Program-made: the position numbers and the translations under genes | Shown: positions 1-64,000 of the stretch, one piece after another | Numbering within the stretch: position 1 is the first letter of the stretch | How the letters are laid out: every line of letters starts with the position of its first letter | Notes under the pieces: generated by a model | The model's database searches: none | What the model saw: only the letters and a program-made list of their open reading frames with translations | Told to the model about the DNA's origin: nothing | From: Escherichia phage vB_EcoM_EP57 | Reading direction: 5' to 3' (one strand) | DNA length: 64,000 bases | Sequence record: OR544956

Positions 1-356
1 TCATACGAACCCAGTCAATATCTCTCCCTTTAAAACAATATAAGGATGGGTATTGATAACCTGGGTAAGGAATACCACGCCAACCGTCATATAATGCTGT
101 GTTAGGATCACTAATATTGGAAAATGGAATGATTCCTGGAGTATAATTCAAACTATCAAGTTTGTAGTCCAGTATTGTACAATCTCCAAGTTTTGCTGTA
201 TAAGGATTTTCAGATGAAACTGTAACCCTGAAATACATTGTGTAATCATCGCCAGCGGCTGAAGAATACAAAGATGGGATATCGTTAACGCAATAAAAGT
301 CGATTGCCCCTGTCAAGCCATTTGCAGGTTCAGAATCCAATGCAATATTGATCTGA
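1..356 (-). CDS. tail fibre protein, distal portion (partial, runs off window start; apparent continuation of 357..1406 in another frame)
   Basis: minus-strand frame open from ~400 to position 1 (>118 codons, Gly/Tyr/Asp/Pro-rich), no start codon with RBS, overlaps end of upstream ORF. Confidence 0.3.
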
Positions 357-1406
357 TCAACAGCAGTCAGGTTTATTGACGAAGGTTTTGCCTCGTTGCC
401 AAGTACTTAATTTGAAATCGGCAGGACTTAAAGCTTTAGTAACCCATGCAGAATTTGTTTTTTCTAACATGGCCCACCATCTCCAACCTGCGGAATCCGT
501 AATAGTGATGTTAAAATCATCTGCGTATGAACGATATGTAATAGATTTTAAATTGGCTGTTTTAGTTGGTGTTAACCAAAACCCAACAGTAAAACCACCA
601 TCTGAATCCATATTAGCAGAAACTATCTGATCACTATTTGTCCCAGCAATACCAGTTGCATATTTATATTGTATCACAGTATTGCTTCCCCAGTCAACAA
701 TAATTCTGGGTTCAGCAATAATATATACACCCCCTCCAGGAGGTTCAGTGCGCATAAAACTGGATAAAGGTATATCCATCTTAGTCATATTAGCTGCACC
801 AAGAGGTAAGCCACAACGATATGTCACTGTGTCTGTTTCACTCTTAGTCTTGCTTAATTCTAACTCTGGACGGAAAAGAACACCTTCCCCTGCATCATCT
901 ACACCTTGAAACTCAATACGCAGTTTTGAATTCTGATCCACTCTGAACCAAACTGCTTGTTGTTCTAGAGTTGTTTGTGCTGCAACATCTTGGCGAATTA
1001 CTGTGTATCCTAACTCGTCACGAGAATATTTAGGTATTGCTGTAGATGGGTATGAGTAATCATACGAGATACCATCTGTAAAAGGAATTATTGCTGTCGT
1101 AGATCTACGGAAGAATTTATCAAACATATCGATGTTTGAGTAGTCTTGACACAGCAATAAAGAAGATTGCCAGCAAAGCCAGTATTTTCTCTCTCCTGTG
1201 ATCTGATACATCAGGTAGTTTGCATCACACCACCACGTTTCAGCATCGGAAGCATTATCTTGATAACCTAACTCTACCGGAACGTTTACAGGACGGTTAT
1301 GCCACATCTCATTACGCTTAAGCAGATATCCACCGTGTTCTACAGGGTTGCATGTAGCGTAGTTGAATTTATAGTCACCGTTCACAGAAGCATTTTTAAG
1401 TTGCAC
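357..1406 (-). CDS. tail fibre / receptor-binding protein, middle segment; frame stays open upstream to ~1622
   Basis: 349-aa ORF; track start is an internal GTG; Trp/Tyr/Gly-rich fibre-like composition; position at distal end of tail module. Confidence 0.35.
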   Translation of the reverse strand: MQLKNASVNGDYKFNYATCNPVEHGGYLLKRNEMWHNRPVNVPVELGYQDNASDAETWWCDANYLMYQITGERKYWLCWQSSLLLCQDYSNIDMFDKFFRRSTTAIIPFTDGISYDYSYPSTAIPKYSRDELGYTVIRQDVAAQTTLEQQAVWFRVDQNSKLRIEFQGVDDAGEGVLFRPELELSKTKSETDTVTYRCGLPLGAANMTKMDIPLSSFMRTEPPGGGVYIIAEPRIIVDWGSNTVIQYKYATGIAGTNSDQIVSANMDSDGGFTVGFWLTPTKTANLKSITYRSYADDFNITITDSAGWRWWAMLEKTNSAWVTKALSPADFKLSTWQRGKTFVNKPDCC

Positions 1407-1480
1407 TGTTCCATATTCTGCAAAGCTGTGACCTGTAGATAAAATGTTACCGTCCCAATCAACTTTACGTCCTAGACGAT

Positions 1481-2107
1481 CTATAATCCATTCAACGTCC
1501 CACTGATCTCCATATTCTTTCCAGTTGGTTGAACCGTCTGGGTTAATTGCATAAACTGTTGCGTTAACGGAGTTCCAACCAAGATTACCATTGAAAGCAA
1601 ACCAAGCTTTATCTGCGCACCTTTAGGAATAATAGTCCTTCCGTTAATCCAAGTCATCATGCTACCTTTGAACCCACCGTGCGTAGGATACCCATCATCT
1701 GTGAGAGGATAGTGTGCTAAACGTGGTTCTTTACCATTGATGATCCAGTTGGGACGATATTTAGCTGGAGGATCAGGAATAGGTTGGCCCCCGAAGAAGT
1801 GATCTATATAGGCTTGCCAATACTTCTCGGCAGATTCAAGATATTTTTTATCCCCTGTAGCCAAATATGCATAAGCAAAACCAGTGATAAGCACAGATTG
1901 ACCTTCGGTAGTAGCGTCACCGTTTGGTTGCCCTTCCTGCGCTGTCCAGTTAATAAAGTGTCTGTTGTTCGCCAATACGTTTTGTGGGTTGATAATGTAA
2001 TGCTGAACCGTAGGATCTATGGTAAGCCCAGTATTTCTTTCCAAAAACTGAACCAACCCTTCAATCAACTGAAACGTGTTGTCAATATTGTGCTTAACTC
2101 TTGACAT
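1481..2107 (-). CDS. tail fibre protein, N-terminal segment (upstream frame of the same interrupted gene)
   Basis: 208-aa ORF; its last ~45 codons overlap the open upstream extension of 357..1406; TAATG coupling to 2107..2400. Confidence 0.35.
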   Translation of the reverse strand: MSRVKHNIDNTFQLIEGLVQFLERNTGLTIDPTVQHYIINPQNVLANNRHFINWTAQEGQPNGDATTEGQSVLITGFAYAYLATGDKKYLESAEKYWQAYIDHFFGGQPIPDPPAKYRPNWIINGKEPRLAHYPLTDDGYPTHGGFKGSMMTWINGRTIIPKGAQIKLGLLSMVILVGTPLTQQFMQLTQTVQPTGKNMEISGTLNGL

Positions 2108-2400
2108 TAAATAACTCCTGCTAAAACTAAGCTACCTGTCCAAGTTGCACCATTATCATAACTGATAAACTCAAAAGTGTCTGTTGCACCTTGACGATAA
2201 CTCAAAACTGGGGAACGACCAAAACTCCATTTTACAGAAGAAGGCCATACGACTTTATTTGCACCACTTCCTTGACGCAAAGCTAAAGTAAAGTTTAAAA
2301 CTGCATTTGTTGCTACTGGAATATTAGTAAAACTAATTGTGCACGTTGCAGAAGATAAAGTTGCAGAAAAATATTCTGCTGAACTAATATCTAATGCCAA
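2107..2400 (-). CDS. hypothetical tail/baseplate protein
   Basis: 97-aa ORF in the tail module; TTG start; 17-nt overlap with upstream ORF. Confidence 0.3.
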   Translation of the reverse strand: MALDISSAEYFSATLSSATCTISFTNIPVATNAVLNFTLALRQGSGANKVVWPSSVKWSFGRSPVLSYRQGATDTFEFISYDNGATWTGSLVLAGVI

Positions 2401-2578
2401 GGCTGGTTACTGTTCCCCGTGCATTCAGACGGTTTCTAGTTACCCCTGCACCACTCAACAACACTTTCAAAGAAGTTTTCTTTGTTATTCCAGCCTGATC
2501 TGTTACAAAGAAATCTGTATCAGACACAGAGGTTGTTTGTGTAAGATCAGAAATTTTGATCGTAGTTAAATCTGCCAT
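2384..2578 (-). CDS. hypothetical tail/baseplate protein
   Basis: 64-aa ORF; ATG overlaps stop of upstream gene (TAATG). Confidence 0.3.
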   Translation of the reverse strand: MADLTTIKISDLTQTTSVSDTDFFVTDQAGITKKTSLKVLLSGAGVTRNRLNARGTVTSLGIRY

Positions 2579-3204
2579 TACTCTTCTACTCCTGTCATAG
2601 CTGTTATACCGAAATTATTGTTTGTAGTTAATGCATCACCTTTTTCGTTAACCATGATTCTTTCCACTGCTGACTCTGTAGACCATTCATTCCACCAAGT
2701 AGAGTAGGTATCACGTGGCAAACCAACAAAGTTGATAAAGCGATAAAGTCTATTCGAATTCTCAACAATACTGTAAGCTTCACAAATGATCGCTGCATTG
2801 TCTTCACCAGCTTCAGGGTAAATAAACTCTTCAGAAGGTTGAGTATTGAATATAGATGTTACTGTATCTGCTCCTACTGTGACCATAACTGTCATTGAGT
2901 AATAACGTTGATCCATGTCATAAGCAGATTTATAACTGTTTATTGTATCTATGTAAACGTTTTTGGCAATCTCTGCTAAAAATATTCTGTCTACAATATC
3001 TTTCTTTCTAGCAACACCAATAATCTCTTGTAAGTAAGGAACACCGAAGTTAGTATTTAAAAACCACTCCCCACGATACGTGTTCAGAGTTATCCCAAGA
3101 GTTTGTGCTGCAATTTCTGTTCTGGTTGTAGTGAGGACCAAATCCCCATCATCCATGATGAGGTCGTTGTTTGGTCCAAGTTTTAAGTCAAAAGGGATTC
3201 CCAT
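2578..3204 (-). CDS. baseplate protein
   Basis: 208-aa ORF in collinear tail module. Confidence 0.35.
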   Translation of the reverse strand: MGIPFDLKLGPNNDLIMDDGDLVLTTTRTEIAAQTLGITLNTYRGEWFLNTNFGVPYLQEIIGVARKKDIVDRIFLAEIAKNVYIDTINSYKSAYDMDQRYYSMTVMVTVGADTVTSIFNTQPSEEFIYPEAGEDNAAIICEAYSIVENSNRLYRFINFVGLPRDTYSTWWNEWSTESAVERIMVNEKGDALTTNNNFGITAMTGVEE

Positions 3205-3205
3205 G

Positions 3206-3940
3206 TTAGGCTCCTGTTGGTTTTAAGGACTCGGCACTTGAGTTACCGCTCTGAATGTTACGAACCGTGTGCGTGTGAGTATGGAATCCGATGCCATTAC
3301 CATCTGTCATCAAACCGTTCTGGTCTATTTTAAGACCATTGATATCTGCCACGCCGCCTTTGAAAGTTAAATTACCACCTTTTAGATCCAAAGTCCCTGT
3401 GCCATCTGTAATAGTAATACCAGAGGTGGTAATATCTATTTTCATCCCTTGACTATTCCATATTGAAATATTACCTGTAGGGTCGAAAGAAGCGTACGTG
3501 TTTTTGTTATTAGAAATAACTACCTTTTCAGAATCTACAGCTTCTGTTGAATCTGTTCCTGTAGCTATTTTGGGAATAAAACAAATAGGGTATAATCCAC
3601 AAGGCTGCATAAAAGTGGATGATGAAGAGGTTTCTCCACTAGTTTGCAGTGCATTAGAAGGATCTCTTTCAGAAAATATAACAGTTCCTAAATCGCCAGC
3701 TTTAATAGGGAATGAGATTCTTCCTGTCCCACCACCATTAACCATAAAAGGAACATCTTCAAAAGTAGGGTAATCTATTTCATCTTCGCTAGATCGTGTG
3801 TTTTTAACAATAGATTCTAAGGTGACAGTCTTAGCACCATAATTAACGCCAGTCACACGGACTGGCAGGGCTGTATGGACTTCTGCTAATTGTTCTGTCA
3901 TTAAGCCACGCATTGCTGTGACAAAATTTAATGCATCCAT
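3206..3940 (-). CDS. baseplate spike-like protein with C-terminal Gly-rich repeats and HTHTHT motif
   Basis: 244 aa; C-terminus GGNLTFKGG...NGIGFHTHTHTV resembles beta-helical spike tips carrying HxH metal-binding motifs. Confidence 0.4.
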   Translation of the reverse strand: MDALNFVTAMRGLMTEQLAEVHTALPVRVTGVNYGAKTVTLESIVKNTRSSEDEIDYPTFEDVPFMVNGGGTGRISFPIKAGDLGTVIFSERDPSNALQTSGETSSSSTFMQPCGLYPICFIPKIATGTDSTEAVDSEKVVISNNKNTYASFDPTGNISIWNSQGMKIDITTSGITITDGTGTLDLKGGNLTFKGGVADINGLKIDQNGLMTDGNGIGFHTHTHTVRNIQSGNSSAESLKPTGA

Positions 3941-4950
3941 TATTTCTCCTTAGTCATTATTTCAGACACAGATACACACTCCACTTCAGTAACCCACTCT
4001 TTACCCTCTTTATCACCATTGTGAGAAACAGAAACAACTTTAAACGGACCATCATAATCTCGGCTTTTTAACCAGATTGTTTTTTCTGGTAATATTGCAC
4101 CATTCATTTGGCATTTGAATTTAACACCATCTGTAGGTTTCTTTGCCTTCTTAGAGGACTTGGTAACTTTTTTAGTAGGTTTTATATCGTTGTGGAATGG
4201 TTCTGGACTTCCTATCAGACCAGTTTCAGGGCTAATGTAGGCGCTACGTGCACTAGACATTTGTGAACGAGGAGTGACATAAACAGATCCATCTTGTATT
4301 GACACATTGTGATCAATACTTTTACAAATATGTTCTAGGTAATGTGAAGTGTTTCCACACATAGCTGTTGCTGAAGATAAGGTTTGATCATTATCTACGT
4401 GTATATTACCTTCTGTAGTTCCTAAATCCTTTACCAAATCTGTCACAACACGTTTGATTTTAGTTCCTTTTGGATAACTGCGGCTTGTTCTTGCTTCTGC
4501 AATGTTAATACCGCCATCCAAACAGTGTAAAGTGGTTTTCCTGTCTACCGAGTCAAAAGTATCACTAACCCACTGGATAGTTCCTTTGAAAATCATAACC
4601 AACTCTTCACCTTCGTATCCTACCGCTAAAGCAACAGCCAAGTTATTTCGGATACCACGGTTTATATAGTTAACAGTATCATCCGAAAGGTTATAAACTA
4701 CAATCTCTGCTTGGTTAGGATCTTTGTTATTATCTTTCTTAATACTGAAGGTTATTTGATGGTCTTGCAACAAATACAAATTAGAAGAGGATTTTTCTGT
4801 TGTTCCTAACTTGGTATCCAAATCTACTGTAGATTTAAATGCCGAGTTCTTAGTTCTCTTCTGTATTGTGTTTGTGGCAGAACCAATTAATAGTTTGTAT
4901 GCCCTGTTTAAATTAGGGGCAGGAGCTTTTGTATACTCTCTTTCTGCCAT
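3940..4950 (-). CDS. baseplate protein
   Basis: 336-aa ORF; start overlaps stop of upstream gene. Confidence 0.35.
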   Translation of the reverse strand: MAEREYTKAPAPNLNRAYKLLIGSATNTIQKRTKNSAFKSTVDLDTKLGTTEKSSSNLYLLQDHQITFSIKKDNNKDPNQAEIVVYNLSDDTVNYINRGIRNNLAVALAVGYEGEELVMIFKGTIQWVSDTFDSVDRKTTLHCLDGGINIAEARTSRSYPKGTKIKRVVTDLVKDLGTTEGNIHVDNDQTLSSATAMCGNTSHYLEHICKSIDHNVSIQDGSVYVTPRSQMSSARSAYISPETGLIGSPEPFHNDIKPTKKVTKSSKKAKKPTDGVKFKCQMNGAILPEKTIWLKSRDYDGPFKVVSVSHNGDKEGKEWVTEVECVSVSEIMTKEK

Positions 4951-4959
4951 ATTATCTCC

Positions 4960-5373
4960 TTACGCCTGATTAGGTTTGTTATCAATATAAACCAATACAA
5001 AACGTTTATCTCGACCTGTAGTTGTATACCCAGGACGACCATTAATCTTGACTGTATCTACTATATATAATTGACCATCTGGCACACTTTCAAGATATTT
5101 ATAAGGTTTAAGAAGATCTAAACCATTTGTAACTTTGAAACTTATACTCGGATCATCCCCAGATAATCCCATCTGACATTGCCAAGATTCGTCCCTAGTG
5201 TTCCACCTTAAACGAATGTCATAATCAACCCCATCCAATGTAACTGTATATGTTTGATCAGGGTACTCTTCAGTTTTCAGATACCATGCAAAATAAGTAG
5301 AATGGTCCTCCAGATAAACTGCACTGTAGCCTGTATTACTTGTAGACCTTGTTGTTTTAGAATAAGTTGTCAC
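4960..5373 (-). CDS. hypothetical tail protein
   Basis: 137-aa ORF in tail module. Confidence 0.3.
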   Translation of the reverse strand: MTTYSKTTRSTSNTGYSAVYLEDHSTYFAWYLKTEEYPDQTYTVTLDGVDYDIRLRWNTRDESWQCQMGLSGDDPSISFKVTNGLDLLKPYKYLESVPDGQLYIVDTVKINGRPGYTTTGRDKRFVLVYIDNKPNQA

Positions 5374-5375
5374 TA

Positions 5376-6077
5376 TTAACCTCCGTTGTTTGTTGGGGTA
5401 TTAGTAGCTTTGGCAGTTCTTACTGTAATATCTGACTTAGGACCATCCGAAGAAACTTGACCTTTCACATCACCACCAGTCGATTTATTTGGTGCTGTTT
5501 TTACAGCAATAGCATTAGTAGTGGCCTTAGAAACGAGACGGATTTGTTCGAACTCTAAATCAAATTGCATAGCAAATTCAGATTTATAATCATAAGAGTA
5601 GCCTTTGAGAATAACATTTTCAAAAGTTCTGTGTTCTGTCAAAAGAACTATTGGTTGTCTTGACTCAAATATTTGATCTAGATATTCTATTGCTTGAGAA
5701 ATCCTTGCACCATTTACACCTGCACTGTATAATTGATCTCGCATAAGCCGAATTGGTGTTTCGGTAATTATACCTGAAAGTTTAAATCTGTTGTTTTTTA
5801 TTTGAACGTGGTCACTTACATCCGATCCTGATTCTACTGGAAAACTTGTAACATCTGCCTCACGAGTTACACCTATTTCAGGGACTGAATCGAAAGTAAT
5901 TGCTTTAAAGTTTTGAATGTATTGATCACTTGAACTATTATAAACACTTGCTAAAATGCAGAAACCATTATCACCCTTTACAGTAGATGCCGAGGTATTT
6001 TTATTCTCGGTAGAGTTGATTTCCTGTTCTGCCTTATAGACGGCTCTCACCGACTGTTGTGGAGTCATTGCTGCCAT
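5376..6077 (-). CDS. hypothetical tail protein (distal tail / baseplate hub candidate)
   Basis: 233-aa ORF immediately downstream of tape measure gene. Confidence 0.3.
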   Translation of the reverse strand: MAAMTPQQSVRAVYKAEQEINSTENKNTSASTVKGDNGFCILASVYNSSSDQYIQNFKAITFDSVPEIGVTREADVTSFPVESGSDVSDHVQIKNNRFKLSGIITETPIRLMRDQLYSAGVNGARISQAIEYLDQIFESRQPIVLLTEHRTFENVILKGYSYDYKSEFAMQFDLEFEQIRLVSKATTNAIAVKTAPNKSTGGDVKGQVSSDGPKSDITVRTAKATNTPTNNGG

Positions 6078-6169
6078 GATAACCTCGTAGTAATGATAAT
6101 GCCAAAAGGAAGATGCAAGATCTTCCCATATTGATTATTGTAACACATATAGAAACTTCGTGTCAAGGG

Positions 6170-6198
6170 AAACGAAAAAACCCCGCCGAAGCGAGGTA
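6170..6198 (-). terminator. stem-loop plus T-run downstream of tape measure gene
   Basis: minus strand CCTCGC-TTCG-GCGGGG followed by TTTTTT. Confidence 0.35.
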
Positions 6199-6203
6199 TT
6201 TTA

Positions 6204-8048
6204 TTAACCACCAGTGTTAGATTGTCCACTTAGAGTTGAAAGAGATAAACGTTGGAAAATGCTATTTCCGCTATTTTGAATTCTTGCATCAAGAATATTT
6301 CCAAACTCTGAAGAAGGGCTGATCGTAACTTTGATAAGATCACTTGGTATTGCTACCGTATTCTCAACAACAGGTTGATTACGAGCCAAACTTACATTAG
6401 GTGTATATGCCGACTGACGTAAATCTTCCAGAGGATTACCAAATCCAAAAGCACGTGTCCTTGTTTGTTCTCCTCTCCACATACGACCAATATCTTGTGT
6501 ATCAATACCTGTTAAATTGTACAACCAATCTGCTACAGGATTGCTGTCTCCACTTTGCGTTGCCTCGTATGCTTTTTGTGCTAAAGATTTATTAGGATCT
6601 GTGTCTTTAACGTTATCCAACCAAGAATCATCTTTAGGTAAGGCTTTCACAAAACCCTCTAAGAAGTGGTTCTGCATACCTTGACCTACAAGCTGAACTG
6701 TTGCAGCAAAACGAGTAAACTCTTTAGAAGCATCTATTTGTTCTTGAGTTAATGTTGCACCTGTTCTTTGAAGCATTTTCAATACTTCATTATACCCTTC
6801 GCCGTTTTTACTAAACATACGTTGGTAGTGCATAAGGTCATCACCAAGGTTTTCAAGAAGTCGCCCGATTTGAGCAGAGTTCATACCTCGACGCTCACCT
6901 TCATTAACAGTAGCCTGAATAAAAGCTAAAGGATCGTTCTGTAAAGGTTTAAGCTGTTCTGGATTCCATCCAAACAAGTTCATAATGTCATTTATGCCAT
7001 TATCACCGCCTTTCCACTTCCCTTCTTTCTCATTCCATTTTGAGGCTAAAACTGTATTACCAAGACGTTCACGAACGTCTTTAATATTATCTATTGACTT
7101 AATAATATTTGCAGAGTCTACACCGTTCTGTTCACCCCAAGCTGTCATCGCTAAAATAGAGTTGGCGTTTGTCTGAACGTTTTCAGCGCCACGACTTACA
7201 AGTTTAATTCTTTCGTTAGTATTCATCAACGTGTTACCAACTACAGAACCACCTGCAAACAGCCCAGCACCTATTAAAGAGGATGCAATCATGCGTGGAT
7301 TAAGACCTGCTGCACCTTCTTTTAATTGTCCATATCGACGATCACGATCACGTTTTTGTTGAGCTAATTCACGCTTACGGTTGCGTTCTATATCTCTAAG
7401 TTCACGATTTCGCATACGTATACGCATTTTAGCTTCTGCTTCTAGCTCTCTACGAATACGGCGACGACCGCGAACCTCGTCTTCTATTTCAGCATTCTTT
7501 TCACGATGAGATCTGCGTAAGGCATCTAACTGGTGAGCAAGAGCTTGGTTCATACGTTGAAGAGTTATTTCACCCTTTTTGTATTGCTCTACAGCTTTAC
7601 CCATAACGTCCCTAGCTTCTTGCATAGCCCCAGGACTGGCTTTACTAAATGCTCTTGCTCTGTAGTTAAAGTTCTGCAAACGAAGATTACCTAAATCTTC
7701 CCTACGTGCTGCTGCTTTAGCTTCGCGTTCAGCAGCTTTACGAGCTTTTTCTTCTTCTCTTCCTTGCGGGGTTTTAGGAGTTCTAGGTCTACCAGATCCG
7801 CCTACAGGAGCACCCGCTCCAGCGGGAGTAGGTGCTCGCATAGGTTTTTGACTTTGAGTTTGAGCTTTCTTAAGTTCACGCTCAATCTCTTTCATTTGTT
7901 GTCTAAACTTGGTCATGTTCATAGTGGGTTGCATTTTATTTGCAAACTTCTGAACACTCAACACGGCATCTTTTGCTTCCTTGAGACTGTTCTTGTCCAC
8001 CTTAAACGTAACCACGTTACTAATTTTGGAGGCGTTAATTTCTAACAA
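6204..8048 (-). CDS. tail tape measure protein
   Basis: 614 aa, long charged coiled-coil stretch (REEEKARKAAEREAKAAARRE...), directly downstream of the frameshifting chaperone pair. Confidence 0.5.
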   Translation of the reverse strand: MLEINASKISNVVTFKVDKNSLKEAKDAVLSVQKFANKMQPTMNMTKFRQQMKEIERELKKAQTQSQKPMRAPTPAGAGAPVGGSGRPRTPKTPQGREEEKARKAAEREAKAAARREDLGNLRLQNFNYRARAFSKASPGAMQEARDVMGKAVEQYKKGEITLQRMNQALAHQLDALRRSHREKNAEIEDEVRGRRRIRRELEAEAKMRIRMRNRELRDIERNRKRELAQQKRDRDRRYGQLKEGAAGLNPRMIASSLIGAGLFAGGSVVGNTLMNTNERIKLVSRGAENVQTNANSILAMTAWGEQNGVDSANIIKSIDNIKDVRERLGNTVLASKWNEKEGKWKGGDNGINDIMNLFGWNPEQLKPLQNDPLAFIQATVNEGERRGMNSAQIGRLLENLGDDLMHYQRMFSKNGEGYNEVLKMLQRTGATLTQEQIDASKEFTRFAATVQLVGQGMQNHFLEGFVKALPKDDSWLDNVKDTDPNKSLAQKAYEATQSGDSNPVADWLYNLTGIDTQDIGRMWRGEQTRTRAFGFGNPLEDLRQSAYTPNVSLARNQPVVENTVAIPSDLIKVTISPSSEFGNILDARIQNSGNSIFQRLSLSTLSGQSNTGG

Positions 8049-8068
8049 AGTATGTTCCTCGTGTTGGA

Positions 8069-8407
8069 TTAAACAAGTTTCTTAAACAAATCTGACATTT
8101 TATTTGTCTGGTTTTGATGTTTTCTCTTTATTGAAGTGTCTTTAACATACATGGCTTCAACATACTCTTCGTATGTTAAATACTCATATAGTTTTAAAAG
8201 ATAATCTACACCGTAGTTATCCAATGTTTTCAGTGTTTCCGAGGTATCTTTAACGACTTTGCAAAGAATAACCTCATACCACTTCAAAGTAAGGGTTTTC
8301 GTTGCTGTGTCGATAGCATGTTCAATCGCAGGTGTTAATTTGCTGCTAAACTCGTCATCGCCTGAAGCTGTGTGAACAGTTTTCCGAAACCTCGTTTGAA
8401 AAAAGGG
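8069..8407 (-). CDS. tail assembly chaperone frameshift extension (GT-like, reached by -1 slip)
   Basis: -1 frame is open continuously from the slippery site at 8398..8407 to the stop at 8069; downstream ORF has no RBS of its own. Confidence 0.45.
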   Translation of the reverse strand, partial: PFFQTRFRKTVHTASGDDEFSSKLTPAIEHAIDTATKTLTLKWYEVILCKVVKDTSETLKTLDNYGVDYLLKLYEYLTYEEYVEAMYVKDTSIKRKHQNQTNKMSDLFKKLV

Positions 8408-8817
8408 CCGTAGTTTACCTCCAGAACTTTAGCAGTAAGATCTAACACTAGTTCTGGGTGAGCCATAAATAATTCATCAAAATTTTCTGCAACGTTATAA
8501 CCGTCTTGAGTATAAACCTCATCTAAAATTTTACGCAAAAATACAGTTAAATTCTTTTCTTCCAAACCTGCAAAAAGTTGGATCAGTGCCATAGCAATAC
8601 GTGACTCAAGGTCTTCGTCTGCGGACATTGTTGCTGTGCTATACATAGTCATAGGAACAACCAGAACACTACCCAATTCTGGAATCCTGTCAAACACTTT
8701 AGATGGACTCCACTTCATAATACGGAAAGTAACAGATCTGTTTCCATCTAACGGAATCTCAACTACTTCTTCTGGTCGAGCATATTTTTGAATCGTGTTA
8801 TCTTGTTCTTGTGACAT
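8335..8817 (-). CDS. tail assembly chaperone (G-like, zero-frame product)
   Basis: 160-aa ORF between tube and tape measure genes; slippery run near its 3' end. Confidence 0.5.
   Translation of the reverse strand: MSQEQDNTIQKYARPEEVVEIPLDGNRSVTFRIMKWSPSKVFDRIPELGSVLVVPMTMYSTATMSADEDLESRIAMALIQLFAGLEEKNLTVFLRKILDEVYTQDGYNVAENFDELFMAHPELVLDLTAKVLEVNYGPFFKRGFGKLFTQLQAMTSLAAN
8398..8407 (-). promoter_or_regulatory. programmed -1 ribosomal frameshift slippery site (CCCTTTTTTC)
   Basis: zero-frame codons GGC CCT TTT TTC; X_XXY_YYZ heptamer T_TTT_TTC. Confidence 0.45.
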
Positions 8818-8821
8818 ATTT

Positions 8822-8850
8822 TCCTCTCTAATGATAAAAAGGGCATTTCT
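8822..8850 (-). terminator. stem-loop plus T-run between tube and chaperone genes (attenuator candidate)
   Basis: minus strand AGGGCAGAAATGCCCT followed by TTTTATC. Confidence 0.3.
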
Positions 8851-8862
8851 GCCCTTTATTTA

Positions 8863-9314
8863 TTATTGAATTGTCAGAGCAGAGATTGAGTTAAGGGTGC
8901 TCAAACCTACACCAACTTCATTACGCAGAAGACTTGCATCTTTAAGACCAATAACCCATTGGTTCTCTGTAATCATTTCGCCAATAGTATCTTCAGGCTG
9001 ACTTTGAATCCATCCAATCGTGCTAATGTAATAGCCACGTGGGTCTTCCAAGTAAACACTGAACGCTACTTGACGAGTAGAATACATTGTTTGTGCATAT
9101 GTTGCAAGCAAGACATTGTGAGTGTTCCCAAACGGTTACGACTCAAAGCTAGTGAAACGTCGCCATCAGTCCCTGAATAAGGGTTGATAATATCGTTAGA
9201 TTTAGCAATAACGATTTTAGTATCAGCCGCAAAACCCCACGGTTCCCAACCACCTAATGAAAGGATAACTTGAGATGGGTCGTAGGCCATTACGCCAGTA
9301 AGCATTTTATCCAT
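8863..9314 (-). CDS. tail tube protein, interrupted by an apparent frameshift near 9111-9138
   Basis: two overlapping 82-aa ORFs in different frames (9066..9314 and 8863..9111); second has no RBS and TTG start; together ~145 aa, tube-sized, between sheath and chaperones. Confidence 0.4.
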
Positions 9315-9360
9315 TATAGATCCTCTTTATTTTGATAACGGGGGCTTAACCCCCGCCGTA

Positions 9361-10734
9361 TTAGTTTGCAGTACGGTTAGTCAGGACGTTGACCTGAACT
9401 TTAACGTAATGGAAGAAGCCAGCGTAAACATATTCAATCTTCATCCCATCGACCAGACGAGCATTGATTTGCGCATCAGTCATATCGGCACGAGAAGGAA
9501 TATAAACAATAGGTTTCAGATCGACACGCAAACCAGTCTCTTCAGAAGTAACAACTTCATTAGCGATGGAACCGTTGAGGATACCTACTTGGATTGGGTT
9601 AGCCAGAACAGCTTGTCGAATCAAAGCCAGACCGTTTGAAGTAGCACGAACACCACCACCCAGCATAGACTGTTGTTTAAACAGTGTAAACAGTGATTCT
9701 TCTGTGCGAGCTTTAAACCACAAAGCATGAACAACATAGTCAACAAAGAAACCGCTAACCATCAATCCATCACGATAGAACAGAGTTCCATGCTCTTTAC
9801 GATAGATGTTACCGTTCTGTTGAACAATATTGTTTTCCGAAGTCTGATCCAGTTTCTCGATCTCTACACCTACCAGTGTTTTACCGTGAAGAGTAGTTAA
9901 ACCAGGTTGACGAGAACAGATTGCACCAACAACTGCTGCTTCTGGGAATACAGAATCTGCATCGGTCATCCACAAAGCAAAGCAAGTGTTATTATAACCG
10001 AGGTCATTCAGTCGTTCCAGAACGTTATCTTCTGCTTTCGTTTTAATTCCAGGTTCAGAACTAGAGAAGAAGTAAACTTTATCATTCTCTTCTACCCATG
10101 CAGCCAAAGCTAGAACATCTTCTGTTTCATGGGAATCTGAAAGGGTCCAGAACCAGCTACTATCAATATCATGCAGAGCAGCGATATCTTCCGTAATAGC
10201 ATTAGCATAGACAGTTTCTTGAGTGAAACCTGTGCTGTCAATAGAACCAAACTTACCTTCTACTGGAGTGAAAGTCATTGCAGCGCCGTTGTTAGCTACT
10301 GTAAACAGTGGGCCATAAACAAGATCTGCATTGATCATTTCAGTCAGACCAACTACAATCTCTTGTGCAGTTGCAGTGTCATCAGCAATGAATTTAAATT
10401 CTTTTTTCTTGGTACCATTTTTGATGGTAATTGTGTAAGTTGCACTATCTTCTACGATTGGAGTTAGAGTAAAGTTTGTAACTTCACGCTTACCAACCAT
10501 GACTTGATCTGGTGGGAACAAACCGTTAAACAGTTTGACTGCCATAATATACGCTGGATCATTTAATCCATAACCTGCTTCCAAAAGTGCATCGGAAGAA
10601 GAGTAATATTGAATCGCTTCGCCAGTTACGTTCTGACCTGTAAGGATCAGGGGAATATCGAACTGGGTTTCACGAATTGATGTAGCACCATACAGTAAAG
10701 TTACGGTTGCTACCTTTTCACGAAAAGTTGCCAT
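9361..10734 (-). CDS. tail sheath protein (or major tail protein)
   Basis: 457-aa ORF immediately upstream of tube and chaperone genes; hairpin after its stop. Confidence 0.4.
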   Translation of the reverse strand: MATFREKVATVTLLYGATSIRETQFDIPLILTGQNVTGEAIQYYSSSDALLEAGYGLNDPAYIMAVKLFNGLFPPDQVMVGKREVTNFTLTPIVEDSATYTITIKNGTKKKEFKFIADDTATAQEIVVGLTEMINADLVYGPLFTVANNGAAMTFTPVEGKFGSIDSTGFTQETVYANAITEDIAALHDIDSSWFWTLSDSHETEDVLALAAWVEENDKVYFFSSSEPGIKTKAEDNVLERLNDLGYNNTCFALWMTDADSVFPEAAVVGAICSRQPGLTTLHGKTLVGVEIEKLDQTSENNIVQQNGNIYRKEHGTLFYRDGLMVSGFFVDYVVHALWFKARTEESLFTLFKQQSMLGGGVRATSNGLALIRQAVLANPIQVGILNGSIANEVVTSEETGLRVDLKPIVYIPSRADMTDAQINARLVDGMKIEYVYAGFFHYVKVQVNVLTNRTAN

Positions 10735-10768
10735 TTATGCTCCTGTTAGAAACTTAATTCCAATGAGT

Positions 10769-11407
10769 TTATTCGGTAGGGTTGTTAAATAATGATCCAT
10801 TTTGATTGACTGACGAGTATTCGCCTGGAACCAAAGTAATTGCATAAACCCTGTTTAGAATTAAATCTAAAGGGATAGGATCATTGTAACTATCTCTGAA
10901 TGAACGGATGTGCATGTTGATTGCTTCTATTGGTGTAGTAGCAATATCTTCAATACTCATACGAGTGTTGAACGTCATAACCATACGCGCTCTTAATTCA
11001 GTCTTATCTCCGTCTACAATTGTATTGGCTTGAGCTATATTGGAGGCTCCTAAAAAACCAAGACCTTTAGAATAGAGATGTTTGTATTTTAATTCCTCTG
11101 CACCACGGAGAGCAGCCAGAACATAGCTCATCAAAGTGGTAGGTCTTCCACGATAGGCTACAAGTTCAATCTCGTAGGTATTATCCATCTCGTAGGAATA
11201 CATATCATTTTGAATAGAGCTTCGGTAAGACCAACCTCCAGAATCGCTGGAAGTGATAATATGTAGTGCTAGGTAAGGAGTATCCGGTTTAATGAATGGC
11301 TTATCCATAACATAGACTGGCAACCCCACTAATTCTTGAAGGAAGCCACCTATATTTAAGTAGATGGCATTTTCGTATGCTTCTATTTGTTGGTAAATAT
11401 TAGCCAC
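10769..11407 (-). CDS. hypothetical head-tail joining / tail completion protein
   Basis: 212-aa ORF between head and tail modules. Confidence 0.3.
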   Translation of the reverse strand: MANIYQQIEAYENAIYLNIGGFLQELVGLPVYVMDKPFIKPDTPYLALHIITSSDSGGWSYRSSIQNDMYSYEMDNTYEIELVAYRGRPTTLMSYVLAALRGAEELKYKHLYSKGLGFLGASNIAQANTIVDGDKTELRARMVMTFNTRMSIEDIATTPIEAINMHIRSFRDSYNDPIPLDLILNRVYAITLVPGEYSSVNQNGSLFNNPTE

Positions 11408-11503
11408 TGTTCTGTTCCTTGTTGTAACCCCTTCATTTCTGTTTTAGTCCAGAAACTATATTGAGCCTTAGATCTGTAACCTTCAGGTAGTGCATTCAGT
11501 GTT

Positions 11504-11695
11504 TTACCAGATATCGGTTGTAAGCTTGCCTTCAATGGTAAATGGTTCATATTCTACACTACTTTCTAAGTTAGCAATAACTGAACCAACAGCCTCTTTG
11601 TAGACTCGTCTACGACCTTGGTATTCAGTTAGATCAAGGAGAGTAAATTGATCTAGTAACACTTGTATCTCCTTTTTAGTATACATCAAAAACAA
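11504..11695 (-). CDS. hypothetical protein
   Basis: 63-aa ORF, same strand, intergenic fit. Confidence 0.25.
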   Translation of the reverse strand: MFLMYTKKEIQVLLDQFTLLDLTEYQGRRRVYKEAVGSVIANLESSVEYEPFTIEGKLTTDIW

Positions 11696-11707
11696 AGTTT
11701 ATGCAAG

Positions 11708-12196
11708 TTATTTTTTAGACTTGCTTTTTGTGATTTTTGTTTCGATTGCATTTATCATGTGTGCCGTATCTATTAAGATATGATTAGAATAGTTTCCTTT
11801 ATCTTGTCGTATCTTAATTGTCACAGGAGACAAAGGACGATAACGTTGCATTGCAATCGCTTGAGCTATTCCTTCTCTAGAGGCTCTCGCTATAGGCTCA
11901 AAAACAGCTAACCCGACATTATTCATTAAGTAATTTGCAAACACCTGCTTCATCTTTTTAGCGATATCGTTCTGTGAGATAACAGCACCATCTGTTATAA
12001 AAGGGCGAGCAGGTATGTTATTTGTTTCATTACCATATTGTTGAATAGCTGCTATTGCAGGAATAGTGAGATCTGATTCAGGATGCCTTTTGTTTGTTAA
12101 AAAACCAGCTTCGATTTGAACTTGTTCAAGGTCCATCATCTTTTTGATAATGGTTTCCCAATCTGTATCGTCACCTGGTAAGATCTCACTTTCCAT
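11708..12196 (-). CDS. hypothetical head-tail connector protein
   Basis: 162-aa ORF; start overlaps upstream stop. Confidence 0.3.
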   Translation of the reverse strand: MESEILPGDDTDWETIIKKMMDLEQVQIEAGFLTNKRHPESDLTIPAIAAIQQYGNETNNIPARPFITDGAVISQNDIAKKMKQVFANYLMNNVGLAVFEPIARASREGIAQAIAMQRYRPLSPVTIKIRQDKGNYSNHILIDTAHMINAIETKITKSKSKK

Positions 12197-12744
12197 TATT
12201 TGTCCCTACGATAAAAAGAAACAGGTCCGTAATTTCGCAAATAATTAACGTTGCGTGTATTCCGATCAACACTTGCAACATTACCAAGACCATTTACAGA
12301 GTTAGGATCGCTGTTTACTCGATCAATCTCACGAGCATCCACACCACCAATAAGAACTTTACTGGTTGCTCCTCGTCCTGCCGTGCACCCAGGGATCACC
12401 ATAAGACCATTTAAATAGTTATGATAGATATCTTCCCACGGAGATTTATAAGTGACTTGACCGTTGTTAAATTTAACTTCAACTTCGACTTCACCCATCT
12501 TTTCTCTGCGGGACATAGCCCCTCCTGTTTGAGTACTGTTGTTAAGAACATCGTTGTTCCATAAATACTCTAAAACAGAAATCAAGCTGTTCCACAATAC
12601 TGCACACTTATCCTTATCTTCATTCCCTATAATATCAATCCAAGTTTGGATGATCTGAATCAGCATTGCGTCTGGCAATACTTCTTGAGAAGGGTTATAA
12701 ACAAGGATTCGGATCAGTGGTGCCAACTCTACCGCATTCAGCAT
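12196..12744 (-). CDS. hypothetical head completion / adaptor protein
   Basis: 182-aa ORF in collinear block. Confidence 0.3.
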   Translation of the reverse strand: MLNAVELAPLIRILVYNPSQEVLPDAMLIQIIQTWIDIIGNEDKDKCAVLWNSLISVLEYLWNNDVLNNSTQTGGAMSRREKMGEVEVEVKFNNGQVTYKSPWEDIYHNYLNGLMVIPGCTAGRGATSKVLIGGVDAREIDRVNSDPNSVNGLGNVASVDRNTRNVNYLRNYGPVSFYRRDK

Positions 12745-12753
12745 AAGCCCACC

Positions 12754-13152
12754 TTATTTTTTACGAAGGGAACGTTTTTTAGCTGGAGTGTCTACCGCTT
12801 CTACTTTTAAAACTTCTTCTTTGATTTTTACAGGCGAATAGTCTTCATAACTTACAAGATAGTAACCCATGTGTTCTTCACTTGCAAAAGGATGCACAAG
12901 AATACCTGTTTCTTCTCTCAAACGCGTGAGGAAGTGAATGAAGTTTCCACCTAATGCAATACGACCATCTTTCAGATAGAAAGACATTGGTGGCGCAGAT
13001 ACTAATGTTTTATCAGCATCAATCAGTGGTGAAAGCGATTCGAAATCACGAATCATTTCGTGATAACTAAAGTAACGTTTCAATTCTGGGTTTGACATAT
13101 CAATCTCCTCATTGTAAACTCTTATTGTAAACAGAAAAGGCTCGCCCATCAC
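12754..13152 (-). CDS. hypothetical head protein
   Basis: 132-aa ORF downstream of capsid gene. Confidence 0.3.
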   Translation of the reverse strand: MMGEPFLFTIRVYNEEIDMSNPELKRYFSYHEMIRDFESLSPLIDADKTLVSAPPMSFYLKDGRIALGGNFIHFLTRLREETGILVHPFASEEHMGYYLVSYEDYSPVKIKEEVLKVEAVDTPAKKRSLRKK

Positions 13153-13182
13153 GGACGAGCCTCTAATATTAACAGAGTTCTA

Positions 13183-14184
13183 TTAAGCCGTAGTCAGTTT
13201 AACTACCAGTTCTGGACGGGTGTTAACTGCGAGCAGCGAGAATTCAGACTGAAGCTGAATAGTGCGGTGCTGGCTGATCATGAAGGTATACAGTTCACGA
13301 GCCTGGGTGTTAGCCAGTTCTGGAGTATCCGCAGGAGCGTAGTGCGCCTGGAACATACCTTCGATACCCATAGGCAGAACATATGCTTCACCAGCAGGGA
13401 TGTTACCGTGGATATCTTCAATGTAAGTTACACCGTTCCATTCGAACACCTGAACATCCATGTTACCGCTAAGGCGGTCACGCAGAAGGTTAGGAGTTCC
13501 CTGGAAATACTGATATGCCTGGCGAACAAATGGAGAGTTAACCAGAGATGCGAAAAACTCACGAGAACACAGAGCTACGATACGGGTAGCGGTAGAGCCA
13601 TCTTGTTTAGTATCGATGATGTAAGCACGAGCTTCTTGTTCGATAGTGGCTGCTGGAGAAACAGTGGTAGAAGCAAAGTCTACAGCAACAGATTTCTGGG
13701 TAGCACCCCATTCGGTATACCAGTTGTATGCAGAGTTAGCTGCACCACCTACGCCGTTATAGGCACGACCCATAACTGCTTCTGCAAAGATTTTCTCTTT
13801 GGTTTTTGCTACGTCACGCAGAATCTGGGACATATAGCGGTTAACAACTTCAGCGTCTGTGCGCAGAGAGTCATTGATTCCTGCCATTGCAAAGCTACGG
13901 AAAGATTGAATATCTTGAGCTTTGATGTTTTTATCCAGAGGGAAGAACGGAATGCGGAACGCTTTCAGTTCTGGATTTTTCATGGTCAGGAAGTTACGCT
14001 CACCACCACGCTCACGAGCGGAGATCAGAGCATCTTCAGCTTTTTCTTTACCGATTTCAATAGCGGTAGTTGAATGATAGTCAACACTGAACAGATTCAG
14101 GCTGGCAATCAGTGTATCAGGGGAATCCTGAAGTTCGATCATAGGGCTGAAATCTACAACCTGATCTAAAATTACTGCTGGCAT
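13183..14184 (-). CDS. major capsid protein (candidate)
   Basis: 333-aa ORF downstream of scaffold-like and decoration-like genes; size and position typical of HK97-fold capsid proteins. Confidence 0.45.
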   Translation of the reverse strand: MPAVILDQVVDFSPMIELQDSPDTLIASLNLFSVDYHSTTAIEIGKEKAEDALISARERGGERNFLTMKNPELKAFRIPFFPLDKNIKAQDIQSFRSFAMAGINDSLRTDAEVVNRYMSQILRDVAKTKEKIFAEAVMGRAYNGVGGAANSAYNWYTEWGATQKSVAVDFASTTVSPAATIEQEARAYIIDTKQDGSTATRIVALCSREFFASLVNSPFVRQAYQYFQGTPNLLRDRLSGNMDVQVFEWNGVTYIEDIHGNIPAGEAYVLPMGIEGMFQAHYAPADTPELANTQARELYTFMISQHRTIQLQSEFSLLAVNTRPELVVKLTTA

Positions 14185-14205
14185 TATATTAATCTCCTAT
14201 TAAAA

Positions 14206-14604
14206 TTAAGAAGTGAAAACGACTTTTTCGGTCAGTTTCAGATCATGTGTTTCCAGTGCTGCTACGCCAGCGTCATCTACCAGGGAGCCATCTTTGTAGT
14301 ATACTGCAAAGCGGTTCAGAGTAAGATCACGTACGCCAACAACTGCGGTGAAAGTGTCACCTACTGCTACATCGTCAATACCGAACAGAGCATCAGTCCA
14401 AAGCAGAACTTTAGCAGCATCGGCAGCTTCAGCTTTAGCAGCTTCAGTGTTGTCAGCTTTCAGGATAGAACCAATTTTCATGGTTGCTGTTTTAACCAGG
14501 TTAACTTCACGTACACAGTGTCCAAGGTCAGAGCTAAACACTCCACCCAGAACCAGGTGTCCGAATTCCTGGCGAGAGTTAGATAAAGTAATTCCTTTAG
14601 CCAT
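14206..14604 (-). CDS. hypothetical head protein (decoration candidate)
   Basis: 132-aa ORF, strong RBS, between scaffold-like and capsid genes. Confidence 0.3.
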   Translation of the reverse strand: MAKGITLSNSRQEFGHLVLGGVFSSDLGHCVREVNLVKTATMKIGSILKADNTEAAKAEAADAAKVLLWTDALFGIDDVAVGDTFTAVVGVRDLTLNRFAVYYKDGSLVDDAGVAALETHDLKLTEKVVFTS

Positions 14605-14623
14605 TTAATTTAATCTCCTAAGA

Positions 14624-15739
14624 TTATTGTTTCTGGGCTTTTTTAAGTTCAGCAGCTTTCTGACTAATCAGTTCAGAAGAAGATTTAGCTACAGGTTGAG
14701 TATTGATCACATCAACACCACGTTCTGTTCCAAATTCTTTCTTAACTGCGTCCACTTCTGCACGTGCTTTTTCGAATGCTTTGACGATAGTTTCAGCGAT
14801 ATCTTTATTGTCTACCAGATATTTAACGAGAGCTTCAACTTTGTCTTCTTCTACGAAAGAATAGGATTTAACAACAGTTGTATATTCTTCTTCGATACGA
14901 GCTTGTTCAGCTTTACGAAGTTCTTCTGCTTCCTGTTCTGCCTTAGCGATTTTTTCCTGTGCTTCAAGTTCTGCGGCTGCACGTGCATCTGCTGCTGCTT
15001 TTTCTACAGCTTCAGCGATCTGTGCTTTCATCAGTTCTTGGAATTCAGCAGATTTCAGGAATTCTTCTTTGTTGATATTTTCCAAAGGGGTTTCTCCTTT
15101 ATTGATTCCAGTTGTGTTTGCAGATTTATCACCTGCGGGGTTAGCCTCTGCATCCACAGAGTTTGTATTAGCTTTAGCGTGAGCTTTCACTAAATAATCT
15201 TTAACTTGACTTTGTTTCAAGGAACTCTTAACGAGATTACTCAAAGCATCGTCTAAAACGTCCTCAAAGAAATCAATGGAGATCATTACATCACCATCAA
15301 CAACTTGATAATCAGTAACACGAACAACAGGTTTAGCAACCTCTTCAACTTCAACATTCAGTCCGTCAACTTTAAAGCCAACAGAGAACATACCGTTATC
15401 TGAACAGAAAATTGCAACGTTCGCATCGAAGTCAGCATCAATAACGTAAACCCAATCCCAACCAGCTTCAAATTTTTCACGCACTTTTTCAGAAATGCGA
15501 TCCATCACTTGTTGAATATAGCTTTTACGTAACTCTGTAACATCTTCTCCCATTTTAGTGAGAGCTTCTAACTTTTCAAAAGTTATGTCTGGAGATCCGT
15601 CTGACTTAAATAAAAGGGGGGTATTATAACCAGATGCCGCTCCACCTTGAAAATCAAAAGTGTAAGCAATATGAGCACCTAGTGACTCTTCCGTAGCTTT
15701 TCCAGAAAAGTCTACGTTAGTTAAATATGTATTTGCCAC
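14624..15739 (-). CDS. head scaffolding-like protein
   Basis: 371 aa with Ala/Glu/Lys-rich predicted coiled coil (AADARAAAELEAQEKIAKAEQEAEELRKAEQARIEEE). Confidence 0.35.
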   Translation of the reverse strand: MANTYLTNVDFSGKATEESLGAHIAYTFDFQGGAASGYNTPLLFKSDGSPDITFEKLEALTKMGEDVTELRKSYIQQVMDRISEKVREKFEAGWDWVYVIDADFDANVAIFCSDNGMFSVGFKVDGLNVEVEEVAKPVVRVTDYQVVDGDVMISIDFFEDVLDDALSNLVKSSLKQSQVKDYLVKAHAKANTNSVDAEANPAGDKSANTTGINKGETPLENINKEEFLKSAEFQELMKAQIAEAVEKAAADARAAAELEAQEKIAKAEQEAEELRKAEQARIEEEYTTVVKSYSFVEEDKVEALVKYLVDNKDIAETIVKAFEKARAEVDAVKKEFGTERGVDVINTQPVAKSSSELISQKAAELKKAQKQ

Positions 15740-15741
15740 GA

Positions 15742-16221
15742 TTAGTCCTTCTTGACTTTAACGCCCATTGCGCCTATACTCAAACCTTTAAGAACGCCGT
15801 CTTTACGAGCTTGATATAATTCAGGGTCGTTGAATTGGATTTTAACGAGGGGAGTTCCTTCCACAACGAGTTCGTCACCAATGTAACAATCGACTTCATT
15901 TACCCAAGCTTTAATTGGAGAAAACTTATCGGTGTTCTTCATGTGACCAAGATTACCACTAATGTTGGTAATATTCTCATTGAAGTTGTCAACCATCTTC
16001 CTGATTTCCAAATCAGACATGCGCTCTCCGTGGAGATCGTCTTCTTCAGGTGGACAATACAAGACCTCAATAACCTGCATCTTTTCTTCATCAAATTTAT
16101 TTTGTTTGACTAGAGTTTCAGGTTTTTGAGATGGTATAGAATCTTGTTGGGATTCAGAATTCTCTTTAAAACCAGCGAAGGTTTTGAAGAGTTCCCACAG
16201 TGTATCTTTATTGAGTTCCAT
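15742..16221 (-). CDS. hypothetical head morphogenesis protein
   Basis: 159-aa ORF between portal and scaffold-like genes. Confidence 0.3.
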   Translation of the reverse strand: MELNKDTLWELFKTFAGFKENSESQQDSIPSQKPETLVKQNKFDEEKMQVIEVLYCPPEEDDLHGERMSDLEIRKMVDNFNENITNISGNLGHMKNTDKFSPIKAWVNEVDCYIGDELVVEGTPLVKIQFNDPELYQARKDGVLKGLSIGAMGVKVKKD

Positions 16222-16314
16222 TTGAAACCTCTTAAAAACAGATATCCCATAAATCTTAGTCTACAGGATATTTGTTGTTTTGTCAATAGAAAAATTAAAA
16301 AATATTAAATATTT

Positions 16315-17880
16315 TTAATTCGACAGGTTTTGTGCTGAAGGATCTAAAGCAGAAACAGTATCAGACGTTCCAGTTCCCGCTGTAGCTAAACCGTCTCCTG
16401 ATCGTGAAGTTTTGTCAGGCATATAGTTATCCATGAATTCAAAGAATTTCTCTTTATTGGCAACAATATCGTCAGGGATACGATATTCAAAACCAATTTT
16501 TTCAAGGAACTCGTTAATAACTTCTGGGGTTAAAGGTATTGCACCAGAGGCTACCAACTGCTGAATAGCTTTAGCATTTACTTCAATATCAGGATCACCC
16601 ATTTCACCACTGACAAACTTAGGCATATCTTCATCAGAAAGGAAGATATTGTTTAGTCGTAGTGTTTGAGGGATCAGTTGAGAGTTTATAGCTTCTACAA
16701 CAATATCTACATCTCGCTCAATAAAATGAGACAATAGTGTTTGTTTGTTGTCAGAAAGCGCAAAACTTCCTGCATCACCATCACCCATAATCAACACACC
16801 CGCACCAAAACGGTTATAAATATCTAGCTTGCGTTGTTTGATTAGTGCTTGAGTGTCAAACTGTTTACCCGTGCCATCAACACCTTGGAATACAAGATCG
16901 TATTGACGCATCACTGTGCCTTCATAAACGTCTGAAGGCAATACCATGTAGGCTTGCTCCCCAGAGTGCAGGTTAGCGATGTTGGCTTGAAGAACTCGAA
17001 GAGATTGTGCTTCATCCCCAGCAGGATCTAAAGATGCCCTGTTTAGAATGTCACTTGGAACCTTAAGAACTGGCATACCACCTAAATCTTTAGATACCCC
17101 AATAACCTCAAATTCCTGAATAAGAGATTTTTCACGCCAGCTACGATATACAGCTAAAAGCGGACTAACTCCTAGTGGGTTATTCTCTGTAATGTTGCTA
17201 CCAACAAATAAAACTTTACTGAAAGGAATTTCTTTAATACCAGTTTCTAAAGTTGTATTACCTGGAGCTAACATCGTATTGGTGATATTCTGGTTAACAG
17301 ATAGAATAGAACGTCCGTCTGCCGAATATGTAAAAGGTTGAGCCATGTGAAGAGTGTCTTGTGGTCTAAAAGCCAGTTTGGTTAATCGCCAATACCCAAA
17401 GTAAGGACTTTTAGGATCTTCATCCAACTCATAAACTTTCTCTGCGAATGCAAAACCATATTGCTTATATGTCAAAAGTGATCTAACATATTGACGTAGA
17501 GGGGCTTGCATATTGCGTAACATGTAATCAATAAACTTAGCAGCTTTTCTTGACTTTGCCGAGTTTACATTGTATTTTATCTTGAAATCAAAGAATGCTC
17601 TATCTACAAAGATATATGTAGCGTCAAGAGCAGTAGCTACATCAGGGTCTTCACCCATCTCTTTAAAAGTGCGAATACATTCTGGGAAACGAGTCTCATA
17701 AGGTTGCATGAAATTCGTAAATGCTTTGATTGAGTTTAATCCGATCGTTCCTATTTCAGGTGACAGGAGTAACGTTTTCTCTTTCTCTGCCTCTTTTGTT
17801 GGAGAGAGAGCAGCTTTATTTGCAGCACCTTTGTCCCAGTATTCTGACTTTTTAGTGTACGTTCTTTTTCCTGTTGACAC
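16315..17880 (-). CDS. portal protein
   Basis: 521-aa ORF immediately downstream of terminase large subunit; promoter-like element upstream. Confidence 0.5.
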   Translation of the reverse strand: MSTGKRTYTKKSEYWDKGAANKAALSPTKEAEKEKTLLLSPEIGTIGLNSIKAFTNFMQPYETRFPECIRTFKEMGEDPDVATALDATYIFVDRAFFDFKIKYNVNSAKSRKAAKFIDYMLRNMQAPLRQYVRSLLTYKQYGFAFAEKVYELDEDPKSPYFGYWRLTKLAFRPQDTLHMAQPFTYSADGRSILSVNQNITNTMLAPGNTTLETGIKEIPFSKVLFVGSNITENNPLGVSPLLAVYRSWREKSLIQEFEVIGVSKDLGGMPVLKVPSDILNRASLDPAGDEAQSLRVLQANIANLHSGEQAYMVLPSDVYEGTVMRQYDLVFQGVDGTGKQFDTQALIKQRKLDIYNRFGAGVLIMGDGDAGSFALSDNKQTLLSHFIERDVDIVVEAINSQLIPQTLRLNNIFLSDEDMPKFVSGEMGDPDIEVNAKAIQQLVASGAIPLTPEVINEFLEKIGFEYRIPDDIVANKEKFFEFMDNYMPDKTSRSGDGLATAGTGTSDTVSALDPSAQNLSN

Positions 17881-17949
17881 TTGTTCCTCCAGTCAGGTAT
17901 AAAATCGTTAAGGCAAGGCTGTATTATATACAACCTCACCTATCTAGTT

Positions 17950-17978
17950 ATAATACACTTTAAAGTGACTTTTGTCAA
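17950..17978 (-). promoter_or_regulatory. sigma70-like promoter upstream of portal gene
   Basis: minus strand TTGACA - 17 nt - TATTAT. Confidence 0.4.
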
Positions 17979-17981
17979 CAA

Positions 17982-20057
17982 TTATCTTTTACGGACACTA
18001 TACGGTTGGTGAAATCCGCTGTTCATTCTACTGTATCCTGTAGGAGCATTTGTTGTTGTAGGGATAGCTACTGCTTTGAAAGTATTCTCTTTTGACAGAG
18101 TATTAAAACAAGAGGCAGCAGCATCGGGAATGTCATCTTTAATAGTGGCTGTAGATCTTTCACCATTGAAAGATTCCAATTCTTTATAAAAGTGGGTTAA
18201 AGTCTCCACATTAGGGAAAGAATCTTCAACAATATAAACAAAACCGTTTTGACACGCACTACTAAAAGGCATGAAACGCTGAAGCTTTTTCTTGTTACCT
18301 GGCATAGCATCTGGTTTAACAACAAAACCCTCTAGAATAAGTTTCTTTGCAGACTCTGTGTATTCTATTGTCCCAGCACCAGATGGGTCTTTAGGAAGCA
18401 CTACTGTAACTTCTGGTCCATCAATCTTACATTGATTTAGAATCAGGTTATCCCTTTCCCCAGGTAGTCTTCGAAACCTTCCGAAAATTTTACTTTTCTC
18501 ATCCACAGCATCATAATCATAGTCGCCAAAGATGTAGATATTACCATCTTGGTCTTTACCCATTTTGACAGATGTTGTATAGTCTGGATAACGGTAAGTT
18601 TCTGTAGGAACTGAAACAGCTTTATCCCATGCTCGCATTAGTTTAAGATTGTTAGGAACATCTTTATAAGATATTTTATGTAACCATTCACGTTGAAAGA
18701 AAGATTCTTTCTGGATACGTGCAAACCAACAACCGTCCAGAAGCTGTGCTCTTTTGATCGCTGTTTGTGATTTAAGCTGTGCTAAGTAATTAGGGTTAAG
18801 CCTAATGAGTTCTGGGTTATCAAATATTGTCCCACCAATAAATACGAAAGTTTGTGGTTCAATAACAACTGTCTCCCCTGTATTAGGGTTTTCCATGAAA
18901 CAGTTTTCTGGATATTTTTCTTTCAGTTCTTCAGGTGTGTCAGCAAAAACAGGTTCATCGTTAACAATGATGAAATATTTTTGTTTACCACACATATCTT
19001 CTCTAGGATAACCACCCTCATCAAGATAAGGTAACACCCAATTCAAAACCCAACTATCTGCGTCAGGGTTACATGTGCACAACATGAAACTTGTTTCTGA
19101 CTCTGAACGCATACGTCCCAGAAGATAGAGCATTTCATATTGTGTGAAGTGGGTTAACTCGTCAAAACCTACCATTGAATACTGTGTACCCTGATGGTTT
19201 GTTTCTGCTGTTACGTTATCATTTTCCAAATGGTCAAATTTGAGGGTTCCGCCACCAGTGGCTTCAAAAATGATATCCATTGTACTTTCTTTTACGTGTG
19301 GTTGTAAAGGAAGATACAAACGTTTTGCTTCTGTAAACAGACCACCTGGTTTACGGTGAGCAGTGGTGTTCTTACGGAAAAGTATTCCACCAAACAAAGG
19401 GTCTTTGTAGGCGTATTTTAAAGCTTTCAGCAATAGCAGACGAGACTTGCCGCTATTCCCAGTAACGAAGCAGTGATCGCCACGTCTAAAGACAATATAG
19501 CTGCTTGGAGTCTCAAAACAATATTTCTTATCATCTGTTGAAATAACCTCGTGTATTTTTAAGTAAGTGCTCTTTTTACCAGGTATGTTAAAAGGAACAC
19601 GTTTACCGAATGGATTTTCTACATAACCTTGCAGGGGTTTTCCTATTTGCTGTAATGCAATAAGATCTCCTACAAGAATCTCGAAATGTTTCTTTGATTT
19701 CTTTTTCTTATAGAATACAAAACGGTGTTCCATACTAAGTTCTTGGAATAATCCTACACCATTTGTTATTCTGTATAGGTTATCTCCATTTAAATCGTAT
19801 TCTACAAAATAAGGTGTTACCAATTCTAAACGCTTATTCTTAGGATTGTATTGGTAAATATCCTCTCCCGAATATTCACTAATCTGCCTCCAACCATCTT
19901 TTGTAAGATATTCCGTTTCAGCAGAAACACATCCAGCGGCACCACCATAAATCATAACCTCTGGCATTAAATCCATTGCAAGAGTCTGTTTACCTGGTTG
20001 AGCCTTTACTTCAATATCTACTCCAGCTAAACTACCTGCTGCCTTTTTCTTTGCCAC
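17982..20057 (-). CDS. terL: terminase large subunit (intein-containing precursor)
   Basis: Walker A split as GGAAG / SGKS around insert; Walker B MVGFDE; CTCNPDAD motif; 691 aa = ~532-aa terminase + 159-aa insert. Confidence 0.85.
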   Translation of the reverse strand: MAKKKAAGSLAGVDIEVKAQPGKQTLAMDLMPEVMIYGGAAGCVSAETEYLTKDGWRQISEYSGEDIYQYNPKNKRLELVTPYFVEYDLNGDNLYRITNGVGLFQELSMEHRFVFYKKKKSKKHFEILVGDLIALQQIGKPLQGYVENPFGKRVPFNIPGKKSTYLKIHEVISTDDKKYCFETPSSYIVFRRGDHCFVTGNSGKSRLLLLKALKYAYKDPLFGGILFRKNTTAHRKPGGLFTEAKRLYLPLQPHVKESTMDIIFEATGGGTLKFDHLENDNVTAETNHQGTQYSMVGFDELTHFTQYEMLYLLGRMRSESETSFMLCTCNPDADSWVLNWVLPYLDEGGYPREDMCGKQKYFIIVNDEPVFADTPEELKEKYPENCFMENPNTGETVVIEPQTFVFIGGTIFDNPELIRLNPNYLAQLKSQTAIKRAQLLDGCWFARIQKESFFQREWLHKISYKDVPNNLKLMRAWDKAVSVPTETYRYPDYTTSVKMGKDQDGNIYIFGDYDYDAVDEKSKIFGRFRRLPGERDNLILNQCKIDGPEVTVVLPKDPSGAGTIEYTESAKKLILEGFVVKPDAMPGNKKKLQRFMPFSSACQNGFVYIVEDSFPNVETLTHFYKELESFNGERSTATIKDDIPDAAASCFNTLSKENTFKAVAIPTTTNAPTGYSRMNSGFHQPYSVRKR
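19455..19931 (-). mobile_element. mini-intein (159 aa) inserted in the terminase P-loop
   Basis: starts CVSAETEYLT, internal SMEHRF (TxxH-like block), ends FVTGN followed by Ser; excision restores GGAAGSGKS. Confidence 0.7.
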
Positions 20058-20060
20058 TCC

Positions 20061-20405
20061 TTATTCAGCAATAATACCTTTTTCTTGCAGTGTTTTAATA
20101 TATGTTTGTAAACCTAGAACCTTTCGTCTATCTTGCTCCCAAAGAGCATTGTTTTGAGTTTGGTTGTTAACAACTTCAGATCTACTAACCCCTTTTGCAA
20201 TTTGATTTTTAGTGTATGGCACAGGTGTCGATACTTTATCCATCAAGTCCGAATCTGGACCTTTAACCTTTTCTATGGCTACAGCCTTACACTCATCAAT
20301 AAGAACTGGGGAAACTTTTGTTGATGATGAACAACCCGTCATCATTAGGGGCAAAGCAAGACATACTGCCAGAATTAGTTTTTGCATAATTCGTTGTATC
20401 CTCAT
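20061..20405 (-). CDS. o-spanin-like outer-membrane lipoprotein
   Basis: signal peptide with lipobox-like LMMTGC; overlaps the 3' part of the preceding gene out of frame (Rz/Rz1 arrangement). Confidence 0.45.
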   Translation of the reverse strand: MRIQRIMQKLILAVCLALPLMMTGCSSSTKVSPVLIDECKAVAIEKVKGPDSDLMDKVSTPVPYTKNQIAKGVSRSEVVNNQTQNNALWEQDRRKVLGLQTYIKTLQEKGIIAE

Positions 20406-20688
20406 TGATCGTTTGTTTCTTCTTCTCTAAATCTGCTTTTAATTGTGCATTGTTTTTAGACAAGTTGTTTATTTGAGTATTTAATAATGCTCTTTCTTCA
20501 TCTGCTCTTTTTTGAAGAACATCAAAATCTTGTTTTGCTTTTGCTTGGGCTGCTTGATATACTTGCGTTTGATAGGCAACACCATCTTTGTAGCCAGACT
20601 CACGTATCTTGTTATAAGCAAACATTCCGGCAAGAATAAGAACAACAATTAAAACAAAACTTAATACAGTTTTAGTCTTTAGATTCAT
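20296..20688 (-). CDS. i-spanin-like protein
   Basis: 130 aa, N-terminal transmembrane helix then charged coiled-coil region. Confidence 0.45.
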   Translation of the reverse strand: MNLKTKTVLSFVLIVVLILAGMFAYNKIRESGYKDGVAYQTQVYQAAQAKAKQDFDVLQKRADEERALLNTQINNLSKNNAQLKADLEKKKQTINEDTTNYAKTNSGSMSCFAPNDDGLFIINKSFPSSY

Positions 20689-20887
20689 TATCTTCTACTT
20701 CCTCATAAAATTTTATTTTAGGAAGAGAAGGGGCGTTGTTAACTATCTTCTTCACTTCCATTGGTTGAGCCTCCGCTAGGATCTCTTCCCAAGTCTTCTC
20801 TGTCATCATAAAGTTCTTCCTCCAAGTTCCAAGCCCGTGTGTAATCATTCTTTTTATCTTTATGATAAGAAGAACGGTTAAAATCAT
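20672..20887 (-). CDS. hypothetical protein (start uncertain; a 56-codon ORF with strong RBS at 20742..20909 overlaps in another frame)
   Basis: 71-aa track ORF; GAGGAGG precedes the alternative ATG at 20909. Confidence 0.2.
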   Translation of the reverse strand: MILTVLLIIKIKRMITHGLGTWRKNFMMTEKTWEEILAEAQPMEVKKIVNNAPSLPKIKFYEEVEDNESKD

Positions 20888-21049
20888 TTTTAACTACAAA
20901 ATTGCGCATATTTTATCCTCCTCATATCTGATCTTATCACAAAATGATATATAATTGCAAGCATTAAAAATAAAAAAGCCCCTAACCTTTCGGAGAGGGG
21001 TGTTAAAAATAACAAGGAGGAGGGGCAAAGCCCCAAGAGAGGAGAGGGA

Positions 21050-21346
21050 TTAGATTACGATCTTTTTAGGAACGTCATCTGTATTCTGCACGGCAGGGGT
21101 TTCTTCTTCCATAGCTTCATAATGTTCTTCTAACCATTCTTCTACTTGCTCTTTAATAGCTTTAGCTGCTTGGAAGCGGAGAGGTTTTGCTGCATCCTTA
21201 TCATTAACAAGTTCAACAATATACCGCATAGCTTCTAAATAATGCTCTGCAAATAATTCTTTTACACTTGCTTGCGCCGCATCCATTGCGTAAATCTGTT
21301 GCATTTCGGCTGTTGGTCTTCCACGACCACGTTTTAGTTTAGGCAT
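21050..21346 (-). CDS. hypothetical small basic protein
   Basis: 98 aa, N-terminal KLKRGRGRP; own promoter and RBS. Confidence 0.35.
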   Translation of the reverse strand: MPKLKRGRGRPTAEMQQIYAMDAAQASVKELFAEHYLEAMRYIVELVNDKDAAKPLRFQAAKAIKEQVEEWLEEHYEAMEEETPAVQNTDDVPKKIVI

Positions 21347-21368
21347 AATAAAATCCTCCTAAACTTTA

Positions 21369-21396
21369 TCTTAACATATAAAAAATAATAAGTCAA
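21369..21396 (-). promoter_or_regulatory. sigma70-like promoter upstream of 21050..21346
   Basis: minus strand TTGACT - 16/17 nt - TAAGAT, then AGGAGG RBS. Confidence 0.35.
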
Positions 21397-21413
21397 GTTT
21401 TATTCAATAGATA

Positions 21414-21437
21414 GCAAAAAGCCTCCAATAAGGAGGC
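21414..21437 (-). terminator. rho-independent terminator closing the tRNA operon
   Basis: minus strand GCCTCC-TTATT-GGAGGC followed by TTTTT. Confidence 0.6.
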
Positions 21438-21553
21438 TAATAAATACTGTTAAGTTGAAATGCTTTATTATAATTGTGCGTTAAGGAGTCGCACCCCTCC
21501 ATCTTAGAAGGAACCAGGCAAGGTCTTCAAAGATACCGCTGGCAAGCGATATT

Positions 21554-21632
21554 TGGAGGCGGGAATTGGATTTGAACCAATGATCTCCAGCATATGAAAC
21601 TGGCGAGGACGACCAGACTCCTCTATCCCGCT
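21554..21632 (-). tRNA. tRNA-Met (anticodon CAT), CCA encoded
   Basis: hand-folded cloverleaf; T arm ATTGG-TTCAAAT-CCAAT; anticodon loop TTCATAT; A1:C72 mismatch noted. Confidence 0.5.
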
Positions 21633-21638
21633 ATTATG

Positions 21639-21710
21639 TATCCCGTGCTGGATTCGAACCAGCATCACAATAAGCTGTGGAACTCTTATCCTGTAAGTCT
21701 AACGGGAAAC
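21639..21710 (-). tRNA. tRNA-like element, anticodon not resolved (possible pseudo-tRNA)
   Basis: T arm GCTGG-TTCGAAT-CCAGC and acceptor-like ends, but no canonical anticodon arm found by eye. Confidence 0.25.
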
Positions 21711-21784
21711 TGGTTGTTTCGACAAGAATCGAACTTGTGTCTCACGATTATCAGTCGTGGGTTCTACCATTGAACTACGAAACA
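21711..21784 (-). tRNA. tRNA-Ile (anticodon GAT), CCA encoded
   Basis: acceptor TGTTTCG/CGAAACA, D arm GTTC-AATGGTA-GAAC, anticodon arm CACGA-CTGATAA-TCGTG. Confidence 0.65.
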
Positions 21785-21790
21785 TTAAAT

Positions 21791-21867
21791 TGGTCGGAAT
21801 TGCAGGATTCGAACCTGCGACCCTACGCTCCCAAAGCGTATGCTCTACCAAACTGAGCTAAATTCCG
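21791..21867 (-). tRNA. tRNA-Pro (anticodon TGG), CCA encoded
   Basis: acceptor CGGAATT/AATTCCG, D arm GCTC-AGTTTGGTA-GAGC, anticodon arm TACGC-TTTGGGA-GCGTA. Confidence 0.65.
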
Positions 21868-21960
21868 TCATAACATTCTAAAGGTACACCGCAAAAGAAA
21901 GTGTTCGGCGGCTCCTCGTTTTTAACTTCACACTTGAGGTAGTGACTCACCTTTGTTATA

Positions 21961-22036
21961 TGGCTGGTCTGTCTGGATTTGAACCAAACCTACGACAGTC
22001 AAAGTGTCGTGTGCTACCGGACTACACTACAAACCA
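21961..22036 (-). tRNA. tRNA-Gln (anticodon TTG), CCA encoded
   Basis: anticodon arm CGACA-CTTTGAC-TGTCG; T loop TTCAAAT; acceptor pairs with one G-U. Confidence 0.55.
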
Positions 22037-22134
22037 ATAAATCATTTAATGAAGGGCAACCAGAAGAGGTGTGAGAGAAGGAGAAAACCATGAGTAAAAG
22101 AGAAAGTTTTCTGGCAACCCTTTATTAAATAATT

Positions 22135-22208
22135 TGGAGCGTTCTACGAGGATCGAACTCGTGCCGCCGACTTGGAAGGACGGAATGCTACCGCTACACC
22201 AAGAACGC
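22135..22208 (-). tRNA. tRNA-Gly (anticodon TCC), CCA encoded
   Basis: acceptor GCGTTCT/AGAACGC; anticodon loop CTTCCAA; T arm ACGAG-TTCGATC-CTCGT. Confidence 0.5.
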
Positions 22209-22219
22209 CCTACATCTTT

Positions 22220-22249
22220 ACTATACTACATTTTACTATTGGTTGTCAA
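22220..22249 (-). promoter_or_regulatory. promoter with AACTATTGACAA element, start site just upstream of the tRNA at 22208
   Basis: minus strand TTGACA - 18 nt - TATAGT. Confidence 0.45.
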
Positions 22250-22438
22250 TAGTTTTATTGAGTGGGACAGTGACGAGTATCCCGTTGGGTGACTAGCCCT
22301 ACGTTCGGTAAGCTAACTTAAAATAATACAAAACCAAAGTCAAATATTATTCTTCGTTGCTGTCGATGGGAGAGCCGCTTCTCATTTTGCCCCATCCAAC
22401 CCTACTCCGGTCAAGTTTCGGGTAACTCTTTTTGTGTG

Positions 22439-22527
22439 ATCAACACAATACTAAGAACACTGTCTTTCGAACAGACCTTGTGCACAGGATACGACGATCA
22501 ATCACAGTGCTCTTAATGTTGTGTTGG
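22439..22527 (-). ncRNA. tRNA-like degenerate element (GTTCGAA loop, 8-bp terminal pairing), not a canonical tRNA
   Basis: ends CAACACAA/TTGTGTTG pair; internal hairpin with TTCGAA loop; no cloverleaf could be completed. Confidence 0.2.
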
Positions 22528-22599
22528 TGCTCCCACACTGAATCGAACAGAGATCCACGGATTACAAAACCGTTGTAATAGCCATTATACTATAGGAGC
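22525..22599 (-). tRNA. tRNA-Thr (anticodon TGT), CCA encoded
   Basis: acceptor GCTCCTA/TGGGAGC (one G-U); anticodon loop TTTGTAA. Confidence 0.45.
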
Positions 22600-22605
22600 A
22601 AAGCT

Positions 22606-22682
22606 GGGACTCGGCAGGATTCGATACCTGCAATTCCAGAAGCCTCTTGGCGACTGGGGGTTTACCTTAACTCTACAAGTCC
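22606..22682 (-). tRNA. tRNA, anticodon not resolved by eye
   Basis: acceptor GGACTTG/CGAGTCC pairs; T-arm-like GCAGG-TATCGAAT-CCTGC with 8-nt loop. Confidence 0.3.
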
Positions 22683-22689
22683 ATAATTC

Positions 22690-22775
22690 TGGCGATGAGT
22701 ATAGGATTTGAACCTATATCGTTCTTTCGAACACGGATTAACAGTCCGCCGCTTAAACCATTCAGCCAACTCATC
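22690..22775 (-). tRNA. class II (long variable arm) tRNA with apparent anticodon GTT
   Basis: acceptor GATGAGT/ACTCATC; anticodon arm GCGGA-CTGTTAA-TCCGT; variable arm GTTC-GAAA-GAAC; T arm ATAGG-TTCAAAT-CCTAT. Confidence 0.45.
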
Positions 22776-22781
22776 TTAATT

Positions 22782-22869
22782 TGGTGGTGAGTGATGGAGT
22801 TGAACCACCCGAATCGCAATGATAACAGATTTACAGTCTGCCCCGCTACCCCTACGGAATTAACTCACC
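22782..22869 (-). tRNA. tRNA-Tyr (anticodon GTA), class II, CCA encoded
   Basis: acceptor GGTGAGT/ACTCACC; anticodon arm GCAGA-CTGTAAA-TCTGT; T arm GGTGG-TTCAACT-CCATC. Confidence 0.6.
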
Positions 22870-22947
22870 TAAATACTAATATTTAAATTCTTTTTAAAAT
22901 AGCCAGTGTTCACACCACTAACTATGTAAGCCATATTAAAAAGAACT

Positions 22948-23033
22948 TGGCGGTAGATGTAGGACTCGAACCTACACGCCGTTTCCGACTACAGTTTAGC
23001 AAACTGTCGTGGCTACCATTTCACCAATCTACC
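22948..23033 (-). tRNA. tRNA-Ser (anticodon GCT), class II, CCA encoded
   Basis: acceptor GGTAGAT/ATCTACC; anticodon arm ACAGT-TTGCTAA-ACTGT; long variable arm. Confidence 0.6.
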
Positions 23034-23038
23034 TAATC

Positions 23039-23129
23039 TGGCGGAAGGAGGGAGAGTCGAACTCCCAAGGCTCTTTCAAGCTCGGCGGTTTTCAAGACCG
23101 TTTTCGTCGCCACGTCGATTTGCCCTTCC
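23039..23129 (-). tRNA. tRNA-Ser (anticodon TGA), class II, CCA encoded
   Basis: acceptor GGAAGGG/TCCTTCC; anticodon loop CTTGAAA; long variable arm; T arm GGGAG-TTCGACT-CTCCC. Confidence 0.5.
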
Positions 23130-23138
23130 ATACTTATA

Positions 23139-23167
23139 ATCTAACATAAAATAATGTTTGTTGTCAA
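23139..23167 (-). promoter_or_regulatory. promoter with AACTATTGACAA element, start site at the tRNA-Ser 5' end
   Basis: minus strand TTGACA - 17 nt - TTAGAT. Confidence 0.4.
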
Positions 23168-23363
23168 TAGTTTTTTAAAACATTTTACCATGAATGGTGA
23201 CTCCACCAACCCCCGTTCTCCACGAACGGTGCTCTTCGAGCATTTATGTCTTCTAATATAACCGTGGCCTTTGTTTATAATGTCTGACATACTTGCCTCA
23301 TTCTCTGCCACCATGATCAGTAGTGGGTTCAAATTACTTGAGCTAATTCATGTTAAAATGTTC

Positions 23364-23438
23364 TGGTGTCTTTACAAGGAATCGAACCTTGACTAAGAGT
23401 TTAGAAGACTCCTGTGCTATCCATTACACCATAAAGAC
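23364..23438 (-). tRNA. tRNA-Arg (anticodon TCT), CCA encoded
   Basis: acceptor GTCTTTA/TAAAGAC; anticodon arm GGAGT-CTTCTAA-ACTCT; T arm CAAGG-TTCGATT-CCTTG. Confidence 0.6.
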
Positions 23439-23440
23439 GT

Positions 23441-23515
23441 TGGTGGCCCTGGCTGGTTTCGATCCAGCTACCTATCGGTTATGAGCCGACAGCTCTCCCA
23501 TTGAGCTACAGGGCC
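23441..23515 (-). tRNA. tRNA-Met (anticodon CAT; could be fMet or Ile2), CCA encoded
   Basis: acceptor GGCCCTG/CAGGGCC; D arm GCTC-AATGGGA-GAGC; anticodon arm GTCGG-CTCATAA-CCGAT. Confidence 0.6.
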
Positions 23516-23520
23516 ATAAA

Positions 23521-23712
23521 TGTGGTAACAGAGACGCTGACGATTGTAGAGAACCGCTACATTCTCTAAGACCAAGCCCAACTTTCAGCGTAAAAGTTCT
23601 TGAGCCGAGACTGTTCCTTTTCCTCTTTGGTAGCTAACCTCTGAAGAAGTAGTCTCTAACACTACCGCAGTGCAAGCCCCTCTTAACAAAAGTCAACGAC
23701 ACTGTTACCACA
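23521..23712 (-). ncRNA. candidate structured stable RNA (~190 nt) at the 5' end of the tRNA transcript
   Basis: perfect 11-bp terminal helix (5' UGUGGUAACAG / 3' CUGUUACCACA), internal hairpins, no long ORF, begins at the predicted start site of the 23725..23754 promoter. Confidence 0.4.
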
Positions 23713-23724
23713 CTTGATGAACGT

Positions 23725-23754
23725 ATCCTAACATATGAAGGATACGTTTGTCAA
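23725..23754 (-). promoter_or_regulatory. promoter with AACTATTGACAA element heading the tRNA operon
   Basis: minus strand TTGACA - 18 nt - TAGGAT; 6-bp inverted repeat GTATCC/GGATAC overlaps the spacer. Confidence 0.4.
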
Positions 23755-23761
23755 TAGTTAT

Positions 23762-24010
23762 TTAAGCATATTCTGCTACTTCTTCACTATCTTTCTTTTC
23801 CAGAAGAGCAACAACCAAAGCTTCTGCGTTAAAAGTATTAATTTCAAGATCCATCTCTCGCATCAGAGCCAAGAAATCAATAACTTTAACATCTTTAGTG
23901 ATTACAATAGAAGTTGTACCATTGTTTTCAGATGTGTATTTTTCTGGATGGAAAAGAAAAACTGCATTGCCGTTACCATCTTCAAACACGTGTTTTTCTA
24001 ATAGAGACAT
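23762..24010 (-). CDS. hypothetical small protein
   Basis: 82-aa ORF, first minus-strand gene left of the divergent region. Confidence 0.35.
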   Translation of the reverse strand: MSLLEKHVFEDGNGNAVFLFHPEKYTSENNGTTSIVITKDVKVIDFLALMREMDLEINTFNAEALVVALLEKKDSEEVAEYA

Positions 24011-24018
24011 TGTTCCTC

Positions 24019-24270
24019 CTAATCTGTTAGTTGTTCGTCCTCTACCAAGTTTGACACGAGAACGTCTGTTATATATTGATGCTGATAAACCCTTTCGGGA
24101 CTATCATCAAAAGCCAAACCTGTGCAAATAGAACAGAGGTCTGATTCCTTGATGACTCCATTTTTATCACGTCTGGAGTGGTTTGTCAAATGCCTATTAC
24201 AAGCACGGCACCTAAAATAAAAGCTATTTTGCATATATCCTTCGAACCCCAAATGGGGAGTGATCGGCAT
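24019..24270 (-). CDS. hypothetical zinc-ribbon protein
   Basis: 83 aa with paired CxxC (CRACN ... CSICTG). Confidence 0.35.
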   Translation of the reverse strand: MPITPHLGFEGYMQNSFYFRCRACNRHLTNHSRRDKNGVIKESDLCSICTGLAFDDSPERVYQHQYITDVLVSNLVEDEQLTD

Positions 24271-24307
24271 CTCCTCACTTCTAGTTTAGCACGAAGGATA
24301 TCTTAAG

Positions 24308-24505
24308 TCAACTAGGAATAATTTTATCCCTTTTGGTTTCATAACCAGTCCAATCTAAATCCTCCCAGCCTTCATCATCGTCTAACACATTGTCATCATC
24401 ATAAGATGCAATGTTATAAATAGAACGTGGATTACAAGACATACAATCTTTAATAGGCACATGATGCCATTTGCACGGATTCTCACTAATCATTGCACAC
24501 CTCAT
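24308..24505 (-). CDS. hypothetical Cys-rich acidic protein
   Basis: 65-aa ORF adjacent to the AT-rich divergent region. Confidence 0.3.
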   Translation of the reverse strand: MRCAMISENPCKWHHVPIKDCMSCNPRSIYNIASYDDDNVLDDDEGWEDLDWTGYETKRDKIIPS

Positions 24506-24519
24506 CTATAGATCAAGTA

Positions 24520-24690
24520 TTATTTATAATAATTTATTATTTTATTTTTAATTGATAGAAGTTGATCTGTACGTACCAGTTCTGATACACTGTACCTGTT
24601 TGTTAGATCTAATAATTATTTATTATTAATATTTAATAATTATTAATCTAGTACGGAGTACAGTACTTGAGTACAGAGTACTACATCAAC
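24520..24690. repeat. AT-rich iterated region between divergent transcription units (AATAATTATT repeats, GAGTACAG direct repeats, GTACGTAC and AGTACT palindromes)
   Basis: AATAATTATT at 24611 and 24635; GAGTACAG at 24656 and 24669; AGTACT twice; no ORF. Confidence 0.5.
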
Positions 24691-24915
24691 GACCTAAAAC
24701 CTTAACTCGCTGCGCTCGTTAATAGATTTCTAGGGTAACATACTTCGAACACAAAAGTCAAGAGTTTTATTAAAAATTATTTTCTGTGTGCAAAAACCTT
24801 GCTTAAACAGGTAGCAATAGTATTAAGAGGCTGTAGAGCAAGTTTACTTACTAGGTAAGGTGATTTATCATCTTATATATAAAAAGTGCGTCAGAGACGC
24901 GTTTAGGAGGCTAGA

Positions 24916-25332
24916 ATGAGATTTACAAGACAAGAGGTAGTTGTACTTGACGAAGCAATGACAATGATCGTCTTTTACTATGAGGATATCTTCTGTGCAG
25001 CATATCATTTAAATGATATTCAGATTGAATGGAAGCAGATAGCATTCCTGTTGGACAAGAGTAATCATTTGGATGGCTTTGAGTATTTGGAGTGGGATGG
25101 TGCAAAGGAAGTTAAAATTGTAGGGTTAAATCACGATCAGATTGTTGACATGCAATGTAAGTTGTGTCATTATCAGTTCTCAAACAATCCTGGCAACAAT
25201 TGTTCTGATTTTTGCCATGTGTGTGGTTCACGATGTTCTGGTAAGCTACTTTTGAAGACACAAGATGTGTCCTACAGCCGTGTTACGCTTACTGGCGACC
25301 ATACCCCAATCATGGAGTACGTAAAGAAATGA
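24916..25332 (+). CDS. hypothetical Cys-rich protein
   Basis: 138-aa ORF, AGGAGG RBS, CxxC pairs (CKLCH, CHVCGSRC). Confidence 0.45.
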   Translation: MRFTRQEVVVLDEAMTMIVFYYEDIFCAAYHLNDIQIEWKQIAFLLDKSNHLDGFEYLEWDGAKEVKIVGLNHDQIVDMQCKLCHYQFSNNPGNNCSDFCHVCGSRCSGKLLLKTQDVSYSRVTLTGDHTPIMEYVKK

Positions 25333-26132
25333 GCAACTATCCAATTACAGGCGTAACCTATTCTTGTGTAGCAAAAGGTGGTTTATATACAGTAGTGGAA
25401 TTTCCAAAACCTGCCGGAATATCTAAAGTGTTTGATCCTGTGGTTATCTATGAAGATCTTAGAACAGGTCAACGTTACTGGAGATTTGTGAATGACTTTT
25501 TAGATCGTATGGAGGTAGTAAGTGGCGAAAACACCGAAGAAGTTATCAAAGCCAACGTTACTAAGAAACCGAAAAACGAGGTTCTCAAAGTAGCCAAATC
25601 AGTTCCTAAGAAAGATAAATTTGATACGGAGGCATTCGTCTTTGACACACCAATCGAGAAGATTGAAGAAGCGTTGCAACGTCTTGAGGAGCAGGAGGCA
25701 GATCCAATGGCTGAACCACTCGCTGAAGCAAAAAACATTGGTCGTTCCAATGAAACAACACCAGAAGAACAAGCTGAACTTGAAGCTTTTGCCAAATGGA
25801 CAAAACAGTTAAAGAATGGCTATTATAAAACAAAAGAAGAAGCTGAAAACCATGTTCCTTCCACACCAATGAAATGCCAGGATTATAAAGATTATCCTGA
25901 AAGGGTTGTGTTCCCTGGTTATGCACAATACAAACTGAACGGGTTACGTTCTATGATTAACATGAAAGGAGAGTGTTTATCAAAAGCTGGGGAAGTGTAC
26001 AACCTGCCACCTCATTGGAAAGGTATTCCAAACTTTATTAGTGAAGTTGTTGGTCATCCTCTTGATGGTGAAGTGTTTGCTGGGTTAGGTGTCCTTAGTC
26101 TGCAACAAATTAACAGTGCTTGCAGTAGTTGA
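25329..26132 (+). CDS. ATP-dependent DNA ligase-like nucleotidyltransferase, N-terminal part (motifs I and III); apparently split from 26089..26592
   Basis: KLNGLR (motif I, KxDG-like) and LDGEVF (motif III); frame ends 16 codons after motif III. Confidence 0.45.
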   Translation: MSNYPITGVTYSCVAKGGLYTVVEFPKPAGISKVFDPVVIYEDLRTGQRYWRFVNDFLDRMEVVSGENTEEVIKANVTKKPKNEVLKVAKSVPKKDKFDTEAFVFDTPIEKIEEALQRLEEQEADPMAEPLAEAKNIGRSNETTPEEQAELEAFAKWTKQLKNGYYKTKEEAENHVPSTPMKCQDYKDYPERVVFPGYAQYKLNGLRSMINMKGECLSKAGEVYNLPPHWKGIPNFISEVVGHPLDGEVFAGLGVLSLQQINSACSS

Positions 26133-26592
26133 AGATTATGGTCTTGATGAGCTTATTTGTGTAGTTCATACAGAGTATATTGAAAACCAAGAACAGTTTG
26201 ATGCTTTCTATGAAAAAGCTTTACTTGAGAAAGCTGAAGGTGTAGTATATCGTAATGCTCACGGAGTTTACGAATTTGATAAACGTTCTTATGACGTTAT
26301 TAAACGTAAGCCTCGCCATACGCTTGAAGTTAAAGTAATAAATTCAAAAAGTGATAAAAATGGCGATGGAGTGTTGACAGGTGAGATGGAAAATGGTAAA
26401 GTAGTCGAATTCTTAATGCGTAAAGATGCTCATGAGACTATCAATTATCGTAAAGCAGAGAATGCTTCTACCTTGATTAATCAGTTCGTTGAAATAGAGT
26501 ATGAAGAATTTTCAGATGAAGGTATTCCAACAAAACCTGTTGGTGTTCGTATTCGAGAAATGATCCCAGGCACTTGGGAACCAGCAGAATAA
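26089..26592 (+). CDS. DNA ligase-like nucleotidyltransferase, C-terminal part (motifs IV and V), +1 frame relative to upstream ORF
   Basis: EGVVYR (motif IV) and DVIKRK (motif V); GTG start directly after an in-frame TAG, no RBS. Confidence 0.45.
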   Translation: MSLVCNKLTVLAVVEDYGLDELICVVHTEYIENQEQFDAFYEKALLEKAEGVVYRNAHGVYEFDKRSYDVIKRKPRHTLEVKVINSKSDKNGDGVLTGEMENGKVVEFLMRKDAHETINYRKAENASTLINQFVEIEYEEFSDEGIPTKPVGVRIREMIPGTWEPAE

Positions 26593-26645
26593 GGAGGAAA
26601 AATGTTCTTAGCTTATCATTGTGCAAAATACCTGGAGGCATTTTT

Positions 26646-26828
26646 ATGATAATTTTAGCAACAATTCTTATGATGTTGATAGCAATTGCTATTATAATTC
26701 TGGCATCTTTTCCGGCGGATAAATGGTATTTCAATATTCCACGTATGCTTGTTTTCGGTTTCGCAGGGATTTACATGGGTGAGTCTGTAGTAAATATTAG
26801 CAACTTTCTAGAAAGCTATTTTAAATAA
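26646..26828 (+). CDS. small membrane protein (two predicted TM helices)
   Basis: ATG at 26646 preceded by GGAGG; hydrophobic IILATILMMLIAIAIIILA. Confidence 0.4.
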   Translation: MIILATILMMLIAIAIIILASFPADKWYFNIPRMLVFGFAGIYMGESVVNISNFLESYFK

Positions 26829-26837
26829 GGAGTTATA

Positions 26838-27551
26838 ATGATCGAGAATTTTTTTAAAGATATTAAATTCGATACTGAATTTTTCAAAAATGCAGCAAAG
26901 CACGTAATTGATTGGAATGCCAAAGCACGAGGTGGTGAACAACCTGAATTCACTCAAGAGCTATTTATGTCCCAAATCGGGTTCGTTCGTGAAGAGCTTA
27001 AAGAGTATGAAACAGCCGCGAAAGTAAACGATCATGTAGAACTCTTGGATGCAGCAGCGGATATTTTTGTAGTATCCAGTTATCTTACTTACATGTTCTT
27101 TGGTGAAGAACATACGATGAATTTCTTGGACTATGCTGTAGGCGATGTTTTTACTCCAACTGTGTATACTGATTTTGATGCTTTGGAACAAACATTTACA
27201 GAGCCAGTTCAAATGGCACTAATGGCTGCTGGTATTATGCGTATGTCTCGTGACACTCTAATCCGTTCAAAATATCCAGAAAAGAAAGTTATTAAAGAGG
27301 TATTGAAAAGTAATGATTCCAAGTATCCAACTAAACAACAGTTGCTGAAAACTTGGAAAACTTCGGATATCGATTCAGCCATTGCACAAGAATGCGCTGC
27401 AATTGAAGAACGAAATGCCAATCGTCCAGAAGGGGCATACACTGGTGTTCATGCTGTTTATAATGAAAAACAGAAAGTGTATGTGTTCTTTGATGATAAA
27501 GGTAAGATCATGAAACCATCGACCTTTGTCAAACCTAATATTAATAAGTAA
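26838..27551 (+). CDS. hypothetical protein (weak MazG-like all-alpha NTP pyrophosphohydrolase resemblance)
   Basis: 237-aa ORF with RBS; REELKEYE...LLDAAADIFVV pattern. Confidence 0.3.
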   Translation: MIENFFKDIKFDTEFFKNAAKHVIDWNAKARGGEQPEFTQELFMSQIGFVREELKEYETAAKVNDHVELLDAAADIFVVSSYLTYMFFGEEHTMNFLDYAVGDVFTPTVYTDFDALEQTFTEPVQMALMAAGIMRMSRDTLIRSKYPEKKVIKEVLKSNDSKYPTKQQLLKTWKTSDIDSAIAQECAAIEERNANRPEGAYTGVHAVYNEKQKVYVFFDDKGKIMKPSTFVKPNINK

Positions 27552-27607
27552 TGTTGTAAGCCGCCCTTTATGGGCGGTAATGTGAGATGTATTAAATAGG
27601 AGGAAAC

Positions 27608-28486
27608 ATGTTTGTAAAATCTTTTAAATCCGCTCTGCCTATGGTTGTTGGTGACAATGCTTCTGTAGCATCCCTTAACAGCATTACAGATATTCCTCTG
27701 GAATTTGTAACAGCAGAAGGCTCCCAGTCACACACTATTGGTCTTGTTCGTTTTGAAGATGACTCTAAATTTGTAAAAGAGTTCTCAGATCTTGAACTGC
27801 TTAATGTAGGTCAATCTGTGAAGAAGGTAGATAAAAAGAAAGTTAAACGTATTCTGAATGAACGTCTAGAAGAAATGCGTCAGGACATGGAGAGCGAAGG
27901 TAAAGAGTTTTATGTCGATAAAGAAGTAGTCAAAGCAATGAAGGAAGATATTGAATTTGCACTATTGCCTGAAACAGAACCTGAAGATTTCTTTAACTAT
28001 GTTGTCTTGGATAAAACTACGAATCTTCTTTATGTTCTTAATGGAAGTAAAAAGGTTGCAGAAGAGATTACTTCTTTCCTCCGTTCCGTTCTGGGGACTT
28101 TCCCTTCGGTAGGTTTTAGTGTGCATGAAGAAGCTATTGTAAAAGGTTTTGGTGAATTGCTGGAGAATCACGAAGCAGATCGTATTACTCTCGGAAATTA
28201 TATCAAAATGGAGGATAGCGAGGGCGTTGTTGTTTGGAGTAAAGAATCCCTATACGAGTCTAAAGCTGTCGAACTAAAAGAAGATGGTAAAGATGTTGTT
28301 GCAATCGGTCTTGAATATGACGGTGTTGTAGATTTTGTAGTGGATAAAGAGTTTAAACTTTCTAAACTACGTTTTCCGAAATATTTTGCAGACGAAGAAG
28401 GTAGTATTGAAGCTTCAGTCCTTCTGTGCTTCAATGAGATTCGAGGTCTGATGGAAGATTTAACCAAAGCAACAATCCTTAAATAA
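27608..28486 (+). CDS. RdgC-like recombination-associated protein
   Basis: 292 aa; NLLYVLNGSKKVAEEITSFLRSVLGTFPSV matches the conserved RdgC core as recalled from E. coli RdgC. Confidence 0.5.
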   Translation: MFVKSFKSALPMVVGDNASVASLNSITDIPLEFVTAEGSQSHTIGLVRFEDDSKFVKEFSDLELLNVGQSVKKVDKKKVKRILNERLEEMRQDMESEGKEFYVDKEVVKAMKEDIEFALLPETEPEDFFNYVVLDKTTNLLYVLNGSKKVAEEITSFLRSVLGTFPSVGFSVHEEAIVKGFGELLENHEADRITLGNYIKMEDSEGVVVWSKESLYESKAVELKEDGKDVVAIGLEYDGVVDFVVDKEFKLSKLRFPKYFADEEGSIEASVLLCFNEIRGLMEDLTKATILK

Positions 28487-28490
28487 GTTC

Positions 28491-28519
28491 TTGACTTGCG
28501 GGATTAGTTATGATATTAT
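28491..28519 (+). promoter_or_regulatory. sigma70-like promoter overlapping a hairpin plus T-run
   Basis: TTGACT - 17 nt - TATTAT, then GCCTACCT..AGGTAGGC TTTTT and RBS. Confidence 0.4.
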
Positions 28520-28558
28520 GCCTACCTACTTAATGAGGTAGGCTTTTTAGGAGGCGTT

Positions 28559-28768
28559 ATGAAAAAGATTCTGACAGTCGTTCTTTTAGCTTTTAGTTTC
28601 ACAGTAGCAGCAGGTCAAATTACTTTAATCTTGTCTGATTCTGAAGTTAATGGCAATACAAAATATTGCTACTATTCTAACGCTAACCAAGATGAAGTTA
28701 TAGCAATCCCGAAAAGTCGTCAATGTCCGTATACTAAAACATTCTCAACAGAGGATGACGATGAATAA
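28559..28768 (+). CDS. small secreted protein with signal peptide; stop is in frame with the long open frame that follows
   Basis: MKKILTVVLLAFSFTVAAG signal peptide, two Cys, acidic C-terminus; single TAA at 28766. Confidence 0.45.
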   Translation: MKKILTVVLLAFSFTVAAGQITLILSDSEVNGNTKYCYYSNANQDEVIAIPKSRQCPYTKTFSTEDDDE

Positions 28769-28780
28769 TTAGGGGGAAAT

Positions 28781-29899
28781 ATTAGCGGTTATATTTTAAT
28801 TAAGCCTGAAGATCTTCATTTATATGTCAACGAAGAAACAATAGCTGCAATTGATTATGATCAGATCGCTTTCCAAGCAGCGTCTGCATTAGAGAAAAGA
28901 ACAATCATTGCAAAGCACATCCCTTCAGGTGCTCAAAAGGAATTTAAAAATAAGACAGAGTTTTGGGGTAAAAGCAAGACTAAGATTGGAGGTTGGCTAG
29001 GAGATACAAATGCAGAAAGAGCCTCCAAAAACAAACGTCCCTTCACAAAGGAAGAGTTCGAAATCATTGATAAGCAATACCCGCCAGAAGATATCGGACA
29101 CACCTTCCAAGCAGCTAAAACAAAAGTCTTAGGTATTCTAAAACATCTACGTTTAGAAAAATATTGCGGAGTTATTGGCGTAGGAAAAACTTTCAGACAC
29201 GCCTTCAAAATGCCTGTAGAATATAAATCTGAACGATTAGATATCAAACCACTTCAGCTTTCAGAAACCAAAGATTATCTTGTGGAGTTCCACAATGGTG
29301 ATGTTGTTACTGTAATAGAAGCTGATGATGAGTTAGAGAAGTATGGTTTCCAAGGTTATAAAGATTATAAAAGGACGGGTAAATTTTCTTATATCGTTGT
29401 ATCTATAGATAAAGATAGTTTACATACTCCTAGTATCCTTTTTAATTTCTACAAAGAGGATGGAGTATTTAAAAATCCAGATATAATTCTTATTGACGAG
29501 TCTATTGGCGATATATGGATCGTAGATAAAGGTAAAAAGAAAGAAGTTAAAGGTTGGGGCAGTTACTGGTTAGCATATCAGATGCTAATGGGAGATAAAA
29601 CAGATAGTATCCGACCTTATCAAGATTTTGATATTAAGTTCGGAGATATTACTTGTTTTAATCTTCTTTCAGCTTGTAAAACTCAAGCAGAACTTTTCCA
29701 AACAGTTAAAGACACTTACTACTCATGGTTCCCAGAGGGTGTTAATTTTACTTCTTGGGATGGAGAAGAAGTCCATATGACAACAGATGAATGGATAGAA
29801 ACAATTTTCCAGTTGGTATACATGAAACGCTGGGATAATGACGATACAACATTTGAGAGTATGCTTCAGTCATACATCTCGCAACAGGAGGCAGAGTGA
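28781..29899 (+). CDS. hypothetical protein, possible FEN-like nuclease; start uncertain (ATG at 29210, or ATT at 28781 after GGGGG, or readthrough from 28559)
   Basis: frame open for 147 codons upstream of the track ATG with no ATG/GTG/TTG; GDKTDSIRP resembles the FEN GDxSDNIPG motif weakly. Confidence 0.3.
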   Translation: MSGYILIKPEDLHLYVNEETIAAIDYDQIAFQAASALEKRTIIAKHIPSGAQKEFKNKTEFWGKSKTKIGGWLGDTNAERASKNKRPFTKEEFEIIDKQYPPEDIGHTFQAAKTKVLGILKHLRLEKYCGVIGVGKTFRHAFKMPVEYKSERLDIKPLQLSETKDYLVEFHNGDVVTVIEADDELEKYGFQGYKDYKRTGKFSYIVVSIDKDSLHTPSILFNFYKEDGVFKNPDIILIDESIGDIWIVDKGKKKEVKGWGSYWLAYQMLMGDKTDSIRPYQDFDIKFGDITCFNLLSACKTQAELFQTVKDTYYSWFPEGVNFTSWDGEEVHMTTDEWIETIFQLVYMKRWDNDDTTFESMLQSYISQQEAE

Positions 29900-30849
29900 G
29901 CAGATTAACAGAAGAGCAGAAAGCAGATATCCTTAGTATGAGTGCAGAGGGTATGTCTTCTCGTAATATTGCAGCAATTGTTTTAGGTAGTCCAACAAGA
30001 AAAAGCACAGTGAACGATTTCCTTGCACGATTAAGTAAACAAGAGCCAGTTAAAAAGAAACAACCCGTTATTAAAATTATTGATGTTGAAACTGCACCAG
30101 AGATTGCATATACTTTCCGTCGATTCAAAGCCTTCATTTCTCCAGATCAAGTAATTCGTAGGGGTTATTTGTTATCTTACTCTTCTGCTGACCTATATAC
30201 TGGTGAAGTGGAAGGTAAGAACTTGTCTTCTTATCCTCTTTTTGATATTGATCATACAGATGATTGGGAGCTTTGCCAAGATCTTTGGAACCTTCTGAAC
30301 GAGGCAGATGTAGTTGTGGCACACAACGGGTATAAGTTTGACCGTGCATACATTAACCAACGATTTGCATATCACGATATGGCTCCTCCTTCTAATTATG
30401 TAGTTGTTGATACATTGAAGGCAGCTAAGAAACAATTTGCACTTCCTTCCAACTCCCTTAAAGAAATGGGAGCATATTTCGAAACAGAAAGTGAAAAACT
30501 GGATAACGAGGGGTTCCCTTTATGGAAAGCATGTTGTGAAGGTGATCGTGATGCTTTTGAACGTATGCAGATTTACAATGATGGTGATGTTGTTTCACTC
30601 CGTGATTTGTATATGAAAATCCTTCCGTGGATTCCACAGCATCCTAACTTATCCGCTTATTACCCAGATGAGAAAGTCCGTTGTTCTCGTTGTGGCAGTG
30701 ATCACGTTCACGTTGTTACTGGTAAGCAATACCACACTGCGGTAAGTTCTTTCGATATCATTCGTTGTGAATCTTGCGGCGGTTTGTCACGTAGTAGAGC
30801 AAACACCAGATCCAAGGATAAACGAGCAGCAACTATCATTGGAATCTAA
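29896..30849 (+). CDS. DEDD-family 3'-5' exonuclease (DnaQ-like) with C-terminal zinc ribbon
   Basis: Exo I IIDVETAPE, Exo II VVAHNGYKFD, Exo III YNDGDVVSLRDLY; CSRCGS...CESCGG. Confidence 0.5.
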   Translation: MSRLTEEQKADILSMSAEGMSSRNIAAIVLGSPTRKSTVNDFLARLSKQEPVKKKQPVIKIIDVETAPEIAYTFRRFKAFISPDQVIRRGYLLSYSSADLYTGEVEGKNLSSYPLFDIDHTDDWELCQDLWNLLNEADVVVAHNGYKFDRAYINQRFAYHDMAPPSNYVVVDTLKAAKKQFALPSNSLKEMGAYFETESEKLDNEGFPLWKACCEGDRDAFERMQIYNDGDVVSLRDLYMKILPWIPQHPNLSAYYPDEKVRCSRCGSDHVHVVTGKQYHTAVSSFDIIRCESCGGLSRSRANTRSKDKRAATIIGI

Positions 30850-30855
30850 TAATCA

Positions 30856-30878
30856 GGGAGCTTATTGCTCCCTTTTTT
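30856..30878 (+). terminator. rho-independent terminator
   Basis: GGGAGC-TTATT-GCTCCC followed by TTTTTT. Confidence 0.6.
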
Positions 30879-30879
30879 A

Positions 30880-30908
30880 TTGACAAAAATTTTATATTAG
30901 TGTATACT
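30880..30908 (+). promoter_or_regulatory. strong sigma70-type promoter
   Basis: TTGACA - 17 nt - TATACT. Confidence 0.55.
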
Positions 30909-31090
30909 CTGCTAACCACAATAAAAGGAGGAAATATGAGCATTACATTAACAGGTAACGAAATTTTCGAACTGTTTGAAATGTTAGGTTTGAACTATAC
31001 CATCCGATGGTGATATTATCTATCAAGGTAGGGTAGCTTATTATGCAGACTACCCAGAAGAAGGCGCAGTAGGAATTCAGGAGGAAAATT

Positions 31091-31492
31091 ATGTCTAATG
31101 CTTTTGATAATCAGGTTGACGGTGATCACTACACAAAGATGGCAATGCAACCTATTGAACTAGCTTATTTGGTTGGTGGCACACCTTGTTTTTGCAAATT
31201 GGCAAAATATGCAACACGTATTAAAGGTGAACGTCAGATTAACCTAGATAAAGCTATTCATTGTATTGAACTAGAAAGAACCCTTATGCAAAATAACACG
31301 TATATGGTTCGTGAAAATTATCCCTCTATGACAAATGCAGCTAAACATGATCAAGCTATGCTTCTTATTGATTTCTTCACAAAAGATCCTTTAATACGAG
31401 TAGCACTGAAACACATGTATAACTCTTCTTATGTAGATGCAATCGAAGCTATTAAACAACTTAAGGAACGTATTAGTGGCGAGCAATACTAA
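31091..31492 (+). CDS. hypothetical protein
   Basis: 133-aa ORF with AGGAGG RBS. Confidence 0.45.
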   Translation: MSNAFDNQVDGDHYTKMAMQPIELAYLVGGTPCFCKLAKYATRIKGERQINLDKAIHCIELERTLMQNNTYMVRENYPSMTNAAKHDQAMLLIDFFTKDPLIRVALKHMYNSSYVDAIEAIKQLKERISGEQY

Positions 31493-31582
31493 ACAATATG
31501 GAGCAGGAGAAGTTTATAAAATATTCAACCGAAAAGGTGATAAACTTTTACTAACTTTGACTATTCCAGAAACAATGTGCAA

Positions 31583-31610
31583 GGCGGGGTTAGACCGCCT
31601 TTTGTTTTTT
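31583..31610 (+). terminator. rho-independent terminator
   Basis: GGCGG-ggttaga-CCGCC followed by TTTTGTTTTTT. Confidence 0.5.
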
Positions 31611-31659
31611 AAACATAATATCCCACCAGGGGAATATACAGCTAAAAAGGTGAGCAATA

Positions 31660-32235
31660 TTGGCAGGTGAACCAAAAATAATGTGGGGTGAAGGAACACC
31701 CTGGAAAACACAAGCTGAATTTTATACTTATCTTAGGGGATGTTTTAGAAAAGCATGGATGAGACACCCTAATAAAATTAAGGTTATCAATGCAAGGCGT
31801 TTTAAAGTTGATCGTGTAGATAAAGACGGCAATGTAATGATAGACAAGAAAACTGGAAAACCAAAACAAGTTTGGAATTGTGAGTGCGAAATATGTGGAC
31901 ACAGAGGAGGAATGAAAGACTTCCAAGTGGATCATATTCACGCAGCAAAACAACTTCAATGTTTTGAGGATATTCCCCTTTTTGTTTTCCGTTTAATCTA
32001 TGTGAAAGAAGAAGATTTGCGCATGGTTTGTAAATTGTGCAACTCTATTCTTGCTTATGCAGATAAACAAGGTATATCTTTTGAAGAAGCGAAAGCTGAA
32101 AAAGAAGCAATAGCTTTGTGTAGAGCTAAGAAAGATAAAGCTTGGTTGAAGAAGCGTAAAATAGAACCTGAAAGCACAGTAGCGAAACGCCGCAAACAAA
32201 TAGTCAAAATCCTATTGCAGGAAATTGAAAGTTAG
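31660..32235 (+). CDS. HNH endonuclease (free-standing homing endonuclease-like); likely start ATG at 31681
   Basis: CECEICGH...QVDHIH...CKLCN HNH zinc-finger motif. Confidence 0.5.
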   Translation: MAGEPKIMWGEGTPWKTQAEFYTYLRGCFRKAWMRHPNKIKVINARRFKVDRVDKDGNVMIDKKTGKPKQVWNCECEICGHRGGMKDFQVDHIHAAKQLQCFEDIPLFVFRLIYVKEEDLRMVCKLCNSILAYADKQGISFEEAKAEKEAIALCRAKKDKAWLKKRKIEPESTVAKRRKQIVKILLQEIES

Positions 32236-32271
32236 TATAAGATAACTATACTAAAAGAGAGAGGAGGTTTT

Positions 32272-32880
32272 ATGCAGATAGTATGTGATTGGGATTTAGT
32301 TGTGGCTCCATTAGATGTTGCTTGGTTAGAATGGTTGAATAAGATTAGTGGACTTGGTGTTAAGATAGACACATTCACAAAAAATGCAGACTATGATCTT
32401 ACCAACTACTTTCCTGGTTTCAGGGAGGAGTTCAATATAGATCCTTACGGATTTCTGGATAATCCTCATCTCTATGATACAATGGGTTTTGTTGCAGGTA
32501 TGCCAGATTTCTTAAAGTATGTTTCAAGGAAAGGTAGCAATCTTTTGATCGCAAGTGTGACAAAAGGTGGTCACTTAAGTTCTAAACATAAGCATGTTTT
32601 AAGAACATTAGATACGATTGATTTTAGCAAAGGATCTGGCAACGGCTTTTTTGCTACGAAAGAAAAATACTTATTACCTTGTGATATAGCAATAGATGAC
32701 AGGGCTGATAACCTACTATATTTTCCAGATGAAGTGGTTAAAATATATTTTAATACGCCTTATAAAGATAACCATCTAGAAGAACTAAAGAAAAAACCAA
32801 ATGTTGTGATCACAGGTTTAGAAGATCAGTGGCTAACATGTTTGGATGTTTTTAACACTTTGAACAATTTTAAAAACTAA
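32272..32880 (+). CDS. HAD-superfamily phosphatase (5'-deoxyribonucleotidase candidate)
   Basis: N-terminal DWDLV (DxDx[TV]) and IDDRADN motif; sits among nucleotide-metabolism genes. Confidence 0.4.
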   Translation: MQIVCDWDLVVAPLDVAWLEWLNKISGLGVKIDTFTKNADYDLTNYFPGFREEFNIDPYGFLDNPHLYDTMGFVAGMPDFLKYVSRKGSNLLIASVTKGGHLSSKHKHVLRTLDTIDFSKGSGNGFFATKEKYLLPCDIAIDDRADNLLYFPDEVVKIYFNTPYKDNHLEELKKKPNVVITGLEDQWLTCLDVFNTLNNFKN

Positions 32881-32889
32881 GGAGAAAAA

Positions 32890-33888
32890 ATGACAAAACA
32901 GATTTCGGCTAGTATTATTGCGCATTCCATTACTGAAGACGGAAAAGAGATTGTAACTTTTGAACTAGAATATCCACGTATTATTCATTCAGAATTGATG
33001 ACTCACCGCCTGTTCAGTCGTAATGCTGCTTCTAGCCGTGCTATACCTGTTAAAACACTGATTGAAATGGTGCGAAATCAACCTGCTCGTCCTTATCGTT
33101 TTGGGGCTAACCAACCTGGTATGCAGGATAAAGGTGTTGATCATGACGCTCTTATTGATGCAGGTTATACTGCTCAAGAGTGGTGGGATCTTGCCGCGCT
33201 TAGTGCAGCACGTTTTGCAGAAGAATTCTCTTTGGCAGGGTACCACAAACAAGTTGCAAACCGTCTTCTGGAACCTTTCCAACGAATTAAAACAGTTCTG
33301 ACAGCAACAGAATATGAAAATTTCTGGTGGCTACGTGATGACAAAGAAGCCGATCCTACTATCGAAGCTTTGGCTAAAGAGATGCACAAAGAGTATGAAG
33401 GATCTACACCAGAAGTGCTGAAACCAGGGCAATGGCACACACCTTATGTAGACCATTTCTATGATAATATTGGTACAGAAGGTGACGATCATTTTGTTTT
33501 TGGTGGATACTACGTTCAAGATGAATCTGGAGAAGTTGTTGTGCTTACTTTGGAAGAAGCCAAAGCTATTTCAGCTTCGTGTTGTGCACAGGTTAGCTAT
33601 CGTCGTTTAAATGCAACTAAAGATAAAGCTTTAGATATCTATGGTCGCTTGCTGACTGGGCGCAAGGTTCATGCTTCTCCGTTTGAACATCAAGCTACTC
33701 CAATTCAAGAAACATGCGAACAATATGGAGAGAACTGTTTTGAAGATTTGTTTATCAATGCTCCTTGGGATTTTAACTCTTGGGAACCAGGTATTACCCA
33801 TGTAGATCGTAATGGTAAGTTTTGGTCTGGCAATTTCAAAGGCTGGATTCAACATCGTCAACTTTTAACAAATCATACTAAATGGTGA
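32890..33888 (+). CDS. thyX: ThyX-like flavin-dependent thymidylate synthase family protein with divergent signature and C-terminal extension
   Basis: MTHRLFSRNAASSRA aligns to the ThyX RHRxxSxxxxSSRY signature with first Arg replaced by Thr and Tyr by Ala; 332 aa. Confidence 0.45.
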   Translation: MTKQISASIIAHSITEDGKEIVTFELEYPRIIHSELMTHRLFSRNAASSRAIPVKTLIEMVRNQPARPYRFGANQPGMQDKGVDHDALIDAGYTAQEWWDLAALSAARFAEEFSLAGYHKQVANRLLEPFQRIKTVLTATEYENFWWLRDDKEADPTIEALAKEMHKEYEGSTPEVLKPGQWHTPYVDHFYDNIGTEGDDHFVFGGYYVQDESGEVVVLTLEEAKAISASCCAQVSYRRLNATKDKALDIYGRLLTGRKVHASPFEHQATPIQETCEQYGENCFEDLFINAPWDFNSWEPGITHVDRNGKFWSGNFKGWIQHRQLLTNHTKW

Positions 33889-33904
33889 TCTGTTTAAATA
33901 GTTA

Positions 33905-33932
33905 TTGACTTTAGTATTAGTTTTAGTATAAT
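33905..33932 (+). promoter_or_regulatory. consensus sigma70 promoter
   Basis: TTGACT - 16 nt - TATAAT. Confidence 0.55.
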
Positions 33933-33986
33933 ATAGCACAATACTGGGAGGAGGTGAGTCCTCCCATTCAAAATGAAGGAGAAAAT

Positions 33987-34397
33987 ATGTCATTAGTAAA
34001 TACTACAACTTGGGCTACCGTAAGCATGTCTACTGTAATGTCTACCCCTATCTGGAAACTAGAATCAAATAAACACAATGGCAATATCCCACACGAGAAA
34101 CAAAATGCTGTTATTAGAGCGTCGCTTGTAATGCTGGGTATGGCTGAAGATTCACACTATTCTGTTGAGCGTAATGTGAATATCAGAAGCAATAACGATA
34201 AGCGAGTAGTGTTTGCAAATACAACGCTTTTCACTTTCCCTGTTTCACCTAATTGTGGTTTTAAACGAATCTATCAAGAAAATGATATTTTTCATTTTGG
34301 TGATGAAGAATTTACAGGTTGGGGTGCGTCACATATTAAGATGGATGATTTCGGTAACTCTTATGATCCTGCGAAAGCAGATGATACTAATCAATGA
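33987..34397 (+). CDS. hypothetical protein
   Basis: ATG at 33987 with RBS. Confidence 0.4.
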   Translation: MSLVNTTTWATVSMSTVMSTPIWKLESNKHNGNIPHEKQNAVIRASLVMLGMAEDSHYSVERNVNIRSNNDKRVVFANTTLFTFPVSPNCGFKRIYQENDIFHFGDEEFTGWGASHIKMDDFGNSYDPAKADDTNQ

Positions 34398-34648
34398 GAG
34401 GGACAATGACTGATAATAAATATGAAGGCTGTGAAATCGAAGTCTATTTTGATGAAACTGTTGGTTGTAATGTAACTGTAATTCTAGACACTTCAAAACG
34501 TTTATCTCCTAAAAGACAAGAAGCAGACCGTCGAGCAAAAGCAAAAGGGTTTGATGACATAACTCATTTTGAAGGTTTTCTATATGCTAATGGACTTTTT
34601 AATGAAATGAAGTTTGGTTATGATGTAGATGTTTTGAATATGCATTAA
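34394..34648 (+). CDS. hypothetical protein
   Basis: 84-aa ORF, start overlaps upstream stop. Confidence 0.35.
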   Translation: MRGTMTDNKYEGCEIEVYFDETVGCNVTVILDTSKRLSPKRQEADRRAKAKGFDDITHFEGFLYANGLFNEMKFGYDVDVLNMH

Positions 34649-34664
34649 TAATAGGGAGGAGAAG

Positions 34665-36905
34665 TTGATTCGTTTTGTAACTAAATCTAATGGTAAGACA
34701 GAGGAGTTTAATCCAGAAAAACTTCGCAAGTGGTCTGAATTTGCAGCAGGTAAACTAAACTGGTCTGAAATTGAATTAGAAGCTGTGAAGCGGTGTTATG
34801 ACGGTGTGTCTACACGTGATCTGCATAAAGCAATGATTGCAGCGTGTATTGACAAGAAAACACAAGCTTACAGTGATATGGCAGGAAGACTTCTTCTGGG
34901 TATGATTTACAAACAGGCTCATGGGGGATACCACAGTATCCCTTCACTGAATACCTTTTATCATGATATGGTAGAACGTGGACATTGGGCTAAAATGGAT
35001 TATACTGATGAAGAGATCAAAGAAATAGGTAAGATTGTAAAGCATAATAAAAATCTAACTTATGGTTATTCTGTTTTACGTCAGATGGTAGATAAATATC
35101 TTATTCGAGATGCAGTAAACGATGTGGTGCATGAGTCTCCACAATTTCTTTTCATTGGTATCGCAATGAAGGTTATGGAGATCCAACCAAAAGAACGCCG
35201 TATAGAAGATATTAAAAAACTTTATACTTATGTTAGCGATCTTAAGATTAATCTGCCATCGCCGTATCTGACAACTCTACGAACTCCAATCAAAGGAAGT
35301 GCGTCTTGTTGTTTATTCCGTGCAGACGATACGGCAGAATCTTTAGCCATTGCTAATTACTTAGCTCATGAGTATACGTTGAATAACGCAGGTATTGGTG
35401 TTAATCTTCAAACTCGTGCCACAGGTCAAGGTGTTAAGAATAATCGTATTATTCATGGTGGTCTTCTTCCGTATCTGAAATGGATGGAAGATAGTGTTGG
35501 AGCTTCGAAGCAAGCAAGCCGTGGAGGTAGTGCTACAGTTACCTTCACCATACTTGAACCAGACTTCGACGATCTGATTCGACTGAAGAATCCAACAACA
35601 CCTATAGATAAACGAGTAGACAAACTGGATTATTCTATTGTTGTTAACCGTTCGTTCTTGCGTCGAGCAGCAAAAAACGAAGATTGGATGTTAGTTAGTT
35701 GTGATGATGCTCCTGAACTTTATGAAGCTTTGTATAAAAGTGAAGAAGAGTTTGATGCAGTTTATGACAAAGTAAGCCGTCGTCGCATTAAGAAAAAATT
35801 TGTTAAGGCTCGTGATCTTCTGACAGAGATTATTGTTCAACGTGCAGAAACAGGACGTATTTACATGTTCTTTGCTGACAACGTTAACAACCATACACCT
35901 TTCCTGGATACGGTGTATCAATCAAACCTGTGTCAAGAGATCTTCTTACCAACTAAAGCTTTCCACAGTATGCCGGATCTCTTTACTGGTGAGAATACAG
36001 AAGATCAAGAATTGGCTTTATGCTTCTTATCTTCTATTGTTGCTGGTCGTGTCTTACCTGAAGAATATGAGGATGTTGCATATTACACTGTATTGACAAT
36101 TGACAACGTTATTGAAACAATGGATTATCCATTTAAACATAACGAAATAACTGCTAAAGCACGTAGATCTATTGGTGTAGGTATTACAAACTTAGCGCAT
36201 TATTTGGCAAGTAATTTTGTAAATTATTCAGATGCTTATGCTAAAAAATTAATGCATGAACTTGCAGAACGTCATTACTTTTGGTTGGCAAAAGCCTCTC
36301 TGCGTCTGGCTAAGGAAAAAGGTAATGCAGAATGGATCGATAAGACCAAATGGCCTCAAGGTTGGCTACCAATTGACACTTATGCTAAAACAGTAGATAG
36401 TATCGGTAATTTTGATCTTAAAATGGACTGGGAAGGCTTACGTGCTGAAATCATTGAACAAGGTGGTATCCGTAACAGTGTCTTGGCTGCTATTGCACCT
36501 AATGAGTCCAGCAGTTTGGTAAGCAATACTACTAACTCTCTGTACCCTGTTCGTGATACTATTATGTATAAACAAAGTCAGAAAGGTAGCGTATTATTTA
36601 TTGTTCCAGATTACGAAAAACTGAAAATGTTCTACCAATCCGCCTGGGATACTCCGGCTAAAGACCTTGCAGAAATGTATGGTATCTTTACCAAGTTTAC
36701 GGACCAAGGAATTTCTTGTGATTCTTGGTTAGATTATTCTAAATTGGTAGGGGGACGTTTATCAGTTAAAGAAGAGATGAAATTTATTTTGAACTTTGCT
36801 AGACTGGGTGGTAAGTCATTGTATTACCTTAATAGTAGAACAAAATCAGCAGATTCTTTAGCACAAGAAGATTCTGATGGTGGTTGTGAAGCTTGCAAGA
36901 TGTGA
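34665..36905 (+). CDS. nrdA: ribonucleoside-diphosphate reductase large subunit
   Basis: 746 aa; N-terminal ATP-cone (VTKSNGKTEEFNPEKLRKW); TTG start after GGGAGGAG; followed by nrdB. Confidence 0.8.
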   Translation: MIRFVTKSNGKTEEFNPEKLRKWSEFAAGKLNWSEIELEAVKRCYDGVSTRDLHKAMIAACIDKKTQAYSDMAGRLLLGMIYKQAHGGYHSIPSLNTFYHDMVERGHWAKMDYTDEEIKEIGKIVKHNKNLTYGYSVLRQMVDKYLIRDAVNDVVHESPQFLFIGIAMKVMEIQPKERRIEDIKKLYTYVSDLKINLPSPYLTTLRTPIKGSASCCLFRADDTAESLAIANYLAHEYTLNNAGIGVNLQTRATGQGVKNNRIIHGGLLPYLKWMEDSVGASKQASRGGSATVTFTILEPDFDDLIRLKNPTTPIDKRVDKLDYSIVVNRSFLRRAAKNEDWMLVSCDDAPELYEALYKSEEEFDAVYDKVSRRRIKKKFVKARDLLTEIIVQRAETGRIYMFFADNVNNHTPFLDTVYQSNLCQEIFLPTKAFHSMPDLFTGENTEDQELALCFLSSIVAGRVLPEEYEDVAYYTVLTIDNVIETMDYPFKHNEITAKARRSIGVGITNLAHYLASNFVNYSDAYAKKLMHELAERHYFWLAKASLRLAKEKGNAEWIDKTKWPQGWLPIDTYAKTVDSIGNFDLKMDWEGLRAEIIEQGGIRNSVLAAIAPNESSSLVSNTTNSLYPVRDTIMYKQSQKGSVLFIVPDYEKLKMFYQSAWDTPAKDLAEMYGIFTKFTDQGISCDSWLDYSKLVGGRLSVKEEMKFILNFARLGGKSLYYLNSRTKSADSLAQEDSDGGCEACKM

Positions 36906-36913
36906 TGAAACTA

Positions 36914-36935
36914 GGGGCTTCGGCCCCTTTTTATT
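36914..36935 (+). terminator. stem-loop GGGGCTTCGGCCCC plus T-run
   Basis: GGGGC-TTCG-GCCCC then TTTTTATT. Confidence 0.5.
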
Positions 36936-36949
36936 GAGGAGAATTTTAA

Positions 36950-38035
36950 ATGGCAGCAATTAATTTACACAATGAAGTTTACAAAACAGGAAAATATCCA
37001 GTATTTTTGGGGGAGCAATTAGGGATCTTTGATTCTGTTAACGTAACTTATCCAGAAATGCACAAACTCTACAAACTTCAAAAAGCACAAGATTGGGATG
37101 AAAACGAAGTTAATCTGGATCAGACACGTAAAGATTTCGTAGCTTGTTCTAAAAACAACTATGATGTTATGATTAAAAACTTATCGTTCCAATGGGAAAA
37201 TGATTCTCTTGCAAAATCAATCATCACTTTGTTCTCTCCATTCTTGAGTAACAATGAAGCCTGTGCTATGATGATGAAGCAGAGTGAAATGGAAGTTCTC
37301 CATGCGTTAACGTATTCTGAAATAATCCGTCAATGTACTCCAGATCCAATTGAAGTCATCAATCAGATTATGATTAATGATAAAATTTTCAATCGTATGG
37401 GTATCATTGCTGATATCATGGGTCAGTTGGAAGAAGCTGGTCATAAGTATGCTCTAGGATTGATTGAAGCTAACGATGAACTTCGCTTGCTGATTCTTAA
37501 AGGGATGGTAGCCCTGATTGGATTAGAAGGTATTCAGTTTATATCTTCCTTCTCTGCTACTTTTGCTATGGCAGAACAACAATTGTTTGTTGGGGCTTGT
37601 AAACTGATCCAGAAAATTATGCTAGATGAAATCTTGCATGTTAAGATGGACTATGCTGTAATTGATGCATTGATGCATGACCCAATTTGGCGTAAAATTT
37701 ACGAAGATAATATTGAAGAGTTGACTTTGATCCTCGACACTGTTGTTGAACAAGAGGAACAGTGGTGTGACTACCTGTTTAGTGAAGGTCGTTTTATTGT
37801 AGGTCTTAACGCCGAATTGTCTAAACAGTGGGTTTATTTCAATGCTGCTCCTATTTATCGTCGATTGAAAATGAAAGCCAAGTTTAAAGCACCTAAACAT
37901 AGTCCTTTAGCTTGGATGGAAAAATGGTTGAATCCTGATTTGATTCAGTCAGCAGCCCAAGAGATTCAGTTAACTAATTACAAATTGAATTCAGCTAACA
38001 AAGATCTCTCTGATGATGAGGAGCTTGACTTCTAA
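36950..38035 (+). CDS. nrdB: ribonucleoside-diphosphate reductase small subunit
   Basis: 361-aa ORF directly after nrdA, RBS and ATG; size typical of class I R2. Confidence 0.7.
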   Translation: MAAINLHNEVYKTGKYPVFLGEQLGIFDSVNVTYPEMHKLYKLQKAQDWDENEVNLDQTRKDFVACSKNNYDVMIKNLSFQWENDSLAKSIITLFSPFLSNNEACAMMMKQSEMEVLHALTYSEIIRQCTPDPIEVINQIMINDKIFNRMGIIADIMGQLEEAGHKYALGLIEANDELRLLILKGMVALIGLEGIQFISSFSATFAMAEQQLFVGACKLIQKIMLDEILHVKMDYAVIDALMHDPIWRKIYEDNIEELTLILDTVVEQEEQWCDYLFSEGRFIVGLNAELSKQWVYFNAAPIYRRLKMKAKFKAPKHSPLAWMEKWLNPDLIQSAAQEIQLTNYKLNSANKDLSDDEELDF

Positions 38036-38244
38036 TGATTTTGAGATGTGTTGGTATAATCGACACATTCAAAGACGTTTTTGACAAAGGGGCTTCTTAT
38101 GAAGCCTCCGAAATGAAGAATGGTTTTTGTGATGTATTCGGTAAACGCCCGAAGAAAAACGGCGATCCTTGGCTAGGAGTTATGTCTTGTGGTCATATTA
38201 TTGTAAATGGTGTTGCCAAGTTTGAAATAATTAAGGAGGAATAA
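38035..38244 (+). CDS. hypothetical small protein
   Basis: 69 aa, ATGA overlap with nrdB stop. Confidence 0.35.
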   Translation: MILRCVGIIDTFKDVFDKGASYEASEMKNGFCDVFGKRPKKNGDPWLGVMSCGHIIVNGVAKFEIIKEE

Positions 38245-38537
38245 TGGCTGAAAAACTTATTTTTTGTCCTGTGTGCGGTGGGACTGGACAGATGGAAGTG
38301 GAAATTATGGTAACATTTCCTTGCCTGAATTGTCATGGTGAAGGACGAGTAGTAATCTTTGAAAAAGAAGAGGTGGAAGATGGAGAAGAGTATGTCCGTA
38401 TTCCACGAGAATTAACAGATCACATTGCAGAAGCAATAGCTTTCGAAGCTAGATGTTGTGGAGGCATTGCTTACGATATTTATGAAGCAATTATTAAAGC
38501 TGCTCAAGAAGAGGAGGAGATGAAAAATGGGTATTGA
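38244..38537 (+). CDS. hypothetical zinc-ribbon protein
   Basis: CPVCGGTG...CLNCHGEG; acidic C-terminus. Confidence 0.4.
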   Translation: MAEKLIFCPVCGGTGQMEVEIMVTFPCLNCHGEGRVVIFEKEEVEDGEEYVRIPRELTDHIAEAIAFEARCCGGIAYDIYEAIIKAAQEEEEMKNGY

Positions 38538-38853
38538 TATCGAATGGCGTATGTTACAGGGTGCACCTTTTAATAAGTGGGAAGAGGCTGTAGGAGAAGA
38601 TCCTAGAATTGAAGAAGAATTTGACGGAGATTTTAACTGGTTCTTACAAGAAGGTCTGGACTTAAGCCGCATCTCTCCTTTCTACGATGCGGATGAGTCT
38701 TATTGCATATATGGCCTTGATTTAGAAGGCGGAGAGGGAAGCATAGCTGTAGATCTTGAGCAATTGAATGAGAATGCAAAAGAAGCCTATGCAAAGCTAC
38801 TTGAAAAATATAACATTAAAACGGAAACTATTATTTCTCAACATGTTTGGTAA
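38527..38853 (+). CDS. hypothetical acidic protein
   Basis: 108-aa ORF, coupled to neighbours. Confidence 0.35.
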   Translation: MGIDIEWRMLQGAPFNKWEEAVGEDPRIEEEFDGDFNWFLQEGLDLSRISPFYDADESYCIYGLDLEGGEGSIAVDLEQLNENAKEAYAKLLEKYNIKTETIISQHVW

Positions 38854-38862
38854 GGAGAACTG

Positions 38863-39855
38863 ATGCGCTATCTGGTAACAGGTGGTCTTGGTTTTATTGG
38901 GAGTGCCGTGGTGCGCTCTCTTTGTCAAGATCCTAATAACGAAGTTTTTGTCGTTGATAAGATGGGCTATGCAGCAGATATTGAGAATGTAGGCGATATC
39001 ACTCACGTTAAACTAAGCATAACAGATTTGGCAAACGAAACCCAGGTCAAAAGTTTAGTAGTAGAGTGCAATCCTGACTTCATCATTCACTTAGCGGCAG
39101 AAAGTCATGTGGATAATTCTATCAAGAATCCACGAGTTTTCATCGACTCCAATATTATCGGTACATACAATTTATTGGAAGCTGCAAGGCTCCTCCCAAA
39201 AAATAAACTGAAGATGTTCGTACACGTCTCCACAGACGAAGTGTACGGCGATATGGCAGACTCTGGCGTTCCCTTTACCGAAAAGACAGCTTATGCCCCT
39301 TCAAGCCCGTACAGTGCGTCTAAGGCAGCATCTGACCATCTTGTGAAAGCTTGGCACCGCACCTACGATTTGCCTGTTGTGATAACCAACTGCTCCAATA
39401 ACTTTGGGCCTTATCAACATCCAGAAAAGCTGATCCCAAAAATCATCACAAGTATCTTGACGAATAAAGAGATTCCGGTGTATGGTAAAGGCGACCAGGT
39501 GCGAGACTGGCTTTTTGTTGAGGATCATGCGCGAGCTATTCTTCAAGTGGCAACAGGTGGAGAACCAGGTCAAACGTATAATGTTGGAACACGTAATCCC
39601 AAAACCAATATGGAGATCATCTATATGGTTTGTGACTATATGGATACTGTACATCCAGAAGCAGTAACCTACCCTTCTTCCAACTTGATAACTTTTGTTG
39701 AAGATCGTAAAGGACATGACTTGCGTTATGAAATCAATCCTTCTAAGATAGAGTCTGAACTGGGCTGGAGTGCAAACTCTACATTTGAACAAGATCTCTA
39801 CTCAACGATTGAATGGTACTTAAACAACCCTCAATGGTGGAGTGAGAAAATTTAA
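38863..39855 (+). CDS. rmlB: dTDP-glucose 4,6-dehydratase
   Basis: [17 protein letters not shown] Rossmann motif; catalytic [15 protein letters not shown] (YxxxK); 330 aa. Confidence 0.9.
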
Positions 39856-39863
39856 GGAGGGTT

Positions 39864-40742
39864 ATGAAAGGTATTATTTTGGCGGGAGGAAGTGGAACCC
39901 GCCTTCATCCGGTAACACGCAGTGTGAGCAAGCAATTGCTCCCTGTGTATGACAAACCCATGATCTACTACCCTTTATCGGTATTGATGTTGGCTGACAT
40001 TAAGGATATTTTAATCATCACCACACCAGGTGATCAGGAAGACTTTGAGTATCTTCTCGGAGATGGGTCTATGTTTGGGATAAAACTCACTTACGCAATC
40101 CAATCCGAGCCACGAGGTCTTGCGGAAGCTTTCATCATAGGTAAAGATTTTATCGGAGAAGACTCTGTTGCTCTTATTTTAGGTGACAACCTATTCTTCG
40201 GACAAAGCTTTGGTAAACTACTGATTAACGCTAGTGAGATGGTAGATGTTTGGGGTGGAGCTTGTATCTTCGGGTATTTGGTGAAAGATCCTGAACGATT
40301 CGGTGTGGTTGAATTTGGGAGTAATCGTCAAGCTATTTCTATTGAAGAGAAACCTGAAAATCCTAAATCAGATTATGCTGTCACAGGTTTGTATTTCTAT
40401 GATAACTCTGTTATTCAACGTGCATTAGAAGTAACCCCTTCCGCGCGTGGAGAACTGGAGATCACTGATATCAATCGCAGCTACCTAGAAGACAGCAAGT
40501 TACAAGTGGAAGTTCTCGGACGAGGATTTACTTGGCTTGACACAGGAACACACGCCAGTCTGATGGAAGCTGGTCAATTCGTGCAGACTATTGAGAACCG
40601 TCAAGGATTGAAGATTGCGTGCCTGGAAGAAATTGCTTTCAAAAAAGGGTGGATTTCTTTAGAGACTTTGGTGTATCATGGAAACTCACTGAAGAAAACA
40701 GAGTACGGGCAATACCTACTCAAATTAGCGGAGAGAAAATGA
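39864..40742 (+). CDS. rmlA: glucose-1-phosphate thymidylyltransferase
   Basis: [39 protein letters not shown] signature; 292 aa. Confidence 0.9.
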
Positions 40743-41305
40743 AAGTAGAAAAAACAAAAATTGAAGGTGCGGTAATTATCAAACCAGACGTTTATAAAGA
40801 TGATCGTGGTTTCTTTCTAGAAACATATAATGAACAAAAATACGAAGATATTATTGGTAGACAAACTTTCGTTCAAGATAACATGTCTAAATCAAACTTC
40901 GGTGTTTTGCGAGGAATGCACTTTCAAACAAATAACCCGCAAGGTAAGCTTGTTCGTTGTGTAAGTGGGGAAGTATTGGATTTCGCTGTAGATTTACGTA
41001 AAGATAGTCCAACTTACGGTGCTTGGGACGGTGTTGTTCTTCGTGCACGACACCATACGCAGTTTTGGCTTCCACCTGGTTTGGCACATGGTTTTATAGT
41101 TTTGAGTATGGATGCGATCTTTGAATACAAATGCACAACTCCATACGACCCTTCTAGTGAACAAAGTTTACGTTGGGATGATCCTGATATAGGGATCGAT
41201 TGGGGCTTCGATATGATTTTTGACGAAGGTTTTAAACCTATTCTATCAACAAAAGATGCAATGGCTAAATCTTTTCAACAGTTACGTAGCGAGGGTGTAT
41301 GCTAA
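40739..41305 (+). CDS. rmlC: dTDP-4-dehydrorhamnose 3,5-epimerase
   Basis: ATG at 40739 overlaps rmlA stop (ATGA); cupin with RGMHFQ motif; 188 aa (track start 40619 is an upstream alternative start inside rmlA). Confidence 0.8.
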
Positions 41306-42141
41306 CATATCTGGTATTGGGCGGTAATGGACAACTGGGACAAGCTTTACGTAAAGTGGCTCCTTCAAATGTATCTTTAATTTATCCTAAAGAACGTGTA
41401 GATATTACAAATTTTGAAGCTGTGCGAAACGCTATTATTGAAGATTATGTAGATGGTGTTATTAATTGCGCCGCTTATACGGCTGTAGATAAAGCAGAAC
41501 ATGATTTTGCTACTGCTTTGGCTGTTAATGCGTATGGACCTGCAAATATTGCGGCAGTGTGCAGCAAACTTAAAATTGATTTTGTGCATATTTCTACAGA
41601 CTATATTTTTAATTATTCTCATCCTATTTTTGAAGATACTACACCTAACCCAATAAACAATTATGGGTATACGAAAGAACTTGGTGAAAAAATGGTGCGA
41701 GGAGTTAACCCAAATGCATATATTATTCGAACAGCCTCGGTATATAGCGAATTTGGAAATAACTTTCTAAAAACCATGTTGTCTCGCTATAATGATGGAC
41801 AACGTGATTTTATTATTGTTGCTGATCAGTTCTCTTGTCCAACATATGCTCCAGATTTAGCAGAAGCTATTTTTGAAGTATTAAAAACAGGTTGGTCAAG
41901 GTCTGTTAAGACTTACCATTTTGCAGGAAGCCATCTTATTTCTTGGGCGGAGTTTGCGGAAAAAATCTTGACACAGATGCCAGAACCTGTTAAGATATCG
42001 GCGGTATCAGCTTCAACCTATAATGCTCCAGCAGCACGTCCGGTGAAGTCACAACTAGTAACCAGTCACTATCTTACAAAATCAGATTTAAATAAAGGTA
42101 TTGAACAGTCTTTAGCAGTATTACTTAATAAGGAGAGGTAA
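41299..42141 (+). CDS. rmlD: dTDP-4-dehydrorhamnose reductase
   Basis: N-terminal LVLGGNGQLG; YGYTK (YxxxK); 280 aa; overlaps rmlC stop. Confidence 0.7.
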   Translation: MLTYLVLGGNGQLGQALRKVAPSNVSLIYPKERVDITNFEAVRNAIIEDYVDGVINCAAYTAVDKAEHDFATALAVNAYGPANIAAVCSKLKIDFVHISTDYIFNYSHPIFEDTTPNPINNYGYTKELGEKMVRGVNPNAYIIRTASVYSEFGNNFLKTMLSRYNDGQRDFIIVADQFSCPTYAPDLAEAIFEVLKTGWSRSVKTYHFAGSHLISWAEFAEKILTQMPEPVKISAVSASTYNAPAARPVKSQLVTSHYLTKSDLNKGIEQSLAVLLNKER

Positions 42142-42401
42142 TGGAATTTGTAATTTTTGGTAAACCTAACTGTCAATTTTGCGAAATGTCAAAACAACTA
42201 TTAACCATGCGCAATAAACAGTTTGAATATTTAAGTCTTGATCAAGACTATGATTTAGAATCAATGACTAAAACAGTTGTTGATCTTACCGGAGTTCCTC
42301 CACGCACATTTCCACAAATTCTGTCCGAAGTGAACGGGGAGGTAACATACGTAGGCGGTTTTACCGAACTGCGTGATCTCATGGCTCAAATTGCGGAGTA
42401 A
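42141..42401 (+). CDS. glutaredoxin / NrdH-like redoxin
   Basis: 86 aa with N-terminal CQFC (CxxC); TAATG coupling to rmlD. Confidence 0.6.
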   Translation: MEFVIFGKPNCQFCEMSKQLLTMRNKQFEYLSLDQDYDLESMTKTVVDLTGVPPRTFPQILSEVNGEVTYVGGFTELRDLMAQIAE

Positions 42402-42563
42402 CAATTATGAAAAGTAAACAGAAACGTAAGATCTTTTCTCGTGCTTTGGCAAATGAGCTGAAGTCCAACATAAAGAAAACGAAACCAAAACGTGAAACTT
42501 CTCCAGAACATCTGTTGTTTAACGAGTTGGATCACGGAGTAGGAGACGACGAATAGGAAGTAA

Positions 42564-43064
42564 ATGGCTAAAGTAGTAGATGAGTTTGATATGCTACGAG
42601 TCGATGAAGGACTGAAGCTTACTGTTTATCAAGACCATCTTGGTTATTGGACAGTCGGCATAGGACACCTTCTGACTAAAATAAAAGATAAAGCAAAGGC
42701 TATTCAAATCTTAGATAATCTTCTTGGTCGTAAGACTAATGGAGTTATCACAGAAAAAGAAGCCCGTCAAATCTTTGCTGATGATGTTGCAAAAGTGAAG
42801 AGAGACATAAAAAACAGTGCTATCTTATCACCAATCTATGATAAGGTTAGTGATACTCGTAAATTGGGAATAATCAACATGGTTTTCCAGTTGGGGTTAA
42901 AAGGTGCTGAAGGGTTTCAAAATAGCTTGACTTTAATCAGCAATGCATATTATACTCAAGCAGGTAAAAACATGCGTAAAAGCCGATGGTATAGCCAGAC
43001 GCCAAACCGTGCTGAACGAGTAATTAAAGTTCTGACTTCTGGAACTTTAGATGCTTACAACTAA
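42564..43064 (+). CDS. T4-type lysozyme (endolysin)
   Basis: MLRVDEGLKL...YQDHLGYWTVGIGHLLTK with catalytic Glu/Asp/Thr; SRWYSQTPNRAERVI matches T4 gene e lysozyme as recalled. Confidence 0.85.
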   Translation: MAKVVDEFDMLRVDEGLKLTVYQDHLGYWTVGIGHLLTKIKDKAKAIQILDNLLGRKTNGVITEKEARQIFADDVAKVKRDIKNSAILSPIYDKVSDTRKLGIINMVFQLGLKGAEGFQNSLTLISNAYYTQAGKNMRKSRWYSQTPNRAERVIKVLTSGTLDAYN

Positions 43065-43860
43065 TAAAGGGGCTTCGGCCCCTTCTAAAAGGAGTGCTAC
43101 TATGGGAAATAAAACCGCAGCTAAAACACAACGGCAGAAACTGGCTAATTCAGCAAAGATTGAAAGCCGTTATGCAGCAAAAGCGGTAGGTAATGACGAT
43201 TACCGTTTAGATGAATTTATGCCTGAAGGGGACCAAAATAAGATTGTTCAAAGCATGATTTGGAATGATCTGACTGTTGTAAATGCTCCGGCAGGGACTG
43301 GTAAAACCTCTGTTGCTTTATGGAAAGCTTTGCAGATGCTTCGTTCAGGAGACTTCCGTAAACTACTTTTTATCAAGAACCCTACTGAAGTCGGAGATGA
43401 CCAGATTGGTTTCTTGTCTGGAGATAAAACAGATAAACTAGCAGCACACTATGAATCTACAAAACGTATTTTCCAGCAATTCATGACAGCCAACAAATTG
43501 GAAAACGACATTGGATCAGGTAAGATCGAATTGAATATTCCTAACTATTTGTTGGGGGCCACCCTGGATAATACAATCGTCATTATTGACGAAGCACAAC
43601 TTATGTCAACAGAAACACTTAAACTTCTTATTGAACGTGCAGGTATTAATACGCATGTTATTGTATTAGGCGATGTTCGCCAGACATATGCAATTAAAAA
43701 ACGTAGCAATGGTCTGCATCAAATTTTGGAACTTTTATATCCAGAAAATGAAGAAGGTGTTCGTGAGCCAATTGTAGATTTTATTGGATACGTTGAACTG
43801 ACAACGGACGATAATAAACGTGGACGTTTGTCTAAACTGATTACTGAAGTGTTTATTTAA
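43051..43860 (+). CDS. phoH: PhoH-like ATPase
   Basis: Walker A NAPAGTGKTS; IIDEAQ Walker B; 269 aa. Confidence 0.75.
   Translation: MLTTNKGASAPSKRSATMGNKTAAKTQRQKLANSAKIESRYAAKAVGNDDYRLDEFMPEGDQNKIVQSMIWNDLTVVNAPAGTGKTSVALWKALQMLRSGDFRKLLFIKNPTEVGDDQIGFLSGDKTDKLAAHYESTKRIFQQFMTANKLENDIGSGKIELNIPNYLLGATLDNTIVIIDEAQLMSTETLKLLIERAGINTHVIVLGDVRQTYAIKKRSNGLHQILELLYPENEEGVREPIVDFIGYVELTTDDNKRGRLSKLITEVFI
43068..43082 (+). terminator. GGGGCTTCGGCCCC stem-loop without a clear T-run
   Basis: same hairpin as at 36914 and 54099, followed only by TT. Confidence 0.25.
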
Positions 43861-43895
43861 TAACATGGCAGGGAAGCCATTTATAAGGAGGATTG

Positions 43896-44396
43896 ATGGG
43901 TGTAGCAACAATAGCTATCGGAAGAAGCGGTATAGATGAGTGCTATCAAACGGGACTCGTAAAACCTAACGAATTTCGTCAAATTTGTGTAAACCATATT
44001 GAAAAAGAGATTGCTCTTACTTTAGAGAATATGACCCTCCGAGATAAACTGGAAATGTTTAAATGTTGGTGTCTAGGAGAAGATTGGCTTTTAAACCATT
44101 TTCAAGAACTTTCTGATAGTAAAGAAAGCTTGTTTGATTGTATAATAGGAATAGCTGGCTCCGATCCTAGCCTTCTGCACATAACAGAAGAAGAGGCGAA
44201 GTTACTGTTCTTAAGTAATTTGTTTAATAAGAAAGCACTGCTTGTTCGTGATTGCAGTGATCTTCTTAATAACCCGCTCGCAACGTCTGATCAAATTTTT
44301 GTTGACAAAGAGACACTACGTGCGATAGAATACATCTGCAAATATGTGAATGGTGGGAAAGCGGTTCTTAAAACATTAACAGAGGAGGAAGAATAG
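43896..44396 (+). CDS. hypothetical protein
   Basis: ATG at 43896 after AGGAGG. Confidence 0.4.
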   Translation: MGVATIAIGRSGIDECYQTGLVKPNEFRQICVNHIEKEIALTLENMTLRDKLEMFKCWCLGEDWLLNHFQELSDSKESLFDCIIGIAGSDPSLLHITEEEAKLLFLSNLFNKKALLVRDCSDLLNNPLATSDQIFVDKETLRAIEYICKYVNGGKAVLKTLTEEEE

Positions 44397-44998
44397 TGAC
44401 GACAATTATTGCAACCAAAAATAAGATTTTGAGTGATGGTAAGGTAACTTTTGGTGGACGTGTAGATTCTATTAATTTCAAAAAGGTCCGAAAAATTGGA
44501 GATTACCTTGTGGGTGGTGCTGGTCGTCTGACCTCCGTGCTTTCTTTCTTTCAATGGTTTGAACAAAATCTACAGTGCGAAGCAGCACGTGATGCTGTCC
44601 CTGGTTTGATGATTCACTCTGATCCAGATAAAGAAGATGAAGAGTTTATTGCACTTGTTGTTCATCCAGACGGACGTATTTTCCTGCACGAAGGTAACAA
44701 CCCAACACGTGCATATCCGATTGATGAAGAATATTATGCGGTAGGAAGTGGGTCAGACTTTGCTTTAGCTGCTCTTGATGCAGGGGCAACACCAGAACAG
44801 GCTATGGAAGTAGCTAAAAAGCGAGATGCTTTTTCTGGTGGTGAAACATTTATTGAAGAACAAGACGAGATTATTGAATTAACAGACGATGATTTAGAAA
44901 ACTTCTCCAAAGAAGAATTGATCAATCTTTTGAAATTCGGTAATCCCTACGGTGAAGAAGAACCTCGTAACGTGGCAGGGTTGCAGAAAACAACTTGA
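44396..44998 (+). CDS. HslV-like (proteasome beta-type) peptidase
   Basis: N-terminus MTTIIATKNK...GGRVDS...KVRKIGDYLVGGAGR parallels HslV with Thr nucleophile after Met; 200 aa. Confidence 0.55.
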   Translation: MTTIIATKNKILSDGKVTFGGRVDSINFKKVRKIGDYLVGGAGRLTSVLSFFQWFEQNLQCEAARDAVPGLMIHSDPDKEDEEFIALVVHPDGRIFLHEGNNPTRAYPIDEEYYAVGSGSDFALAALDAGATPEQAMEVAKKRDAFSGGETFIEEQDEIIELTDDDLENFSKEELINLLKFGNPYGEEEPRNVAGLQKTT

Positions 44999-45066
44999 CT
45001 TCTAAATCTGAAAATATTAATCTCGTAAATGTGGCGGATTTCGAAGGAACCGCTATTTAACAAACT

Positions 45067-45087
45067 GCCCCTTCGGGGGCATTTCTT
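45067..45087 (+). terminator. stem-loop GCCCC-TTCG-GGGGC with weak T-tract
   Basis: hairpin followed by ATTTCTT. Confidence 0.3.
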
Positions 45088-45105
45088 AAACATAGGAGAT
45101 TAATA

Positions 45106-45540
45106 ATGTTACAAGTTCCTGCTAAGTTTGTTGAAGGCGCTATCCACTCTTACCGTCAAACATGTAAGAGGGCAAGAAACTGTTTAGATGGTCTGGTGGC
45201 AAAAACCTATACTGTTGAAAAGAAAAAACGTTGGTTTGGCAAAGATGTTTACGAAGTTAATATTTTTGGTGAACATAAACTAAACCACGATACTCCTGAA
45301 AACATGTTAGAAATATTTCTAAGAGATGACAAAATATCTCCTATGGATTACCAACTTTTAAAATTTTATGATTCTTCTTTAGCTATTGATAAGTTTGTTG
45401 AAGATATTCTGTCTAGAAAAACAGATAAAAACACTTATCCTCTAGAAGCTGATCAAATAGGATTATTAAATGAGATTTCATCCTTTAAAGAGTTGGATAA
45501 TATTACAAAAGAGGAGATTTTAGATGGCATTAGATTATGA
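45106..45540 (+). CDS. hypothetical protein
   Basis: 144-aa ORF with RBS. Confidence 0.4.
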   Translation: MLQVPAKFVEGAIHSYRQTCKRARNCLDGLVAKTYTVEKKKRWFGKDVYEVNIFGEHKLNHDTPENMLEIFLRDDKISPMDYQLLKFYDSSLAIDKFVEDILSRKTDKNTYPLEADQIGLLNEISSFKELDNITKEEILDGIRL

Positions 45541-46033
45541 TCGCCCAACGAGCGATTATTATCCGACACCGCAAAAAGCAATCAATAGTTTGTTTAGTGT
45601 TATAGATTTCAAAAATCTAAAGGAAGAAGGTTGGGTTTTTGCAGAACCTTGCAGAGGTGAAGCTGAAGCGATTTATCGCCATTTTCCTGAAGGTTCAGAA
45701 TATTGCGAACTTGAAGAAGGTAAAGATTATTTTAGTCATGAATGGGAAAATCGTCCCGACATTATAATCACAAATCCTCCATTTAAGTTAGCAATGGAGT
45801 TCTTGGAAAAGAGCTTAAAAGAGGCGGATGTTTGTATTTATCTTCTTCGGTTGGGCTTCTTGGAGTCAAAGAAACGACGAGAGTTCCATCAAAAGAATCC
45901 ACCAACAAACCTTATAGTTCTTTCAGAACGGCCTTCGTTTGTTGCAGGTGGAACAGATAAGACAGCATACGCTTGGTATGTATACGACCCAAAGAATCGT
46001 TTGGGCCTCTCTCAACCATTTTATTTTGTTTAA
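45524..46033 (+). CDS. small N6-adenine DNA methyltransferase-like protein
   Basis: DYYPTP, AEPCRGEAEA (AdoMet pocket-like) and IITNPPF ((D/N)PP(Y/F)) motifs; 169 aa. Confidence 0.45.
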   Translation: MALDYDRPTSDYYPTPQKAINSLFSVIDFKNLKEEGWVFAEPCRGEAEAIYRHFPEGSEYCELEEGKDYFSHEWENRPDIIITNPPFKLAMEFLEKSLKEADVCIYLLRLGFLESKKRREFHQKNPPTNLIVLSERPSFVAGGTDKTAYAWYVYDPKNRLGLSQPFYFV

Positions 46034-46045
46034 GGAGTGTGAACT

Positions 46046-46282
46046 ATGGGTAAACTAATTATGACAGTGGCTATTGATTTTGATGAAGTAGATGAAAGCC
46101 TCAACCTTTCACTTTCTACTGACGTAGATGGCGAAATGGATAATATTGAAGCAGCTACTGCTCTTTTCTTCAAAAAAGCCATTGAAGTTTATGCCGAACA
46201 TGCTGCAAATCAGGCAGTAGATTACGGTGGTATCGTGCGAGCTTTAGTTCACTCTACCGAGGGCAATGACTGGGAAGATTAA
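46046..46282 (+). CDS. hypothetical acidic protein
   Basis: 78-aa ORF with RBS. Confidence 0.35.
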   Translation: MGKLIMTVAIDFDEVDESLNLSLSTDVDGEMDNIEAATALFFKKAIEVYAEHAANQAVDYGGIVRALVHSTEGNDWED

Positions 46283-46485
46283 TGGCTTACAATTATTACT
46301 GCATTTATGCACATGAAAAGAAAAAAGGTGACACTGGGACTAACGTTTATGCGGAGTCCGAATCTCATGCAAAAGAGATTGGTGCTATCCTTTTATCACG
46401 CTGGACTGGAAATAATTACAGTGCAGAAGATATGTTTGCAGAAGTGGATTCTAGTATCCAAGAAGACAACATAACAACTACGTGA
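46282..46485 (+). CDS. hypothetical protein
   Basis: 67-aa ORF, ATGA overlap. Confidence 0.3.
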   Translation: MAYNYYCIYAHEKKKGDTGTNVYAESESHAKEIGAILLSRWTGNNYSAEDMFAEVDSSIQEDNITTT

Positions 46486-46963
46486 TATACTTATACTCCC
46501 TTTTCGGAGGGAGTATTTTTAAGGAGGGATTATGCAGAGCGGAGAAGAACTTTTAGAGAAACAATTCTCAACGCGTTAAGTTATATAGTTTTTCTAAGCA
46601 ATCTTGATGTGAATGAGATACTTTTACGGCGCGAAGGTAATTTCTGGAGCGTTAAATATCATGCAACAAGGTCTGTAATCTACCTGGAAGAGGCGGAATT
46701 CTCTTTGGTAGAATGATCCGAGGAGTAGTTATGCGTTCAACTTTCACTGGCAAAATAAATGCTGGTTTGATTTTTACAGCAGTAAGCATTCTTAGCAAAA
46801 AGTTTAAAGTTGTTAACTTACCTGTGTGTGTCGATTTCGATCATGTTTTTGATCCTTCGAACCCCACTCGTTGCATAGTAAGGAGCAATGTTGAAAACCC
46901 AACAGAAAATCTTTTTATGTAACAAAACCATCTCAAAGCATACTTAACCAGGTTGAGGCGAAA

Positions 46964-47302
46964 TTGATACCTAACGGTAAATATTACTCCTTTTTACCTT
47001 GTAAGTCGGTTGAAGTAGAGAATAGCAATACTTTCGCTAATAACTTGTCTGTATTCGTTTTCTTTGTTTCACAGGAAGACGAAACAGATGAAATGGTAGC
47101 AACAGTGAGATCACTTTATGACTCTTTAGGGGTTGTTTATAGTCAACAAGTGTGCGAAAATAATAAAGCCTGTGTAGATTTCATTATCAACGGTATTTGT
47201 GTTTGTAGAGTAGAATCTTTTTGGCTGCACGATACATATGTGACTGTAGCAGAGGTTATATCTGAACCAAGATTTAGTCATGCAGTTTCGTTAATAATTT
47301 GA
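46964..47302 (+). CDS. hypothetical protein
   Basis: 112-aa ORF. Confidence 0.3.
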   Translation: MIPNGKYYSFLPCKSVEVENSNTFANNLSVFVFFVSQEDETDEMVATVRSLYDSLGVVYSQQVCENNKACVDFIINGICVCRVESFWLHDTYVTVAEVISEPRFSHAVSLII

Positions 47303-47312
47303 GGAGGAAGGA

Positions 47313-47642
47313 ATGGAAATTACTACAGAACAAGCCCTTATCGATGAGGGTCGTAAAATCTTAGAAAAGTATTTAGGGGAGATTCATAAAACCCCTGGCT
47401 ATTTGGGTTGGAGAATTGTTGAAGCTGTAGATTTCCTTCCTCGTAACAGTAAAAACGTCGAAATGCGATCTCTTTTCTTATTAGTAAAGGTGGATGGGGA
47501 TACGCCTTTTAAAGATGCCGCAGAACATATTGAAAAAGTTGAAGAGAAAGCTTATGCAGAATTTGCCGATCTTGTTTTAGAACAAGAGATTGAAGGAAAG
47601 GTGAATATTTTTATTTTCTTAGATTTTGAGGAGGATAAGTGA
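47313..47642 (+). CDS. hypothetical protein
   Basis: 109-aa ORF with GGAGG RBS. Confidence 0.4.
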   Translation: MEITTEQALIDEGRKILEKYLGEIHKTPGYLGWRIVEAVDFLPRNSKNVEMRSLFLLVKVDGDTPFKDAAEHIEKVEEKAYAEFADLVLEQEIEGKVNIFIFLDFEEDK

Positions 47643-48382
47643 TCATACACAGAGAAATTACTGTTAAAAGCGATCAAGATCTTTTTATAATTGGAGATCT
47701 ACACGGTTGTTATAATTTGTATGAAAAAGGAAAGGCAAAGTTAGGTATCCGAGATACAGATGTGGTTGTATCTCTAGGAGATCTTACTGACCGTGGAAAG
47801 CAAAACTTTCGTTGTGTTTTAGAATTTACTCGTAAACACAATCGCTACGCTATTCGTGGCAATCATGAAGACATGATGATTAAAGGTATGCTGGAAGGAG
47901 ATCGTAGCTACTACGAGTGTTGGTATCAAAATGGAGGATATACGGTCTTTGAAGAATGTGGTGAAGAAGGAGCTACAGCCTTAGCAATGATGACAGAAGA
48001 TTTACCTGTTGTTCTCATTGTTAACTACAGAGGCATGAAACTTGCGTTTATTCATGGTGGGTACCCATCTTCTTTGGAATATCTCCCTGTAACAGATATT
48101 CCAGAATACATTTCGAAGATGACGAAAACACAGGAAAACCGTTTTGCTGAAGCACTTGTGTGGGACAGAGATATGGTAGACTGTGCTAAAGAGGGAATGA
48201 AACTTCCTGTTGTGATGGGTGTGGATTATGTGTTTCATGGACACTCTTATGTAAAAACACCTATTATCAATGCGAATCGTGTTTATATGGATACTGGATC
48301 TGTGTTCAATAATAACTTAACATTTGCTTATTTCGATATGGACGGTGGTCTTCAATTTTATTCAACTCTTGAGGAGGATTAA
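47639..48382 (+). CDS. Ser/Thr protein phosphatase (metallophosphoesterase)
   Basis: GDLHGC, GDLTDRG and RGNHE motifs in order. Confidence 0.8.
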   Translation: MIIHREITVKSDQDLFIIGDLHGCYNLYEKGKAKLGIRDTDVVVSLGDLTDRGKQNFRCVLEFTRKHNRYAIRGNHEDMMIKGMLEGDRSYYECWYQNGGYTVFEECGEEGATALAMMTEDLPVVLIVNYRGMKLAFIHGGYPSSLEYLPVTDIPEYISKMTKTQENRFAEALVWDRDMVDCAKEGMKLPVVMGVDYVFHGHSYVKTPIINANRVYMDTGSVFNNNLTFAYFDMDGGLQFYSTLEED

Positions 48383-48690
48383 TGTATAAGATTACAATTA
48401 TTCAAAGTGTAGGTAATATCCGTAAAGAAGTTATCTTAGAAACAGAAGATGTTAATCTTGTTCGTGAGATTGTTCTTAAGGAAGATAACCTGCAAGCTGT
48501 AGAATCAGATGCACCGAATCTTATGGTGGATCAAGAATATTCTGAACTTCGTCGTATTTTTGAAGAGATTCAGAAGAAAGAAACACAACCTACCATAAAA
48601 CCTTTTGGTCCTTATGATCCGAGCAATCCTAGCAGTCCTTGGATCATGAGAAATACGGAACCCTATACACCTTTTGAAATTACTTGTTGA
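48382..48690 (+). CDS. hypothetical protein
   Basis: 102-aa ORF, coupled. Confidence 0.35.
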   Translation: MYKITIIQSVGNIRKEVILETEDVNLVREIVLKEDNLQAVESDAPNLMVDQEYSELRRIFEEIQKKETQPTIKPFGPYDPSNPSSPWIMRNTEPYTPFEITC

Positions 48691-48697
48691 GGTGATT

Positions 48698-49279
48698 ATG
48701 GCAGAACTGTTCTATACGGGAGTTGGAAGTAGGGACATATCTGAAGAAGAGTGGGCTTTGATGGTAGGCATAGGGAAATGGCTTTCAAACCTTGGGTTTA
48801 AATTACGGTCTGGGAAGGCAGAGGGTAGTGATTCTGCTTTTGAAACAGGTGTCCAAGAGTCTGAAAATCCTACTAACAAGGAGATTTATGTTCCTTGGGA
48901 AAATTTCAAAGGTAATCAGATTCCAGGTGATGTTATTGTTCTTGCAAAACCAGATACAATGAACTATGCTATCTCTGTGCAATGGATTAAAGATGTTCAC
49001 CCAGCTTATGAAAAGCTTAAGCAGGGTGCTAGAAAATTGCACCAACGTAATGTGCATCAAGTGTTAGGCAGAGATTTGGAGAATCCTGCTCCATCATGTT
49101 TCTTATTGGCTTGTGCTAATACTGATAAACATGGGGATGCAAAAGGTGGAACAGCTACGGCTTGGAAGATAGCTAAAGCCAATAATGTTCCTTGTTTAAA
49201 CATTCGTGGGAAAACAAAACAAGAGATTTACGATTTTCTACGACCTTTGGTAATGAGGGCGATAACAAGTGATTCCTAG
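48698..49279 (+). CDS. DprA/Smf-like Rossmann-fold (SLOG) protein
   Basis: YTGVGSRDIS...LRSGKAEGSDSA matches the DprA GSR...SG.A.G.D pattern; ATG at 48698 with RBS. Confidence 0.45.
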   Translation: MAELFYTGVGSRDISEEEWALMVGIGKWLSNLGFKLRSGKAEGSDSAFETGVQESENPTNKEIYVPWENFKGNQIPGDVIVLAKPDTMNYAISVQWIKDVHPAYEKLKQGARKLHQRNVHQVLGRDLENPAPSCFLLACANTDKHGDAKGGTATAWKIAKANNVPCLNIRGKTKQEIYDFLRPLVMRAITSDS

Positions 49280-49781
49280 ACGTAAACGTGGTGAACAAAG
49301 AACAAACTTGGCAGAAATCTTAGATTACAACATGGTTAATGATGTGACAAAAGAAATTCTGCCTGTTGTAGAAGATATTCTTCGTAGAGGGTTACGATTC
49401 TGCTCGGATCGGGTGCATTTCATGTGGACACATAAAAGTGACTCCGCTTTGAATTTCTATCCTTTGGACTATACTCTGAACAATACAGAGATGAAAGATA
49501 TCAACAAATATTTAATGGGATATAAAGATATAACCGAAACTGTTCTTGGAGAATTGGCAGAAATCTTGGCTAACGATATCCTTAGAAATATTAATAAGGC
49601 TCTTGACAGAAGCCCAGCAGGAGTAGTAGTATCTTTTGCTGTGCCAGATATGGTTAAATATGAGTCTACAATACCTAATAAAGCTTATGCCTTTCTTCGG
49701 AGAGACGTTCGTGGAAATGTGTTGGAGATGGAGTCAAACTACAAGATTGAGGAGGTTTTATGGCAGAGTTCGGATCAGTAA
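49269..49781 (+). CDS. hypothetical protein
   Basis: 170-aa ORF. Confidence 0.35.
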   Translation: MIPRRKRGEQRTNLAEILDYNMVNDVTKEILPVVEDILRRGLRFCSDRVHFMWTHKSDSALNFYPLDYTLNNTEMKDINKYLMGYKDITETVLGELAEILANDILRNINKALDRSPAGVVVSFAVPDMVKYESTIPNKAYAFLRRDVRGNVLEMESNYKIEEVLWQSSDQ

Positions 49782-50050
49782 CAAGTTTTGAAAGTAACTT
49801 CGTTACCGCTTGGGAAGCTTGGGATGAAATGGGTGTTGGGGAACTTTATTTTTACAATGTAACACTACGCCCAGAGTATGTTTACCTGGTACCAGAAGGA
49901 ACAGTTCAAATTGGCATGTATTTGTCTTCTCAAGACGGTGTTGTTCAATTTGAGTTTTATTCAAACACAACGGACAACGAATTTACATACCGCGCATTTC
50001 ATGTCAACATGTCTTTAGGAGAGGAGAAATTTTATGACGACCAAGTTTAA
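49760..50050 (+). CDS. hypothetical protein
   Basis: 96-aa ORF with RBS. Confidence 0.35.
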   Translation: MAEFGSVTSFESNFVTAWEAWDEMGVGELYFYNVTLRPEYVYLVPEGTVQIGMYLSSQDGVVQFEFYSNTTDNEFTYRAFHVNMSLGEEKFYDDQV

Positions 50051-50231
50051 AACAGTAGAAGAAGCCGTAAAAGCAGCTTATGAGGCTTTAGCGGAAGCAG
50101 AGCAGTTAGCAGACGAGACTGGTGAAGGTTTCAGCTTCTCCCCTGAATATGGGATGGGTGGTTATTATGATCCAGAAGATGAAAATGAGAATACTGGAAC
50201 AAATTGGCATCCATCTTCTTTAAGTTGTTAA
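50034..50231 (+). CDS. small acidic protein, family member 1 (C-terminal W-x-SS-x-C motif)
   Basis: 65 aa ending NWHPSSLSC. Confidence 0.4.
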   Translation: MTTKFKTVEEAVKAAYEALAEAEQLADETGEGFSFSPEYGMGGYYDPEDENENTGTNWHPSSLSC

Positions 50232-50242
50232 TAGGAGGTAAA

Positions 50243-50512
50243 GTGGGAATCGAAGATATCAAAGGTTATAAACCGCATACCGATGACAAAATTGGTAAAG
50301 TGAATGCTATTAAAGATGCTGAAGTTCGATTAGGATTAATCTTTGATGCTCTAATGTCTGAATTGTGGGCTGAACTGGATGATTGTGAAGATTTGGAAGA
50401 GTCTACCAATATATCCACCCGCCTTGACCAAATTTCAATAGCAAAGACTAAGTTGAAAGAAGCTTCTATGTGGGCCTGTCGTTCCGTTTTCCAACCAGAG
50501 GAGAAATACTAA
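50243..50512 (+). CDS. hypothetical acidic protein
   Basis: GTG at 50243 after AGGAGG. Confidence 0.3.
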   Translation: MGIEDIKGYKPHTDDKIGKVNAIKDAEVRLGLIFDALMSELWAELDDCEDLEESTNISTRLDQISIAKTKLKEASMWACRSVFQPEEKY

Positions 50513-50730
50513 TGAGTTATCGTAATGTTGAAGAATTAACTGAAAAAGCCCAAGCTATTATGGCTTTGGTGGACGAACTTACAAAAGAAGCTGAAGATGC
50601 TGGTTTTGGTCTTAGTTTAGAAGATGACGCAATCTGTTTTGAAGATTGGCAATCCTCTTCTTGTTATGGTGAAGGTGATGATGGTTTCGTTGTTAATTCT
50701 CAAGGCGTTTGGCACAGTAGTAGCTGTTAA
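50512..50730 (+). CDS. small acidic protein, family member 2
   Basis: ATG at 50512 after GAGGAG; ends GVWHSSSC. Confidence 0.4.
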   Translation: MSYRNVEELTEKAQAIMALVDELTKEAEDAGFGLSLEDDAICFEDWQSSSCYGEGDDGFVVNSQGVWHSSSC

Positions 50731-50739
50731 GGAGAGATT

Positions 50740-51012
50740 GTGGAGTCTGAAGGCGAACTGCTGATAAAAAAGAAAGTTAAAGAGATGGAACAAGCACAAA
50801 GAAAGTTTCGTAAGGAAATTGAAGAACTTTGTGAACAGTTTCAGGAACAAGCTTGGATAGGTGACTACGGTAACGGAGAAACTTATTACCCTACAGGAAC
50901 GCCAGCCGCAGATCACTATATTGATTTCATTTGTGAAGATTATGGTGTAGAGTTGGATGAAAATGGTTTAACCACAAGAGGTGTTTGGATCTCTTCTTCC
51001 TCAATGTGTTAG
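50740..51012 (+). CDS. small acidic protein, family member 3
   Basis: 90 aa ending GVWISSSSMC; RBS AGGAG. Confidence 0.4.
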   Translation: MESEGELLIKKKVKEMEQAQRKFRKEIEELCEQFQEQAWIGDYGNGETYYPTGTPAADHYIDFICEDYGVELDENGLTTRGVWISSSSMC

Positions 51013-51022
51013 TAAATAATAA

Positions 51023-51044
51023 CCCGCTTCGGCGGGTTTTTTAT
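51023..51044 (+). terminator. rho-independent terminator
   Basis: CCCGC-TTCG-GCGGG followed by TTTTTTAT. Confidence 0.6.
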
Positions 51045-51072
51045 TGACAGGAATCTGGAAGCTTGATAAACT
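51044..51072 (+). promoter_or_regulatory. sigma70-like promoter
   Basis: TTGACA - 17 nt - TAAACT. Confidence 0.35.
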
Positions 51073-51102
51073 TAACCTATCAACCAATAGAGGAGAAATA
51101 TT

Positions 51103-52044
51103 ATGGTGTTAATTGGTAGCCGTGCATTGCAAATTCATGCTATGGACATGGGAAAAGACTTGTATCGCCCTTGTGTAGATTTAGATTACCTGTGTACAGA
51201 ACAAGAGTGGGAAGAATTATCAAAAATGTTCTCTCAAGACGAGTTTGTTGAACTTGTAGAACGTAAAGGAAACAAAGGCCATGTCAAAATGATAGCTGGT
51301 GCACATTTGGAATACGATATTGCTTCTCAAGGAGATAGCACAGAAGCTTTGATTAGCTATTGTGAAGATTCTGATGATGTTCGTCGAACTTACGCTGGAC
51401 ATGTTGTTGCTCCTTTAGATGTGCTCTACCTTCTTAAAATGAGTCATCGTTTTAAAAAGGATAGTCCTCACTTCTTTAAAACTATGAAAGATATTCATTT
51501 CATGCGGTCACTGGGCGCAAAGATCCCAGAAAATCTTAAGAGTATTTATGAGTTGCGTGAGAAAGAAACATACACTTACTCTCATCCGAACTTAAACGTA
51601 AAAAGTAAAGAGTTCTTTAAAGGTGACGAGGTTCCGTATGTTTATGATCATGATTCTATCCATGAAGCAATCGCGTTAATGGATGCTCCAGCATATAAAT
51701 CTTATATGAAAGATGGAAGTGAAGTTATGACCAGCAAAGAAAAGTTTTTTGCTCAACCAAAACATGTGCGGCTGTTAGGTGTTTATGAAGAAGCGTGTGT
51801 TTTGGCTTTGGAACGTTCACAAATTCCTTTCGGTGAAGAGATCGGAGGTCCAACCCCTAAGCAAAGTTTTATAATGGCTTTATCTAAAGTCTGCACATCC
51901 ATCACTAGTGGTTGGTTTAGGGAATATGCTTGGGAAAACTTTTATGTTGTTACTAAGCTATATGAAAACATGGGCGAAAACGACTATGTTGAACGTTTTA
52001 AAGCTAATCAACATGTAGTTAAGCCTTTTGAAGGAGGTTATTAA
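51103..52044 (+). CDS. hypothetical protein with weak nucleotidyltransferase-like GS...DxD pattern
   Basis: 313 aa; N-terminal LIGSRALQIH...CVDLDYL; spacing longer than canonical minimal NTases. Confidence 0.3.
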   Translation: MVLIGSRALQIHAMDMGKDLYRPCVDLDYLCTEQEWEELSKMFSQDEFVELVERKGNKGHVKMIAGAHLEYDIASQGDSTEALISYCEDSDDVRRTYAGHVVAPLDVLYLLKMSHRFKKDSPHFFKTMKDIHFMRSLGAKIPENLKSIYELREKETYTYSHPNLNVKSKEFFKGDEVPYVYDHDSIHEAIALMDAPAYKSYMKDGSEVMTSKEKFFAQPKHVRLLGVYEEACVLALERSQIPFGEEIGGPTPKQSFIMALSKVCTSITSGWFREYAWENFYVVTKLYENMGENDYVERFKANQHVVKPFEGGY

Positions 52045-52045
52045 T

Positions 52046-52441
52046 ATGTGTGGATATCTTTCAGAAAGTTATTTCAAAGTGACCCAGGAGGATTTAGAAA
52101 AAGCACGATTGAAACTGACAGCTATTATTGAATACTCTAATACTGTTGATCACAGATTAAAGACTACTAAAGTATCTGTTCCTTGTTGGTTAGGTTTACG
52201 GCATAAAACAATGTCTCAGCATGACCATGTTGTTCGAGAGATGCATGGTTGGTGTTGGTTTCACGATGTGGCTCTGCATTTTGGTTATATTACAGAAGAA
52301 GAGCATAGATTCTGTGAACTAACATATCGTATTCCAACCCTTTACGATTTAGATTTGTGGAAGAAAGCAAACGAGATTTTTCTTACAGAAAGTGATTGGC
52401 GTAAAGTTATGGCTTGTCTTGAATGGAGGGGTAATGAGTAA
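52046..52441 (+). CDS. hypothetical protein
   Basis: ATG at 52046 after GGAGG. Confidence 0.35.
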   Translation: MCGYLSESYFKVTQEDLEKARLKLTAIIEYSNTVDHRLKTTKVSVPCWLGLRHKTMSQHDHVVREMHGWCWFHDVALHFGYITEEEHRFCELTYRIPTLYDLDLWKKANEIFLTESDWRKVMACLEWRGNE

Positions 52442-53117
52442 AACAGTTTTGTCTATGTTTGACGGATCTGGGATCATGGTGTTACGTTATGCCGAAGCAG
52501 GTCACAAGTGTTTTTGTGTAAACGCTGATGAAGGGGATCACGGTAAATACGAGGTTAGGATGGAGCACCCAAACATAACCTATGTGAATGCTTGGATAGA
52601 TTCTACATTCAACCCTGAAGATCATGGGATACCTAAACCCGATATTATTTTTGGATTTCCACCTTGCACTATGTTAGCAGGTAGTGGTAGCAAACATGAA
52701 CGTAGCACAGAGGAATTAGATGAAGCTTTAGCTAATATTCGTGTAGTGGAAGCTTTGGGTAACAAATATAATGTTCCTTGGATGATTGAGAACCCAGTAG
52801 GTAAACTTTCAACCTTATGGCGTAAACCCGATTTTTACTTTGATCCTTATGAGTATGGTGGGTATTTGTTTGAAGAGGAAGGAAGCTTTCATCCTAAAAT
52901 GCCTACCCGTGATGGGTATACAAAGAAAACTTGTATTTGGCACGGCAATGGTTTTGTTCAACCAGTGAAGAAACCAGTAGATCATATAGGCTGCTTTTGG
53001 GGTTGGAAAAGCTTAGGTGGAGCTAGTGCAAAAACAAAACAACTTAGATCCCTAACCGCACGTGGTTTTGCTCGTGCCGTGTTTTTGTCTAACAATCTTC
53101 TAGATAAGGAGAAATAA
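52434..53117 (+). CDS. C5-cytosine methyltransferase-like protein (short, no obvious target-recognition domain)
   Basis: motif I FDGSG, motif IV GFPPCT (PCQ-like catalytic Cys), motif VI ENP; 227 aa from ATG 52434. Confidence 0.5.
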   Translation: MSKTVLSMFDGSGIMVLRYAEAGHKCFCVNADEGDHGKYEVRMEHPNITYVNAWIDSTFNPEDHGIPKPDIIFGFPPCTMLAGSGSKHERSTEELDEALANIRVVEALGNKYNVPWMIENPVGKLSTLWRKPDFYFDPYEYGGYLFEEEGSFHPKMPTRDGYTKKTCIWHGNGFVQPVKKPVDHIGCFWGWKSLGGASAKTKQLRSLTARGFARAVFLSNNLLDKEK

Positions 53118-53770
53118 TGTCAAATTCAAAACCAGTAGTTGCTTATCAAGTAGATCGTAATGATGGTGAAGGAAGTGTTGTTATTTTCAGTACACACGGT
53201 CTTGAGGCTCGTCGAAAAGGTGCATATCGTTTAGAATGTGAGTTTGAAGACTGCACAAGCCACCGTGTCAAACAATTCGATCAATATGCTGATAAAGGCT
53301 TCGTCCCTGTCAAAGCCTTACTGGAAGATGGTTGGTGGGTATATTCTGCTTTTGATTACTCAAGACTGGAGGAGTCAGCTTCGTGCGCCTCCGAGATCGA
53401 ATATGATGATTACTATGACACTCTGTACCTTCCAGAATGGCTTGTCTTTTCTCCTGATGAAAAAAGTGTCTGGAAAACGTGGGAAGAAATGGAGAGACAT
53501 GCGTATAGCATCAATGAAGCTTTAGATCGTAAAGCTTGGTTTATTGAGGCAGTAAAGGCGGCATACCCCCAATTCTCATTCTGTGATTTCACTGGTGGCC
53601 CAGGATACATTACACATACAGCCTCTTTTGAGTTTCCTGGTTCACGTTATAAGGGTAATGTTTATTGGGACTGGGATGAAAATAAACAACCTTCGGCTCA
53701 AGACTTCCGTTGCTATGTTTGTCAAGGTGATCAAGAAGCCCTTGACAAATACCTTGAAAGTCTGGTATAG
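53117..53770 (+). CDS. hypothetical protein
   Basis: 217-aa ORF, start overlaps upstream stop. Confidence 0.35.
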   Translation: MSNSKPVVAYQVDRNDGEGSVVIFSTHGLEARRKGAYRLECEFEDCTSHRVKQFDQYADKGFVPVKALLEDGWWVYSAFDYSRLEESASCASEIEYDDYYDTLYLPEWLVFSPDEKSVWKTWEEMERHAYSINEALDRKAWFIEAVKAAYPQFSFCDFTGGPGYITHTASFEFPGSRYKGNVYWDWDENKQPSAQDFRCYVCQGDQEALDKYLESLV

Positions 53771-53829
53771 TGCCGATATCTGAACAAAGCCTCCTGTTTC
53801 AGGGGGCTTTTCTTTTATAGGAGGGAATA

Positions 53830-54081
53830 TGTTTCAATGCACATTGGTTGGTGAGCAAACTAAAAGAAAAAGAGAAACCATTTCCTACTCTGCTTGATCG
53901 TTCTCTTGTGGAAGATGCAGGTAAAGCATATGCAGACTATGCGTATGCAGACGGGAAATATTTGGAAGATGATAAGGCTAACCATTTGCTTTATGTTTAC
54001 TATGAAGCTGAATCTGCCTACGATAATTATTACAGCATGTCTAACATCCTACGTCTGTTTGCAGAGTTTGATATTTATTAA
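53830..54081 (+). CDS. hypothetical protein, apparently frameshifted in an A-rich run (ATG 53830 frame closes after 22 codons; 77-aa frame from 53848)
   Basis: strong RBS and ATG at 53830; downstream frame lacks RBS and starts TTG; homopolymer-rich aaactaaaagaaaaagagaaacc at junction. Confidence 0.3.
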   Translation, partial: CFNAHWLVSKLKEKEKPFPTLLDRSLVEDAGKAYADYAYADGKYLEDDKANHLLYVYYEAESAYDNYYSMSNILRLFAEFDIY

Positions 54082-54098
54082 ACAAATAAACCACTCAA

Positions 54099-54118
54099 GG
54101 GGCTTCGGCCCCTTTCTT
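54099..54118 (+). terminator. GGGGCTTCGGCCCC hairpin plus T-tract
   Basis: GGGGC-TTCG-GCCCC then TTTCTTATT. Confidence 0.45.
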
Positions 54119-54132
54119 ATTAGGAGAATAAA

Positions 54133-54366
54133 ATGACTGAAGAAATCCGTGATTACTACCTTGCACATTACGTTTACTACTTTGCCAATGCTACACAAAA
54201 AGGGGAAGGTAATCTTTACTTGGCAACAGGACATGGAACAGGCGTTAGGAAATCAGAAGATAAACTTCAAACACCTGTAGTTGTAGTGATGCAAAACATA
54301 AGTTACCTAGCAAGTTGTACTGAAACCGAATTTAACGCGTCTGAAACGCAATCTAACGAAGAATAA
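54133..54366 (+). CDS. hypothetical protein
   Basis: 77-aa ORF with RBS; last plus-strand gene before convergent terminator. Confidence 0.4.
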   Translation: MTEEIRDYYLAHYVYYFANATQKGEGNLYLATGHGTGVRKSEDKLQTPVVVVMQNISYLASCTETEFNASETQSNEE

Positions 54367-54372
54367 AACAAA

Positions 54373-54401
54373 GGCACCCAAGTGGGTGCCTTTTCTATTT
54401 T
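54373..54401. terminator. bidirectional rho-independent terminator between convergent blocks
   Basis: GGCACCC-AAGT-GGGTGCC flanked by T-rich tract on plus strand and TTTGTTTT on minus. Confidence 0.6.
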
Positions 54402-54435
54402 AGAGCGTCTCTGTTCGATTTAGGTGGGTTCTAGC

Positions 54436-54666
54436 TTACTTGTGTAGTGCTCTCTCGTATAACTCAATGATCAATTCATCCTCTACTGTAATACGCGCCA
54501 TTTGATCCGTCTTAAGTATTGTTGGTTGGTAGTGGTGCATTTCACTATTGATAATACAATCCCATTCGTCATAACCTAAATACTCTCCTACATGGACCTT
54601 AACCATAAAGGGAAACGGGTTATCTACCAAAAATGCCATACAACCTTCTTCGATTTTATTTAACAC
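54436..54666 (-). CDS. hypothetical protein
   Basis: 76-aa ORF. Confidence 0.3.
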   Translation of the reverse strand: MLNKIEEGCMAFLVDNPFPFMVKVHVGEYLGYDEWDCIINSEMHHYQPTILKTDQMARITVEDELIIELYERALHK

Positions 54667-54692
54667 ACGACCTCCTATTGCTACAGATATGA

Positions 54693-54718
54693 AAAAACCC
54701 GCCGAAGCGGGTTCTATT
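54693..54718 (-). terminator. rho-independent terminator
   Basis: minus strand CCCGC-TTCG-GCGGG followed by TTTTTT. Confidence 0.5.
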
Positions 54719-54757
54719 GCTACGATAGGATCACTATCCTATAGTATTGTTTCTGTG

Positions 54758-55039
54758 TCAAGCCTTAGCGTAGAAAAACTTCTCATATTCAGCTTTTGTT
54801 ACGATTGTGGGGCAACCTTTTGTTCCATCCTCGATAACAGGGGCTTCTACCATTCTGGTGTTGAATAAGCAATAAGTTCCACGCATGTAAATACCCAGTT
54901 TTGTTTCTACGATGTGCTCTTTACTTACGCTTGAAAACTTAATCTCACCATCGGAGTCTCTTATAGCAATAAGCGCATGTTCGGGCCAATCTTTTCCTTT
55001 TGCTCCTAAAGCATTATACAATTCTTGAACGAGTTCCAT
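54758..55039 (-). CDS. hypothetical protein
   Basis: 93-aa ORF. Confidence 0.35.
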   Translation of the reverse strand: MELVQELYNALGAKGKDWPEHALIAIRDSDGEIKFSSVSKEHIVETKLGIYMRGTYCLFNTRMVEAPVIEDGTKGCPTIVTKAEYEKFFYAKA

Positions 55040-55051
55040 ATGACCTCCTTA

Positions 55052-55226
55052 TTAAATAACAAATTTTTCTTCTTCTGGCTTATCGTAATCTGGAGAATAA
55101 ACATGTGCGGGATTAAAACCTTTAAAATTTCCGCGACCTTTACGTGGACAGTTGAATGTGCGAGCTTGATGATCCCCAAAAGATTTCCCACAATGCATAC
55201 ATTTAAAATCAGTGCGTTTAGTCATG
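55052..55226 (-). CDS. small zinc-ribbon protein
   Basis: ATG at 55226 after AAGGAGA; CMHCGK...CPRKG. Confidence 0.4.
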
Positions 55227-55388
55227 CCATATCTCCTTTTAAAAGGCTGCACCTATTGAAGATGCAGCTTTGATAGATTATTTAGATGAGTCTAAAATGT
55301 CTTTTACTTTTGCCGTGATAACGTCTTGATATTTGTTAATAAGATAGCCTACAACTACACCTACGATAAATGAAACCATTATTTCTCC

Positions 55389-55997
55389 TTATTTAAGTGG
55401 TGAGAGAACAATCTCTCGGTTTTTTAAGAACCAAAGCATGTCATCTTGATCATAGTCTGATCCCTCTGTAGTAGAATTTTTGATAGAATCAAAAAACCAA
55501 CGAGGTATACCAAAACAACTTCCAGATGACTGCATGTCTTTCTGCGACATTTTAAATGTGATTGGAAAATCACAATTATCAATCTCTCGGATATCTGCTG
55601 AAGATAAGATTGTAACTTCAACCAGTTCGTCGTTAGATGTAGTATCGTTGTCTTCCTGAATAATGTCAAATGCTTTTTGCACATCTTTTGCATCTAATGT
55701 TAAACCTGTGGCTTTCTGAAAAGCCGAAACAAAAATTAGAGCTTCTTCAGAGCAAGGGGCTTCCAGCAAATGAGCCATAATAGGTGACAAGCAAATGTTA
55801 AGATCTTTGTCATACCAACGAACAATCCACACAGGCGTTGCTCCGTTTTGTTTGTCACGAGCCAAAATTGTAACGTGCTGACCTTCTTCTGGTATATGAT
55901 ACAAACCAGAAAAACCAGGACCTGTAGTAGATTTTTTGACACGCGCTACGTGTCCAACTTCTAAAGGATCTTTACCATCCCAAATCTTCTCTTCCAT
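55389..55997 (-). CDS. hypothetical protein
   Basis: 202-aa ORF. Confidence 0.4.
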   Translation of the reverse strand: MEEKIWDGKDPLEVGHVARVKKSTTGPGFSGLYHIPEEGQHVTILARDKQNGATPVWIVRWYDKDLNICLSPIMAHLLEAPCSEEALIFVSAFQKATGLTLDAKDVQKAFDIIQEDNDTTSNDELVEVTILSSADIREIDNCDFPITFKMSQKDMQSSGSCFGIPRWFFDSIKNSTTEGSDYDQDDMLWFLKNREIVLSPLK

Positions 55998-56005
55998 ATA
56001 ACCTC

Positions 56006-56269
56006 CTAAATAACATCTTTGAAATAGTGAATCACTTCAATATTATGGTACAAAGTGCTTCGCTCTTTTGTGTACTCTGTTTTAGTAACAAACACTTTTG
56101 CAATACCGTACTTATGCGCTGGTAGGTTTGGATTGGTTTGCATAATTTCTTTCACTACACTTATAGTTTCGTGCTCGGATTCCCAATAAGTGAAGTAACC
56201 CTCACTATCAACGATTAAAGACTCGTTTTCAAGATCTACAAAACAGAAAAATATTGACGGATGGCTCAT
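56006..56269 (-). CDS. hypothetical protein
   Basis: 87-aa ORF. Confidence 0.35.
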   Translation of the reverse strand: MSHPSIFFCFVDLENESLIVDSEGYFTYWESEHETISVVKEIMQTNPNLPAHKYGIAKVFVTKTEYTKERSTLYHNIEVIHYFKDVI

Positions 56270-56271
56270 TC

Positions 56272-56439
56272 TTTTTCTTCAACCTTCCTCAAAGCTTTTT
56301 GATCGAATATAGCGTGTTGCAACTCCCCGTTTTCATCAAACCAAGTTACTTTACAAGATTCACCATAACTTTCTATTACTGTCATTTGTTTGTTTGCACC
56401 TTTAAGACAAACCACATCACCTACTTGCATCATGATTGA
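56272..56439 (-). CDS. small YodC/DUF2158-like protein (55 aa, below the track cutoff)
   Basis: MMQVGDVVCLKGANKQMTV... matches the GDxVxLKSGGPxMTV pattern. Confidence 0.4.
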
Positions 56440-56861
56440 GTTCCTTTTTGTTTTTCAATAGCTGCACGAATTTCTGCTAAAGGCTCTGCTACCAGATCTT
56501 CAACTTCTTGGATTTGTTCATTCATTACGTCACGAACCATTTGAATCCGCTCTTCAAGGGAGACAGCAAGTTCATCTGCATAAGCCATATTAAGAACGTG
56601 GTAGAAATTTTCTTGTGCACTTAAAGCACCAGATAACAAATAATCCTGATCTTCCTCTGGTAAAAGCATGTGTTGCTCATATTCAGCAAAAGTGTTTTTG
56701 TTAATCTCAAGCAAAGCACCCATCATAACATCATACTGATAATCTTTATGACCAGGATTGTTTAAAACAACATCTTCAAAAATATTAAGAAGAATCTTAG
56801 TAACAAATGCTTCCATCTGACGGATTACCGTGATTACTTCTCTTTCTTTAGCGTTTTGGCT
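56430..56861 (-). CDS. hypothetical acidic protein
   Basis: likely start ATG at 56861 after AGGAG (track start further upstream). Confidence 0.35.
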   Translation of the reverse strand, partial: SQNAKEREVITVIRQMEAFVTKILLNIFEDVVLNNPGHKDYQYDVMMGALLEINKNTFAEYEQHMLLPEEDQDYLLSGALSAQENFYHVLNMAYADELAVSLEERIQMVRDVMNEQIQEVEDLVAEPLAEIRAAIEKQKGTQS

Positions 56862-57021
56862 CATAGTATTTCTCCTCTGACTCTGTTTGGATATAACCCG
56901 TGGTTTTGCACATCCGCCATAACATACCCTGAACCACCACAATAGGGGCAAGGCATAGGAGGACAAGGTATGGACGTAGTAATTGTTACAACATCATCAA
57001 TTGCTAACATTTTCGCCATTA

Positions 57022-57270
57022 TTACCACTCCGCTATTAATGTCAGACCAAGTGCATCGTTAAAACGCTCAACATTTGAATATAGGTATGGAGGGGTTATT
57101 TGCTCTAAAATTTGTGCTGCTTCCACTTGGTGCTCTATGTTTTGAGAAGTTCGGGCATAAACTAAGACACCCATTTTATTCAAAATAAAAACAGAATCAG
57201 ACCCATCCAGCTTATCAACGGCTGCATACATTTTAGTCATATCTTCTCCTGGATTACCATTCAGCAACAA
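57022..57270 (-). CDS. hypothetical protein
   Basis: 82-aa ORF. Confidence 0.3.
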   Translation of the reverse strand: MLLNGNPGEDMTKMYAAVDKLDGSDSVFILNKMGVLVYARTSQNIEHQVEAAQILEQITPPYLYSNVERFNDALGLTLIAEW

Positions 57271-57469
57271 GACTAGGATTCATAGCAAAAGCTTTGAAAG
57301 TTGTTATATCATGACTAACATTAAAACTAACACCTTTTACTTTCTCTAGTATTTGAACTTTCGTCTCTCCGTCCCACGGTAGGATGATAACACCATCTTC
57401 TGTGATCAACCACCAATGGTTCTCTCCATCTCGTGAATCTTTTGCTTTGTATAGAAAATTGGAACTCAT
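57254..57469 (-). CDS. hypothetical protein
   Basis: 71-aa ORF with AGGAGG RBS and upstream promoter. Confidence 0.4.
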   Translation of the reverse strand: MSSNFLYKAKDSRDGENHWWLITEDGVIILPWDGETKVQILEKVKGVSFNVSHDITTFKAFAMNPSLVAEW

Positions 57470-57496
57470 TCTTCCTCCTGTTCGGTATTATTCACT

Positions 57497-57526
57497 TGTG
57501 AGACACAATGTAACACAAGCTTTGTG
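57497..57526 (-). promoter_or_regulatory. sigma70-like promoter
   Basis: minus strand TTGACA - 18 nt - TACATT. Confidence 0.4.
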
Positions 57527-57573
57527 AGTTTGTCAAGGATCTAATTACATTCTACAGAAGAAGAGGGTTAATA

Positions 57574-57661
57574 ACTATAGGAATAGTCTTACTATAGGTG
57601 CAATACTAGTTAAGAGTTAGATTGATAGGTAAGACTTATCTTAAACAGATAATTGATAGGT
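57574..57661. repeat. paired direct repeats in an intergenic region (ACTATAGG x2, ATTGATAGGT x2)
   Basis: ACTATAGG at 57574 and 57591; ATTGATAGGT at 57621 and 57652. Confidence 0.45.
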
Positions 57662-57829
57662 GAATCAGCATTGACTTTTTCAAAAAAATATGGTACCCTA
57701 AACATATGTTTACGAGCGATAGCGAGTAGTAGATTTCTATATAATAATGTTTCATGTTACTCACGATAGTGAGGTATGAAACGTAAGTGAAGGTAGATAA
57801 ACTATGATCATCTATCTACCATCTATTAA

Positions 57830-58039
57830 TCAATATAGATCTAATGTTAGACTAACAGTTATCCAACAAACAATAGCAGTCCATATAACAAGTAATGATC
57901 TACAAACTACATCCCATTCAAATACATTGTATGTTAACCATTCTCCCATCACAACAGAAGAACCCAACCAACATCCAACAATAACTATAATCCAATAAAA
58001 GAATCCTACAGTAGAGTATACAGCAAAAGCTTTTAACAT
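57830..58039 (-). CDS. small membrane protein
   Basis: 69 aa, two hydrophobic segments. Confidence 0.3.
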   Translation of the reverse strand: MLKAFAVYSTVGFFYWIIVIVGCWLGSSVVMGEWLTYNVFEWDVVCRSLLVIWTAIVCWITVSLTLDLY

Positions 58040-58452
58040 CTTTCCTCCAGAAGTTGTTCAACAGTTTGACGAGTATGATTGTCCCAGTAAACCTTAGTGA
58101 AGTCAAGAGTTCCTTGTTCGTTTCTCTTAGTTTCGAAGAAGTATCCGCCTTCTCTTTCTACTCTGTCTCTAATGTGCTCTATGAGGTGCTTTTTACAAGA
58201 TGCTGATAAACAATAGTCATACTCCCCACGAAGCAATGCTATAGCTGCAAGTCTGTTATCACCAACTTGAGATATTGTCCAAGAAAGCATACTACCTTCT
58301 ATACCTAAAGGTGTTTGTCGAATGGAATATCCACCATGCCGACTGATAGAAATTATGGCAAGTGGTTCTCCTGTTAGAGATCTTCCTAATGCACCTTCTG
58401 TTGGACTTCCTTCAACAATACGTTTGAAAAAAGCTTTGATCTTACCTAACAT
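58033..58452 (-). CDS. hypothetical protein
   Basis: 139-aa ORF. Confidence 0.35.
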   Translation of the reverse strand: MLGKIKAFFKRIVEGSPTEGALGRSLTGEPLAIISISRHGGYSIRQTPLGIEGSMLSWTISQVGDNRLAAIALLRGEYDYCLSASCKKHLIEHIRDRVEREGGYFFETKRNEQGTLDFTKVYWDNHTRQTVEQLLEERC

Positions 58453-58596
58453 AAGTCCCCCTTAAAAACTTACTTGTTTAAAGTATCTCTTACTTGTTCT
58501 GCTTGACGTTTAGTAATAAAAGTCCCAACCGAAACGTTAAATTCATTGACTACAGAGAACGATCCATCACGATTCTCACGAATATTAAACAATTTC

Positions 58597-58800
58597 TTAC
58601 TCATTTCTACCTCCTTCAATGCTTTGTGCCGTACCATCCCAAGCCATTAGAATATTTGCCAATAGCTCACGAGGCTCTTTAAACCAAACTTCCATTTCAT
58701 CAAGGATCTCGTCCGTGTCGTAAGTATAACCTGGAACACCAAGTTCACATTTCTTAAGATAGCTTTCTAACCAGCGGTGATAATTCTTAACCCCATTCAT
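58597..58800 (-). CDS. hypothetical protein
   Basis: 67-aa ORF. Confidence 0.3.
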   Translation of the reverse strand: MNGVKNYHRWLESYLKKCELGVPGYTYDTDEILDEMEVWFKEPRELLANILMAWDGTAQSIEGGRNE

Positions 58801-59173
58801 ACTGTGCTACCTTTTCTTTTACCCAATCTACACGATCTTTATCATAATGTTGAGTGCCAAGGAAAAGACCATTGTGGAAACTTTCCTCACCGAAAGGATA
58901 AATTGGATCTAAACCATCTTCTTCAAACAACATTTTTAATCTGTTTGATGTAGATTTCTTAGTTTCTGAATTGTAGTTTGTGGTTATAAGCCAATCTTCC
59001 AAACAACGACACAAGCCTTGACGAGAATCCCAAGGAAAAACACAATCTCCGACAGGAGCTTGTTCCGCCCATTTCAACCAACCTTTAAAAAAGTTATACA
59101 ATATGTAGTCTTCAGTGTAATACATTAGCGCCTCCTTTACATATACAATAACACCCCGCAGAACGGGGTGCAA
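58787..59173 (-). CDS. paralog family member A (DR[VI]xWV[KR] C-terminal motif)
   Basis: shares GLC core and C-terminal DRVDWVKEKVAQ with 60065, 62948 and 63707 ORFs. Confidence 0.45.
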   Translation of the reverse strand: MHPVLRGVIVYVKEALMYYTEDYILYNFFKGWLKWAEQAPVGDCVFPWDSRQGLCRCLEDWLITTNYNSETKKSTSNRLKMLFEEDGLDPIYPFGEESFHNGLFLGTQHYDKDRVDWVKEKVAQYEWG

Positions 59174-59176
59174 CTG

Positions 59177-59788
59177 TTATTTAATCTGTTTGAAAATTTC
59201 GTTTGGAACAGTACCGTTTAAAATACCTTCTACGATCTCCTGTGCAGACGTGTAAGAGAGTCCAAAAGAAGCTACGCCTAAAATTGCCTCCTTCAAAGGA
59301 TCTGGCAGGGGTTCAAAGTTACCTGCAACAAAGCCACCTGCACAAGCAGCGCCTTCATCATCCCAGAAAACAACTGCTACATCGTTACCATGCGAAGTCG
59401 TGCGATGTGCAATAACTTCAACTTCGGTGCCTTCTTTAGGAACAGAATAAGAACTGTCCCAAGAATATCTTTCCAAATCAGGAACAAAGATAACCTTTTC
59501 ACCTACTGGCGGCAGTTCACAACGATAATACCAAGAATTTTTTTCGTTCATTGTTTTATTTTCCTCCACGTCTTCAAAAGTAACGATCCAATCGTAGCCG
59601 TAAGAAAACGGATATTTTAGATCTAAAGAATAAGTTTGACCCAGATCGTCCTCAACAAGAACCATCCTATCAAAGTTTGCGATGTTAGGATTATGTTTAA
59701 TGACAGGGTATGTTTCCCCTACAGTAAATTGTCCCAAATGGTAAAGTTCATCTCTCCAAGTAATTTGGATATGAGTGCATTGAATCAT
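59177..59788 (-). CDS. hypothetical protein
   Basis: 203-aa ORF. Confidence 0.4.
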   Translation of the reverse strand: MIQCTHIQITWRDELYHLGQFTVGETYPVIKHNPNIANFDRMVLVEDDLGQTYSLDLKYPFSYGYDWIVTFEDVEENKTMNEKNSWYYRCELPPVGEKVIFVPDLERYSWDSSYSVPKEGTEVEVIAHRTTSHGNDVAVVFWDDEGAACAGGFVAGNFEPLPDPLKEAILGVASFGLSYTSAQEIVEGILNGTVPNEIFKQIK

Positions 59789-59792
59789 AAAA

Positions 59793-60065
59793 TCACCCCC
59801 AAGAAATATTTATATATCTTACAATGTTTGCACTGTCTAAAGCCATGTTTGCACCACACCCACGCTCGCGCCAGTAACTAACAATACCTTCACAGATACT
59901 CTCTTGTATCTTCTTATCACTTGGCATTTCTAGTATAAGACTTGGGTTATGGATGTTTATGTTATAATATCCTTCCTCTGCGGCTTGAGCTACCAATTTA
60001 CTTACTTTTTCAAAGTACGGGGAATTAGTGGCATCTGCTATTGTTTTTAAGGTTTGTCTATCCAT
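59793..60065 (-). CDS. hypothetical protein
   Basis: 90-aa ORF. Confidence 0.3.
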   Translation of the reverse strand: MDRQTLKTIADATNSPYFEKVSKLVAQAAEEGYYNINIHNPSLILEMPSDKKIQESICEGIVSYWRERGCGANMALDSANIVRYINISWG

Positions 60066-60463
60066 TATTCTGCCTCATCATAGAAGAAATCCAACTCTTG
60101 TTCCAGTTGTTTAACTCGATCCTTAACCCACTGTACACGTTTTTCATTAAACATGCAACGTTTTTCCTTACACTCTTGCTCAAAAGATTTTGCTGTGTTA
60201 AATGGGAAAGTTGTATCTAAGCCAGCGTTTTCAAAACTGGCTAATTGCATACCATAAACAGAATATGCTAAAGAATGCTCGGCCCGAAATTCATCACTTA
60301 TATACATACGTAGACCTCGGCATAAGCCAACATCAGCGTAACCACTTTCTCTTGGAAAGAGACGGAGGTGTTCTAACCAATTATTATAAAAATCTAAAAG
60401 AATCCTCTTACACTTCAAATCGATTGTCATAAAAAGTTTCTCCTTCATCGAACAAGTTGGCAA
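60065..60463 (-). CDS. paralog family member B
   Basis: C-terminal KRVQWVKDRVKQ and GLCRGL core. Confidence 0.45.
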   Translation of the reverse strand: MPTCSMKEKLFMTIDLKCKRILLDFYNNWLEHLRLFPRESGYADVGLCRGLRMYISDEFRAEHSLAYSVYGMQLASFENAGLDTTFPFNTAKSFEQECKEKRCMFNEKRVQWVKDRVKQLEQELDFFYDEAE

Positions 60464-60749
60464 GATTGTTCACGGCAATCTGGGTGGAAAGAAGACAACT
60501 GTTTGCAGACACATAAGCACGAGCTATTTTGTAAACATAAACTTTCGTATTACAATTGTCTAGGATCGGAAGACTTTCGTCGATAGCATCTATAACACTA
60601 AACATCACATCTAAAACTTTAATGGTGAGTGTTGTATTTGTATCTTCGTAACCTTTTTCAATCCGACCTGAATAGAAAGCATAGTCCTCAACAGTTCGTC
60701 GTTTAAACTGGCGCATAAAATCGGAACCATCTGTAGCAGAATTGAACAA
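60408..60749 (-). CDS. hypothetical protein
   Basis: 113-aa ORF. Confidence 0.3.
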   Translation of the reverse strand: MFNSATDGSDFMRQFKRRTVEDYAFYSGRIEKGYEDTNTTLTIKVLDVMFSVIDAIDESLPILDNCNTKVYVYKIARAYVSANSCLLSTQIAVNNLANLFDEGETFYDNRFEV

Positions 60750-60837
60750 ATTTTCAAAAAATACGTCCCATCCGGCAAAAGGGCTGACAGCATGATTAAG
60801 TGATCTACAGATTCATTTTCTTGTTTCATATCCTCTC

Positions 60838-61515
60838 CTATTTAATGTTCAGTCTGGCACACAAACGGGAAACAGTTTTAGCATCCCATTTACCACCACG
60901 TGCTGTTGCTATTTTCTTACTATTGAATTTTTCAGCAATAGTTTTGTAAGGTGTATTTAAATCTCTAAGGATCTCCAAGCGTTCACGGAATGTCTCTGCA
61001 AAAGCGTCTGCTTTAACAGAATTGTATTCCATTTTTCCTTTTCTACGTGCAGCGGCAGTTTTAGGATTAGCACTGCCTAATAAAACACCTTTACTTTTTG
61101 CTACAGCAAGACCCTTTTTAATACGATCAGCAATACCTCTAACTTCTTGTTCAGCCAGAACAGACAGAAGCTGTATAACCATTTTATCTGCGTCTGGCAT
61201 AATGGCTATCTTAACATCGATCATTTCTAGAAGAGTTGCTACGGAGGCGTTGTTACGACCCAAGCGGTCAACTTTAGCTACCAATAAAGTTGCTCCGGTA
61301 GCTTTACACATTTCAACCGCTTTAACCAGTTCCTTACGTTGCTTCCAATCGCCCTTACCCGAATAGTATTCAGAAAATTGACCAATAACTTCCGCATCAG
61401 GCACAGAGTCTAAGAAGTAACGGATATCATTCTCTTGGCTCTCCATACCATATTGTGCCTCACCTTTTTTCTGTTTAGAAAGACGACTGTAAACAACAAA
61501 CTTTTTCATAACCAC
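60838..61515 (-). CDS. serine recombinase (resolvase/invertase family)
   Basis: N-terminal VYSRLS (catalytic Ser region), LLVAKVDRLGRN, LSVLAEQEVRGIADRIKKGL; 225 aa. Confidence 0.7.
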   Translation of the reverse strand: MVMKKFVVYSRLSKQKKGEAQYGMESQENDIRYFLDSVPDAEVIGQFSEYYSGKGDWKQRKELVKAVEMCKATGATLLVAKVDRLGRNNASVATLLEMIDVKIAIMPDADKMVIQLLSVLAEQEVRGIADRIKKGLAVAKSKGVLLGSANPKTAAARRKGKMEYNSVKADAFAETFRERLEILRDLNTPYKTIAEKFNSKKIATARGGKWDAKTVSRLCARLNIK

Positions 61516-61579
61516 TCCTAAACTATTGCTGTATTCTCACTTTACAAAACGAATAAACACTTGTCAAGGTATTTATTAT

Positions 61580-61792
61580 TTACAGCCATTCTACTCTTAA
61601 GCAGTATTCCTCGACATGTTGTTTACGCTTGTTTTTGTCTATGTAAGTGTATTCAACAAATGTCCCAAGATAGTCCTTGTCTACATTGTGTGGGCTATTG
61701 ATTGGACATTTAGTACGACAAACCCGTTGCCACTGACGAAGAATTACGGCTTTGTTTTTAGGATCAAAGGGATGAGGGTAATGTACCTTCAT
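61580..61792 (-). CDS. hypothetical small protein
   Basis: 70-aa ORF. Confidence 0.3.
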   Translation of the reverse strand: MKVHYPHPFDPKNKAVILRQWQRVCRTKCPINSPHNVDKDYLGTFVEYTYIDKNKRKQHVEEYCLRVEWL

Positions 61793-62116
61793 TCACGCCT
61801 CCTGTTTTAGTCGAAAAATATTTTGAATAACTAGAGATGTATAGTTATCACCTAGTCCCATAAGTTCTACTTCCAAGTTTCGAATATCCTCCACCGTAGG
61901 AGGATATGTTGGTAAAAATGCTTGAGCATTACCAGATCCAACTTCATTGCTGTAAGCAGTTGTAAAATTGTAAGATACAAAACATGAAACACCTTTTTGT
62001 CGGTACCCGATTAATCGACGAATACACCAGATAAGAGCCAAACCTATGAGAACACCTCCTAAACCAGCTAACAAGAAGGATAAGTTCATAATAGCTTCGT
62101 TAACAACTGCTTCCAT
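61793..62116 (-). CDS. membrane protein (one predicted TM helix)
   Basis: LSFLLAGLGGVLIGLALIWCI hydrophobic segment. Confidence 0.35.
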   Translation of the reverse strand: MEAVVNEAIMNLSFLLAGLGGVLIGLALIWCIRRLIGYRQKGVSCFVSYNFTTAYSNEVGSGNAQAFLPTYPPTVEDIRNLEVELMGLGDNYTSLVIQNIFRLKQEA

Positions 62117-62126
62117 TCTTTTCTCC

Positions 62127-62426
62127 TTAGTTATGTAAACCCAAATGTGCTACAACTTCTCTACGATAAGACAACTGCATAGCGATTTTATAGCCAGGAT
62201 GAAAACCATTTACATCAATGTCATCAAACCAAATCTCAAACGAACCGTGCTTAAGAGTCATTAAGTTGATATACCATTCGATAATATAATGATCGTCAGC
62301 AATACCTTCGATGTAAAATTCTCGGCAACAGTGAGATAGGTCTTCACTCGTTTCACGTTTCCAGTCTTTGATAGCACCCTTCTCTTTGGCTTTATTCAGA
62401 ATCTGGATCAGGTCTTCAACTTGCAT
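62127..62426 (-). CDS. hypothetical protein
   Basis: 99-aa ORF. Confidence 0.35.
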   Translation of the reverse strand: MQVEDLIQILNKAKEKGAIKDWKRETSEDLSHCCREFYIEGIADDHYIIEWYINLMTLKHGSFEIWFDDIDVNGFHPGYKIAMQLSYRREVVAHLGLHN

Positions 62427-62479
62427 TTTCTCTCCTTTTGTGGTTAATCTTTATATTTTAAATATTGCACCGTTTTCTG

Positions 62480-62893
62480 TCAAATAGCCTCTTTCTCTAA
62501 AACAACTCTTTGGATCACAACATCTTCAATGTTTGCCAAACAATGACCCAAAGTCAATCCCGCCTTGAAAGGTGCTTGTAGCTTGGATTCGGCTTCTACG
62601 CGAACAGAATGTTCCGCTCCGCACATGGTGTAATCTACACGGTAAACGTTTAAACCTAAGAACATAGATTCTTCTTCTTCACAACAAGGATTGAGTTCAG
62701 CCCAGTCCCAAGCATCTCCTTCTAAAGCAAATGGAGTGTTGTAATTGAAGAAAGTGCAGCGCGGATATTCCCCGTTGAAAGAATCTTTCAGCAGAATATA
62801 TTTCTTACCGTTTGCATGGAAGAGTTCTCCTTTGATAACCTTACCTACAAGGATATCACTGTTAGTGGAACGGGTGCAAATAAACTTTTTCAT
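62480..62893 (-). CDS. hypothetical protein
   Basis: 137-aa ORF. Confidence 0.35.
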   Translation of the reverse strand: MKKFICTRSTNSDILVGKVIKGELFHANGKKYILLKDSFNGEYPRCTFFNYNTPFALEGDAWDWAELNPCCEEEESMFLGLNVYRVDYTMCGAEHSVRVEAESKLQAPFKAGLTLGHCLANIEDVVIQRVVLEKEAI

Positions 62894-62947
62894 GATTTTC
62901 TCCTCTTTGTTTCGATGAGATGATTATGACAAAGACAGATCCTTCTG

Positions 62948-63274
62948 TCAACTATTTATTTCTTCTGCTACACGTTCTTTTACCCAGTTCACACGATCCA
63001 CATTCAAATGACAACGGCTTTTTTCCGCTTCTAAGGTGTACTTTCCAAAATTACTGTTGAAAGGCAACACCATAACCAAATCTTTGTGGTAGAACTGCTC
63101 ATGCATTTCATCCAGTACGGGTTCGTATCGTTCGCTTTCACCCATATCGTAAAAATCATAGAGGTTCGAGCACAAACCTGTGCAACGGGTGAACGGTTCG
63201 CCTTCAGGAGCACCAGCTTCCAACCATGCCAAATACGTGCGGTAAAATGTTAATAGTTCTTCGCTCATTTCCAC
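62948..63274 (-). CDS. paralog family member C
   Basis: YLAWLEAGAPEGEPFTRCTGLCSNLYDFY and C-terminal HLNVDRVNWVKERVAEE. Confidence 0.45.
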   Translation of the reverse strand: MEMSEELLTFYRTYLAWLEAGAPEGEPFTRCTGLCSNLYDFYDMGESERYEPVLDEMHEQFYHKDLVMVLPFNSNFGKYTLEAEKSRCHLNVDRVNWVKERVAEEINS

Positions 63275-63483
63275 TCTCCTTCATGATAGTAAACCTCAAA
63301 AGAATAGTAAGTGAACATGCTCATTGTAACACCTGCCATTTCTGGATCAACGGAAGTGTTGTTATACATGTCAACTACTGCCTGACCCGCTGCTTTGGCA
63401 TGTGCTGCCGAATCACAAGCACAAACATCTTTCTCCCACGGAAACTTGCCATCATACTTAAGACGCACAATCCACATGATCAT
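63265..63483 (-). CDS. hypothetical protein
   Basis: 72-aa ORF. Confidence 0.3.
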   Translation of the reverse strand: MIMWIVRLKYDGKFPWEKDVCACDSAAHAKAAGQAVVDMYNNTSVDPEMAGVTMSMFTYYSFEVYYHEGEWK

Positions 63484-63707
63484 TCTTCCATCTCAAACCA
63501 TTCAGGGAACACTTTGCGGAAGACCCGCGTGTTTTCTAAGAGAAATTCCAACTCTTTTTCCAAATCTGCGTTCCAACCGTTTATTTTAACACGGATTGCC
63601 AATGCACTTGCACGGCGACTCAATTCTTGACAGATTGGATCACGCAGAACTATTGAGTCATAAAACTGACAAACAGCCTCAAGTTCATACCAGTTATAAT
63701 CCGACAT
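63480..63707 (-). CDS. hypothetical protein
   Basis: 75-aa ORF. Confidence 0.3.
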   Translation of the reverse strand: MSDYNWYELEAVCQFYDSIVLRDPICQELSRRASALAIRVKINGWNADLEKELEFLLENTRVFRKVFPEWFEMEE

Positions 63708-64000
63708 TATTCATCCTCCTCTGCAATACGATCTCTTACCCAATTAATCCTGTCCACATTCAGGTGACATACCTCTGCATCTGATTCTAAGACATATGCA
63801 TCGTAGTTCTCATTGAAGGGTAATTCTTGACTCAACCCTTTGTAGTAAAACTGTGCGTGCATTTCATCTGACAAGGTTGTTATAAGGGGATTGTAGCCAT
63901 CCGCGTGCACATAGTCGAATAAGTTGGCACACAAACCGCAATCCCGCCGAAAAGGTTTACCATCAGGAGCACCAACATCAATCCATGCTAGATAAATTTT
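63707..64000 (-). CDS. paralog family member D (5' end beyond window)
   Basis: frame open to window edge; IYLAWIDVGAPDGKPFRRDCGLCANLFDYV and HLNVDRINWVRDRIAEE; track M is an internal TTG. Confidence 0.45.
   Translation of the reverse strand, partial: KIYLAWIDVGAPDGKPFRRDCGLCANLFDYVHADGYNPLITTLSDEMHAQFYYKGLSQELPFNENYDAYVLESDAEVCHLNVDRINWVRDRIAEEDE

Follow-up and report, generated by a model that had tools for sequence, protein, structure and literature searches.

Two short deletions split a tail fibre gene into three reading frames in a phAPEC8-like phage record that is most likely faulty

In the sequence recorded for Escherichia phage vB_EcoM_EP57 (OR544956), of which a stretch of 64,000 nucleotides (the window) was analysed, a large fibre gene at the left edge is split into three reading frames by two short deletions. 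These belong to a set of at least 28 deletions, accompanied by no insertion (0), that separates the window from its closest relative, phage tuntematon. We infer that the deletions are most likely technical, with a probability of about 0.8, and that they reflect a faulty record and not biology. This reading is preferred because the lesions are deletion-only, random in place and size, free of microhomology, unique to the record and blind to the essentiality of the genes that they hit, and because they lie over substitutions that have been normally selected.

Sequence matches show that the window comes from the genome of a phAPEC8-like myovirus (Phapecoctavirus, Stephanstirmvirinae): over positions 1..4000, about 64 Phapecoctavirus genomes align at 95-99% identity and phi92-like phages at about 78%. 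Across the whole window the closest relative is tuntematon, which differs from it by 309 mismatches over 63.9 kb (0.48%). The window DNA was not found in E. coli complete genomes searched with a 2.5-kb query, so that this collection holds no resident or integrated copy that would be able to decay.

Six-frame translation revealed that, on the minus strand, frame 2 is open over 2131..1484, that frame 1 is open over 1622..360 (421 codons) and that frame 2 is open once more over 406..2, where it runs off the window edge. Successive stretches overlap by 139 nt (1622..1484) and by 47 nt (406..360). The list of open reading frames agrees on the ends, giving 1481..2107 and, when counted from the first GTG, 357..1406. 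Both analyses confirm the three overlapping open minus-strand frames described in an earlier note, which had been drawn up from the sequence alone. They also bear out its observation that a start codon with a ribosome-binding site is found in the first stretch only: the ATG at 2107 has AGGAG nine bases upstream, whereas the first start codon of the middle stretch (1622..360) is a GTG at 1406 that lacks a Shine-Dalgarno sequence, and the third (406..2) lacks any start codon close to its 5' end. Related phages have a single 2877-nt CDS to which all three open stretches align in the same order, and the three-frame pattern is thus not due to chance.

The two junctions were mapped by alignment with the phages nieznany and tuntematon. 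At 1614..1615, 19 bp are missing, which read CACACTGGGGAGAATACTT on the minus strand and correspond to nt 494-512 of the reference CDS (codons 165-171, PHWGEYL). At 394..395, the loss is of 17 bp, CTAATCACGAAGACACA on the minus strand, which in the reference CDS are nt 1733-1749 and cover codons 578-583 (PNHEDT). Both junctions have 0 microhomology, and at both 15/15 bases match on either side. When the tuntematon bases are re-inserted, the frame extends over 714 codons with zero stops, and the alignment of this repaired fusion with fibre proteins, as the earlier note had proposed, identifies a single gene that is identical to tuntematon gp142 at 712/714 residues. The prediction of one fibre gene of more than 700 aa is therefore upheld, the gene having 958 codons in the relatives, of which 714 lie inside the window. 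The shift points expected near 1620 and near 360-400 could be placed at 1614|1615 and 394|395. The interpretation of the lesions as frameshifts holds in part: the changes of frame are real, but they are caused by gaps of 19 and 17 bp with respect to the relatives and not by single-base slips.

Segment A (1615..2107, minus strand) runs from the ATG at 2107 and contains native codons 1-164 and the first base of codon 165; its first 164 residues are identical to those of tuntematon gp142. Translation starting at 2107 would then enter 44 non-native codons (1481..1614, minus strand) and end at the TAG at 1483..1481, giving a predicted product of 208 aa, made of 164 native and 44 out-of-frame residues. 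As recorded, the gene is not readable past codon 164 in its native frame. Segment B (395..1614, minus strand) holds native codons 172-577 in the -1 frame, its own start codon and ribosome-binding site being absent at the 5' end. In a tblastn search against IMG/VR, most loci cover query residues 4-409, which indicates that homology begins and ends at or close to both junctions. Segment C (1..394, minus strand) comprises native codons 584-714 and shares the frame of segment A again, since the two losses add up to a multiple of 3 (19+17=36); past the left window edge, the gene runs on for about 244 codons. Such a restoration of the frame is expected under compensation but occurs one time in three by chance, and we regard it as a coincidence. 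A search for further compensating pairs was negative: in the minor head gene, 152+2=154 is not a multiple of 3, and no pattern emerges with 19+17.

In an alignment of 12 homologues sharing 42-87% identity, the 19-bp deletion takes out the invariant P165, G168, E169 and Y170, together with the near-invariant W167 and L171.

In nieznany, phAPEC8_ev052 and tuntematon, the counterpart is one CDS of 2877 nt (958 codons), annotated as 'tail protein' or 'tail fiber'. The baseplate hub, spike and wedge genes and a gene for a 157-aa 'tail fiber protein' lie immediately upstream of it. The family profile phrog_2871 ('tail protein') is matched by the tuntematon orthologue with E=0 over residues 1-957. 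From this match and position, the gene is predicted to encode a large tail protein or fibre of PHROG 2871 that is associated with the baseplate. Tuntematon gp142 (YP_009986518.1) and nieznany gp228 (YP_009986348.1) are the same gene in the same synteny, from which the window copy differs by its lack of 19 and 17 bp. All the full-length Phapecoctavirus matches listed span 2239 bp for a 2201-bp query, i.e. 38 bp more (19+17+2 bp); in the phi92-like records (78% identity), the part covered is longer by 19 bp. The bases at both fibre junctions are kept in all of the approximately 114 related GenBank phage records. These records, and 26 IMG/VR loci that contain the whole gene at 37-87% amino-acid identity, show one open frame of 948-1100 codons. 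Three separate orthologous genes with starts of their own, an arrangement that the earlier note had considered, occur neither in these approximately 114 GenBank records nor in the 26 IMG/VR loci.

The gene is also the orthologue of that of phi92 gp141 (CBY99570.1; features Phi92_gp140/gp141), with which it shares about 78% nucleotide identity along its length. A table in a review, which cites Schwarzer et al. 2012, gives 'glycosidase' as the prediction for phi92 gp141, a component of the multivalent adsorption apparatus (PMC5380687); the glycosidase label of the gp141-like protein is a prediction that we take from this one table. The same protein is among the fibre and spike proteins conserved in the phAPEC8/phi92-like group (PMC10269720, PMC8594841). 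Searches of Pfam, of the PDB with phmmer and of the PDB with a 12-sequence profile returned no match for the tail protein. A large protein database yielded 8 partial homologues only, and the AlphaFold model of segment B, computed from a shallow alignment, was unusable (pLDDT 37.8).

Homologues of the tail protein were also observed on 15-54-kb IMG/VR contigs (loci L014-L036), which are possibly P2-like prophages. The L025 homologue, a protein of 1097 aa encoded at 2987..6277 of its contig, carries at its N-terminus the Pfam domain Tail_P2_I (P2 gpI baseplate; residues 6-142). L026-L028 have the same 1100-codon frame and probably contain Tail_P2_I too. This fusion suggests how the tail protein may anchor to the baseplate.

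The fibre-gene lesions are not isolated. The deletions with respect to tuntematon remove about 6.1 kb from the window, in individual losses of 1-4044 bp and at a density of about 1 per 2.3 kb. Ordered by size, they measure 1, 2, 2, 4, 6, 6, 7, 10, 12, 15, 17, 19, 20, 26, 28, 28, 38, 39, 51, 63, 65, 107, 135, 144, 152, 152, 873 and 4044 bp. Ordered by position, the first bases of their junctions are 394, 1614, 2401, 6604, 9109, 11405, 11529, 20056, 22925, 24503, 24823, 25186, 25252, 25554, 25721, 26121, 27538, 30032, 31004, 38385, 44979, 46575, 53837, 54077, 54254, 56809, 56909 and 60776. Natural pairs of these phages at 1-1.8% divergence show only indels of 1-2 bp, together with one of 3 bp and two of 6 bp, and insertions are about as frequent as deletions. 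There is no bias towards in-frame losses, the length being a multiple of 3 in 11/28 deletions and not in 17/28. The mean microhomology at the junctions is 0.92, compared with 0.73 ± 0.20 when deletions of matching length were placed at random in simulations, which is the level of chance, and the spacing of the deletions is Poisson-like (CV 1.03). Deletion directed by a motif, such as restriction or methylation sites, was considered and rejected, as no k-mer is common to the deleted segments beyond chance. The deletion at 60776|60777, located in a small hypothetical gene (homologue of tuntematon gp187), shortens A5 to A4 by 1 bp and is the only one of homopolymer type.

Comparison with other records leads to the same view of lesions confined to this sequence. 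Over 2500..24500, every near-full-length match listed is 383 bp longer than the window, and a few are longer by up to about 500 bp. Over 25260..31500, the closest records listed have 190 bp more beyond the 4044-bp junction, and others have more; the alignments of the relatives break exactly at this junction (25721|25722). At the junctions examined, none was common to any listed relative. The 24-mers across both fibre junctions are absent from IMG/VR, a result of little weight since an intact 43-mer used as a control is absent too. The first of them is also absent from JGI metagenomes and GTDB genomes, an equally weak negative given the failure of the control in IMG/VR. An intact parent genome, sought with a 46-mer containing four private SNPs, was not found in IMG/VR or in metagenomes.

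In all, 25/28 deletions fall inside annotated genes. The upstream neighbour of the fibre gene (2107..2578, minus strand) is the orthologue of tuntematon gp143, a 157-aa protein of phrog_9017 ('tail fiber protein'). It is split into ORFs of 64 and 97 aa by the loss of 2 bp at 2401|2402, a deletion found in no listed relative. At 9109|9110, a 28-bp deletion shifts the frame of a 159-aa virion structural gene (phrog_280) that lies where the tail tube is canonically encoded, flanked by the genes for the sheath and the tail assembly chaperone. The gene for the minor head protein and the start codon of gp153, which follows it, are hit by deletions of 152 bp and 2 bp, and the tape measure protein has lost 144 bp. 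The large terminase has lost, at 20056|20057, the 6 bp that separate its AAGGAGG ribosome-binding site from its GTG start codon; the junction re-forms a GTG that directly abuts the Shine-Dalgarno sequence. With the 4044-bp deletion at 25721|25722, several small adjacent genes are lost, one of them for an HNH endonuclease, as are approximately the first 46 codons of an ATP-dependent DNA ligase, inside which a further 107 bp are gone at 26121|26122. A phage with the genome as recorded could not propagate. Since deletions of the same type also strike essential genes for the virion and for replication, nothing singles out the fibre gene, and the question of host range becomes moot.

Of the differences from tuntematon, 164/309 are private to the window, being absent from the four relatives compared. 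Read in the local open frames, the private substitutions amount to 125 synonymous and 38 nonsynonymous changes window-wide, with no private nonsense change in the window, while the 145 shared polymorphisms divide into 103 synonymous and 37 nonsynonymous. In the fibre gene, read in its three local frames and including the middle segment, private substitutions comprise 16 synonymous and 2 nonsynonymous changes. A pseudogene under relaxed selection would be expected to show about 3 times as many nonsynonymous as synonymous changes, together with nonsense changes. The ratios of 125:38 and 16:2 indicate that the lineage was under ordinary purifying selection until the deletions appear; this makes a pseudogene in decay, or a copy that has long been defective, less likely. 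Private SNPs show no excess within 20-200 bp of the junctions. A consensus artefact due to low coverage might have predicted such an enrichment, and the clean flanks and the lack of SNP excess fit a real but dead DNA molecule equally well.

The record could accordingly be a faithful sequence of real, non-viable DNA from a defective Phapecoctavirus, for instance from helper-dependent particles or from DNA rejoined without homology. The junctions are sharp, with perfect flanks and no error-like noise nearby, and their freedom from microhomology is what blunt end-joining would produce. Yet 28 independent deletions would have had to accumulate in 64 kb without any excess of nonsynonymous or nonsense substitutions (125:38), not one junction is common to any related record, and E. 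coli complete genomes contain no resident or integrated copy. We thus consider this origin, the main rival of a technical cause, unlikely. The more specific scenario of a replication-defective genome that acquired dozens of blunt deletions fast, possibly through cleavage by host defence nucleases and end-joining and with the assistance of a co-infecting helper, appears less likely still. An equally slender chance is given to a viable phage in which both fibre deletions are real and reflect a genuine loss of the fibre, by pseudogenisation or by adaptation. The group carries several lateral fibres and spikes (PMC8594841, PMC10269720), one of which might be dispensable on some hosts. However, the damage to the gene in the tail-tube position, to the minor head protein, to the gp153 start, to terminase initiation and to the ligase is incompatible with a propagating phage; the 16:2 ratio in the fibre gene includes a segment that would be untranslated; and four residues that never vary among the homologues aligned are lost with the first deletion. 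The decaying gene put forward by the earlier note is disfavoured on the same grounds, since the lesions are not confined to dispensable genes and the substitutions in the gene remain 16:2.

Two further mechanisms are both extremely improbable. Fibre genes are phase-variable in some phages, and slippage in a repeat tract of such a contingency gene could shift the frame. Both shift zones lack any homopolymer of at least 5 bases and any simple repeat of at least 4 units, the 19 and 17 absent bases form unique sequences, and the close relatives listed show no length polymorphism; phase variation, also suggested by the earlier note, is excluded for these reasons. Alternatively, programmed recoding, by successive ribosomal frameshifts of -1 and +1, might restore the full-length protein: the frames go 0, -1, 0, and the overlaps of 139 and 47 nt leave room for shift sites. 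In contrast to this expectation, no in-frame X_XXY_YYZ heptamer is present over 1660..1470 or 430..340, and orthologues at 37-98% identity are all encoded in one continuous frame. Even perfect shifting would lead to a protein devoid of 12-13 residues, including the invariant P-x-W-G-E-Y motif, and recoding is excluded as well.

The evidence favours an error of assembly or sequence, the remaining option raised by the earlier note, with 28 unselected deletions that are unique to this record. Bases may have been dropped during reconstruction or handling of the sequence, through a consensus that skipped uncovered positions, through mis-assembly or through later corruption of the record; the source phage would then almost certainly carry an intact fibre gene. 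Consensus and assembly artefacts in deposited phage genomes are likewise unique to one record, break conserved genes regardless of their essentiality and leave no signature of selection. In contrast, typical platform errors are indels of 1-2 bp in homopolymers, whereas 24/28 deletions in the window are at least 4 bp long, with sizes up to 4044 bp, and one only lies in a homopolymer. The sizes of the deletions and the single homopolymer case thus point to dropped stretches rather than to base-calling slips.

Unless the deletions are real, they have no bearing on an open biological question, and the record serves as a quality warning for the whole sequence. Taken at face value, it would suggest a phage that lacks a receptor-binding protein and several other genes, and it could mislead host-range prediction, counts of pangenomes and pseudogenes, and any search for recoded or phase-variable genes. 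The combination of lesions that are deletion-only, record-unique, unselected and microhomology-free with a normal synonymous-to-nonsynonymous ratio provides a test for such artefacts that can be reused on other records.

Follow-up and report, generated by a model that had tools for sequence, protein, structure and literature searches.

The window analysed here, a 64,000-nt stretch of Escherichia phage vB_EcoM_EP57 (record OR544956), belongs to a phAPEC8-like E. coli myovirus (Phapecoctavirus). Compared with its nearest relative, it carries 28 deletions and no insertions, and several of these deletions disrupt essential genes. On the minus strand, the genes for the tail sheath, the tail tube, the chaperone G with its predicted extended form GT, and the tape measure protein follow one another (Table 1), and this order is identical in tuntematon, SKA64, phAPEC8, phi92, and rV5. 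The initial annotation had placed a programmed -1 frameshift in a tail assembly chaperone at 8069-8817; these coordinates are correct, and to them we add the minus strand, which had been left out. It had also described the locus as the conserved G/GT arrangement upstream of the tape measure gene, and a chaperone with matches to PF21822 and phrog_3840 does precede the phrog_16051 gene. The tape measure gene begins at a TTG (8048-8046) behind the Shine-Dalgarno (SD) sequence GAGGA (8060-8056), with the same TTG annotated in relatives, and 20 nt separate the GT stop from this start. A terminator has been annotated in phAPEC8 at the position equivalent to the hairpin between the tube and chaperone genes.

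Table 1. Features of the chaperone locus and its neighbours, in window coordinates.
Feature	Position	Strand	Evidence or remarks
Tail sheath gene	9361..10734	minus	phrog_205 'tail sheath' at 2.9e-100
Tail tube gene	8863..9314	minus	phrog_280 matches both halves
Terminator-like (intrinsic type) hairpin AAAGGGCAGAAATGCCCTTT, then T run	8838..8857	minus	between tail tube and chaperone genes
SD of chaperone gene, GAGAGGA	8828-8822	minus	3' of the terminator-like hairpin
Zero-frame tail assembly chaperone gene, G / TAC-N, 160 aa	8335..8817	minus	ATG 8817-8815, TAA 8337-8335
SD-like GGAGG within G	8418..8422	minus	sequence; possible dnaX-type upstream stimulator
Slippery run CCCTTTTTTC	8398..8407	minus	two overlapping heptamers in G
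-1 frame extension (T part)	8069..8407	minus	112 sense codons, then TAA 8071-8069
Dual-coding overlap of G and T	8335..8397	minus	last 20 sense codons and stop of G over the start of T
Conserved T domain	roughly 8072-8290	minus	phrog_16039 at 5e-44 on fusion residues 178-249
Tape measure protein gene	6204..8048	minus	phrog_16051 'tail length tape measure protein', E=0

The 160-aa ORF matches PF21822 (Phage_TAC_15) at 1.3e-23 (84 bits, with a cut-off of 22 bits) and phrog_3840 'tail assembly chaperone' at 2.8e-55, and these matches identify its predicted product as a tail assembly chaperone. An AF2 model of G alone (pLDDT 77) resembles predicted myovirus chaperones in BFVD, including that of Hena1 (2e-7) and a Rheinheimera 'tail assembly chaperone' (8.5e-7). 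A fold search of the PDB with the same model returned nothing significant, with the HK97 chaperone 2ob9 appearing at E=1.7. The GT fusion had no match in a PDB sequence search at E up to 1, and the AF2 model of the entire fusion was unusable (pLDDT 47.8).

Near the 3' end of G lies the slippery run CCC TTT TTT C, where the initial annotation had located it. The zero frame reads GGC CCT TTT TTC AAA at this point (codons 137-141), and the run therefore holds two overlapping heptamers, C_CCT_TTT (8407-8401) and T_TTT_TTC (8404-8398), both phased as X_XXY_YYZ. The -1 frame reads CCC TTT TTT CAA and continues to a TAA that lies 330 nt downstream (8398 to 8069), the distance that had been reported. 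This frame is indeed open through the run, but it does not open exactly there as had been claimed; a TAA at 8431-8429 precedes the open stretch, which starts 7 codons (21 nt) upstream of the run. A slip at either C_CCU_UUU or U_UUU_UUC would yield the identical junction, NYGPFF followed by QTR, and the predicted GT fusion of 249 aa consists of codons 1-137 of G and the -1 extension. Predicted tryptic peptides include VLEVNYGPFFQTR at the junction, specific to GT, and VLEVNYGPFFK, specific to G. Upstream, the GGAGG sits 10 nt 5' of C_CCU_UUU and 13 nt 5' of U_UUU_UUC. Both heptamers are of the H_HH.U_UU.Y class, which is efficient in E. coli, and they shift there at more than 0.1% without stimulators (PMC4066793).

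Stops occur in the -1 frame of window ORFs of at least 150 aa at a density of 0.107 per codon, which puts the probability of 112 open codons at about 3e-6. Within ORFs of this size, 62 in-frame X_XXY_YYZ heptamers were found, and the -1 ORFs that follow them have a median length of 8 codons; the two heptamers at this locus give 112 and 111 codons, and the next-longest -1 ORF has 41. Because the probability is so small and the next-longest -1 ORF reaches only 41 codons, a chance origin of the open -1 frame is unlikely.

We compared the locus across 15 phages of the Stephanstirmvirinae and Vequintavirinae and 18 IMG/VR loci. Counts of -1 ORFs in the IMG/VR set refer to 15 of the 18 loci, as three phi92-type loci (L022-L024) were excluded when the script took an earlier, out-of-phase T6 run; the slip site of phi92 itself was confirmed separately. 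The run CCCTTTTTTC is invariant in eight diverged Stephanstirmvirinae and in the 15 scored IMG/VR loci, one of which has 32% amino acid identity. TTTTTTC occurs at the homologous position in rV5, Hena1, Ro1, SSE121, DU_PP_IV, and ChuuTotoro, with -1 ORFs of 117-128 codons, and overall this position is kept in relatives down to 30% protein identity (-1 ORFs of 104-128 codons). U_UUU_UUC is thus the heptamer common to the whole clade, and the overlapping C_CCU_UUU is an addition specific to the Stephanstirmvirinae. The wobble base at 8404 is T in all sequences, whether the codon is CCT, TGT, or AGT, and the wobble base at 8407 is C in all Stephanstirmvirinae sequences despite changes of residue (GGC, GCC, TCC). 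The Tyr codon adjoining the slip site varies freely between TAC and TAT. The initial annotation had named a lack of conservation of the -1 frame in related phages as one possible refutation; the outcome favours the frameshift, as we found this frame open until just before the tape measure gene in 15/15 phages and 15/15 scored IMG/VR loci. In every genome compared it closes a few codons 5' of the slip site, and the stop of G is likewise conserved, 20-34 codons past the site.

The predicted GT fusions can be aligned end to end in both subfamilies, with a conserved T domain. The overlap of the two frames is the stretch of the locus with the highest nucleotide conservation, and in Klebsiella phage KP13-16 the only DNA alignable by blastn is 8433..8378, the slip site and its flanks. 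In the part that encodes T alone, the comparisons that allowed an estimate of dS give a dN/dS of roughly 0.06-0.17, and variable sites fall at codon positions 1/2/3 in the numbers 51/38/73, a third-position bias. These patterns indicate that the -1 extension is under purifying selection.

A downstream hairpin or pseudoknot had been put forward in the initial annotation as a possible stimulator. No stimulatory structure came to light among pseudoknot-free folds examined with RNAalifold, shuffled sequences, and z-scores, or with Rfam. The RNAalifold consensus downstream of the site in eight relatives was -1.74 kcal/mol with no supported covariation, the downstream fold in the window was not unusually stable relative to shuffles (MFE z=+0.94), and an Rfam scan of the locus gave no match. 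Among 13 relatives examined at two window lengths, 25 of the 26 MFE z-scores lay between -1.4 and +1.5; the sole outlier, ChuuTotoro at 80 nt (z=-3.0), is not common to any other relative. The site seems to work without downstream RNA structure, and its slip efficiency may be low because there is no conserved or unusually stable downstream hairpin. The internal GGAGG upstream may add some stimulation. GGAGG or GAGG is present in most relatives and missing from Ro1, DU_PP_IV, and ChuuTotoro, and its conservation is ambiguous because GGAGG also encodes Glu-Val. A conserved downstream sequence, GGTTTCGG, was considered as an RNA element and rejected on two grounds: it lies at distances from the heptamer that are 3 nt apart in the two subfamilies, and both of its reading frames are coding, for G-F-G (zero frame) and R-F-R (-1 frame). 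Dual coding therefore suffices to account for its conservation.

The explanation that we consider most probable (about 0.88) is that ribosomes make a programmed -1 shift within the tail assembly chaperone gene, of the type known from lambda G/GT. The majority of ribosomes would translate the zero frame (8817..8335) into the 160-aa chaperone G, and a minority would slip back one nucleotide on CCCUUUUUUC, with tRNA-Phe/tRNA-Phe re-pairing on U_UUU_UUC and/or tRNA-Pro/tRNA-Phe on C_CCU_UUU. The slipped ribosomes would then read the -1 frame to 8069 and produce a 249-aa GT in which a short variable linker joins the body of G to the T domain, which is helical and conserved. The lambda gpG/gpGT and P2 E/E+E' pairs suggest by analogy that the G moiety may coat the tape measure protein encoded directly downstream and that the T domain of the rare GT may recruit the tail tube protein; a fixed G:GT ratio would therefore be set by translation. 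That slipping takes place, how often it does, and what G and T bind are points that we infer from the sequence and from these analogies.

The locus shares with lambda G/GT its position directly upstream of the tape measure gene, a zero-frame short product with a long fusion made (here, by prediction) when ribosomes slip into the -1 frame on a canonical heptamer close to the 3' end, and a second ORF without a start of its own. The lambda slip, too, is not known to need a downstream RNA structure; this frameshift was reportedly described by Levin, Hendrix and Casjens in 1993 and by Xu, Hendrix and Duda in 2004, 2013, and 2014. Unlike lambda, in which the heptamer is G_GGA_AAG, the heptamers here are U_UUU_UUC and C_CCU_UUU, the virus is a 150-kb contractile-tailed myovirus, and G belongs to Phage_TAC_15, a different Pfam family with no detectable similarity to the gpG sequence. 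The predicted -1 slip on a homopolymer-type heptamer is also reminiscent of E. coli dnaX (tau/gamma), which has an internal SD about 10 nt upstream of its heptamer, as does the GGAGG of the window relative to C_CCU_UUU. In contrast to dnaX, which has a strong downstream stem-loop and shifts at about 50%, no such structure was detected here, and the upstream GGAGG is not kept in all relatives. The P2 E/E+E' pair resembles this locus in belonging to a contractile tail, in lying between the tube and tape measure genes, and in its -1 frameshift (predicted in our case), and its slip site is also a T-rich run. P2 provides a myovirus example of a conserved frameshift, with an efficiency 2-3 fold above that of the lambda gpG/gpGT mechanism, for which a ratio of 30:1 is given (PMC5009743).

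A further parallel is found in the Vandenendeviridae (Pakpunavirus, phage Adele) and Andersonviridae, for which a -1 frameshift has been proposed at an invariant GTTTTT in TAC-N (PMC12846349, Dec 2025). The same study relates both families structurally to the Vequintavirinae, and its tests at this locus cover the Vandenendeviridae and Andersonviridae, not the Stephanstirmvirinae or Vequintavirinae (PMC12846349). Those families and the phages compared here share a T-run slip site towards the 3' end of TAC-N, a -1 frame without interruption in any genome, and a downstream piece that annotations routinely and wrongly list as a 'hypothetical protein'. The Vequintavirinae site, TG TTT TTT C, contains their GTTTTT; in the window, CCC rather than G precedes the T run, which creates the second overlapping heptamer.

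There are other ways in which the locus might operate. The Stephanstirmvirinae could use a structure-free double slip signal in which selection at synonymous positions keeps both heptamers and the internal SD upstream helps, perhaps giving an unusually high GT:G ratio, or they could make part of their GT through slippage of RNA polymerase; we regard this as rather unlikely. If true, the double signal or the polymerase slippage would set the large clade of rV5/phi92-like myoviruses apart as a variant of the lambda paradigm in its mechanism.

Transcriptional slippage in place of the ribosomal slip appears less likely still. RNA polymerase would add one U at U6 (template A6), and a minority of the mRNA would carry G and T in frame and encode an identical GT (with GPFFQTR at the junction). 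The element that is invariant in both subfamilies is the homopolymeric T6, and the absence of a stimulatory RNA structure fits this process equally well; for T4-like chaperones, Vladimirov et al. 2022 (Virology) reportedly proposes a non-frameshifting route, going by its title. Slippage is known to occur at homopolymer runs, and this is considered one of the reasons why E. coli genes avoid long U runs (PMC4066793). However, the run keeps the phase of a perfect X_XXY_YYZ heptamer in all cases, and the wobble C at 8407, kept through Gly, Ala, and Ser in the Stephanstirmvirinae, extends C_CCU_UUU and has no role for the polymerase. Appreciable slippage by bacterial RNA polymerase also usually requires runs of about 7-9 or more, whereas every sequence compared here has a run of exactly 6, and none has a longer one.

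We find it very improbable that the locus holds two independent genes as deposited, with a self-starting distal ORF (8287..8069, TTG, 72 aa) and an incidental slippery run. Many records do carry a separate 64-85-aa 'hypothetical protein' here, and phrog_16039 was itself built from such separate ORFs, but these ORFs have annotated starts at non-homologous positions and are unannotated in tuntematon, phi1_175008, and Hena1, and gp050 of rV5 is annotated from a CTG one codon 5' of the slip site. ATG is absent from the -1 frame of the window ahead of codon 84 of 111; two TTG codons, 39 and 60, are the sole candidates before it, and both lack a real SD. The Hena1 frame lacks any start codon before codon 81 of 123, with none upstream of the conserved domain, and neither a start codon nor an SD proved to be conserved in the -1 frame across the relatives compared. 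This frame moreover stays open and conserved as far back as the slip site, even through the unannotated stretch between the deposited ORFs. Finally, the idea that a once-continuous gene was split by a frameshift mutation or a sequencing error, leaving a pseudogene-like artefact, can be practically dismissed: the window does carry many frame-breaking deletions elsewhere relative to its relatives, but this locus aligns without gaps and at 99.4-99.7% identity to more than 60 independent Phapecoctavirus genomes, the two-frame layout is found in every relative down to 30% identity, and G has its own conserved stop 20-34 codons beyond the site. The initial annotation had held up the locus as an internal control, an example of biological frameshift-like structure in this DNA, and it serves well as one: G/GT is the one frame break in the window that is conserved in relatives, and the other broken genes stem from window-specific deletions.

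The frameshift reading we favour bears directly on how these phages are annotated. The locus has been deposited as two genes, gp106 and gp105 in phAPEC8 and gp132 and gp133 in phi92, and all of the GenBank and RefSeq records that we inspected for the phAPEC8, phi92, and rV5 groups show, next to the chaperone, either a small 'hypothetical protein' that is spurious or a gap without annotation. On our reading of the sequence, these records mis-annotate the locus. Among 5.8 billion database proteins there is no fused protein of about 250 aa (the longest match has at most 175 aa), and gene callers cannot produce one; in the literature searched we found no report of this frameshift, or of both products, for phAPEC8, phi92, rV5, or the Stephanstirmvirinae. 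The mechanism is a textbook one for setting the ratio of two tail chaperones and changes no concept, and the news lies only in the split within the databases. As these groups include widely used therapeutic and model phages, the predicted 249-aa GT belongs in their records as a joined CDS. The putative T-run slip site of the Vandenendeviridae and Andersonviridae would also be extended to two more subfamilies, and its presence in the Stephanstirmvirinae and Vequintavirinae thus supports a single ancient origin of this site in a myovirus super-clade.

By nucleotide identity, the window is from a phAPEC8-like phage (Phapecoctavirus, Stephanstirmvirinae), as tuntematon is 99% identical to it over 6000-11000 and other top-ranked phAPEC8-like phages are ~98.6-99% identical. 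The ORF list places all genes around the slip site on the minus strand, and their identities were assigned using PHROG and Pfam scans (Table). The initial annotation had placed a -1 programmed frameshift at 8069-8817, in a tail assembly chaperone gene upstream of the tape measure gene, with the strand left unstated; the interval and both gene identities hold, and the feature lies on the minus strand.

Table. Genes and slippery run at the chaperone locus
Feature	Position	Strand	Evidence
Tail sheath	10734..9361	minus	phrog_205, 2.9e-100 (PHROG scan)
Tail tube	9314..8863	minus	phrog_280
Tail assembly chaperone (G)	8817..8335	minus	PF21822 Phage_TAC_15, 1.3e-23; phrog_3840, 2.8e-55
Slippery run CCCTTTTTTC	8407..8398	minus	within chaperone ORF
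Tape measure protein	8048..6204	minus	phrog_16051, E=0

The zero-frame chaperone ORF, G, runs from an ATG at 8817 to a TAA at 8337-8335 (160 aa), and the slippery run was correctly noted near its 3' end, in the region of codons 137-141 (GGC CCT TTT TTC AAA). The run consists of two overlapping, correctly phased X_XXY_YYZ heptamers, C_CCT_TTT (8407-8401) and T_TTT_TTC (8404-8398), and slippage at either would give the identical junction, ...NYGPFF-QTRFRK.... The -1 frame had been described as open from exactly that point, which is off by 21 nt: after a TAA at 8431-8429 there are seven open codons before the run, followed by 112 from the run to a TAA at 8071-8069. This stop is 330 nt downstream, as first reported, and 20 nt before the TTG start of the tape measure gene (8048), in front of which is a separate GAGGA. 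GT, the predicted fusion, is 249 aa long. Given the -1-frame stop density of 0.107 per codon (one per 9-10 codons) in window ORFs of at least 150 aa, the probability of 112 open codons is ~3e-6. The -1 ORFs that follow the 62 in-frame heptamers in these ORFs have a median of 8 codons, and the next-longest has 41.

The arrangement had been called conserved, and we found it across relatives of the window, with 135 phage records matching the locus by blastn. In eight diverged Stephanstirmvirinae (phAPEC8, phiWec190, phiWec181, phi92, and the Klebsiella phages KP2025, phi1_175008, 05F01, and KP13-16) the run is invariant, and the -1 frame opens 4-11 codons upstream, spans 105-116 codons, and closes shortly ahead of the tape measure gene. 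For KP13-16, the only DNA alignable by blastn is 8433..8378, that is, the slip site and its flanks. Using the fusion as a tblastn query, both halves were also found adjacent in the Vequintavirinae; in rV5, Hena1, Ro1, SSE121, DU_PP_IV, and ChuuTotoro (~30% identity) the homologous position reads (TG/AG)T TTT TTC, and a -1 ORF of 117-128 codons again ends just before the tape measure gene. Among 18 IMG/VR loci, including one at 32% identity, the scored site carries the run in 15, whose -1 ORFs span 105-115 codons, while the other three are phi92-type loci (L022-L024) scored at an earlier, out-of-phase T run, the phi92 site itself being confirmed. The IMG/VR search patterns included the peptide NY[GS]PFFK, which biases this set toward the amino-acid motif, not codon choice. 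The codon preceding the two Phe codons is CCT, TGT, or AGT, its wobble base (8404) being T throughout; codon 137 has C as its wobble base (8407) in all Stephanstirmvirinae sequences, although the residue it encodes varies (GGC, Gly; GCC, Ala; TCC, Ser), and the adjoining Tyr codon is freely TAC or TAT. If slippage takes place at the respective heptamer, the -1 frame does not decode either wobble base anew, so their invariance is best explained by tRNA re-pairing. We take U_UUU_UUC as the signal common to the whole clade and C_CCU_UUU as an extra overlapping heptamer kept in the Stephanstirmvirinae.

RNA polymerase slippage on the U6 run would lead to the same protein and is the main alternative, but we consider it improbable, as the T run is never longer than six and the conserved wobble C at 8407 makes sense only for a ribosomal heptamer. 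For ribosomal frameshifting, a downstream stimulatory hairpin had been suggested as something to look for, and none was detected: the RNAalifold consensus (-1.74 kcal/mol) lacks supported covariation, the window's 111-nt fold is not unusually stable (z=+0.94), 25 of 26 z-scores calculated for 13 phages at two window lengths fall in the range -1.4 to +1.5, and there is no Rfam match. We also considered GGTTTCGG, a conserved stretch downstream of the slip site, as an RNA signal and rejected it, since its strong conservation is accounted for by dual coding (G-F-G / R-F-R); its spacing from the site differs by one codon between subfamilies. A GGAGG at 8422-8418, which also encodes Glu-Val, is 10 nt upstream of one heptamer and 13 nt upstream of the other, matching the spacing used by the upstream Shine-Dalgarno-like element of dnaX. 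This motif is missing in Ro1, DU_PP_IV, and ChuuTotoro and might at most be an optional enhancer. Both heptamers fall in the H_HH.U_UU.Y class found by Sharma et al. to be efficient in E. coli, with >0.1% shifting without a stimulator, and the tetramers U_UUC and U_UUU rank directly after A_AAG (PMC4066793). The window also carries a cluster of 10 tRNA genes (21554-23515, minus strand: Met, Ile, Pro-UGG, Gln, Gly, Thr, Asn, Ser, Arg, Met), but no tRNA-Phe; the phage tRNA-Pro(UGG) at 21791-21867 could decode the CCU P-site codon of C_CCU_UUU.

All 15 predicted fusions align end to end, comprising a G body, the junction NYGxFF, a linker that is variable and rich in Gly/Ser/Asp, and, in the part after the slip (T), a conserved domain with the motifs SLxW[YF], [VM][DA]Y[LF]LK, and EY[LV]. 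Outside the overlap with G, codon positions 1/2/3 of T have 51/38/73 variable sites in the Stephanstirmvirinae and 58/48/75 in the Vequintavirinae, and pairwise dN/dS is ~0.06-0.17 in those pairs that allowed dS to be estimated, dS being saturated in several pairs. Within the overlap the third-position bias is gone (17/16/12), as expected for dual coding. Together, these substitution patterns indicate that the -1 frame encodes protein. Deposited annotations give the distal stretch as a separate 64-85-aa “hypothetical protein” with varying starts (phAPEC8 gp105, phi92 gp133; phrog_16039) or leave it unannotated (tuntematon, phi1_175008, Hena1), and it is joined to the chaperone in none of the relatives' GenBank/RefSeq loci (L001-L016). 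It is very unlikely, however, that G and T are independent genes. We found no conserved start codon or Shine-Dalgarno sequence for the distal ORF in the window and its relatives, and the ORF starts at different codons in phi92, phiWec190, KP2025, 05F01, KP13-16, SSE121, Ro1, DU_PP_IV, and ChuuTotoro, while the annotated start of gp050 in rV5 is a CTG that precedes the slip site by one codon. The first -1-frame ATG in the window is codon 84 of 111, and in Hena1 no start codon occurs until codon 81 of 123, which lies past the beginning of the conserved domain. No fused protein was present among 5.8 billion database proteins, in which matches to G are 158-175 aa, an absence that stems from gene-caller limitations and not from biology.

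A usable AF2 model of G alone (pLDDT 77, pTM 0.71) shows a helical bundle preceded by a small beta-hairpin. The last helix predicted with confidence (121-141) ends at the slip site, and confidence is low for the zero-frame tail (143-160). In BFVD, the fold of this model resembles predicted chaperones of other myoviruses, namely Hena1 (2e-7), a Rheinheimera phage “tail assembly chaperone” (8.5e-7), and a Moogle “tape measure chaperone” (0.012). Among solved structures there was no significant fold match (HK97 chaperone 2ob9, E=1.7), and the full fusion could not be modelled well enough for use. By analogy with lambda, we infer that G and the G part of GT would bind the tape measure protein, that the T domain would recruit the tube subunit, and that translation would set the G:GT ratio, which is ~30:1 in lambda, with 2-3 fold more GT in P2 (PMC5009743). 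A terminator-like hairpin (AAAGGGCAGAAATGCCCTTT, 8838-8857) followed by a T run lies between the tail tube and chaperone genes; its equivalent is annotated as a terminator in phAPEC8, and it may reduce chaperone and tape measure transcription relative to the abundant sheath and tube genes.

That the two-frame layout is an artefact has a negligible chance of being correct, as it is contradicted by the conservation data and the chaperone locus is gap-free against relatives (blastn). Compared with tuntematon (NC_052660) over 64 kb, the window has 28 deletions (1 to 4044 nt; 6058 nt in total) and no insertions; 20 of the 28 have a length that is not divisible by three, and the deletions are flanked by just 0-4 nt of microhomology. 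Two sister phages would not normally differ in this one-sided, frame-breaking way, which suggests that the sequence is damaged, mis-assembled, or deliberately altered. Several deletions break essential genes. For example, a 28-nt deletion at 9109/9110 splits the tail tube gene, 480 nt (159 aa) in relatives, into overlapping minus-strand ORFs of 82 aa each (9314..9066 and 9111..8863). The 28 nt are present in all of the at least 64 records covering at least 80% of a 101-nt junction query. The split is a lesion specific to the window and presumably lethal, or else an artefact of assembly or editing, rather than a programmed frameshift. The large tail protein gene (window 357-2400; 2877 nt in tuntematon gp142) is broken by 17-, 19-, and 2-nt deletions into ORFs of 349, 208, and 97 aa, and deletions of 151 nt at 11406 and 2 nt at 11530 disrupt the gp153/gp154 homologues (11383-11695), whose counterparts in relatives carry the annotation minor head protein or head-tail adaptor. 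The minus-strand tape measure gene has lost 144 nt in frame at 6604/6605 (614 aa, compared with 662 in tuntematon, phAPEC8, and SKA64), which, if real, predicts a shorter tail. The other frame breaks in the window thus look like window-specific lesions or artefacts, and the G/GT shift is the only frameshift-like feature here common to relatives, in keeping with its initial use as a biological control. Some of the compared records have oddities of their own. In Raoultella phage Ro1 (MG250486, locus L013, 135-607) the tube gene, a single gene of ~474 nt in its relatives, is annotated as two “structural protein” CDSs (135-329 and 368-607), which may be a frameshift or sequencing error. Among the E. 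coli phapecoctaviruses and justusliebigviruses there are also records labelled as Campylobacter, Acinetobacter, and Pseudomonas phages (e.g., MG0656xx, vB_AbaM_ABPW7, and PsgM04F). Over 5 kb, ABPW7 matches the window at 98.6% identity; the rest are at ~74%, like their E. coli relatives, and these labels likely result from host mislabelling or contamination.

The predicted frameshift is of the textbook G/GT kind, reportedly described by Levin in 1993 and by Xu, Hendrix, and Duda in 2004. For phAPEC8, phi92, rV5, and the subfamilies to which they belong, our literature search turned up no description of it. The related Vandenendeviridae and Andersonviridae are argued to share this arrangement in a paper from December 2025 (PMC12846349), which points to a GTTTTT that is invariant close to where TAC-N ends and to mis-annotation of the distal ORF. 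Given the textbook precedent and this parallel, the present case adds to a known kind, and its outcome is not a discovery but a corrected annotation for a large group of therapeutic phages.

Follow-up and report, generated by a model that had tools for sequence, protein, structure and literature searches.

The minus strand of the window, by which we mean the whole 64-kb stretch of DNA that was analysed, carries a run of tail genes in which two short ORFs lie between a tail sheath gene on one side and the chaperone and tape measure genes on the other. All of these genes have the same orientation, and their coordinates are given in Table 1 together with those of the other features considered in this study. 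The frames of the two short ORFs overlap at 9066..9135, and the frame of the downstream one is −1 relative to that of the upstream one. This −1 frame is open upstream to position 9135, just past a TAA codon at 9136..9138. The initial annotation, which had reported two ORFs of 82 aa and their overlap, was exact in both respects. The upstream ORF corresponds to residues 1-68 (M1..S68) of the native protein; 14 further residues (CLQHMHKQCILLVK), read out of frame, precede its stop codon. In the downstream frame, the stretch PFGNTHNV, which lies upstream of the start of native sequence at L79, is an out-of-frame reading of codons 61-68.

Table 1. Coordinates of the tail tube locus, the neighbouring genes, the frameshift heptamers and the deletion junctions in the window.
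Feature	Position	Strand	Remarks
Tail tube, N-terminal fragment (ORF1)	9066..9314	−	82 aa, ATG start; ORF list
Tail tube, C-terminal ORF (ORF2)	8863..9111	−	82 aa, TTG start; ORF list
Open −1 frame with C-terminal part of the tube	8863..9135	−	native L79..Q159 from ~9108
28-nt deletion junction	9109..9110	n/a	clean join with respect to tuntematon, 1 nt microhomology
Heptamer T_TTG_GGA	9126..9132	−	no other heptamer of the X_XXY_YYZ type in the overlap; probably incidental
Tail sheath gene	9361..10734	−	intact, 457 aa; PF11863 E217_gp31_N
Tail assembly chaperone gene (TAC-N)	8335..8817	−	intact, 160 aa; PF21822 Phage_TAC_15
Heptamer T_TTT_TTC	8398..8404	−	in the chaperone gene
−1 frame of the chaperone locus	8069..8407	−	open for 113 codons from T_TTT_TTC into the 72-aa ORF
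72-aa ORF	8069..8287	−	'hypothetical'; ORF list
Tape measure gene	6204..8048	−	listed ORF 614 aa, 662 aa in relatives
Deletion junctions	near 395, 1615, 2402, 6604, 9109, 11406, 11530, 20057, 22926, 24504, 24824, 25186, 25252, 25555, 25721, 26122, 27539, 30033, 31004, 38386, 44980, 46576, 53837, 54079, 56810, 56910, 60777
39-nt gap	54078..54400		placed only to within this interval

Identity of the split gene and of its lesion

Based on sequence comparison, the window is assigned to Phapecoctavirus (phAPEC8-like, Stephanstirmvirinae). Escherichia phage tuntematon was its nearest relative over the whole window, 0.485% of positions being substituted in the 63.8 kb compared (99.5% identity), and phAPEC8 exhibited 0.98% differences (99% identity). 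The tube region matched 126 phage records, Phapecoctavirus for the most part. In phAPEC8, SKA64 and tuntematon, the position of the two ORFs is held by a single 480-nt ORF encoding 159 aa. Its annotation in these relatives reads 'virion structural protein' or 'putative tail tube protein'. The intact homologue, gp107 of phAPEC8, showed 93% identity to Phi92_gp131 of PDB entry 21vm (E 2e-95) and also matched the 'Tail tube protein' chains of entries 9cuy and 9cb9 (E about 6e-30). With respect to the window itself, the upstream ORF aligned with positions 3-67 of the phrog_280 profile (E 9e-16) and the downstream ORF with positions 74-139 of its 143 positions (E 6e-9). These matches identify the ORFs as two halves of one protein family and not as a chance pair.

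A Pfam scan gave no hit for either fragment; the intact protein reached 24.4 bits against PF11681 (KPP10_Orf10), slightly below the cut-off of 25. Pfam being sub-threshold, the identification rests on PHROGs and on the PDB sequences, from which the split gene is recognised as the contractile-tail tube gene (phi92 gp131 / PHROG 280 / PF11681). The phAPEC8/phi92-like tube gene is located between sheath and chaperone, as is the split gene in the window. The initial annotation had proposed a tail tube gene at this place, interrupted by a frameshift, and the profile matches and the PDB sequence matches together with the flanking genes agree with it on both points.

Alignment with phAPEC8, SKA64 and tuntematon revealed that the tube gene of the window is shorter by exactly 28 nt, all of them from the middle of the gene. 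Apart from this gap, the tube region of phAPEC8 differs from the window by four substitutions, one of which lies beside the junction, and is otherwise identical. On the plus strand, tuntematon reads TTGCAAGC, then the stretch ACTTCGTTAGCTGGAGATGTGCGTTGCA and then AAGACATT, while in the window TTGCAAGC is joined directly to AAGACATT. The loss comprises codons 69-77 (L69-E77) plus one base, the first of V78, and the native sequence picks up again at L79, in the −1 frame. The phAPEC8/phi92-like tube gene is one 159-aa ORF in every relative examined, whereas the copy in the window is out of frame and holds the tube domain in two frames, with no single uninterrupted ORF for the whole of it. As judged from the alignment, the lesion is a clean deletion of 28 nt and not a base-call error of 1-2 bases. 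Phage phAPEC8 contains two copies of TTGCAAC in this region, but a deletion mediated by this repeat would remove 31 nt, not the actual 28, and was discarded. No direct repeat of several nucleotides was found at the end-points of the tube deletion.

The 28-nt deletion was found in none of the 126 related phage records. In the best 30 of these records the 801-nt query covers 829 nt, and the 99% identity that would be expected of a record sharing the deletion was reached by none of the 126. In the assembly collection, 496 blocks contain the exact sheath protein, and the tube gene was examined in 8 long contigs with an identical sheath protein (ENA, Logan, JGI, NCBI). All 8 encode the 159-aa protein and contain the 28 nt, so that the deletion was found in 0/8. 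The 30-nt junction had no exact match in IMG/VR, in the GTDB species genomes or in the JGI metagenomes, complete E. coli genomes contained nothing that matched the tube region, and an exact look-up of the protein of the upstream ORF returned no record. Among all the sequences examined, the tube deletion thus appears peculiar to the window sequence. The comparison with the tube proteins of related phages, which had been recommended in the initial annotation, yielded an intact gene in phAPEC8, SKA64, tuntematon and the 8 contigs; the possibility raised there, of two independent genes each conserved in relatives, is contradicted by the single ORF found throughout.

Deletions and substitutions across the window

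In a chained comparison with tuntematon, the window showed about 28 deletions and 0 insertions, and the same gaps were seen when it was compared with phAPEC8. The smaller deletions measured 1, 2, 2, 4, 6, 6, 7, 10, 12, 15, 17, 19, 20, 26, 28 and 28 nt, and the larger ones 38, 39, 50, 61, 65, 106, 134, 144, 151, 152, 871 and 4044 nt. Only one of them, at 60777, corresponded to a single homopolymer base. Microhomology was checked at 23 junctions. It amounted to 0-2 nt in 21 of them and to 4 nt in the other two; the average, about 1 nt, is close to the chance level. The four deletions located between 5.8 and 13.8 kb of the window were found in none of the 8 metagenomic contigs.

A total of 26 of the about 28 deletions were mapped onto the CDS of tuntematon, the coding fraction being 0.906. 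Coding sequence was hit by 23 of these 26, and 17 of the 23 were out of frame, a share similar to the two-thirds that would be expected if selection were absent. The lengths of the remaining coding deletions (6, 6, 12, 15, 144 and 4044 nt; 6/23) were divisible by three, and five of these six, each of which lies inside or beside one gene only, might in principle reflect natural variation. As regards the coding substitutions with respect to tuntematon, 222 of 282 fell at codon position 3, and 227 were synonymous versus 55 non-synonymous. The substitutions are therefore under normal purifying selection, whereas the deletions are blind to the reading frame and bear no trace of selection. This normal selection on the mismatches led us to reject synthetic or noisy substitutions. 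Natural indel polymorphism was rejected as well, given that the more divergent control pair tuntematon/phAPEC8 (1.26% substitutions) had no indel in the structural gene block; the indels of this pair ran in both directions, and most of them were found in the tRNA/intergenic stretch or in segments that are divergent or vary in content.

Several other genes of the window are affected. The gene of a large tail protein (2877 nt in relatives) has lost 17 nt at 395 and 19 nt at 1615, both out of frame; the two deletions lie about 1.2 kb apart and total 36 nt, so that the original frame is regained beyond the second. A tail fibre gene is broken by a 2-nt deletion. The gene of a Phage_HCP-type head-tail connector (in relatives 138 aa and annotated 'minor head protein') is split by a 2-nt deletion at 11530 into the ORFs 11383..11550 and 11504..11695 (minus strand; 55 and 63 aa), and its 3' end is removed by a 151-nt deletion at 11406. 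In the tape measure gene, which encodes 662 aa in all relatives examined, there is an in-frame deletion of 144 nt (48 codons) at 6604|6605. The deletion at 25721 measures 4044 nt with respect to tuntematon and 2610 nt with respect to phAPEC8. Through it, a transposase-like gene is fused at its middle to the gene of an ATP-dependent DNA ligase, ~138 nt inside the latter, so that the 5' end of the ligase gene is gone, and this gene has a second deletion, of 106 nt, at 26122. The gene of an HslV-family peptidase has a 28-nt deletion. At 20057, 6 nt are gone between the RBS and the start of the terminase large-subunit gene, and the GGAG Shine-Dalgarno sequence abuts the start codon. The region of a Sir2-like gene (53837..54400) is mostly removed by deletions of 152, 871 and 39 nt with respect to tuntematon. 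Given about 28 unselected deletions, these anomalies (tail protein and tail fibre, connector, terminase RBS, ligase and Sir2) may share the origin of the tube lesion. In this regard, the tube deletion serves as a quality flag, and any other finding of a broken gene, a missing start or an odd spacing in the window needs to be checked first against tuntematon and phAPEC8.

Origin of the tube frameshift

From the 28-nt deletion, its uniqueness, the pattern over the window and the contrast in selection between deletions and substitutions, we infer a technical rather than a biological cause. The split of the tube gene is very likely a defect or artefact of the window sequence, or at most of a non-viable molecule. 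The tube deletion would be one of about 28 scattered over the 64 kb, none of which would ever have been under selection, and for this reason they would most likely have arisen outside any replicating phage genome. It must be considered that such a set of lesions would be impossible in a viable virulent phage; since, in addition, the lesions are unselected, the tube frameshift is best read as a defect of the sequence. The deletions may have been introduced at the stage of sequence production, assembly or processing. The underlying phage would then be an ordinary Phapecoctavirus with a normal tail tube protein of 159 aa, while the sequence as written would encode no functional tube, but the 68 N-terminal residues of the protein extended by 14 nonsense residues. 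Consequently, the split gene would carry little biological weight, the tube protein being normal and structurally characterised and no new decoding being involved.

Sequencing artefacts are typically 1-2-nt homopolymer indels that occur in both directions. The window resembles deposited or processed genome sequences affected by frameshift or indel artefacts in that one record has a broken copy of an essential gene that is intact in all close relatives, and in that many similar lesions accompany it. Unlike the typical artefacts, however, those of the window include no insertions, vary in size between 1 and 4044 nt and have clean junctions. Clean joins without microhomology are atypical both for short-read de Bruijn assemblers and for the errors of nanopore consensus sequences. 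The initial annotation had attributed the frameshift to a base-call error or to an unusual recoding event. An error in the sequence is indeed the likeliest cause, although in the form of a clean deletion of 28 nt and not of one or two miscalled bases; recoding finds no support, given the single uninterrupted 480-nt ORF of the relatives.

It is unlikely, although it deserves consideration, that the deletions are real and were present in a defective, non-viable or helper-dependent derivative of a Phapecoctavirus, or in decaying phage DNA. The tube gene would in that case be a true pseudogene, one among many, and its source might be, for example, a mixed lysate with defective particles or a sample in which decaying phage DNA was carried along. 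Unselected decay would also fit the bias toward deletions and their frame-blind spread, and the junctions are clean. However, about 28 deletions stand against only 309 substitutions with respect to a viable phage, and these still show purifying selection; a very recent burst of deletions, free of insertions, would be needed to account for this. Spontaneous deletions usually use short repeats, and the near-chance microhomology of the junctions is unlike them. Phapecoctaviruses are virulent, and no copy was found in complete E. coli genomes or in GTDB genomes; neither was a second record of such a molecule found when IMG/VR and the JGI metagenomes were searched with the junction or when the protein of the upstream ORF was looked up. 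If the deletions were true, the window would represent an unusual case of a massively deleted genome of a virulent phage.

Recoding of the overlap is far less probable, and we regard it as close to negligible. It would require that ribosomes shift to the −1 frame within 9066..9135, for example on the heptamer T_TTG_GGA, and produce a tube protein of about 150 aa (68 + 1 + 81) versus the 159 aa of the intact one, with ...LGNTHNVLLATYAQ... as the expected junction peptide; the ~145 aa given for the joined product in the initial annotation is corrected accordingly. The downstream frame is in fact the −1 frame, and T_TTG_GGA, which conforms formally to X_XXY_YYZ, sits in the overlap, three codons past the opening of that frame. 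This heptamer is created by an A-to-G change with respect to phAPEC8, and it was considered as a compensatory slippery site. The idea was rejected: tuntematon has the same bases in an intact tube gene, so the change is a neutral synonymous variant (TTA/TTG, Leu). To our knowledge, U_UUG_GGA is not among the efficient slippery sequences of bacteria. No stimulatory structure was found in the 75 nt downstream of the heptamer, where the minimum free energy was −10.7 kcal/mol versus a shuffle mean of −11.1 kcal/mol (z = 0.14), and no homopolymer run of A or T that could serve transcriptional slippage was found in 9066..9135, the longest run being of 3 nt. A conserved two-frame layout of the tube gene was found in none of the 126 phage records or the 8 contigs. 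Furthermore, the recoded product would lack residues 69-78 and have residues 64-68 replaced, in the middle of a single-domain protein, and each of the 16 further out-of-frame coding deletions of the window would need a rescue of its own.

A candidate programmed frameshift in the chaperone locus

A different frameshift of the tail module probably lies next to the tube gene, in the chaperone gene, where the heptamer T_TTT_TTC and the −1 frame that runs from it into the 72-aa ORF (Table 1) suggest by analogy a candidate programmed −1 frameshift of the TAC-N/TAC-NC type. A conserved −1 frameshift of the tail assembly chaperone (TAC-N/TAC-NC) has been described in related myoviruses, Vandenendeviridae and Andersonviridae (PMC12846349). 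The programmed frameshift known from chaperones, of the lambda G/GT type, and the tube pair are alike in having two overlapping frames in a tail gene, the downstream one at −1. In chaperone genes, the shift takes place close to the 3' end, so that both a short isoform and a long one are produced, and divergent genomes share this layout (PMC12846349), whereas the break of the tube gene is located in the middle of a domain, is seen in no relative examined and results from a deletion.

What the first reader, a model, noticed from the sequence alone, without database searches (positions are those of the whole stretch)
19455..19931. Mini-intein splitting the terminase large subunit Walker A motif
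The terminase ORF is ~160 aa longer than expected, and the extra block begins with Cys (CVSAETEY), has an internal SMEHRF block and ends ...VTGN followed by Ser. Removing it joins GGAAG to SGKS to give a canonical P-loop. Packaging would then depend on protein splicing.
Basis: partly seen in the sequence, partly recalled or inferred. Interest (0 to 1): 0.6.

Follow-up and report, generated by a model that had tools for sequence, protein, structure and literature searches.

The report
Mini-intein inside phage terminase P-loop
The DNA-packaging motor gene of this phAPEC8-like coliphage is interrupted, in the middle of its ATP-binding loop, by a 159-residue self-splicing protein element (a mini-intein) that almost certainly has to cut itself out before the motor can work; this is a known kind of element in a typical place, but public records of these phages do not annotate it.

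Summary
Window 19455-19931 encodes 159 residues (C1…S66-M-E-H69…Y137-C138…T157-G158-N159, then Ser). They sit between GGAAG and SGKS of the large terminase (TerL, 17982-20057). Removing them gives a 532-aa TerL that aligns without a gap across the junction to insert-free TerLs: 4MG (IIGGAAGSGKSYLL) and Aeromonas phage 2L372X (MIYGGAAGSGKSRLLL).

The element is under purifying selection as strong as on the extein (dN/dS about 0.06). It is present in every close relative examined and has no homing endonuclease.

It belongs to an atypical but large intein family: Cys1, Cys at block F position 4, and a Gly-Asn end with no penultimate His.

Verdict: a real intein, a new and unannotated member of a known kind. 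Splicing itself was not shown here, and the splicing class (1 versus 3-like) remains open.

The parts
17982..20057 (-). TerL precursor ORF: 691 codons plus stop, 78.7 kDa. The start is the GTG at 20057, 3 nt after the stop codon of the upstream ORF.
   Evidence: ORF list and translation. Pfam Terminase_6N at 5e-17 and PHROG 979 at 1e-216. 99.7% DNA identity to the TerL of Escherichia phage tuntematon. Masses.
19932..20057 (-). N-extein: 42 aa ending ...MIYGGAAG, which is the first half of the Walker A motif (G39-A-A-G42 = 19932-19943).
   Evidence: The N-extein is conserved in PaulScherrer TerL (81% identity) and aligns to 4MG TerL from residue 23.
19455..19931 (-). Mini-intein: 159 aa, 18.6 kDa, pI 8.6, a single HINT domain with no homing endonuclease.
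17982..19454 (-). C-extein: 490 aa plus stop. It begins SGKSRLLL, the second half of Walker A (S-G-K-S = 19443-19454), followed by the rest of the ATPase and the nuclease domain.
19929..19931 (-). Cys1 codon (TGT): block A nucleophile for the N-S acyl shift.
   Evidence: Invariant in 109 of 109 family members.
19722..19736 (-). Block B: S66-M-E-H69-R70 (B:7, B:10, B:11).
   Evidence: His69 is invariant in alignments A1 and A2. S-x-x-H-R matches S65, H68 and R69 of the AceL NrdHF intein, whose roles were shown by mutagenesis (PMC7891396).
19518..19523 (-). Block F: Y137-C138. Cys sits at position F:4, which is 21 residues before the terminal Asn.
   Evidence: Cys138 is invariant in A1 and A2. 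Cys is at this position in 105 of 109 family members.
19455..19463 (-). Block G: T157-G158-N159. The terminal Asn is the residue that cyclises. The penultimate residue is Gly, not His.
   Evidence: In the family, Gly is penultimate in 108 of 109 and Asn is terminal in 109 of 109.
19452..19454 (-). Ser+1 codon (AGC): C-extein nucleophile, and also position x4 of the restored Walker A motif.
   Evidence: In the family, +1 is Ser in 69, Cys in 28 and Thr in 12 of 109. Insert-free 4MG and 2L372X have Ser at this position.
19689..19709 (-). Conserved basic loop K75-K-K-K-S-K-K81 between two predicted strands of the intein. Its role is unknown.

Best explanation
The window comes from a Phapecoctavirus (a phAPEC8-like E. 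coli myovirus). Its single large-terminase gene is translated as a 78.7-kDa precursor. In that precursor, a 159-aa mini-intein separates G-A-A-G from S-G-K-S of the Walker A P-loop.

Proposed mechanism (inferred, not shown):
1. The intein folds into a HINT domain that brings the two junctions together.
2. Cys1 makes a thioester with Gly42 of the N-extein, assisted by block B residues Ser66 and His69.
3. The N-extein is passed to the hydroxyl of Ser+1.
4. Asn159 cyclises and releases the intein. Arg70 (B:11) probably substitutes for the missing penultimate His, as its counterpart does in the AceL NrdHF intein.
5. An O-N shift gives a native Gly-Ser peptide bond.

The products would be a 60.1-kDa TerL with an intact GAAGSGKS P-loop and a free 18.6-kDa intein. 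Splicing is most likely fast and constitutive.

The element has lost its homing endonuclease. It is no longer mobile, is inherited vertically in Stephanstirmvirinae, and is kept functional because TerL is essential.

Shown here: the anatomy, the homology, the predicted fold, the empty-site homologues and the purifying selection. Inferred: that splicing occurs, its chemistry, and that packaging depends on it.
For: Exact, in-frame insertion:
- The boundaries are confirmed at base level.
- The spliced sequence aligns gap-free across the junction to intein-free 4MG TerL (E=3e-113; IYGGAAGSGKSRLL against IIGGAAGSGKSYLL).
- It also aligns in one piece from residue 17 to Salmonella phage Si3 TerL.
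- Aeromonas phage 2L372X has the identical empty site, MIYGGAAGSGKSRLLL.

Homology to inteins:
- tblastn with the block hits insertions that start at their Cys1 in RNR, RtcB, a primase/helicase, a DNA polymerase and other TerLs.
- Family profiles hit PDB 6ZGQ (AceL NrdHF intein) at E=5e-10 and 1e-12, and other solved inteins more weakly.
- The profile retrieves at least 200 proteins. Many of them carry Pfam Intein_splicing, LAGLIDADG_3 or Hom_end domains.

Catalytic positions:
- Invariant in the 26-sequence alignment: C1, E7, H69, C138, G158, N159.
- Among 109 full-length family members: Cys1 in 109, terminal Asn in 109, a +1 Ser/Cys/Thr in 109.

Fold:
- The AlphaFold2 model has pLDDT 95.6 and pTM 0.87.
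- Foldseek returns only HINT domains among its confident hits.

Selection and distribution:
- dN/dS is about 0.057 for the intein and 0.064 for the extein, window against PaulScherrer.
- Intein identity tracks extein identity: 87/87, 73/70, 62/65 and 57/59 %.
- Every relative listed with at least 90% junction identity has the 474-477-nt insertion.
- Related genomes hold one TerL locus each.

No endonuclease:
- The 159 residues form a single predicted domain with no low-confidence segment.
- The block has no Pfam homing-endonuclease match.
- The neighbouring genes are spanins and the portal gene.
Against: - Nothing here shows splicing experimentally.
- Pfam and NCBIfam intein models do not match the block, and neither does a single-sequence search of the PDB.
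- The canonical penultimate His (G:6) is absent, and no His follows Cys138 in block F where F:13 would lie.
- Position F:4 is Cys rather than the usual Asp, and the closest solved relative splices by the class 3 route. The class 1 chemistry written above is therefore the default reading, not a demonstrated one.
- dS is saturated, so the dN/dS values are rough.
- The structure is a prediction built from the family's own alignment.
Confidence: 0.88

Rival explanations
1. It is a real splicing intein, but the chemistry is class-3-like or a hybrid. In this reading, the invariant block F Cys138 attacks the N-terminal junction directly, or takes over the acyl group from Cys1, and forms a block F branched thioester before transfer to Ser+1. 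A related idea is that Cys1 and Cys138 form a disulfide or a metal site that makes splicing, and hence packaging, conditional.
For: - Cys at F:4 is present in 105 of 109 family members, and Thr/Ser/Cys at G:5 is near-universal.
- The closest solved structure and sequence relative is the class 3 AceL NrdHF intein.
- The window intein shares with it S-x-x-H-R in block B, Cys at F:4, a Pro four residues after that Cys, the T-G-N end and Ser+1 (PMC7891396).
- Two family members lack Cys1 altogether: the first intein of P0018, and P0025.
- Redox control of splicing through catalytic cysteines is documented for other inteins (PMC6195587; Pab PolII in PMC8175363).
Against: - Cys1 is invariant in 109 of 109 members. 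That would not be expected if it were dispensable.
- Absence of an N-terminal nucleophile is the defining feature of class 3, and it is not met here.
- B:12 is Phe, not Trp.
- Cys is the second most common residue at F:4 among inteins overall (PMC4031507), so it does not by itself imply the class 3 route.
- There is no evidence for any conditionality.
Confidence: 0.1
2. It is a degenerate, non-splicing relic of an intein that stays in the mature TerL as an extra domain.
For: - It is fixed in the whole subfamily, with no intein-free allele among close relatives.
- It lacks the penultimate His.
- It carries a conserved basic loop, KKKKSKK, that could suggest an acquired function.
Against: - It splits GxxxxGK[ST] between x3 and x4. 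A folded 159-residue domain at that point is hard to reconcile with a working P-loop.
- Every residue needed for splicing is invariant, whereas a relic should lose them.
- The relative AceL NrdHF has the same 'defects' and splices to completion within minutes (PMC7891396).
Confidence: 0.03
3. It is a Hint-type autoprocessing domain that only cleaves (like a bacterial intein-like or hedgehog domain) and does not ligate. An even less likely variant is an RNA-level intervening sequence.
For: BIL and hedgehog domains are among the structural matches.
Against: - Cleavage alone would leave TerL without half of its P-loop.
- The +1 nucleophile and the terminal Asn are both present.
- The block is in frame, free of stop codons, and conserved at the protein level (dN/dS about 0.06). 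That argues against an intron.
Confidence: 0.01

Closest known systems
AceL NrdHF split intein (PDB 6ZGQ; Hoffmann et al. 2020, PMC7891396)
   Different: AceL NrdHF starts with Ala and splices by the class 3 route. It is naturally split (98 + 48 aa) around a GIY-YIG endonuclease gene, and it sits in an RNR beta subunit. The window intein starts with Cys, is contiguous (159 aa), and sits in TerL.
Mycobacteriophage TerL inteins (Kelley et al. 2016, PMC5050341)
   Same: These are inteins in the ATPase domain of phage large terminases, including the Walker A P-loop. They were shown to splice, and splicing was argued to be a prerequisite for pentamer assembly.
   Different: Their P-loop sites (TerL1-a and TerL1-b) are in Terminase_1-type TerL, at or next to the Lys|Thr bond. 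The window site is G|SGKS, three residues upstream, in a Terminase_6-type TerL. Their only Terminase_6 site (f) lies in the C-motif. The intein lineages and the hosts also differ.
Inteins at the same TerL site in other phages: Escherichia phage Av-05 (241 aa), Vibrio phages PWH3a-P1 and vB_CoeS_P1 (146 aa), and metagenomic TerLs P0015/P0016 (about 324 aa)
   Same: They share the insertion point (GGxAG|SGKS) and belong to the same intein family, with C1, S-x-E-H, YCF and TGN|S.
   Different: They are only 28-44% identical to the window intein, although the exteins are 44-64% identical. The sizes differ. The roughly 324-aa forms give weak LAGLIDADG matches. None of the records examined annotates them as inteins.
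Inteins of the same family in other host proteins: T5-like phage SHSML-45 RNR large subunit (304 aa) and Bacillus phage JBP901 RtcB (312 aa). A further comparison is Acinetobacter phage TaPaz gp49, a TerL with a reported intein at residues 35-388 (PMC8228797).
   Same: The RNR and RtcB inteins share the N- and C-terminal splicing motifs and the GN|S/C end. TaPaz shows that a TerL intein near the N-terminus has been reported in the literature for a myovirus.
   Different: The RNR and RtcB inteins sit in other host proteins and sites and are large enough to hold an endonuclease-sized insert. The TaPaz sequence was not examined here, so neither its site nor its intein family is verified.

Membership tests
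Intein (HINT-fold protein-splicing element) | In-frame insertion in a conserved host protein, with homologues that are contiguous across the site | tested here: met
   Insert-free homologues: 4MG IIGGAAGSGKSYLL, 2L372X MIYGGAAGSGKSRLLL and Si3 YGGAAGAGKT. The spliced sequence aligns gap-free across the junction.
Intein (HINT-fold protein-splicing element) | Nucleophile (Cys or Ser) as the first residue | tested here: met
   Cys1, codon TGT at 19929-19931. Invariant in 109 of 109 family members.
Intein (HINT-fold protein-splicing element) | Block B (T/S)xxH motif | tested here: met
   S66-M-E-H69, with His69 invariant.
Intein (HINT-fold protein-splicing element) | C-terminal Asn followed by Cys, Ser or Thr at +1 | tested here: met
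   N159 followed by Ser. In the family, Asn is terminal in 109 of 109, and +1 is Ser in 69, Cys in 28 and Thr in 12.
Intein (HINT-fold protein-splicing element) | Penultimate His (G:6). This is common but not obligatory. | tested here: not met
   Gly158; Gly is penultimate in 108 of 109 family members. This is a tolerated variant: AceL NrdHF has G145 and splices, and its G145H mutant is inactive (PMC7891396). Inteins lacking this His are also cited in PMC4031507.
Intein (HINT-fold protein-splicing element) | HINT fold | tested here: met
Intein (HINT-fold protein-splicing element) | Profile similarity to recognised inteins | tested here: met
   Pfam and NCBIfam are negative. Family profiles hit 6ZGQ at E=1e-12 and the PolII, RecA, TFIIB and DnaE inteins. 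Family members carry Pfam PF14890, PF14528 or PF05204.
Intein (HINT-fold protein-splicing element) | Excision with ligation of the exteins | not testable with these tools
   This needs protein-level data: a Western blot, a reporter construct, or the junction peptide detected by mass spectrometry.
Mini-intein (no homing endonuclease) | No endonuclease domain between blocks B and F | tested here: met
   The 159 aa are modelled as one HINT domain with no low-confidence segment. The block has no Pfam homing-endonuclease match. Relatives at the same site are 241-332 aa, and three of the four roughly 324-332-aa forms scanned give weak LAGLIDADG matches.
Class 1 inteins | Cys1 or Ser1, a +1 nucleophile and a terminal Asn; F:4 is usually Asp | tested here: inconclusive
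   The three nucleophile positions are met. F:4 is Cys, the second most common residue at that position (PMC4031507). The actual reaction route cannot be read from the sequence.
Class 3 inteins | No nucleophile at position 1 | tested here: not met
   Cys1 is present and invariant in the family. For definitions of the class, see PMC2807308 and PMC7891396.
Class 3 inteins | WCT triplet: Trp at B:12, Cys at F:4, Thr at G:5 | tested here: inconclusive
   The window has F71, C138 and T157, so two of the three positions are met. The proven class 3 relative AceL NrdHF has M-C-T. The F:4 assignment rests on motif alignment and on the distance to the terminal Asn (21 residues).
Class 3 inteins | Block F branched thioester intermediate | not testable with these tools
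   This needs biochemistry on C1A, C138A, N159A and S+1A mutants.
Bacterial intein-like (BIL) domains | No +1 nucleophile, and/or cleavage without ligation, in variable non-essential proteins | tested here: not met
   Ser+1 is present and the host is an essential, conserved ATPase motif. BIL domains match only at the level of the shared fold.
T4-type large terminase (Terminase_6) | N-terminal ATPase with Walker A, and a C-terminal nuclease | tested here: met
   Pfam Terminase_6N at 5e-17 over residues 202-460. PHROG 979 at 1e-216. TIGR01630 on the C-terminal part, below its cutoff. Walker A is restored only after removal of residues 43-201.

The most novel reading that the evidence does not exclude
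The window intein stands for a large, mostly phage-borne intein family that keeps both a position-1 Cys and the class-3-type block F Cys, and has no penultimate His. The family would then be the ancestral or intermediate state from which AceL-NrdHF-type class 3 inteins arose by loss of Cys1. In that case the TerL intein may splice by a two-thiol relay (Cys1 to Cys138 to Ser+1). Alternatively, the Cys1-Cys138 pair may be a redox- or zinc-sensitive switch that gates DNA packaging in a therapeutic coliphage.
Probability: 0.12. Interest if true: 0.6.

Novelty: new member of a known kind. Interest (0 to 1): 0.35.

Why it matters
Inteins in phage terminase P-loops are well documented, so the biology is not surprising. 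The practical points are these.

- **Annotation.** No record name or annotated feature returned for the phAPEC8-like and phi92-like hits mentions the element; more than 130 such genomes carry it, and the genes are simply called 'terminase large subunit' or 'hypothetical protein'. One 2024 paper even states that no inteins have been reported in coliphages (PMC11162368).
- **Phylogeny.** TerL is a standard marker for phage phylogeny and for inferring the packaging mechanism. An unrecognised 159-aa insertion distorts alignments and trees.
- **Detection.** Pfam and NCBIfam miss this whole intein family, so it is probably under-counted in surveys.
- **Possible tool.** It is a compact intein from a coliphage that grows in E. 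coli at 37 C, with Ser at +1. Its nearest characterised relative splices in minutes with almost no side reactions. It is therefore a plausible candidate for protein engineering.
- **Mechanism.** The coexistence of Cys1 and the block F Cys offers a tractable system for studying how class 1 and class 3 splicing are related.

Tried and rejected
- **Pfam and NCBIfam scans** of the block and of the whole TerL gave no intein or Hint match at E<=1. This was not taken as evidence against an intein, because Pfam also misses the evident inteins in the RNR and RtcB relatives.
- **A single-sequence phmmer search of the PDB** gave only spurious weak hits, such as a portal protein at E=0.053.
- **A single-sequence search of the 5.8-billion-protein set** found only five near-identical fragments. 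A profile was needed to reach further.
- **A search for a second intein of this family in the window** found none.
- **A search for a homing endonuclease** inside or next to the gene found none; the neighbours are spanins and the portal gene.
- **A search for an intein-free allele among close relatives** found none. The nearest empty sites are in TerLs that are 60-63% identical over the 70-aa junction region.
- **Class 3 membership** was considered and not adopted, because Cys1 is present and B:12 is not Trp.
- **The 'ordinary domain', 'cleavage only' and 'intron' readings** were rejected for the reasons given under the rivals.
- **Literature searches** for an intein in phAPEC8, phi92, Phapecoctavirus or Justusliebigvirus found no report. 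The phi92 genome paper and Tori & Perler 2011 are not in the held library.
- **Model coordinates** are not exposed to scripts, so the Cys1-Cys138-Asn159 distances could not be measured.
Full report
**Origin and context.** The TerL gene in the window is 99.7% identical in DNA to that of Escherichia phage tuntematon and other Phapecoctavirus genomes (Stephanstirmvirinae, phAPEC8-like myoviruses). On the minus strand the local gene order is: a cluster of ten tRNA genes, two spanin ORFs, TerL, the portal gene and then head genes. Related genomes hold a single TerL locus each.

**Observation.** The ORF 17982..20057 (-) encodes 691 aa. The reverse complement of 19455-19931 translates, in the TerL frame and without a stop, to 159 aa: CVSAETEY...SMEHRF...KYCFETPSSYIVFRRGDHCFVTGN. 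At the DNA level the boundaries read gct gga | TGT ... ggg AAT | AGC ggc aag tct. The flanks are GGAAG and SGKS, and joining them gives GAAGSGKS, which fits GxxxxGK[ST]. The precursor is 78.7 kDa, the block 18.6 kDa and the joined exteins 60.1 kDa, or 532 aa.

**Is it an insertion or a domain?** The joined exteins align gap-free across the junction to the TerL of Escherichia phage 4MG (Vequintavirinae): IYGGAAGSGKSRLL against IIGGAAGSGKSYLL, E=3e-113, 40% identity. They also align in one piece from residue 17 to Felixounavirus TerLs such as Si3 (YGGAAGAGKT). A 70-aa peptide spanning the junction finds contiguous matches at 60-63% identity in Aeromonas, Klebsiella KP13-16 and Vibrio phages. Aeromonas phage 2L372X reads MIYGGAAGSGKSRLLL, so both flanks are identical to the window's. 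In contrast, every listed record with at least 90% identity to that peptide matches in two pieces spanning 684-687 nt, which means it carries the 474-477-nt block. The block is therefore fixed in Stephanstirmvirinae but absent from the nearest outgroups, at a precisely defined point.

**The same TerL site holds other forms in other phages.** Vibrio phages PWH3a-P1 and vB_CoeS_P1 have a 146-aa form. Escherichia phage Av-05 has a 241-aa form. Metagenomic TerLs hold forms of about 324-332 aa, three of which give weak LAGLIDADG matches. All of them begin with Cys, have S-x-E-H, have YC in block F, and end in TGN followed by Ser.

**Homology to inteins.**
- Pfam and NCBIfam report no Hint or intein model for the block. 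A single-sequence search of the PDB finds nothing credible either.
- Pfam is just as blind to the obvious inteins in the SHSML-45 RNR and the JBP901 RtcB. The negative result reflects weak model coverage, not absence of homology.
- The PHROG 979 TerL profile includes the block, and a PhoH-like PHROG matches its first 92 residues.
- tblastn with the block hits insertions that begin at their own Cys1 in RNR, RtcB, a primase/helicase, a DNA polymerase, a RecD-like protein and other TerLs.
- A profile of eight such elements hits the solved AceL NrdHF intein (6ZGQ) at E=5e-10. A profile of 26 mini-inteins raises that to E=1e-12 and adds the PolII (3e-4), RecA, TFIIB, DnaE and gp41-1 inteins and BIL domains at weaker scores.
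- The first profile retrieves at least 200 proteins from the 5.8-billion-protein set. The hosts are TerL, RtcB, PhoH, GTP cyclohydrolase I, ThyX, MCM, RNA polymerase beta and others. Many carry Pfam Intein_splicing, LAGLIDADG_3 or Hom_end domains.
- In a six-frame scan of the window, the block is the only significant match (E=2.4e-66).

**Catalytic residues.** In the 26-sequence alignment, whose mean column identity is 38%, the invariant columns are C1, E7, H69, C138, G158 and N159. Counts among the 109 full-length family members are:

| Position | Residue(s) | Count out of 109 |
|---|---|---|
| 1 | Cys | 109 |
| 21 residues before the terminal Asn (block F position 4) | Cys | 105 |
| Penultimate (G:6) | Gly | 108 |
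| Last (G:7) | Asn | 109 |
| +1 | Ser / Cys / Thr | 69 / 28 / 12 |

The window element has every residue needed for splicing. Its two departures from the textbook consensus are no penultimate His, and Cys rather than Asp at F:4. Both are features of its whole family, not signs of decay.

**Selection and history.**
- Between the window and phage PaulScherrer (Justusliebigvirus), dN/dS is about 0.057 for the intein and 0.064 for the extein. dS is saturated, so these figures are approximate.
- Across the 159-aa lineage, intein identity tracks extein identity (87/87, 73/70, 62/65 and 57/59 %). That pattern fits vertical co-inheritance.
- Against the 146-aa Vibrio-phage lineage, the intein is 28-30% identical and the extein 54-55%. 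This points to a separate intein lineage at the same site, or to much faster divergence.
- The intein's GC content is 34.4%, against 39.0% for the extein.
- The most economical history is this. An endonuclease-bearing intein of this family invaded the TerL P-loop, lost its endonuclease, and has since been carried as an immobile passenger. It must keep splicing because TerL is essential.

**Mechanism.** The default reading is class 1 splicing:
1. Cys1 undergoes an N-S acyl shift, assisted by Ser66 and His69.
2. The acyl group is transferred to Ser+1.
3. Asn159 cyclises.
4. An O-N shift completes the peptide bond.

The closest characterised relative, AceL NrdHF, shares S-x-x-H-R in block B, Cys at F:4, a Pro four residues later, the T-G-N end and Ser+1. 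It splices to completion with a half-time of about 4 min at 37 C. In that intein the block B Arg partly compensates for the missing His, and introducing a penultimate His abolishes activity (PMC7891396). This makes it credible that the window intein is active despite lacking both His residues.

AceL NrdHF begins with Ala and uses the block F Cys as the first nucleophile, which is the class 3 route. The window intein, and 109 of 109 of its full-length relatives, begin with Cys. Class 3 is defined by the absence of that nucleophile (PMC2807308; PMC7891396), and Cys is the second most common residue at F:4 in inteins generally (PMC4031507). I therefore file the element as class 1 by sequence, and I leave open a relay or class-3-like contribution from Cys138. 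Two family members, the first intein of P0018 and P0025, lack Cys1, which shows that the family straddles the boundary between the classes.

**Comparison with what is known.** Terminases are a classic intein host and P-loops a classic site (PMC4760082). Mycobacteriophage TerL inteins have been shown to splice, and their P-loop sites lie at or next to the Lys|Thr bond of Terminase_1-type TerL (PMC5050341). The window site, G|SGKS, is three residues upstream and lies in a Terminase_6-type TerL. An intein at residues 35-388 of the TerL of Acinetobacter phage TaPaz has been reported (PMC8228797). For phAPEC8-like and phi92-like phages I found no annotation in the GenBank or RefSeq records, in the cluster names, or in the searchable literature. 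One paper states that no inteins have been reported in coliphages (PMC11162368).

**Verdict.** This is a real, previously unannotated member of a known kind of element, at a typical kind of site. It belongs to an atypical family (Cys1, Cys at F:4, a Gly-Asn end) that standard domain libraries miss. Splicing itself, the dependence of packaging on it, and the splicing class remain to be shown experimentally.

Noticed in passing
P0018 (metagenomic protein, 529 aa), residues about 53-370 and 371-509: Two inteins of this family lie back to back in a fragment that looks like a family-A DNA polymerase. The first is endonuclease-sized, has no Cys at position 1 (class-3-like) and ends ...FITGN. It is followed immediately by Cys1 of a second, 139-aa mini-intein that ends ...FVSGN|T. 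P0025 also starts with Pro instead of Cys.
   Followed up: partly
window 19689-19709 (-), intein residues 75-81: A lysine-rich loop, KKKKSKK, is conserved (KKKKSKK, or KKKSKK in two members) in all 159-aa-type TerL mini-inteins, down to 56% identity. It lies between two predicted strands, near the point where larger relatives carry their extra (endonuclease-sized) segment. Its role is unknown; it might be a remnant of DNA binding. At the DNA level it is an A-rich run.
   Followed up: no
window 20055-20063 (-): The TerL GTG start lies 3 nt after the TAA stop of the upstream ORF (20061-20405, 114 aa), in the same frame (TAA GGA GTG). An AAGGA sequence directly abuts the GTG. Some public records instead start TerL at Met28, giving 664 aa. 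The 27 extra residues are conserved in another genus, so the long form, perhaps made by translational coupling, seems real.
   Followed up: partly
window 20061-20688 (-): Two overlapping small ORFs lie directly upstream of TerL (20296-20688, 130 aa; 20061-20405, 114 aa). Judging by the annotation of related phages, these are a partly overlapping i-spanin/o-spanin pair.
   Followed up: no
window 21554-23515 (-): A cluster of ten tRNA genes lies upstream of the packaging module: Met x2, Ile, Pro, Gln, Gly, Thr, Asn, Ser and Arg.
   Followed up: no
L010 (Aeromonas phage 2L372X, NC_048770.1 65508-66317): This TerL is intein-free at the P-loop, but its annotated CDS ends after 133 aa at an in-frame stop. 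The gene is probably interrupted further downstream by another element, such as an intron or a homing-endonuclease insertion. TerL genes split by HNH-endonuclease introns also turned up among the rV5-like hits (for example phage TH18).
   Followed up: no
L007 (Escherichia phage Av-05, KM190144.1): The annotated TerL is only 376 aa and ends soon after a 241-aa intein at the same P-loop site. The remainder of the gene seems to lie beyond the annotated CDS, or the record is frameshifted or otherwise interrupted.
   Followed up: no
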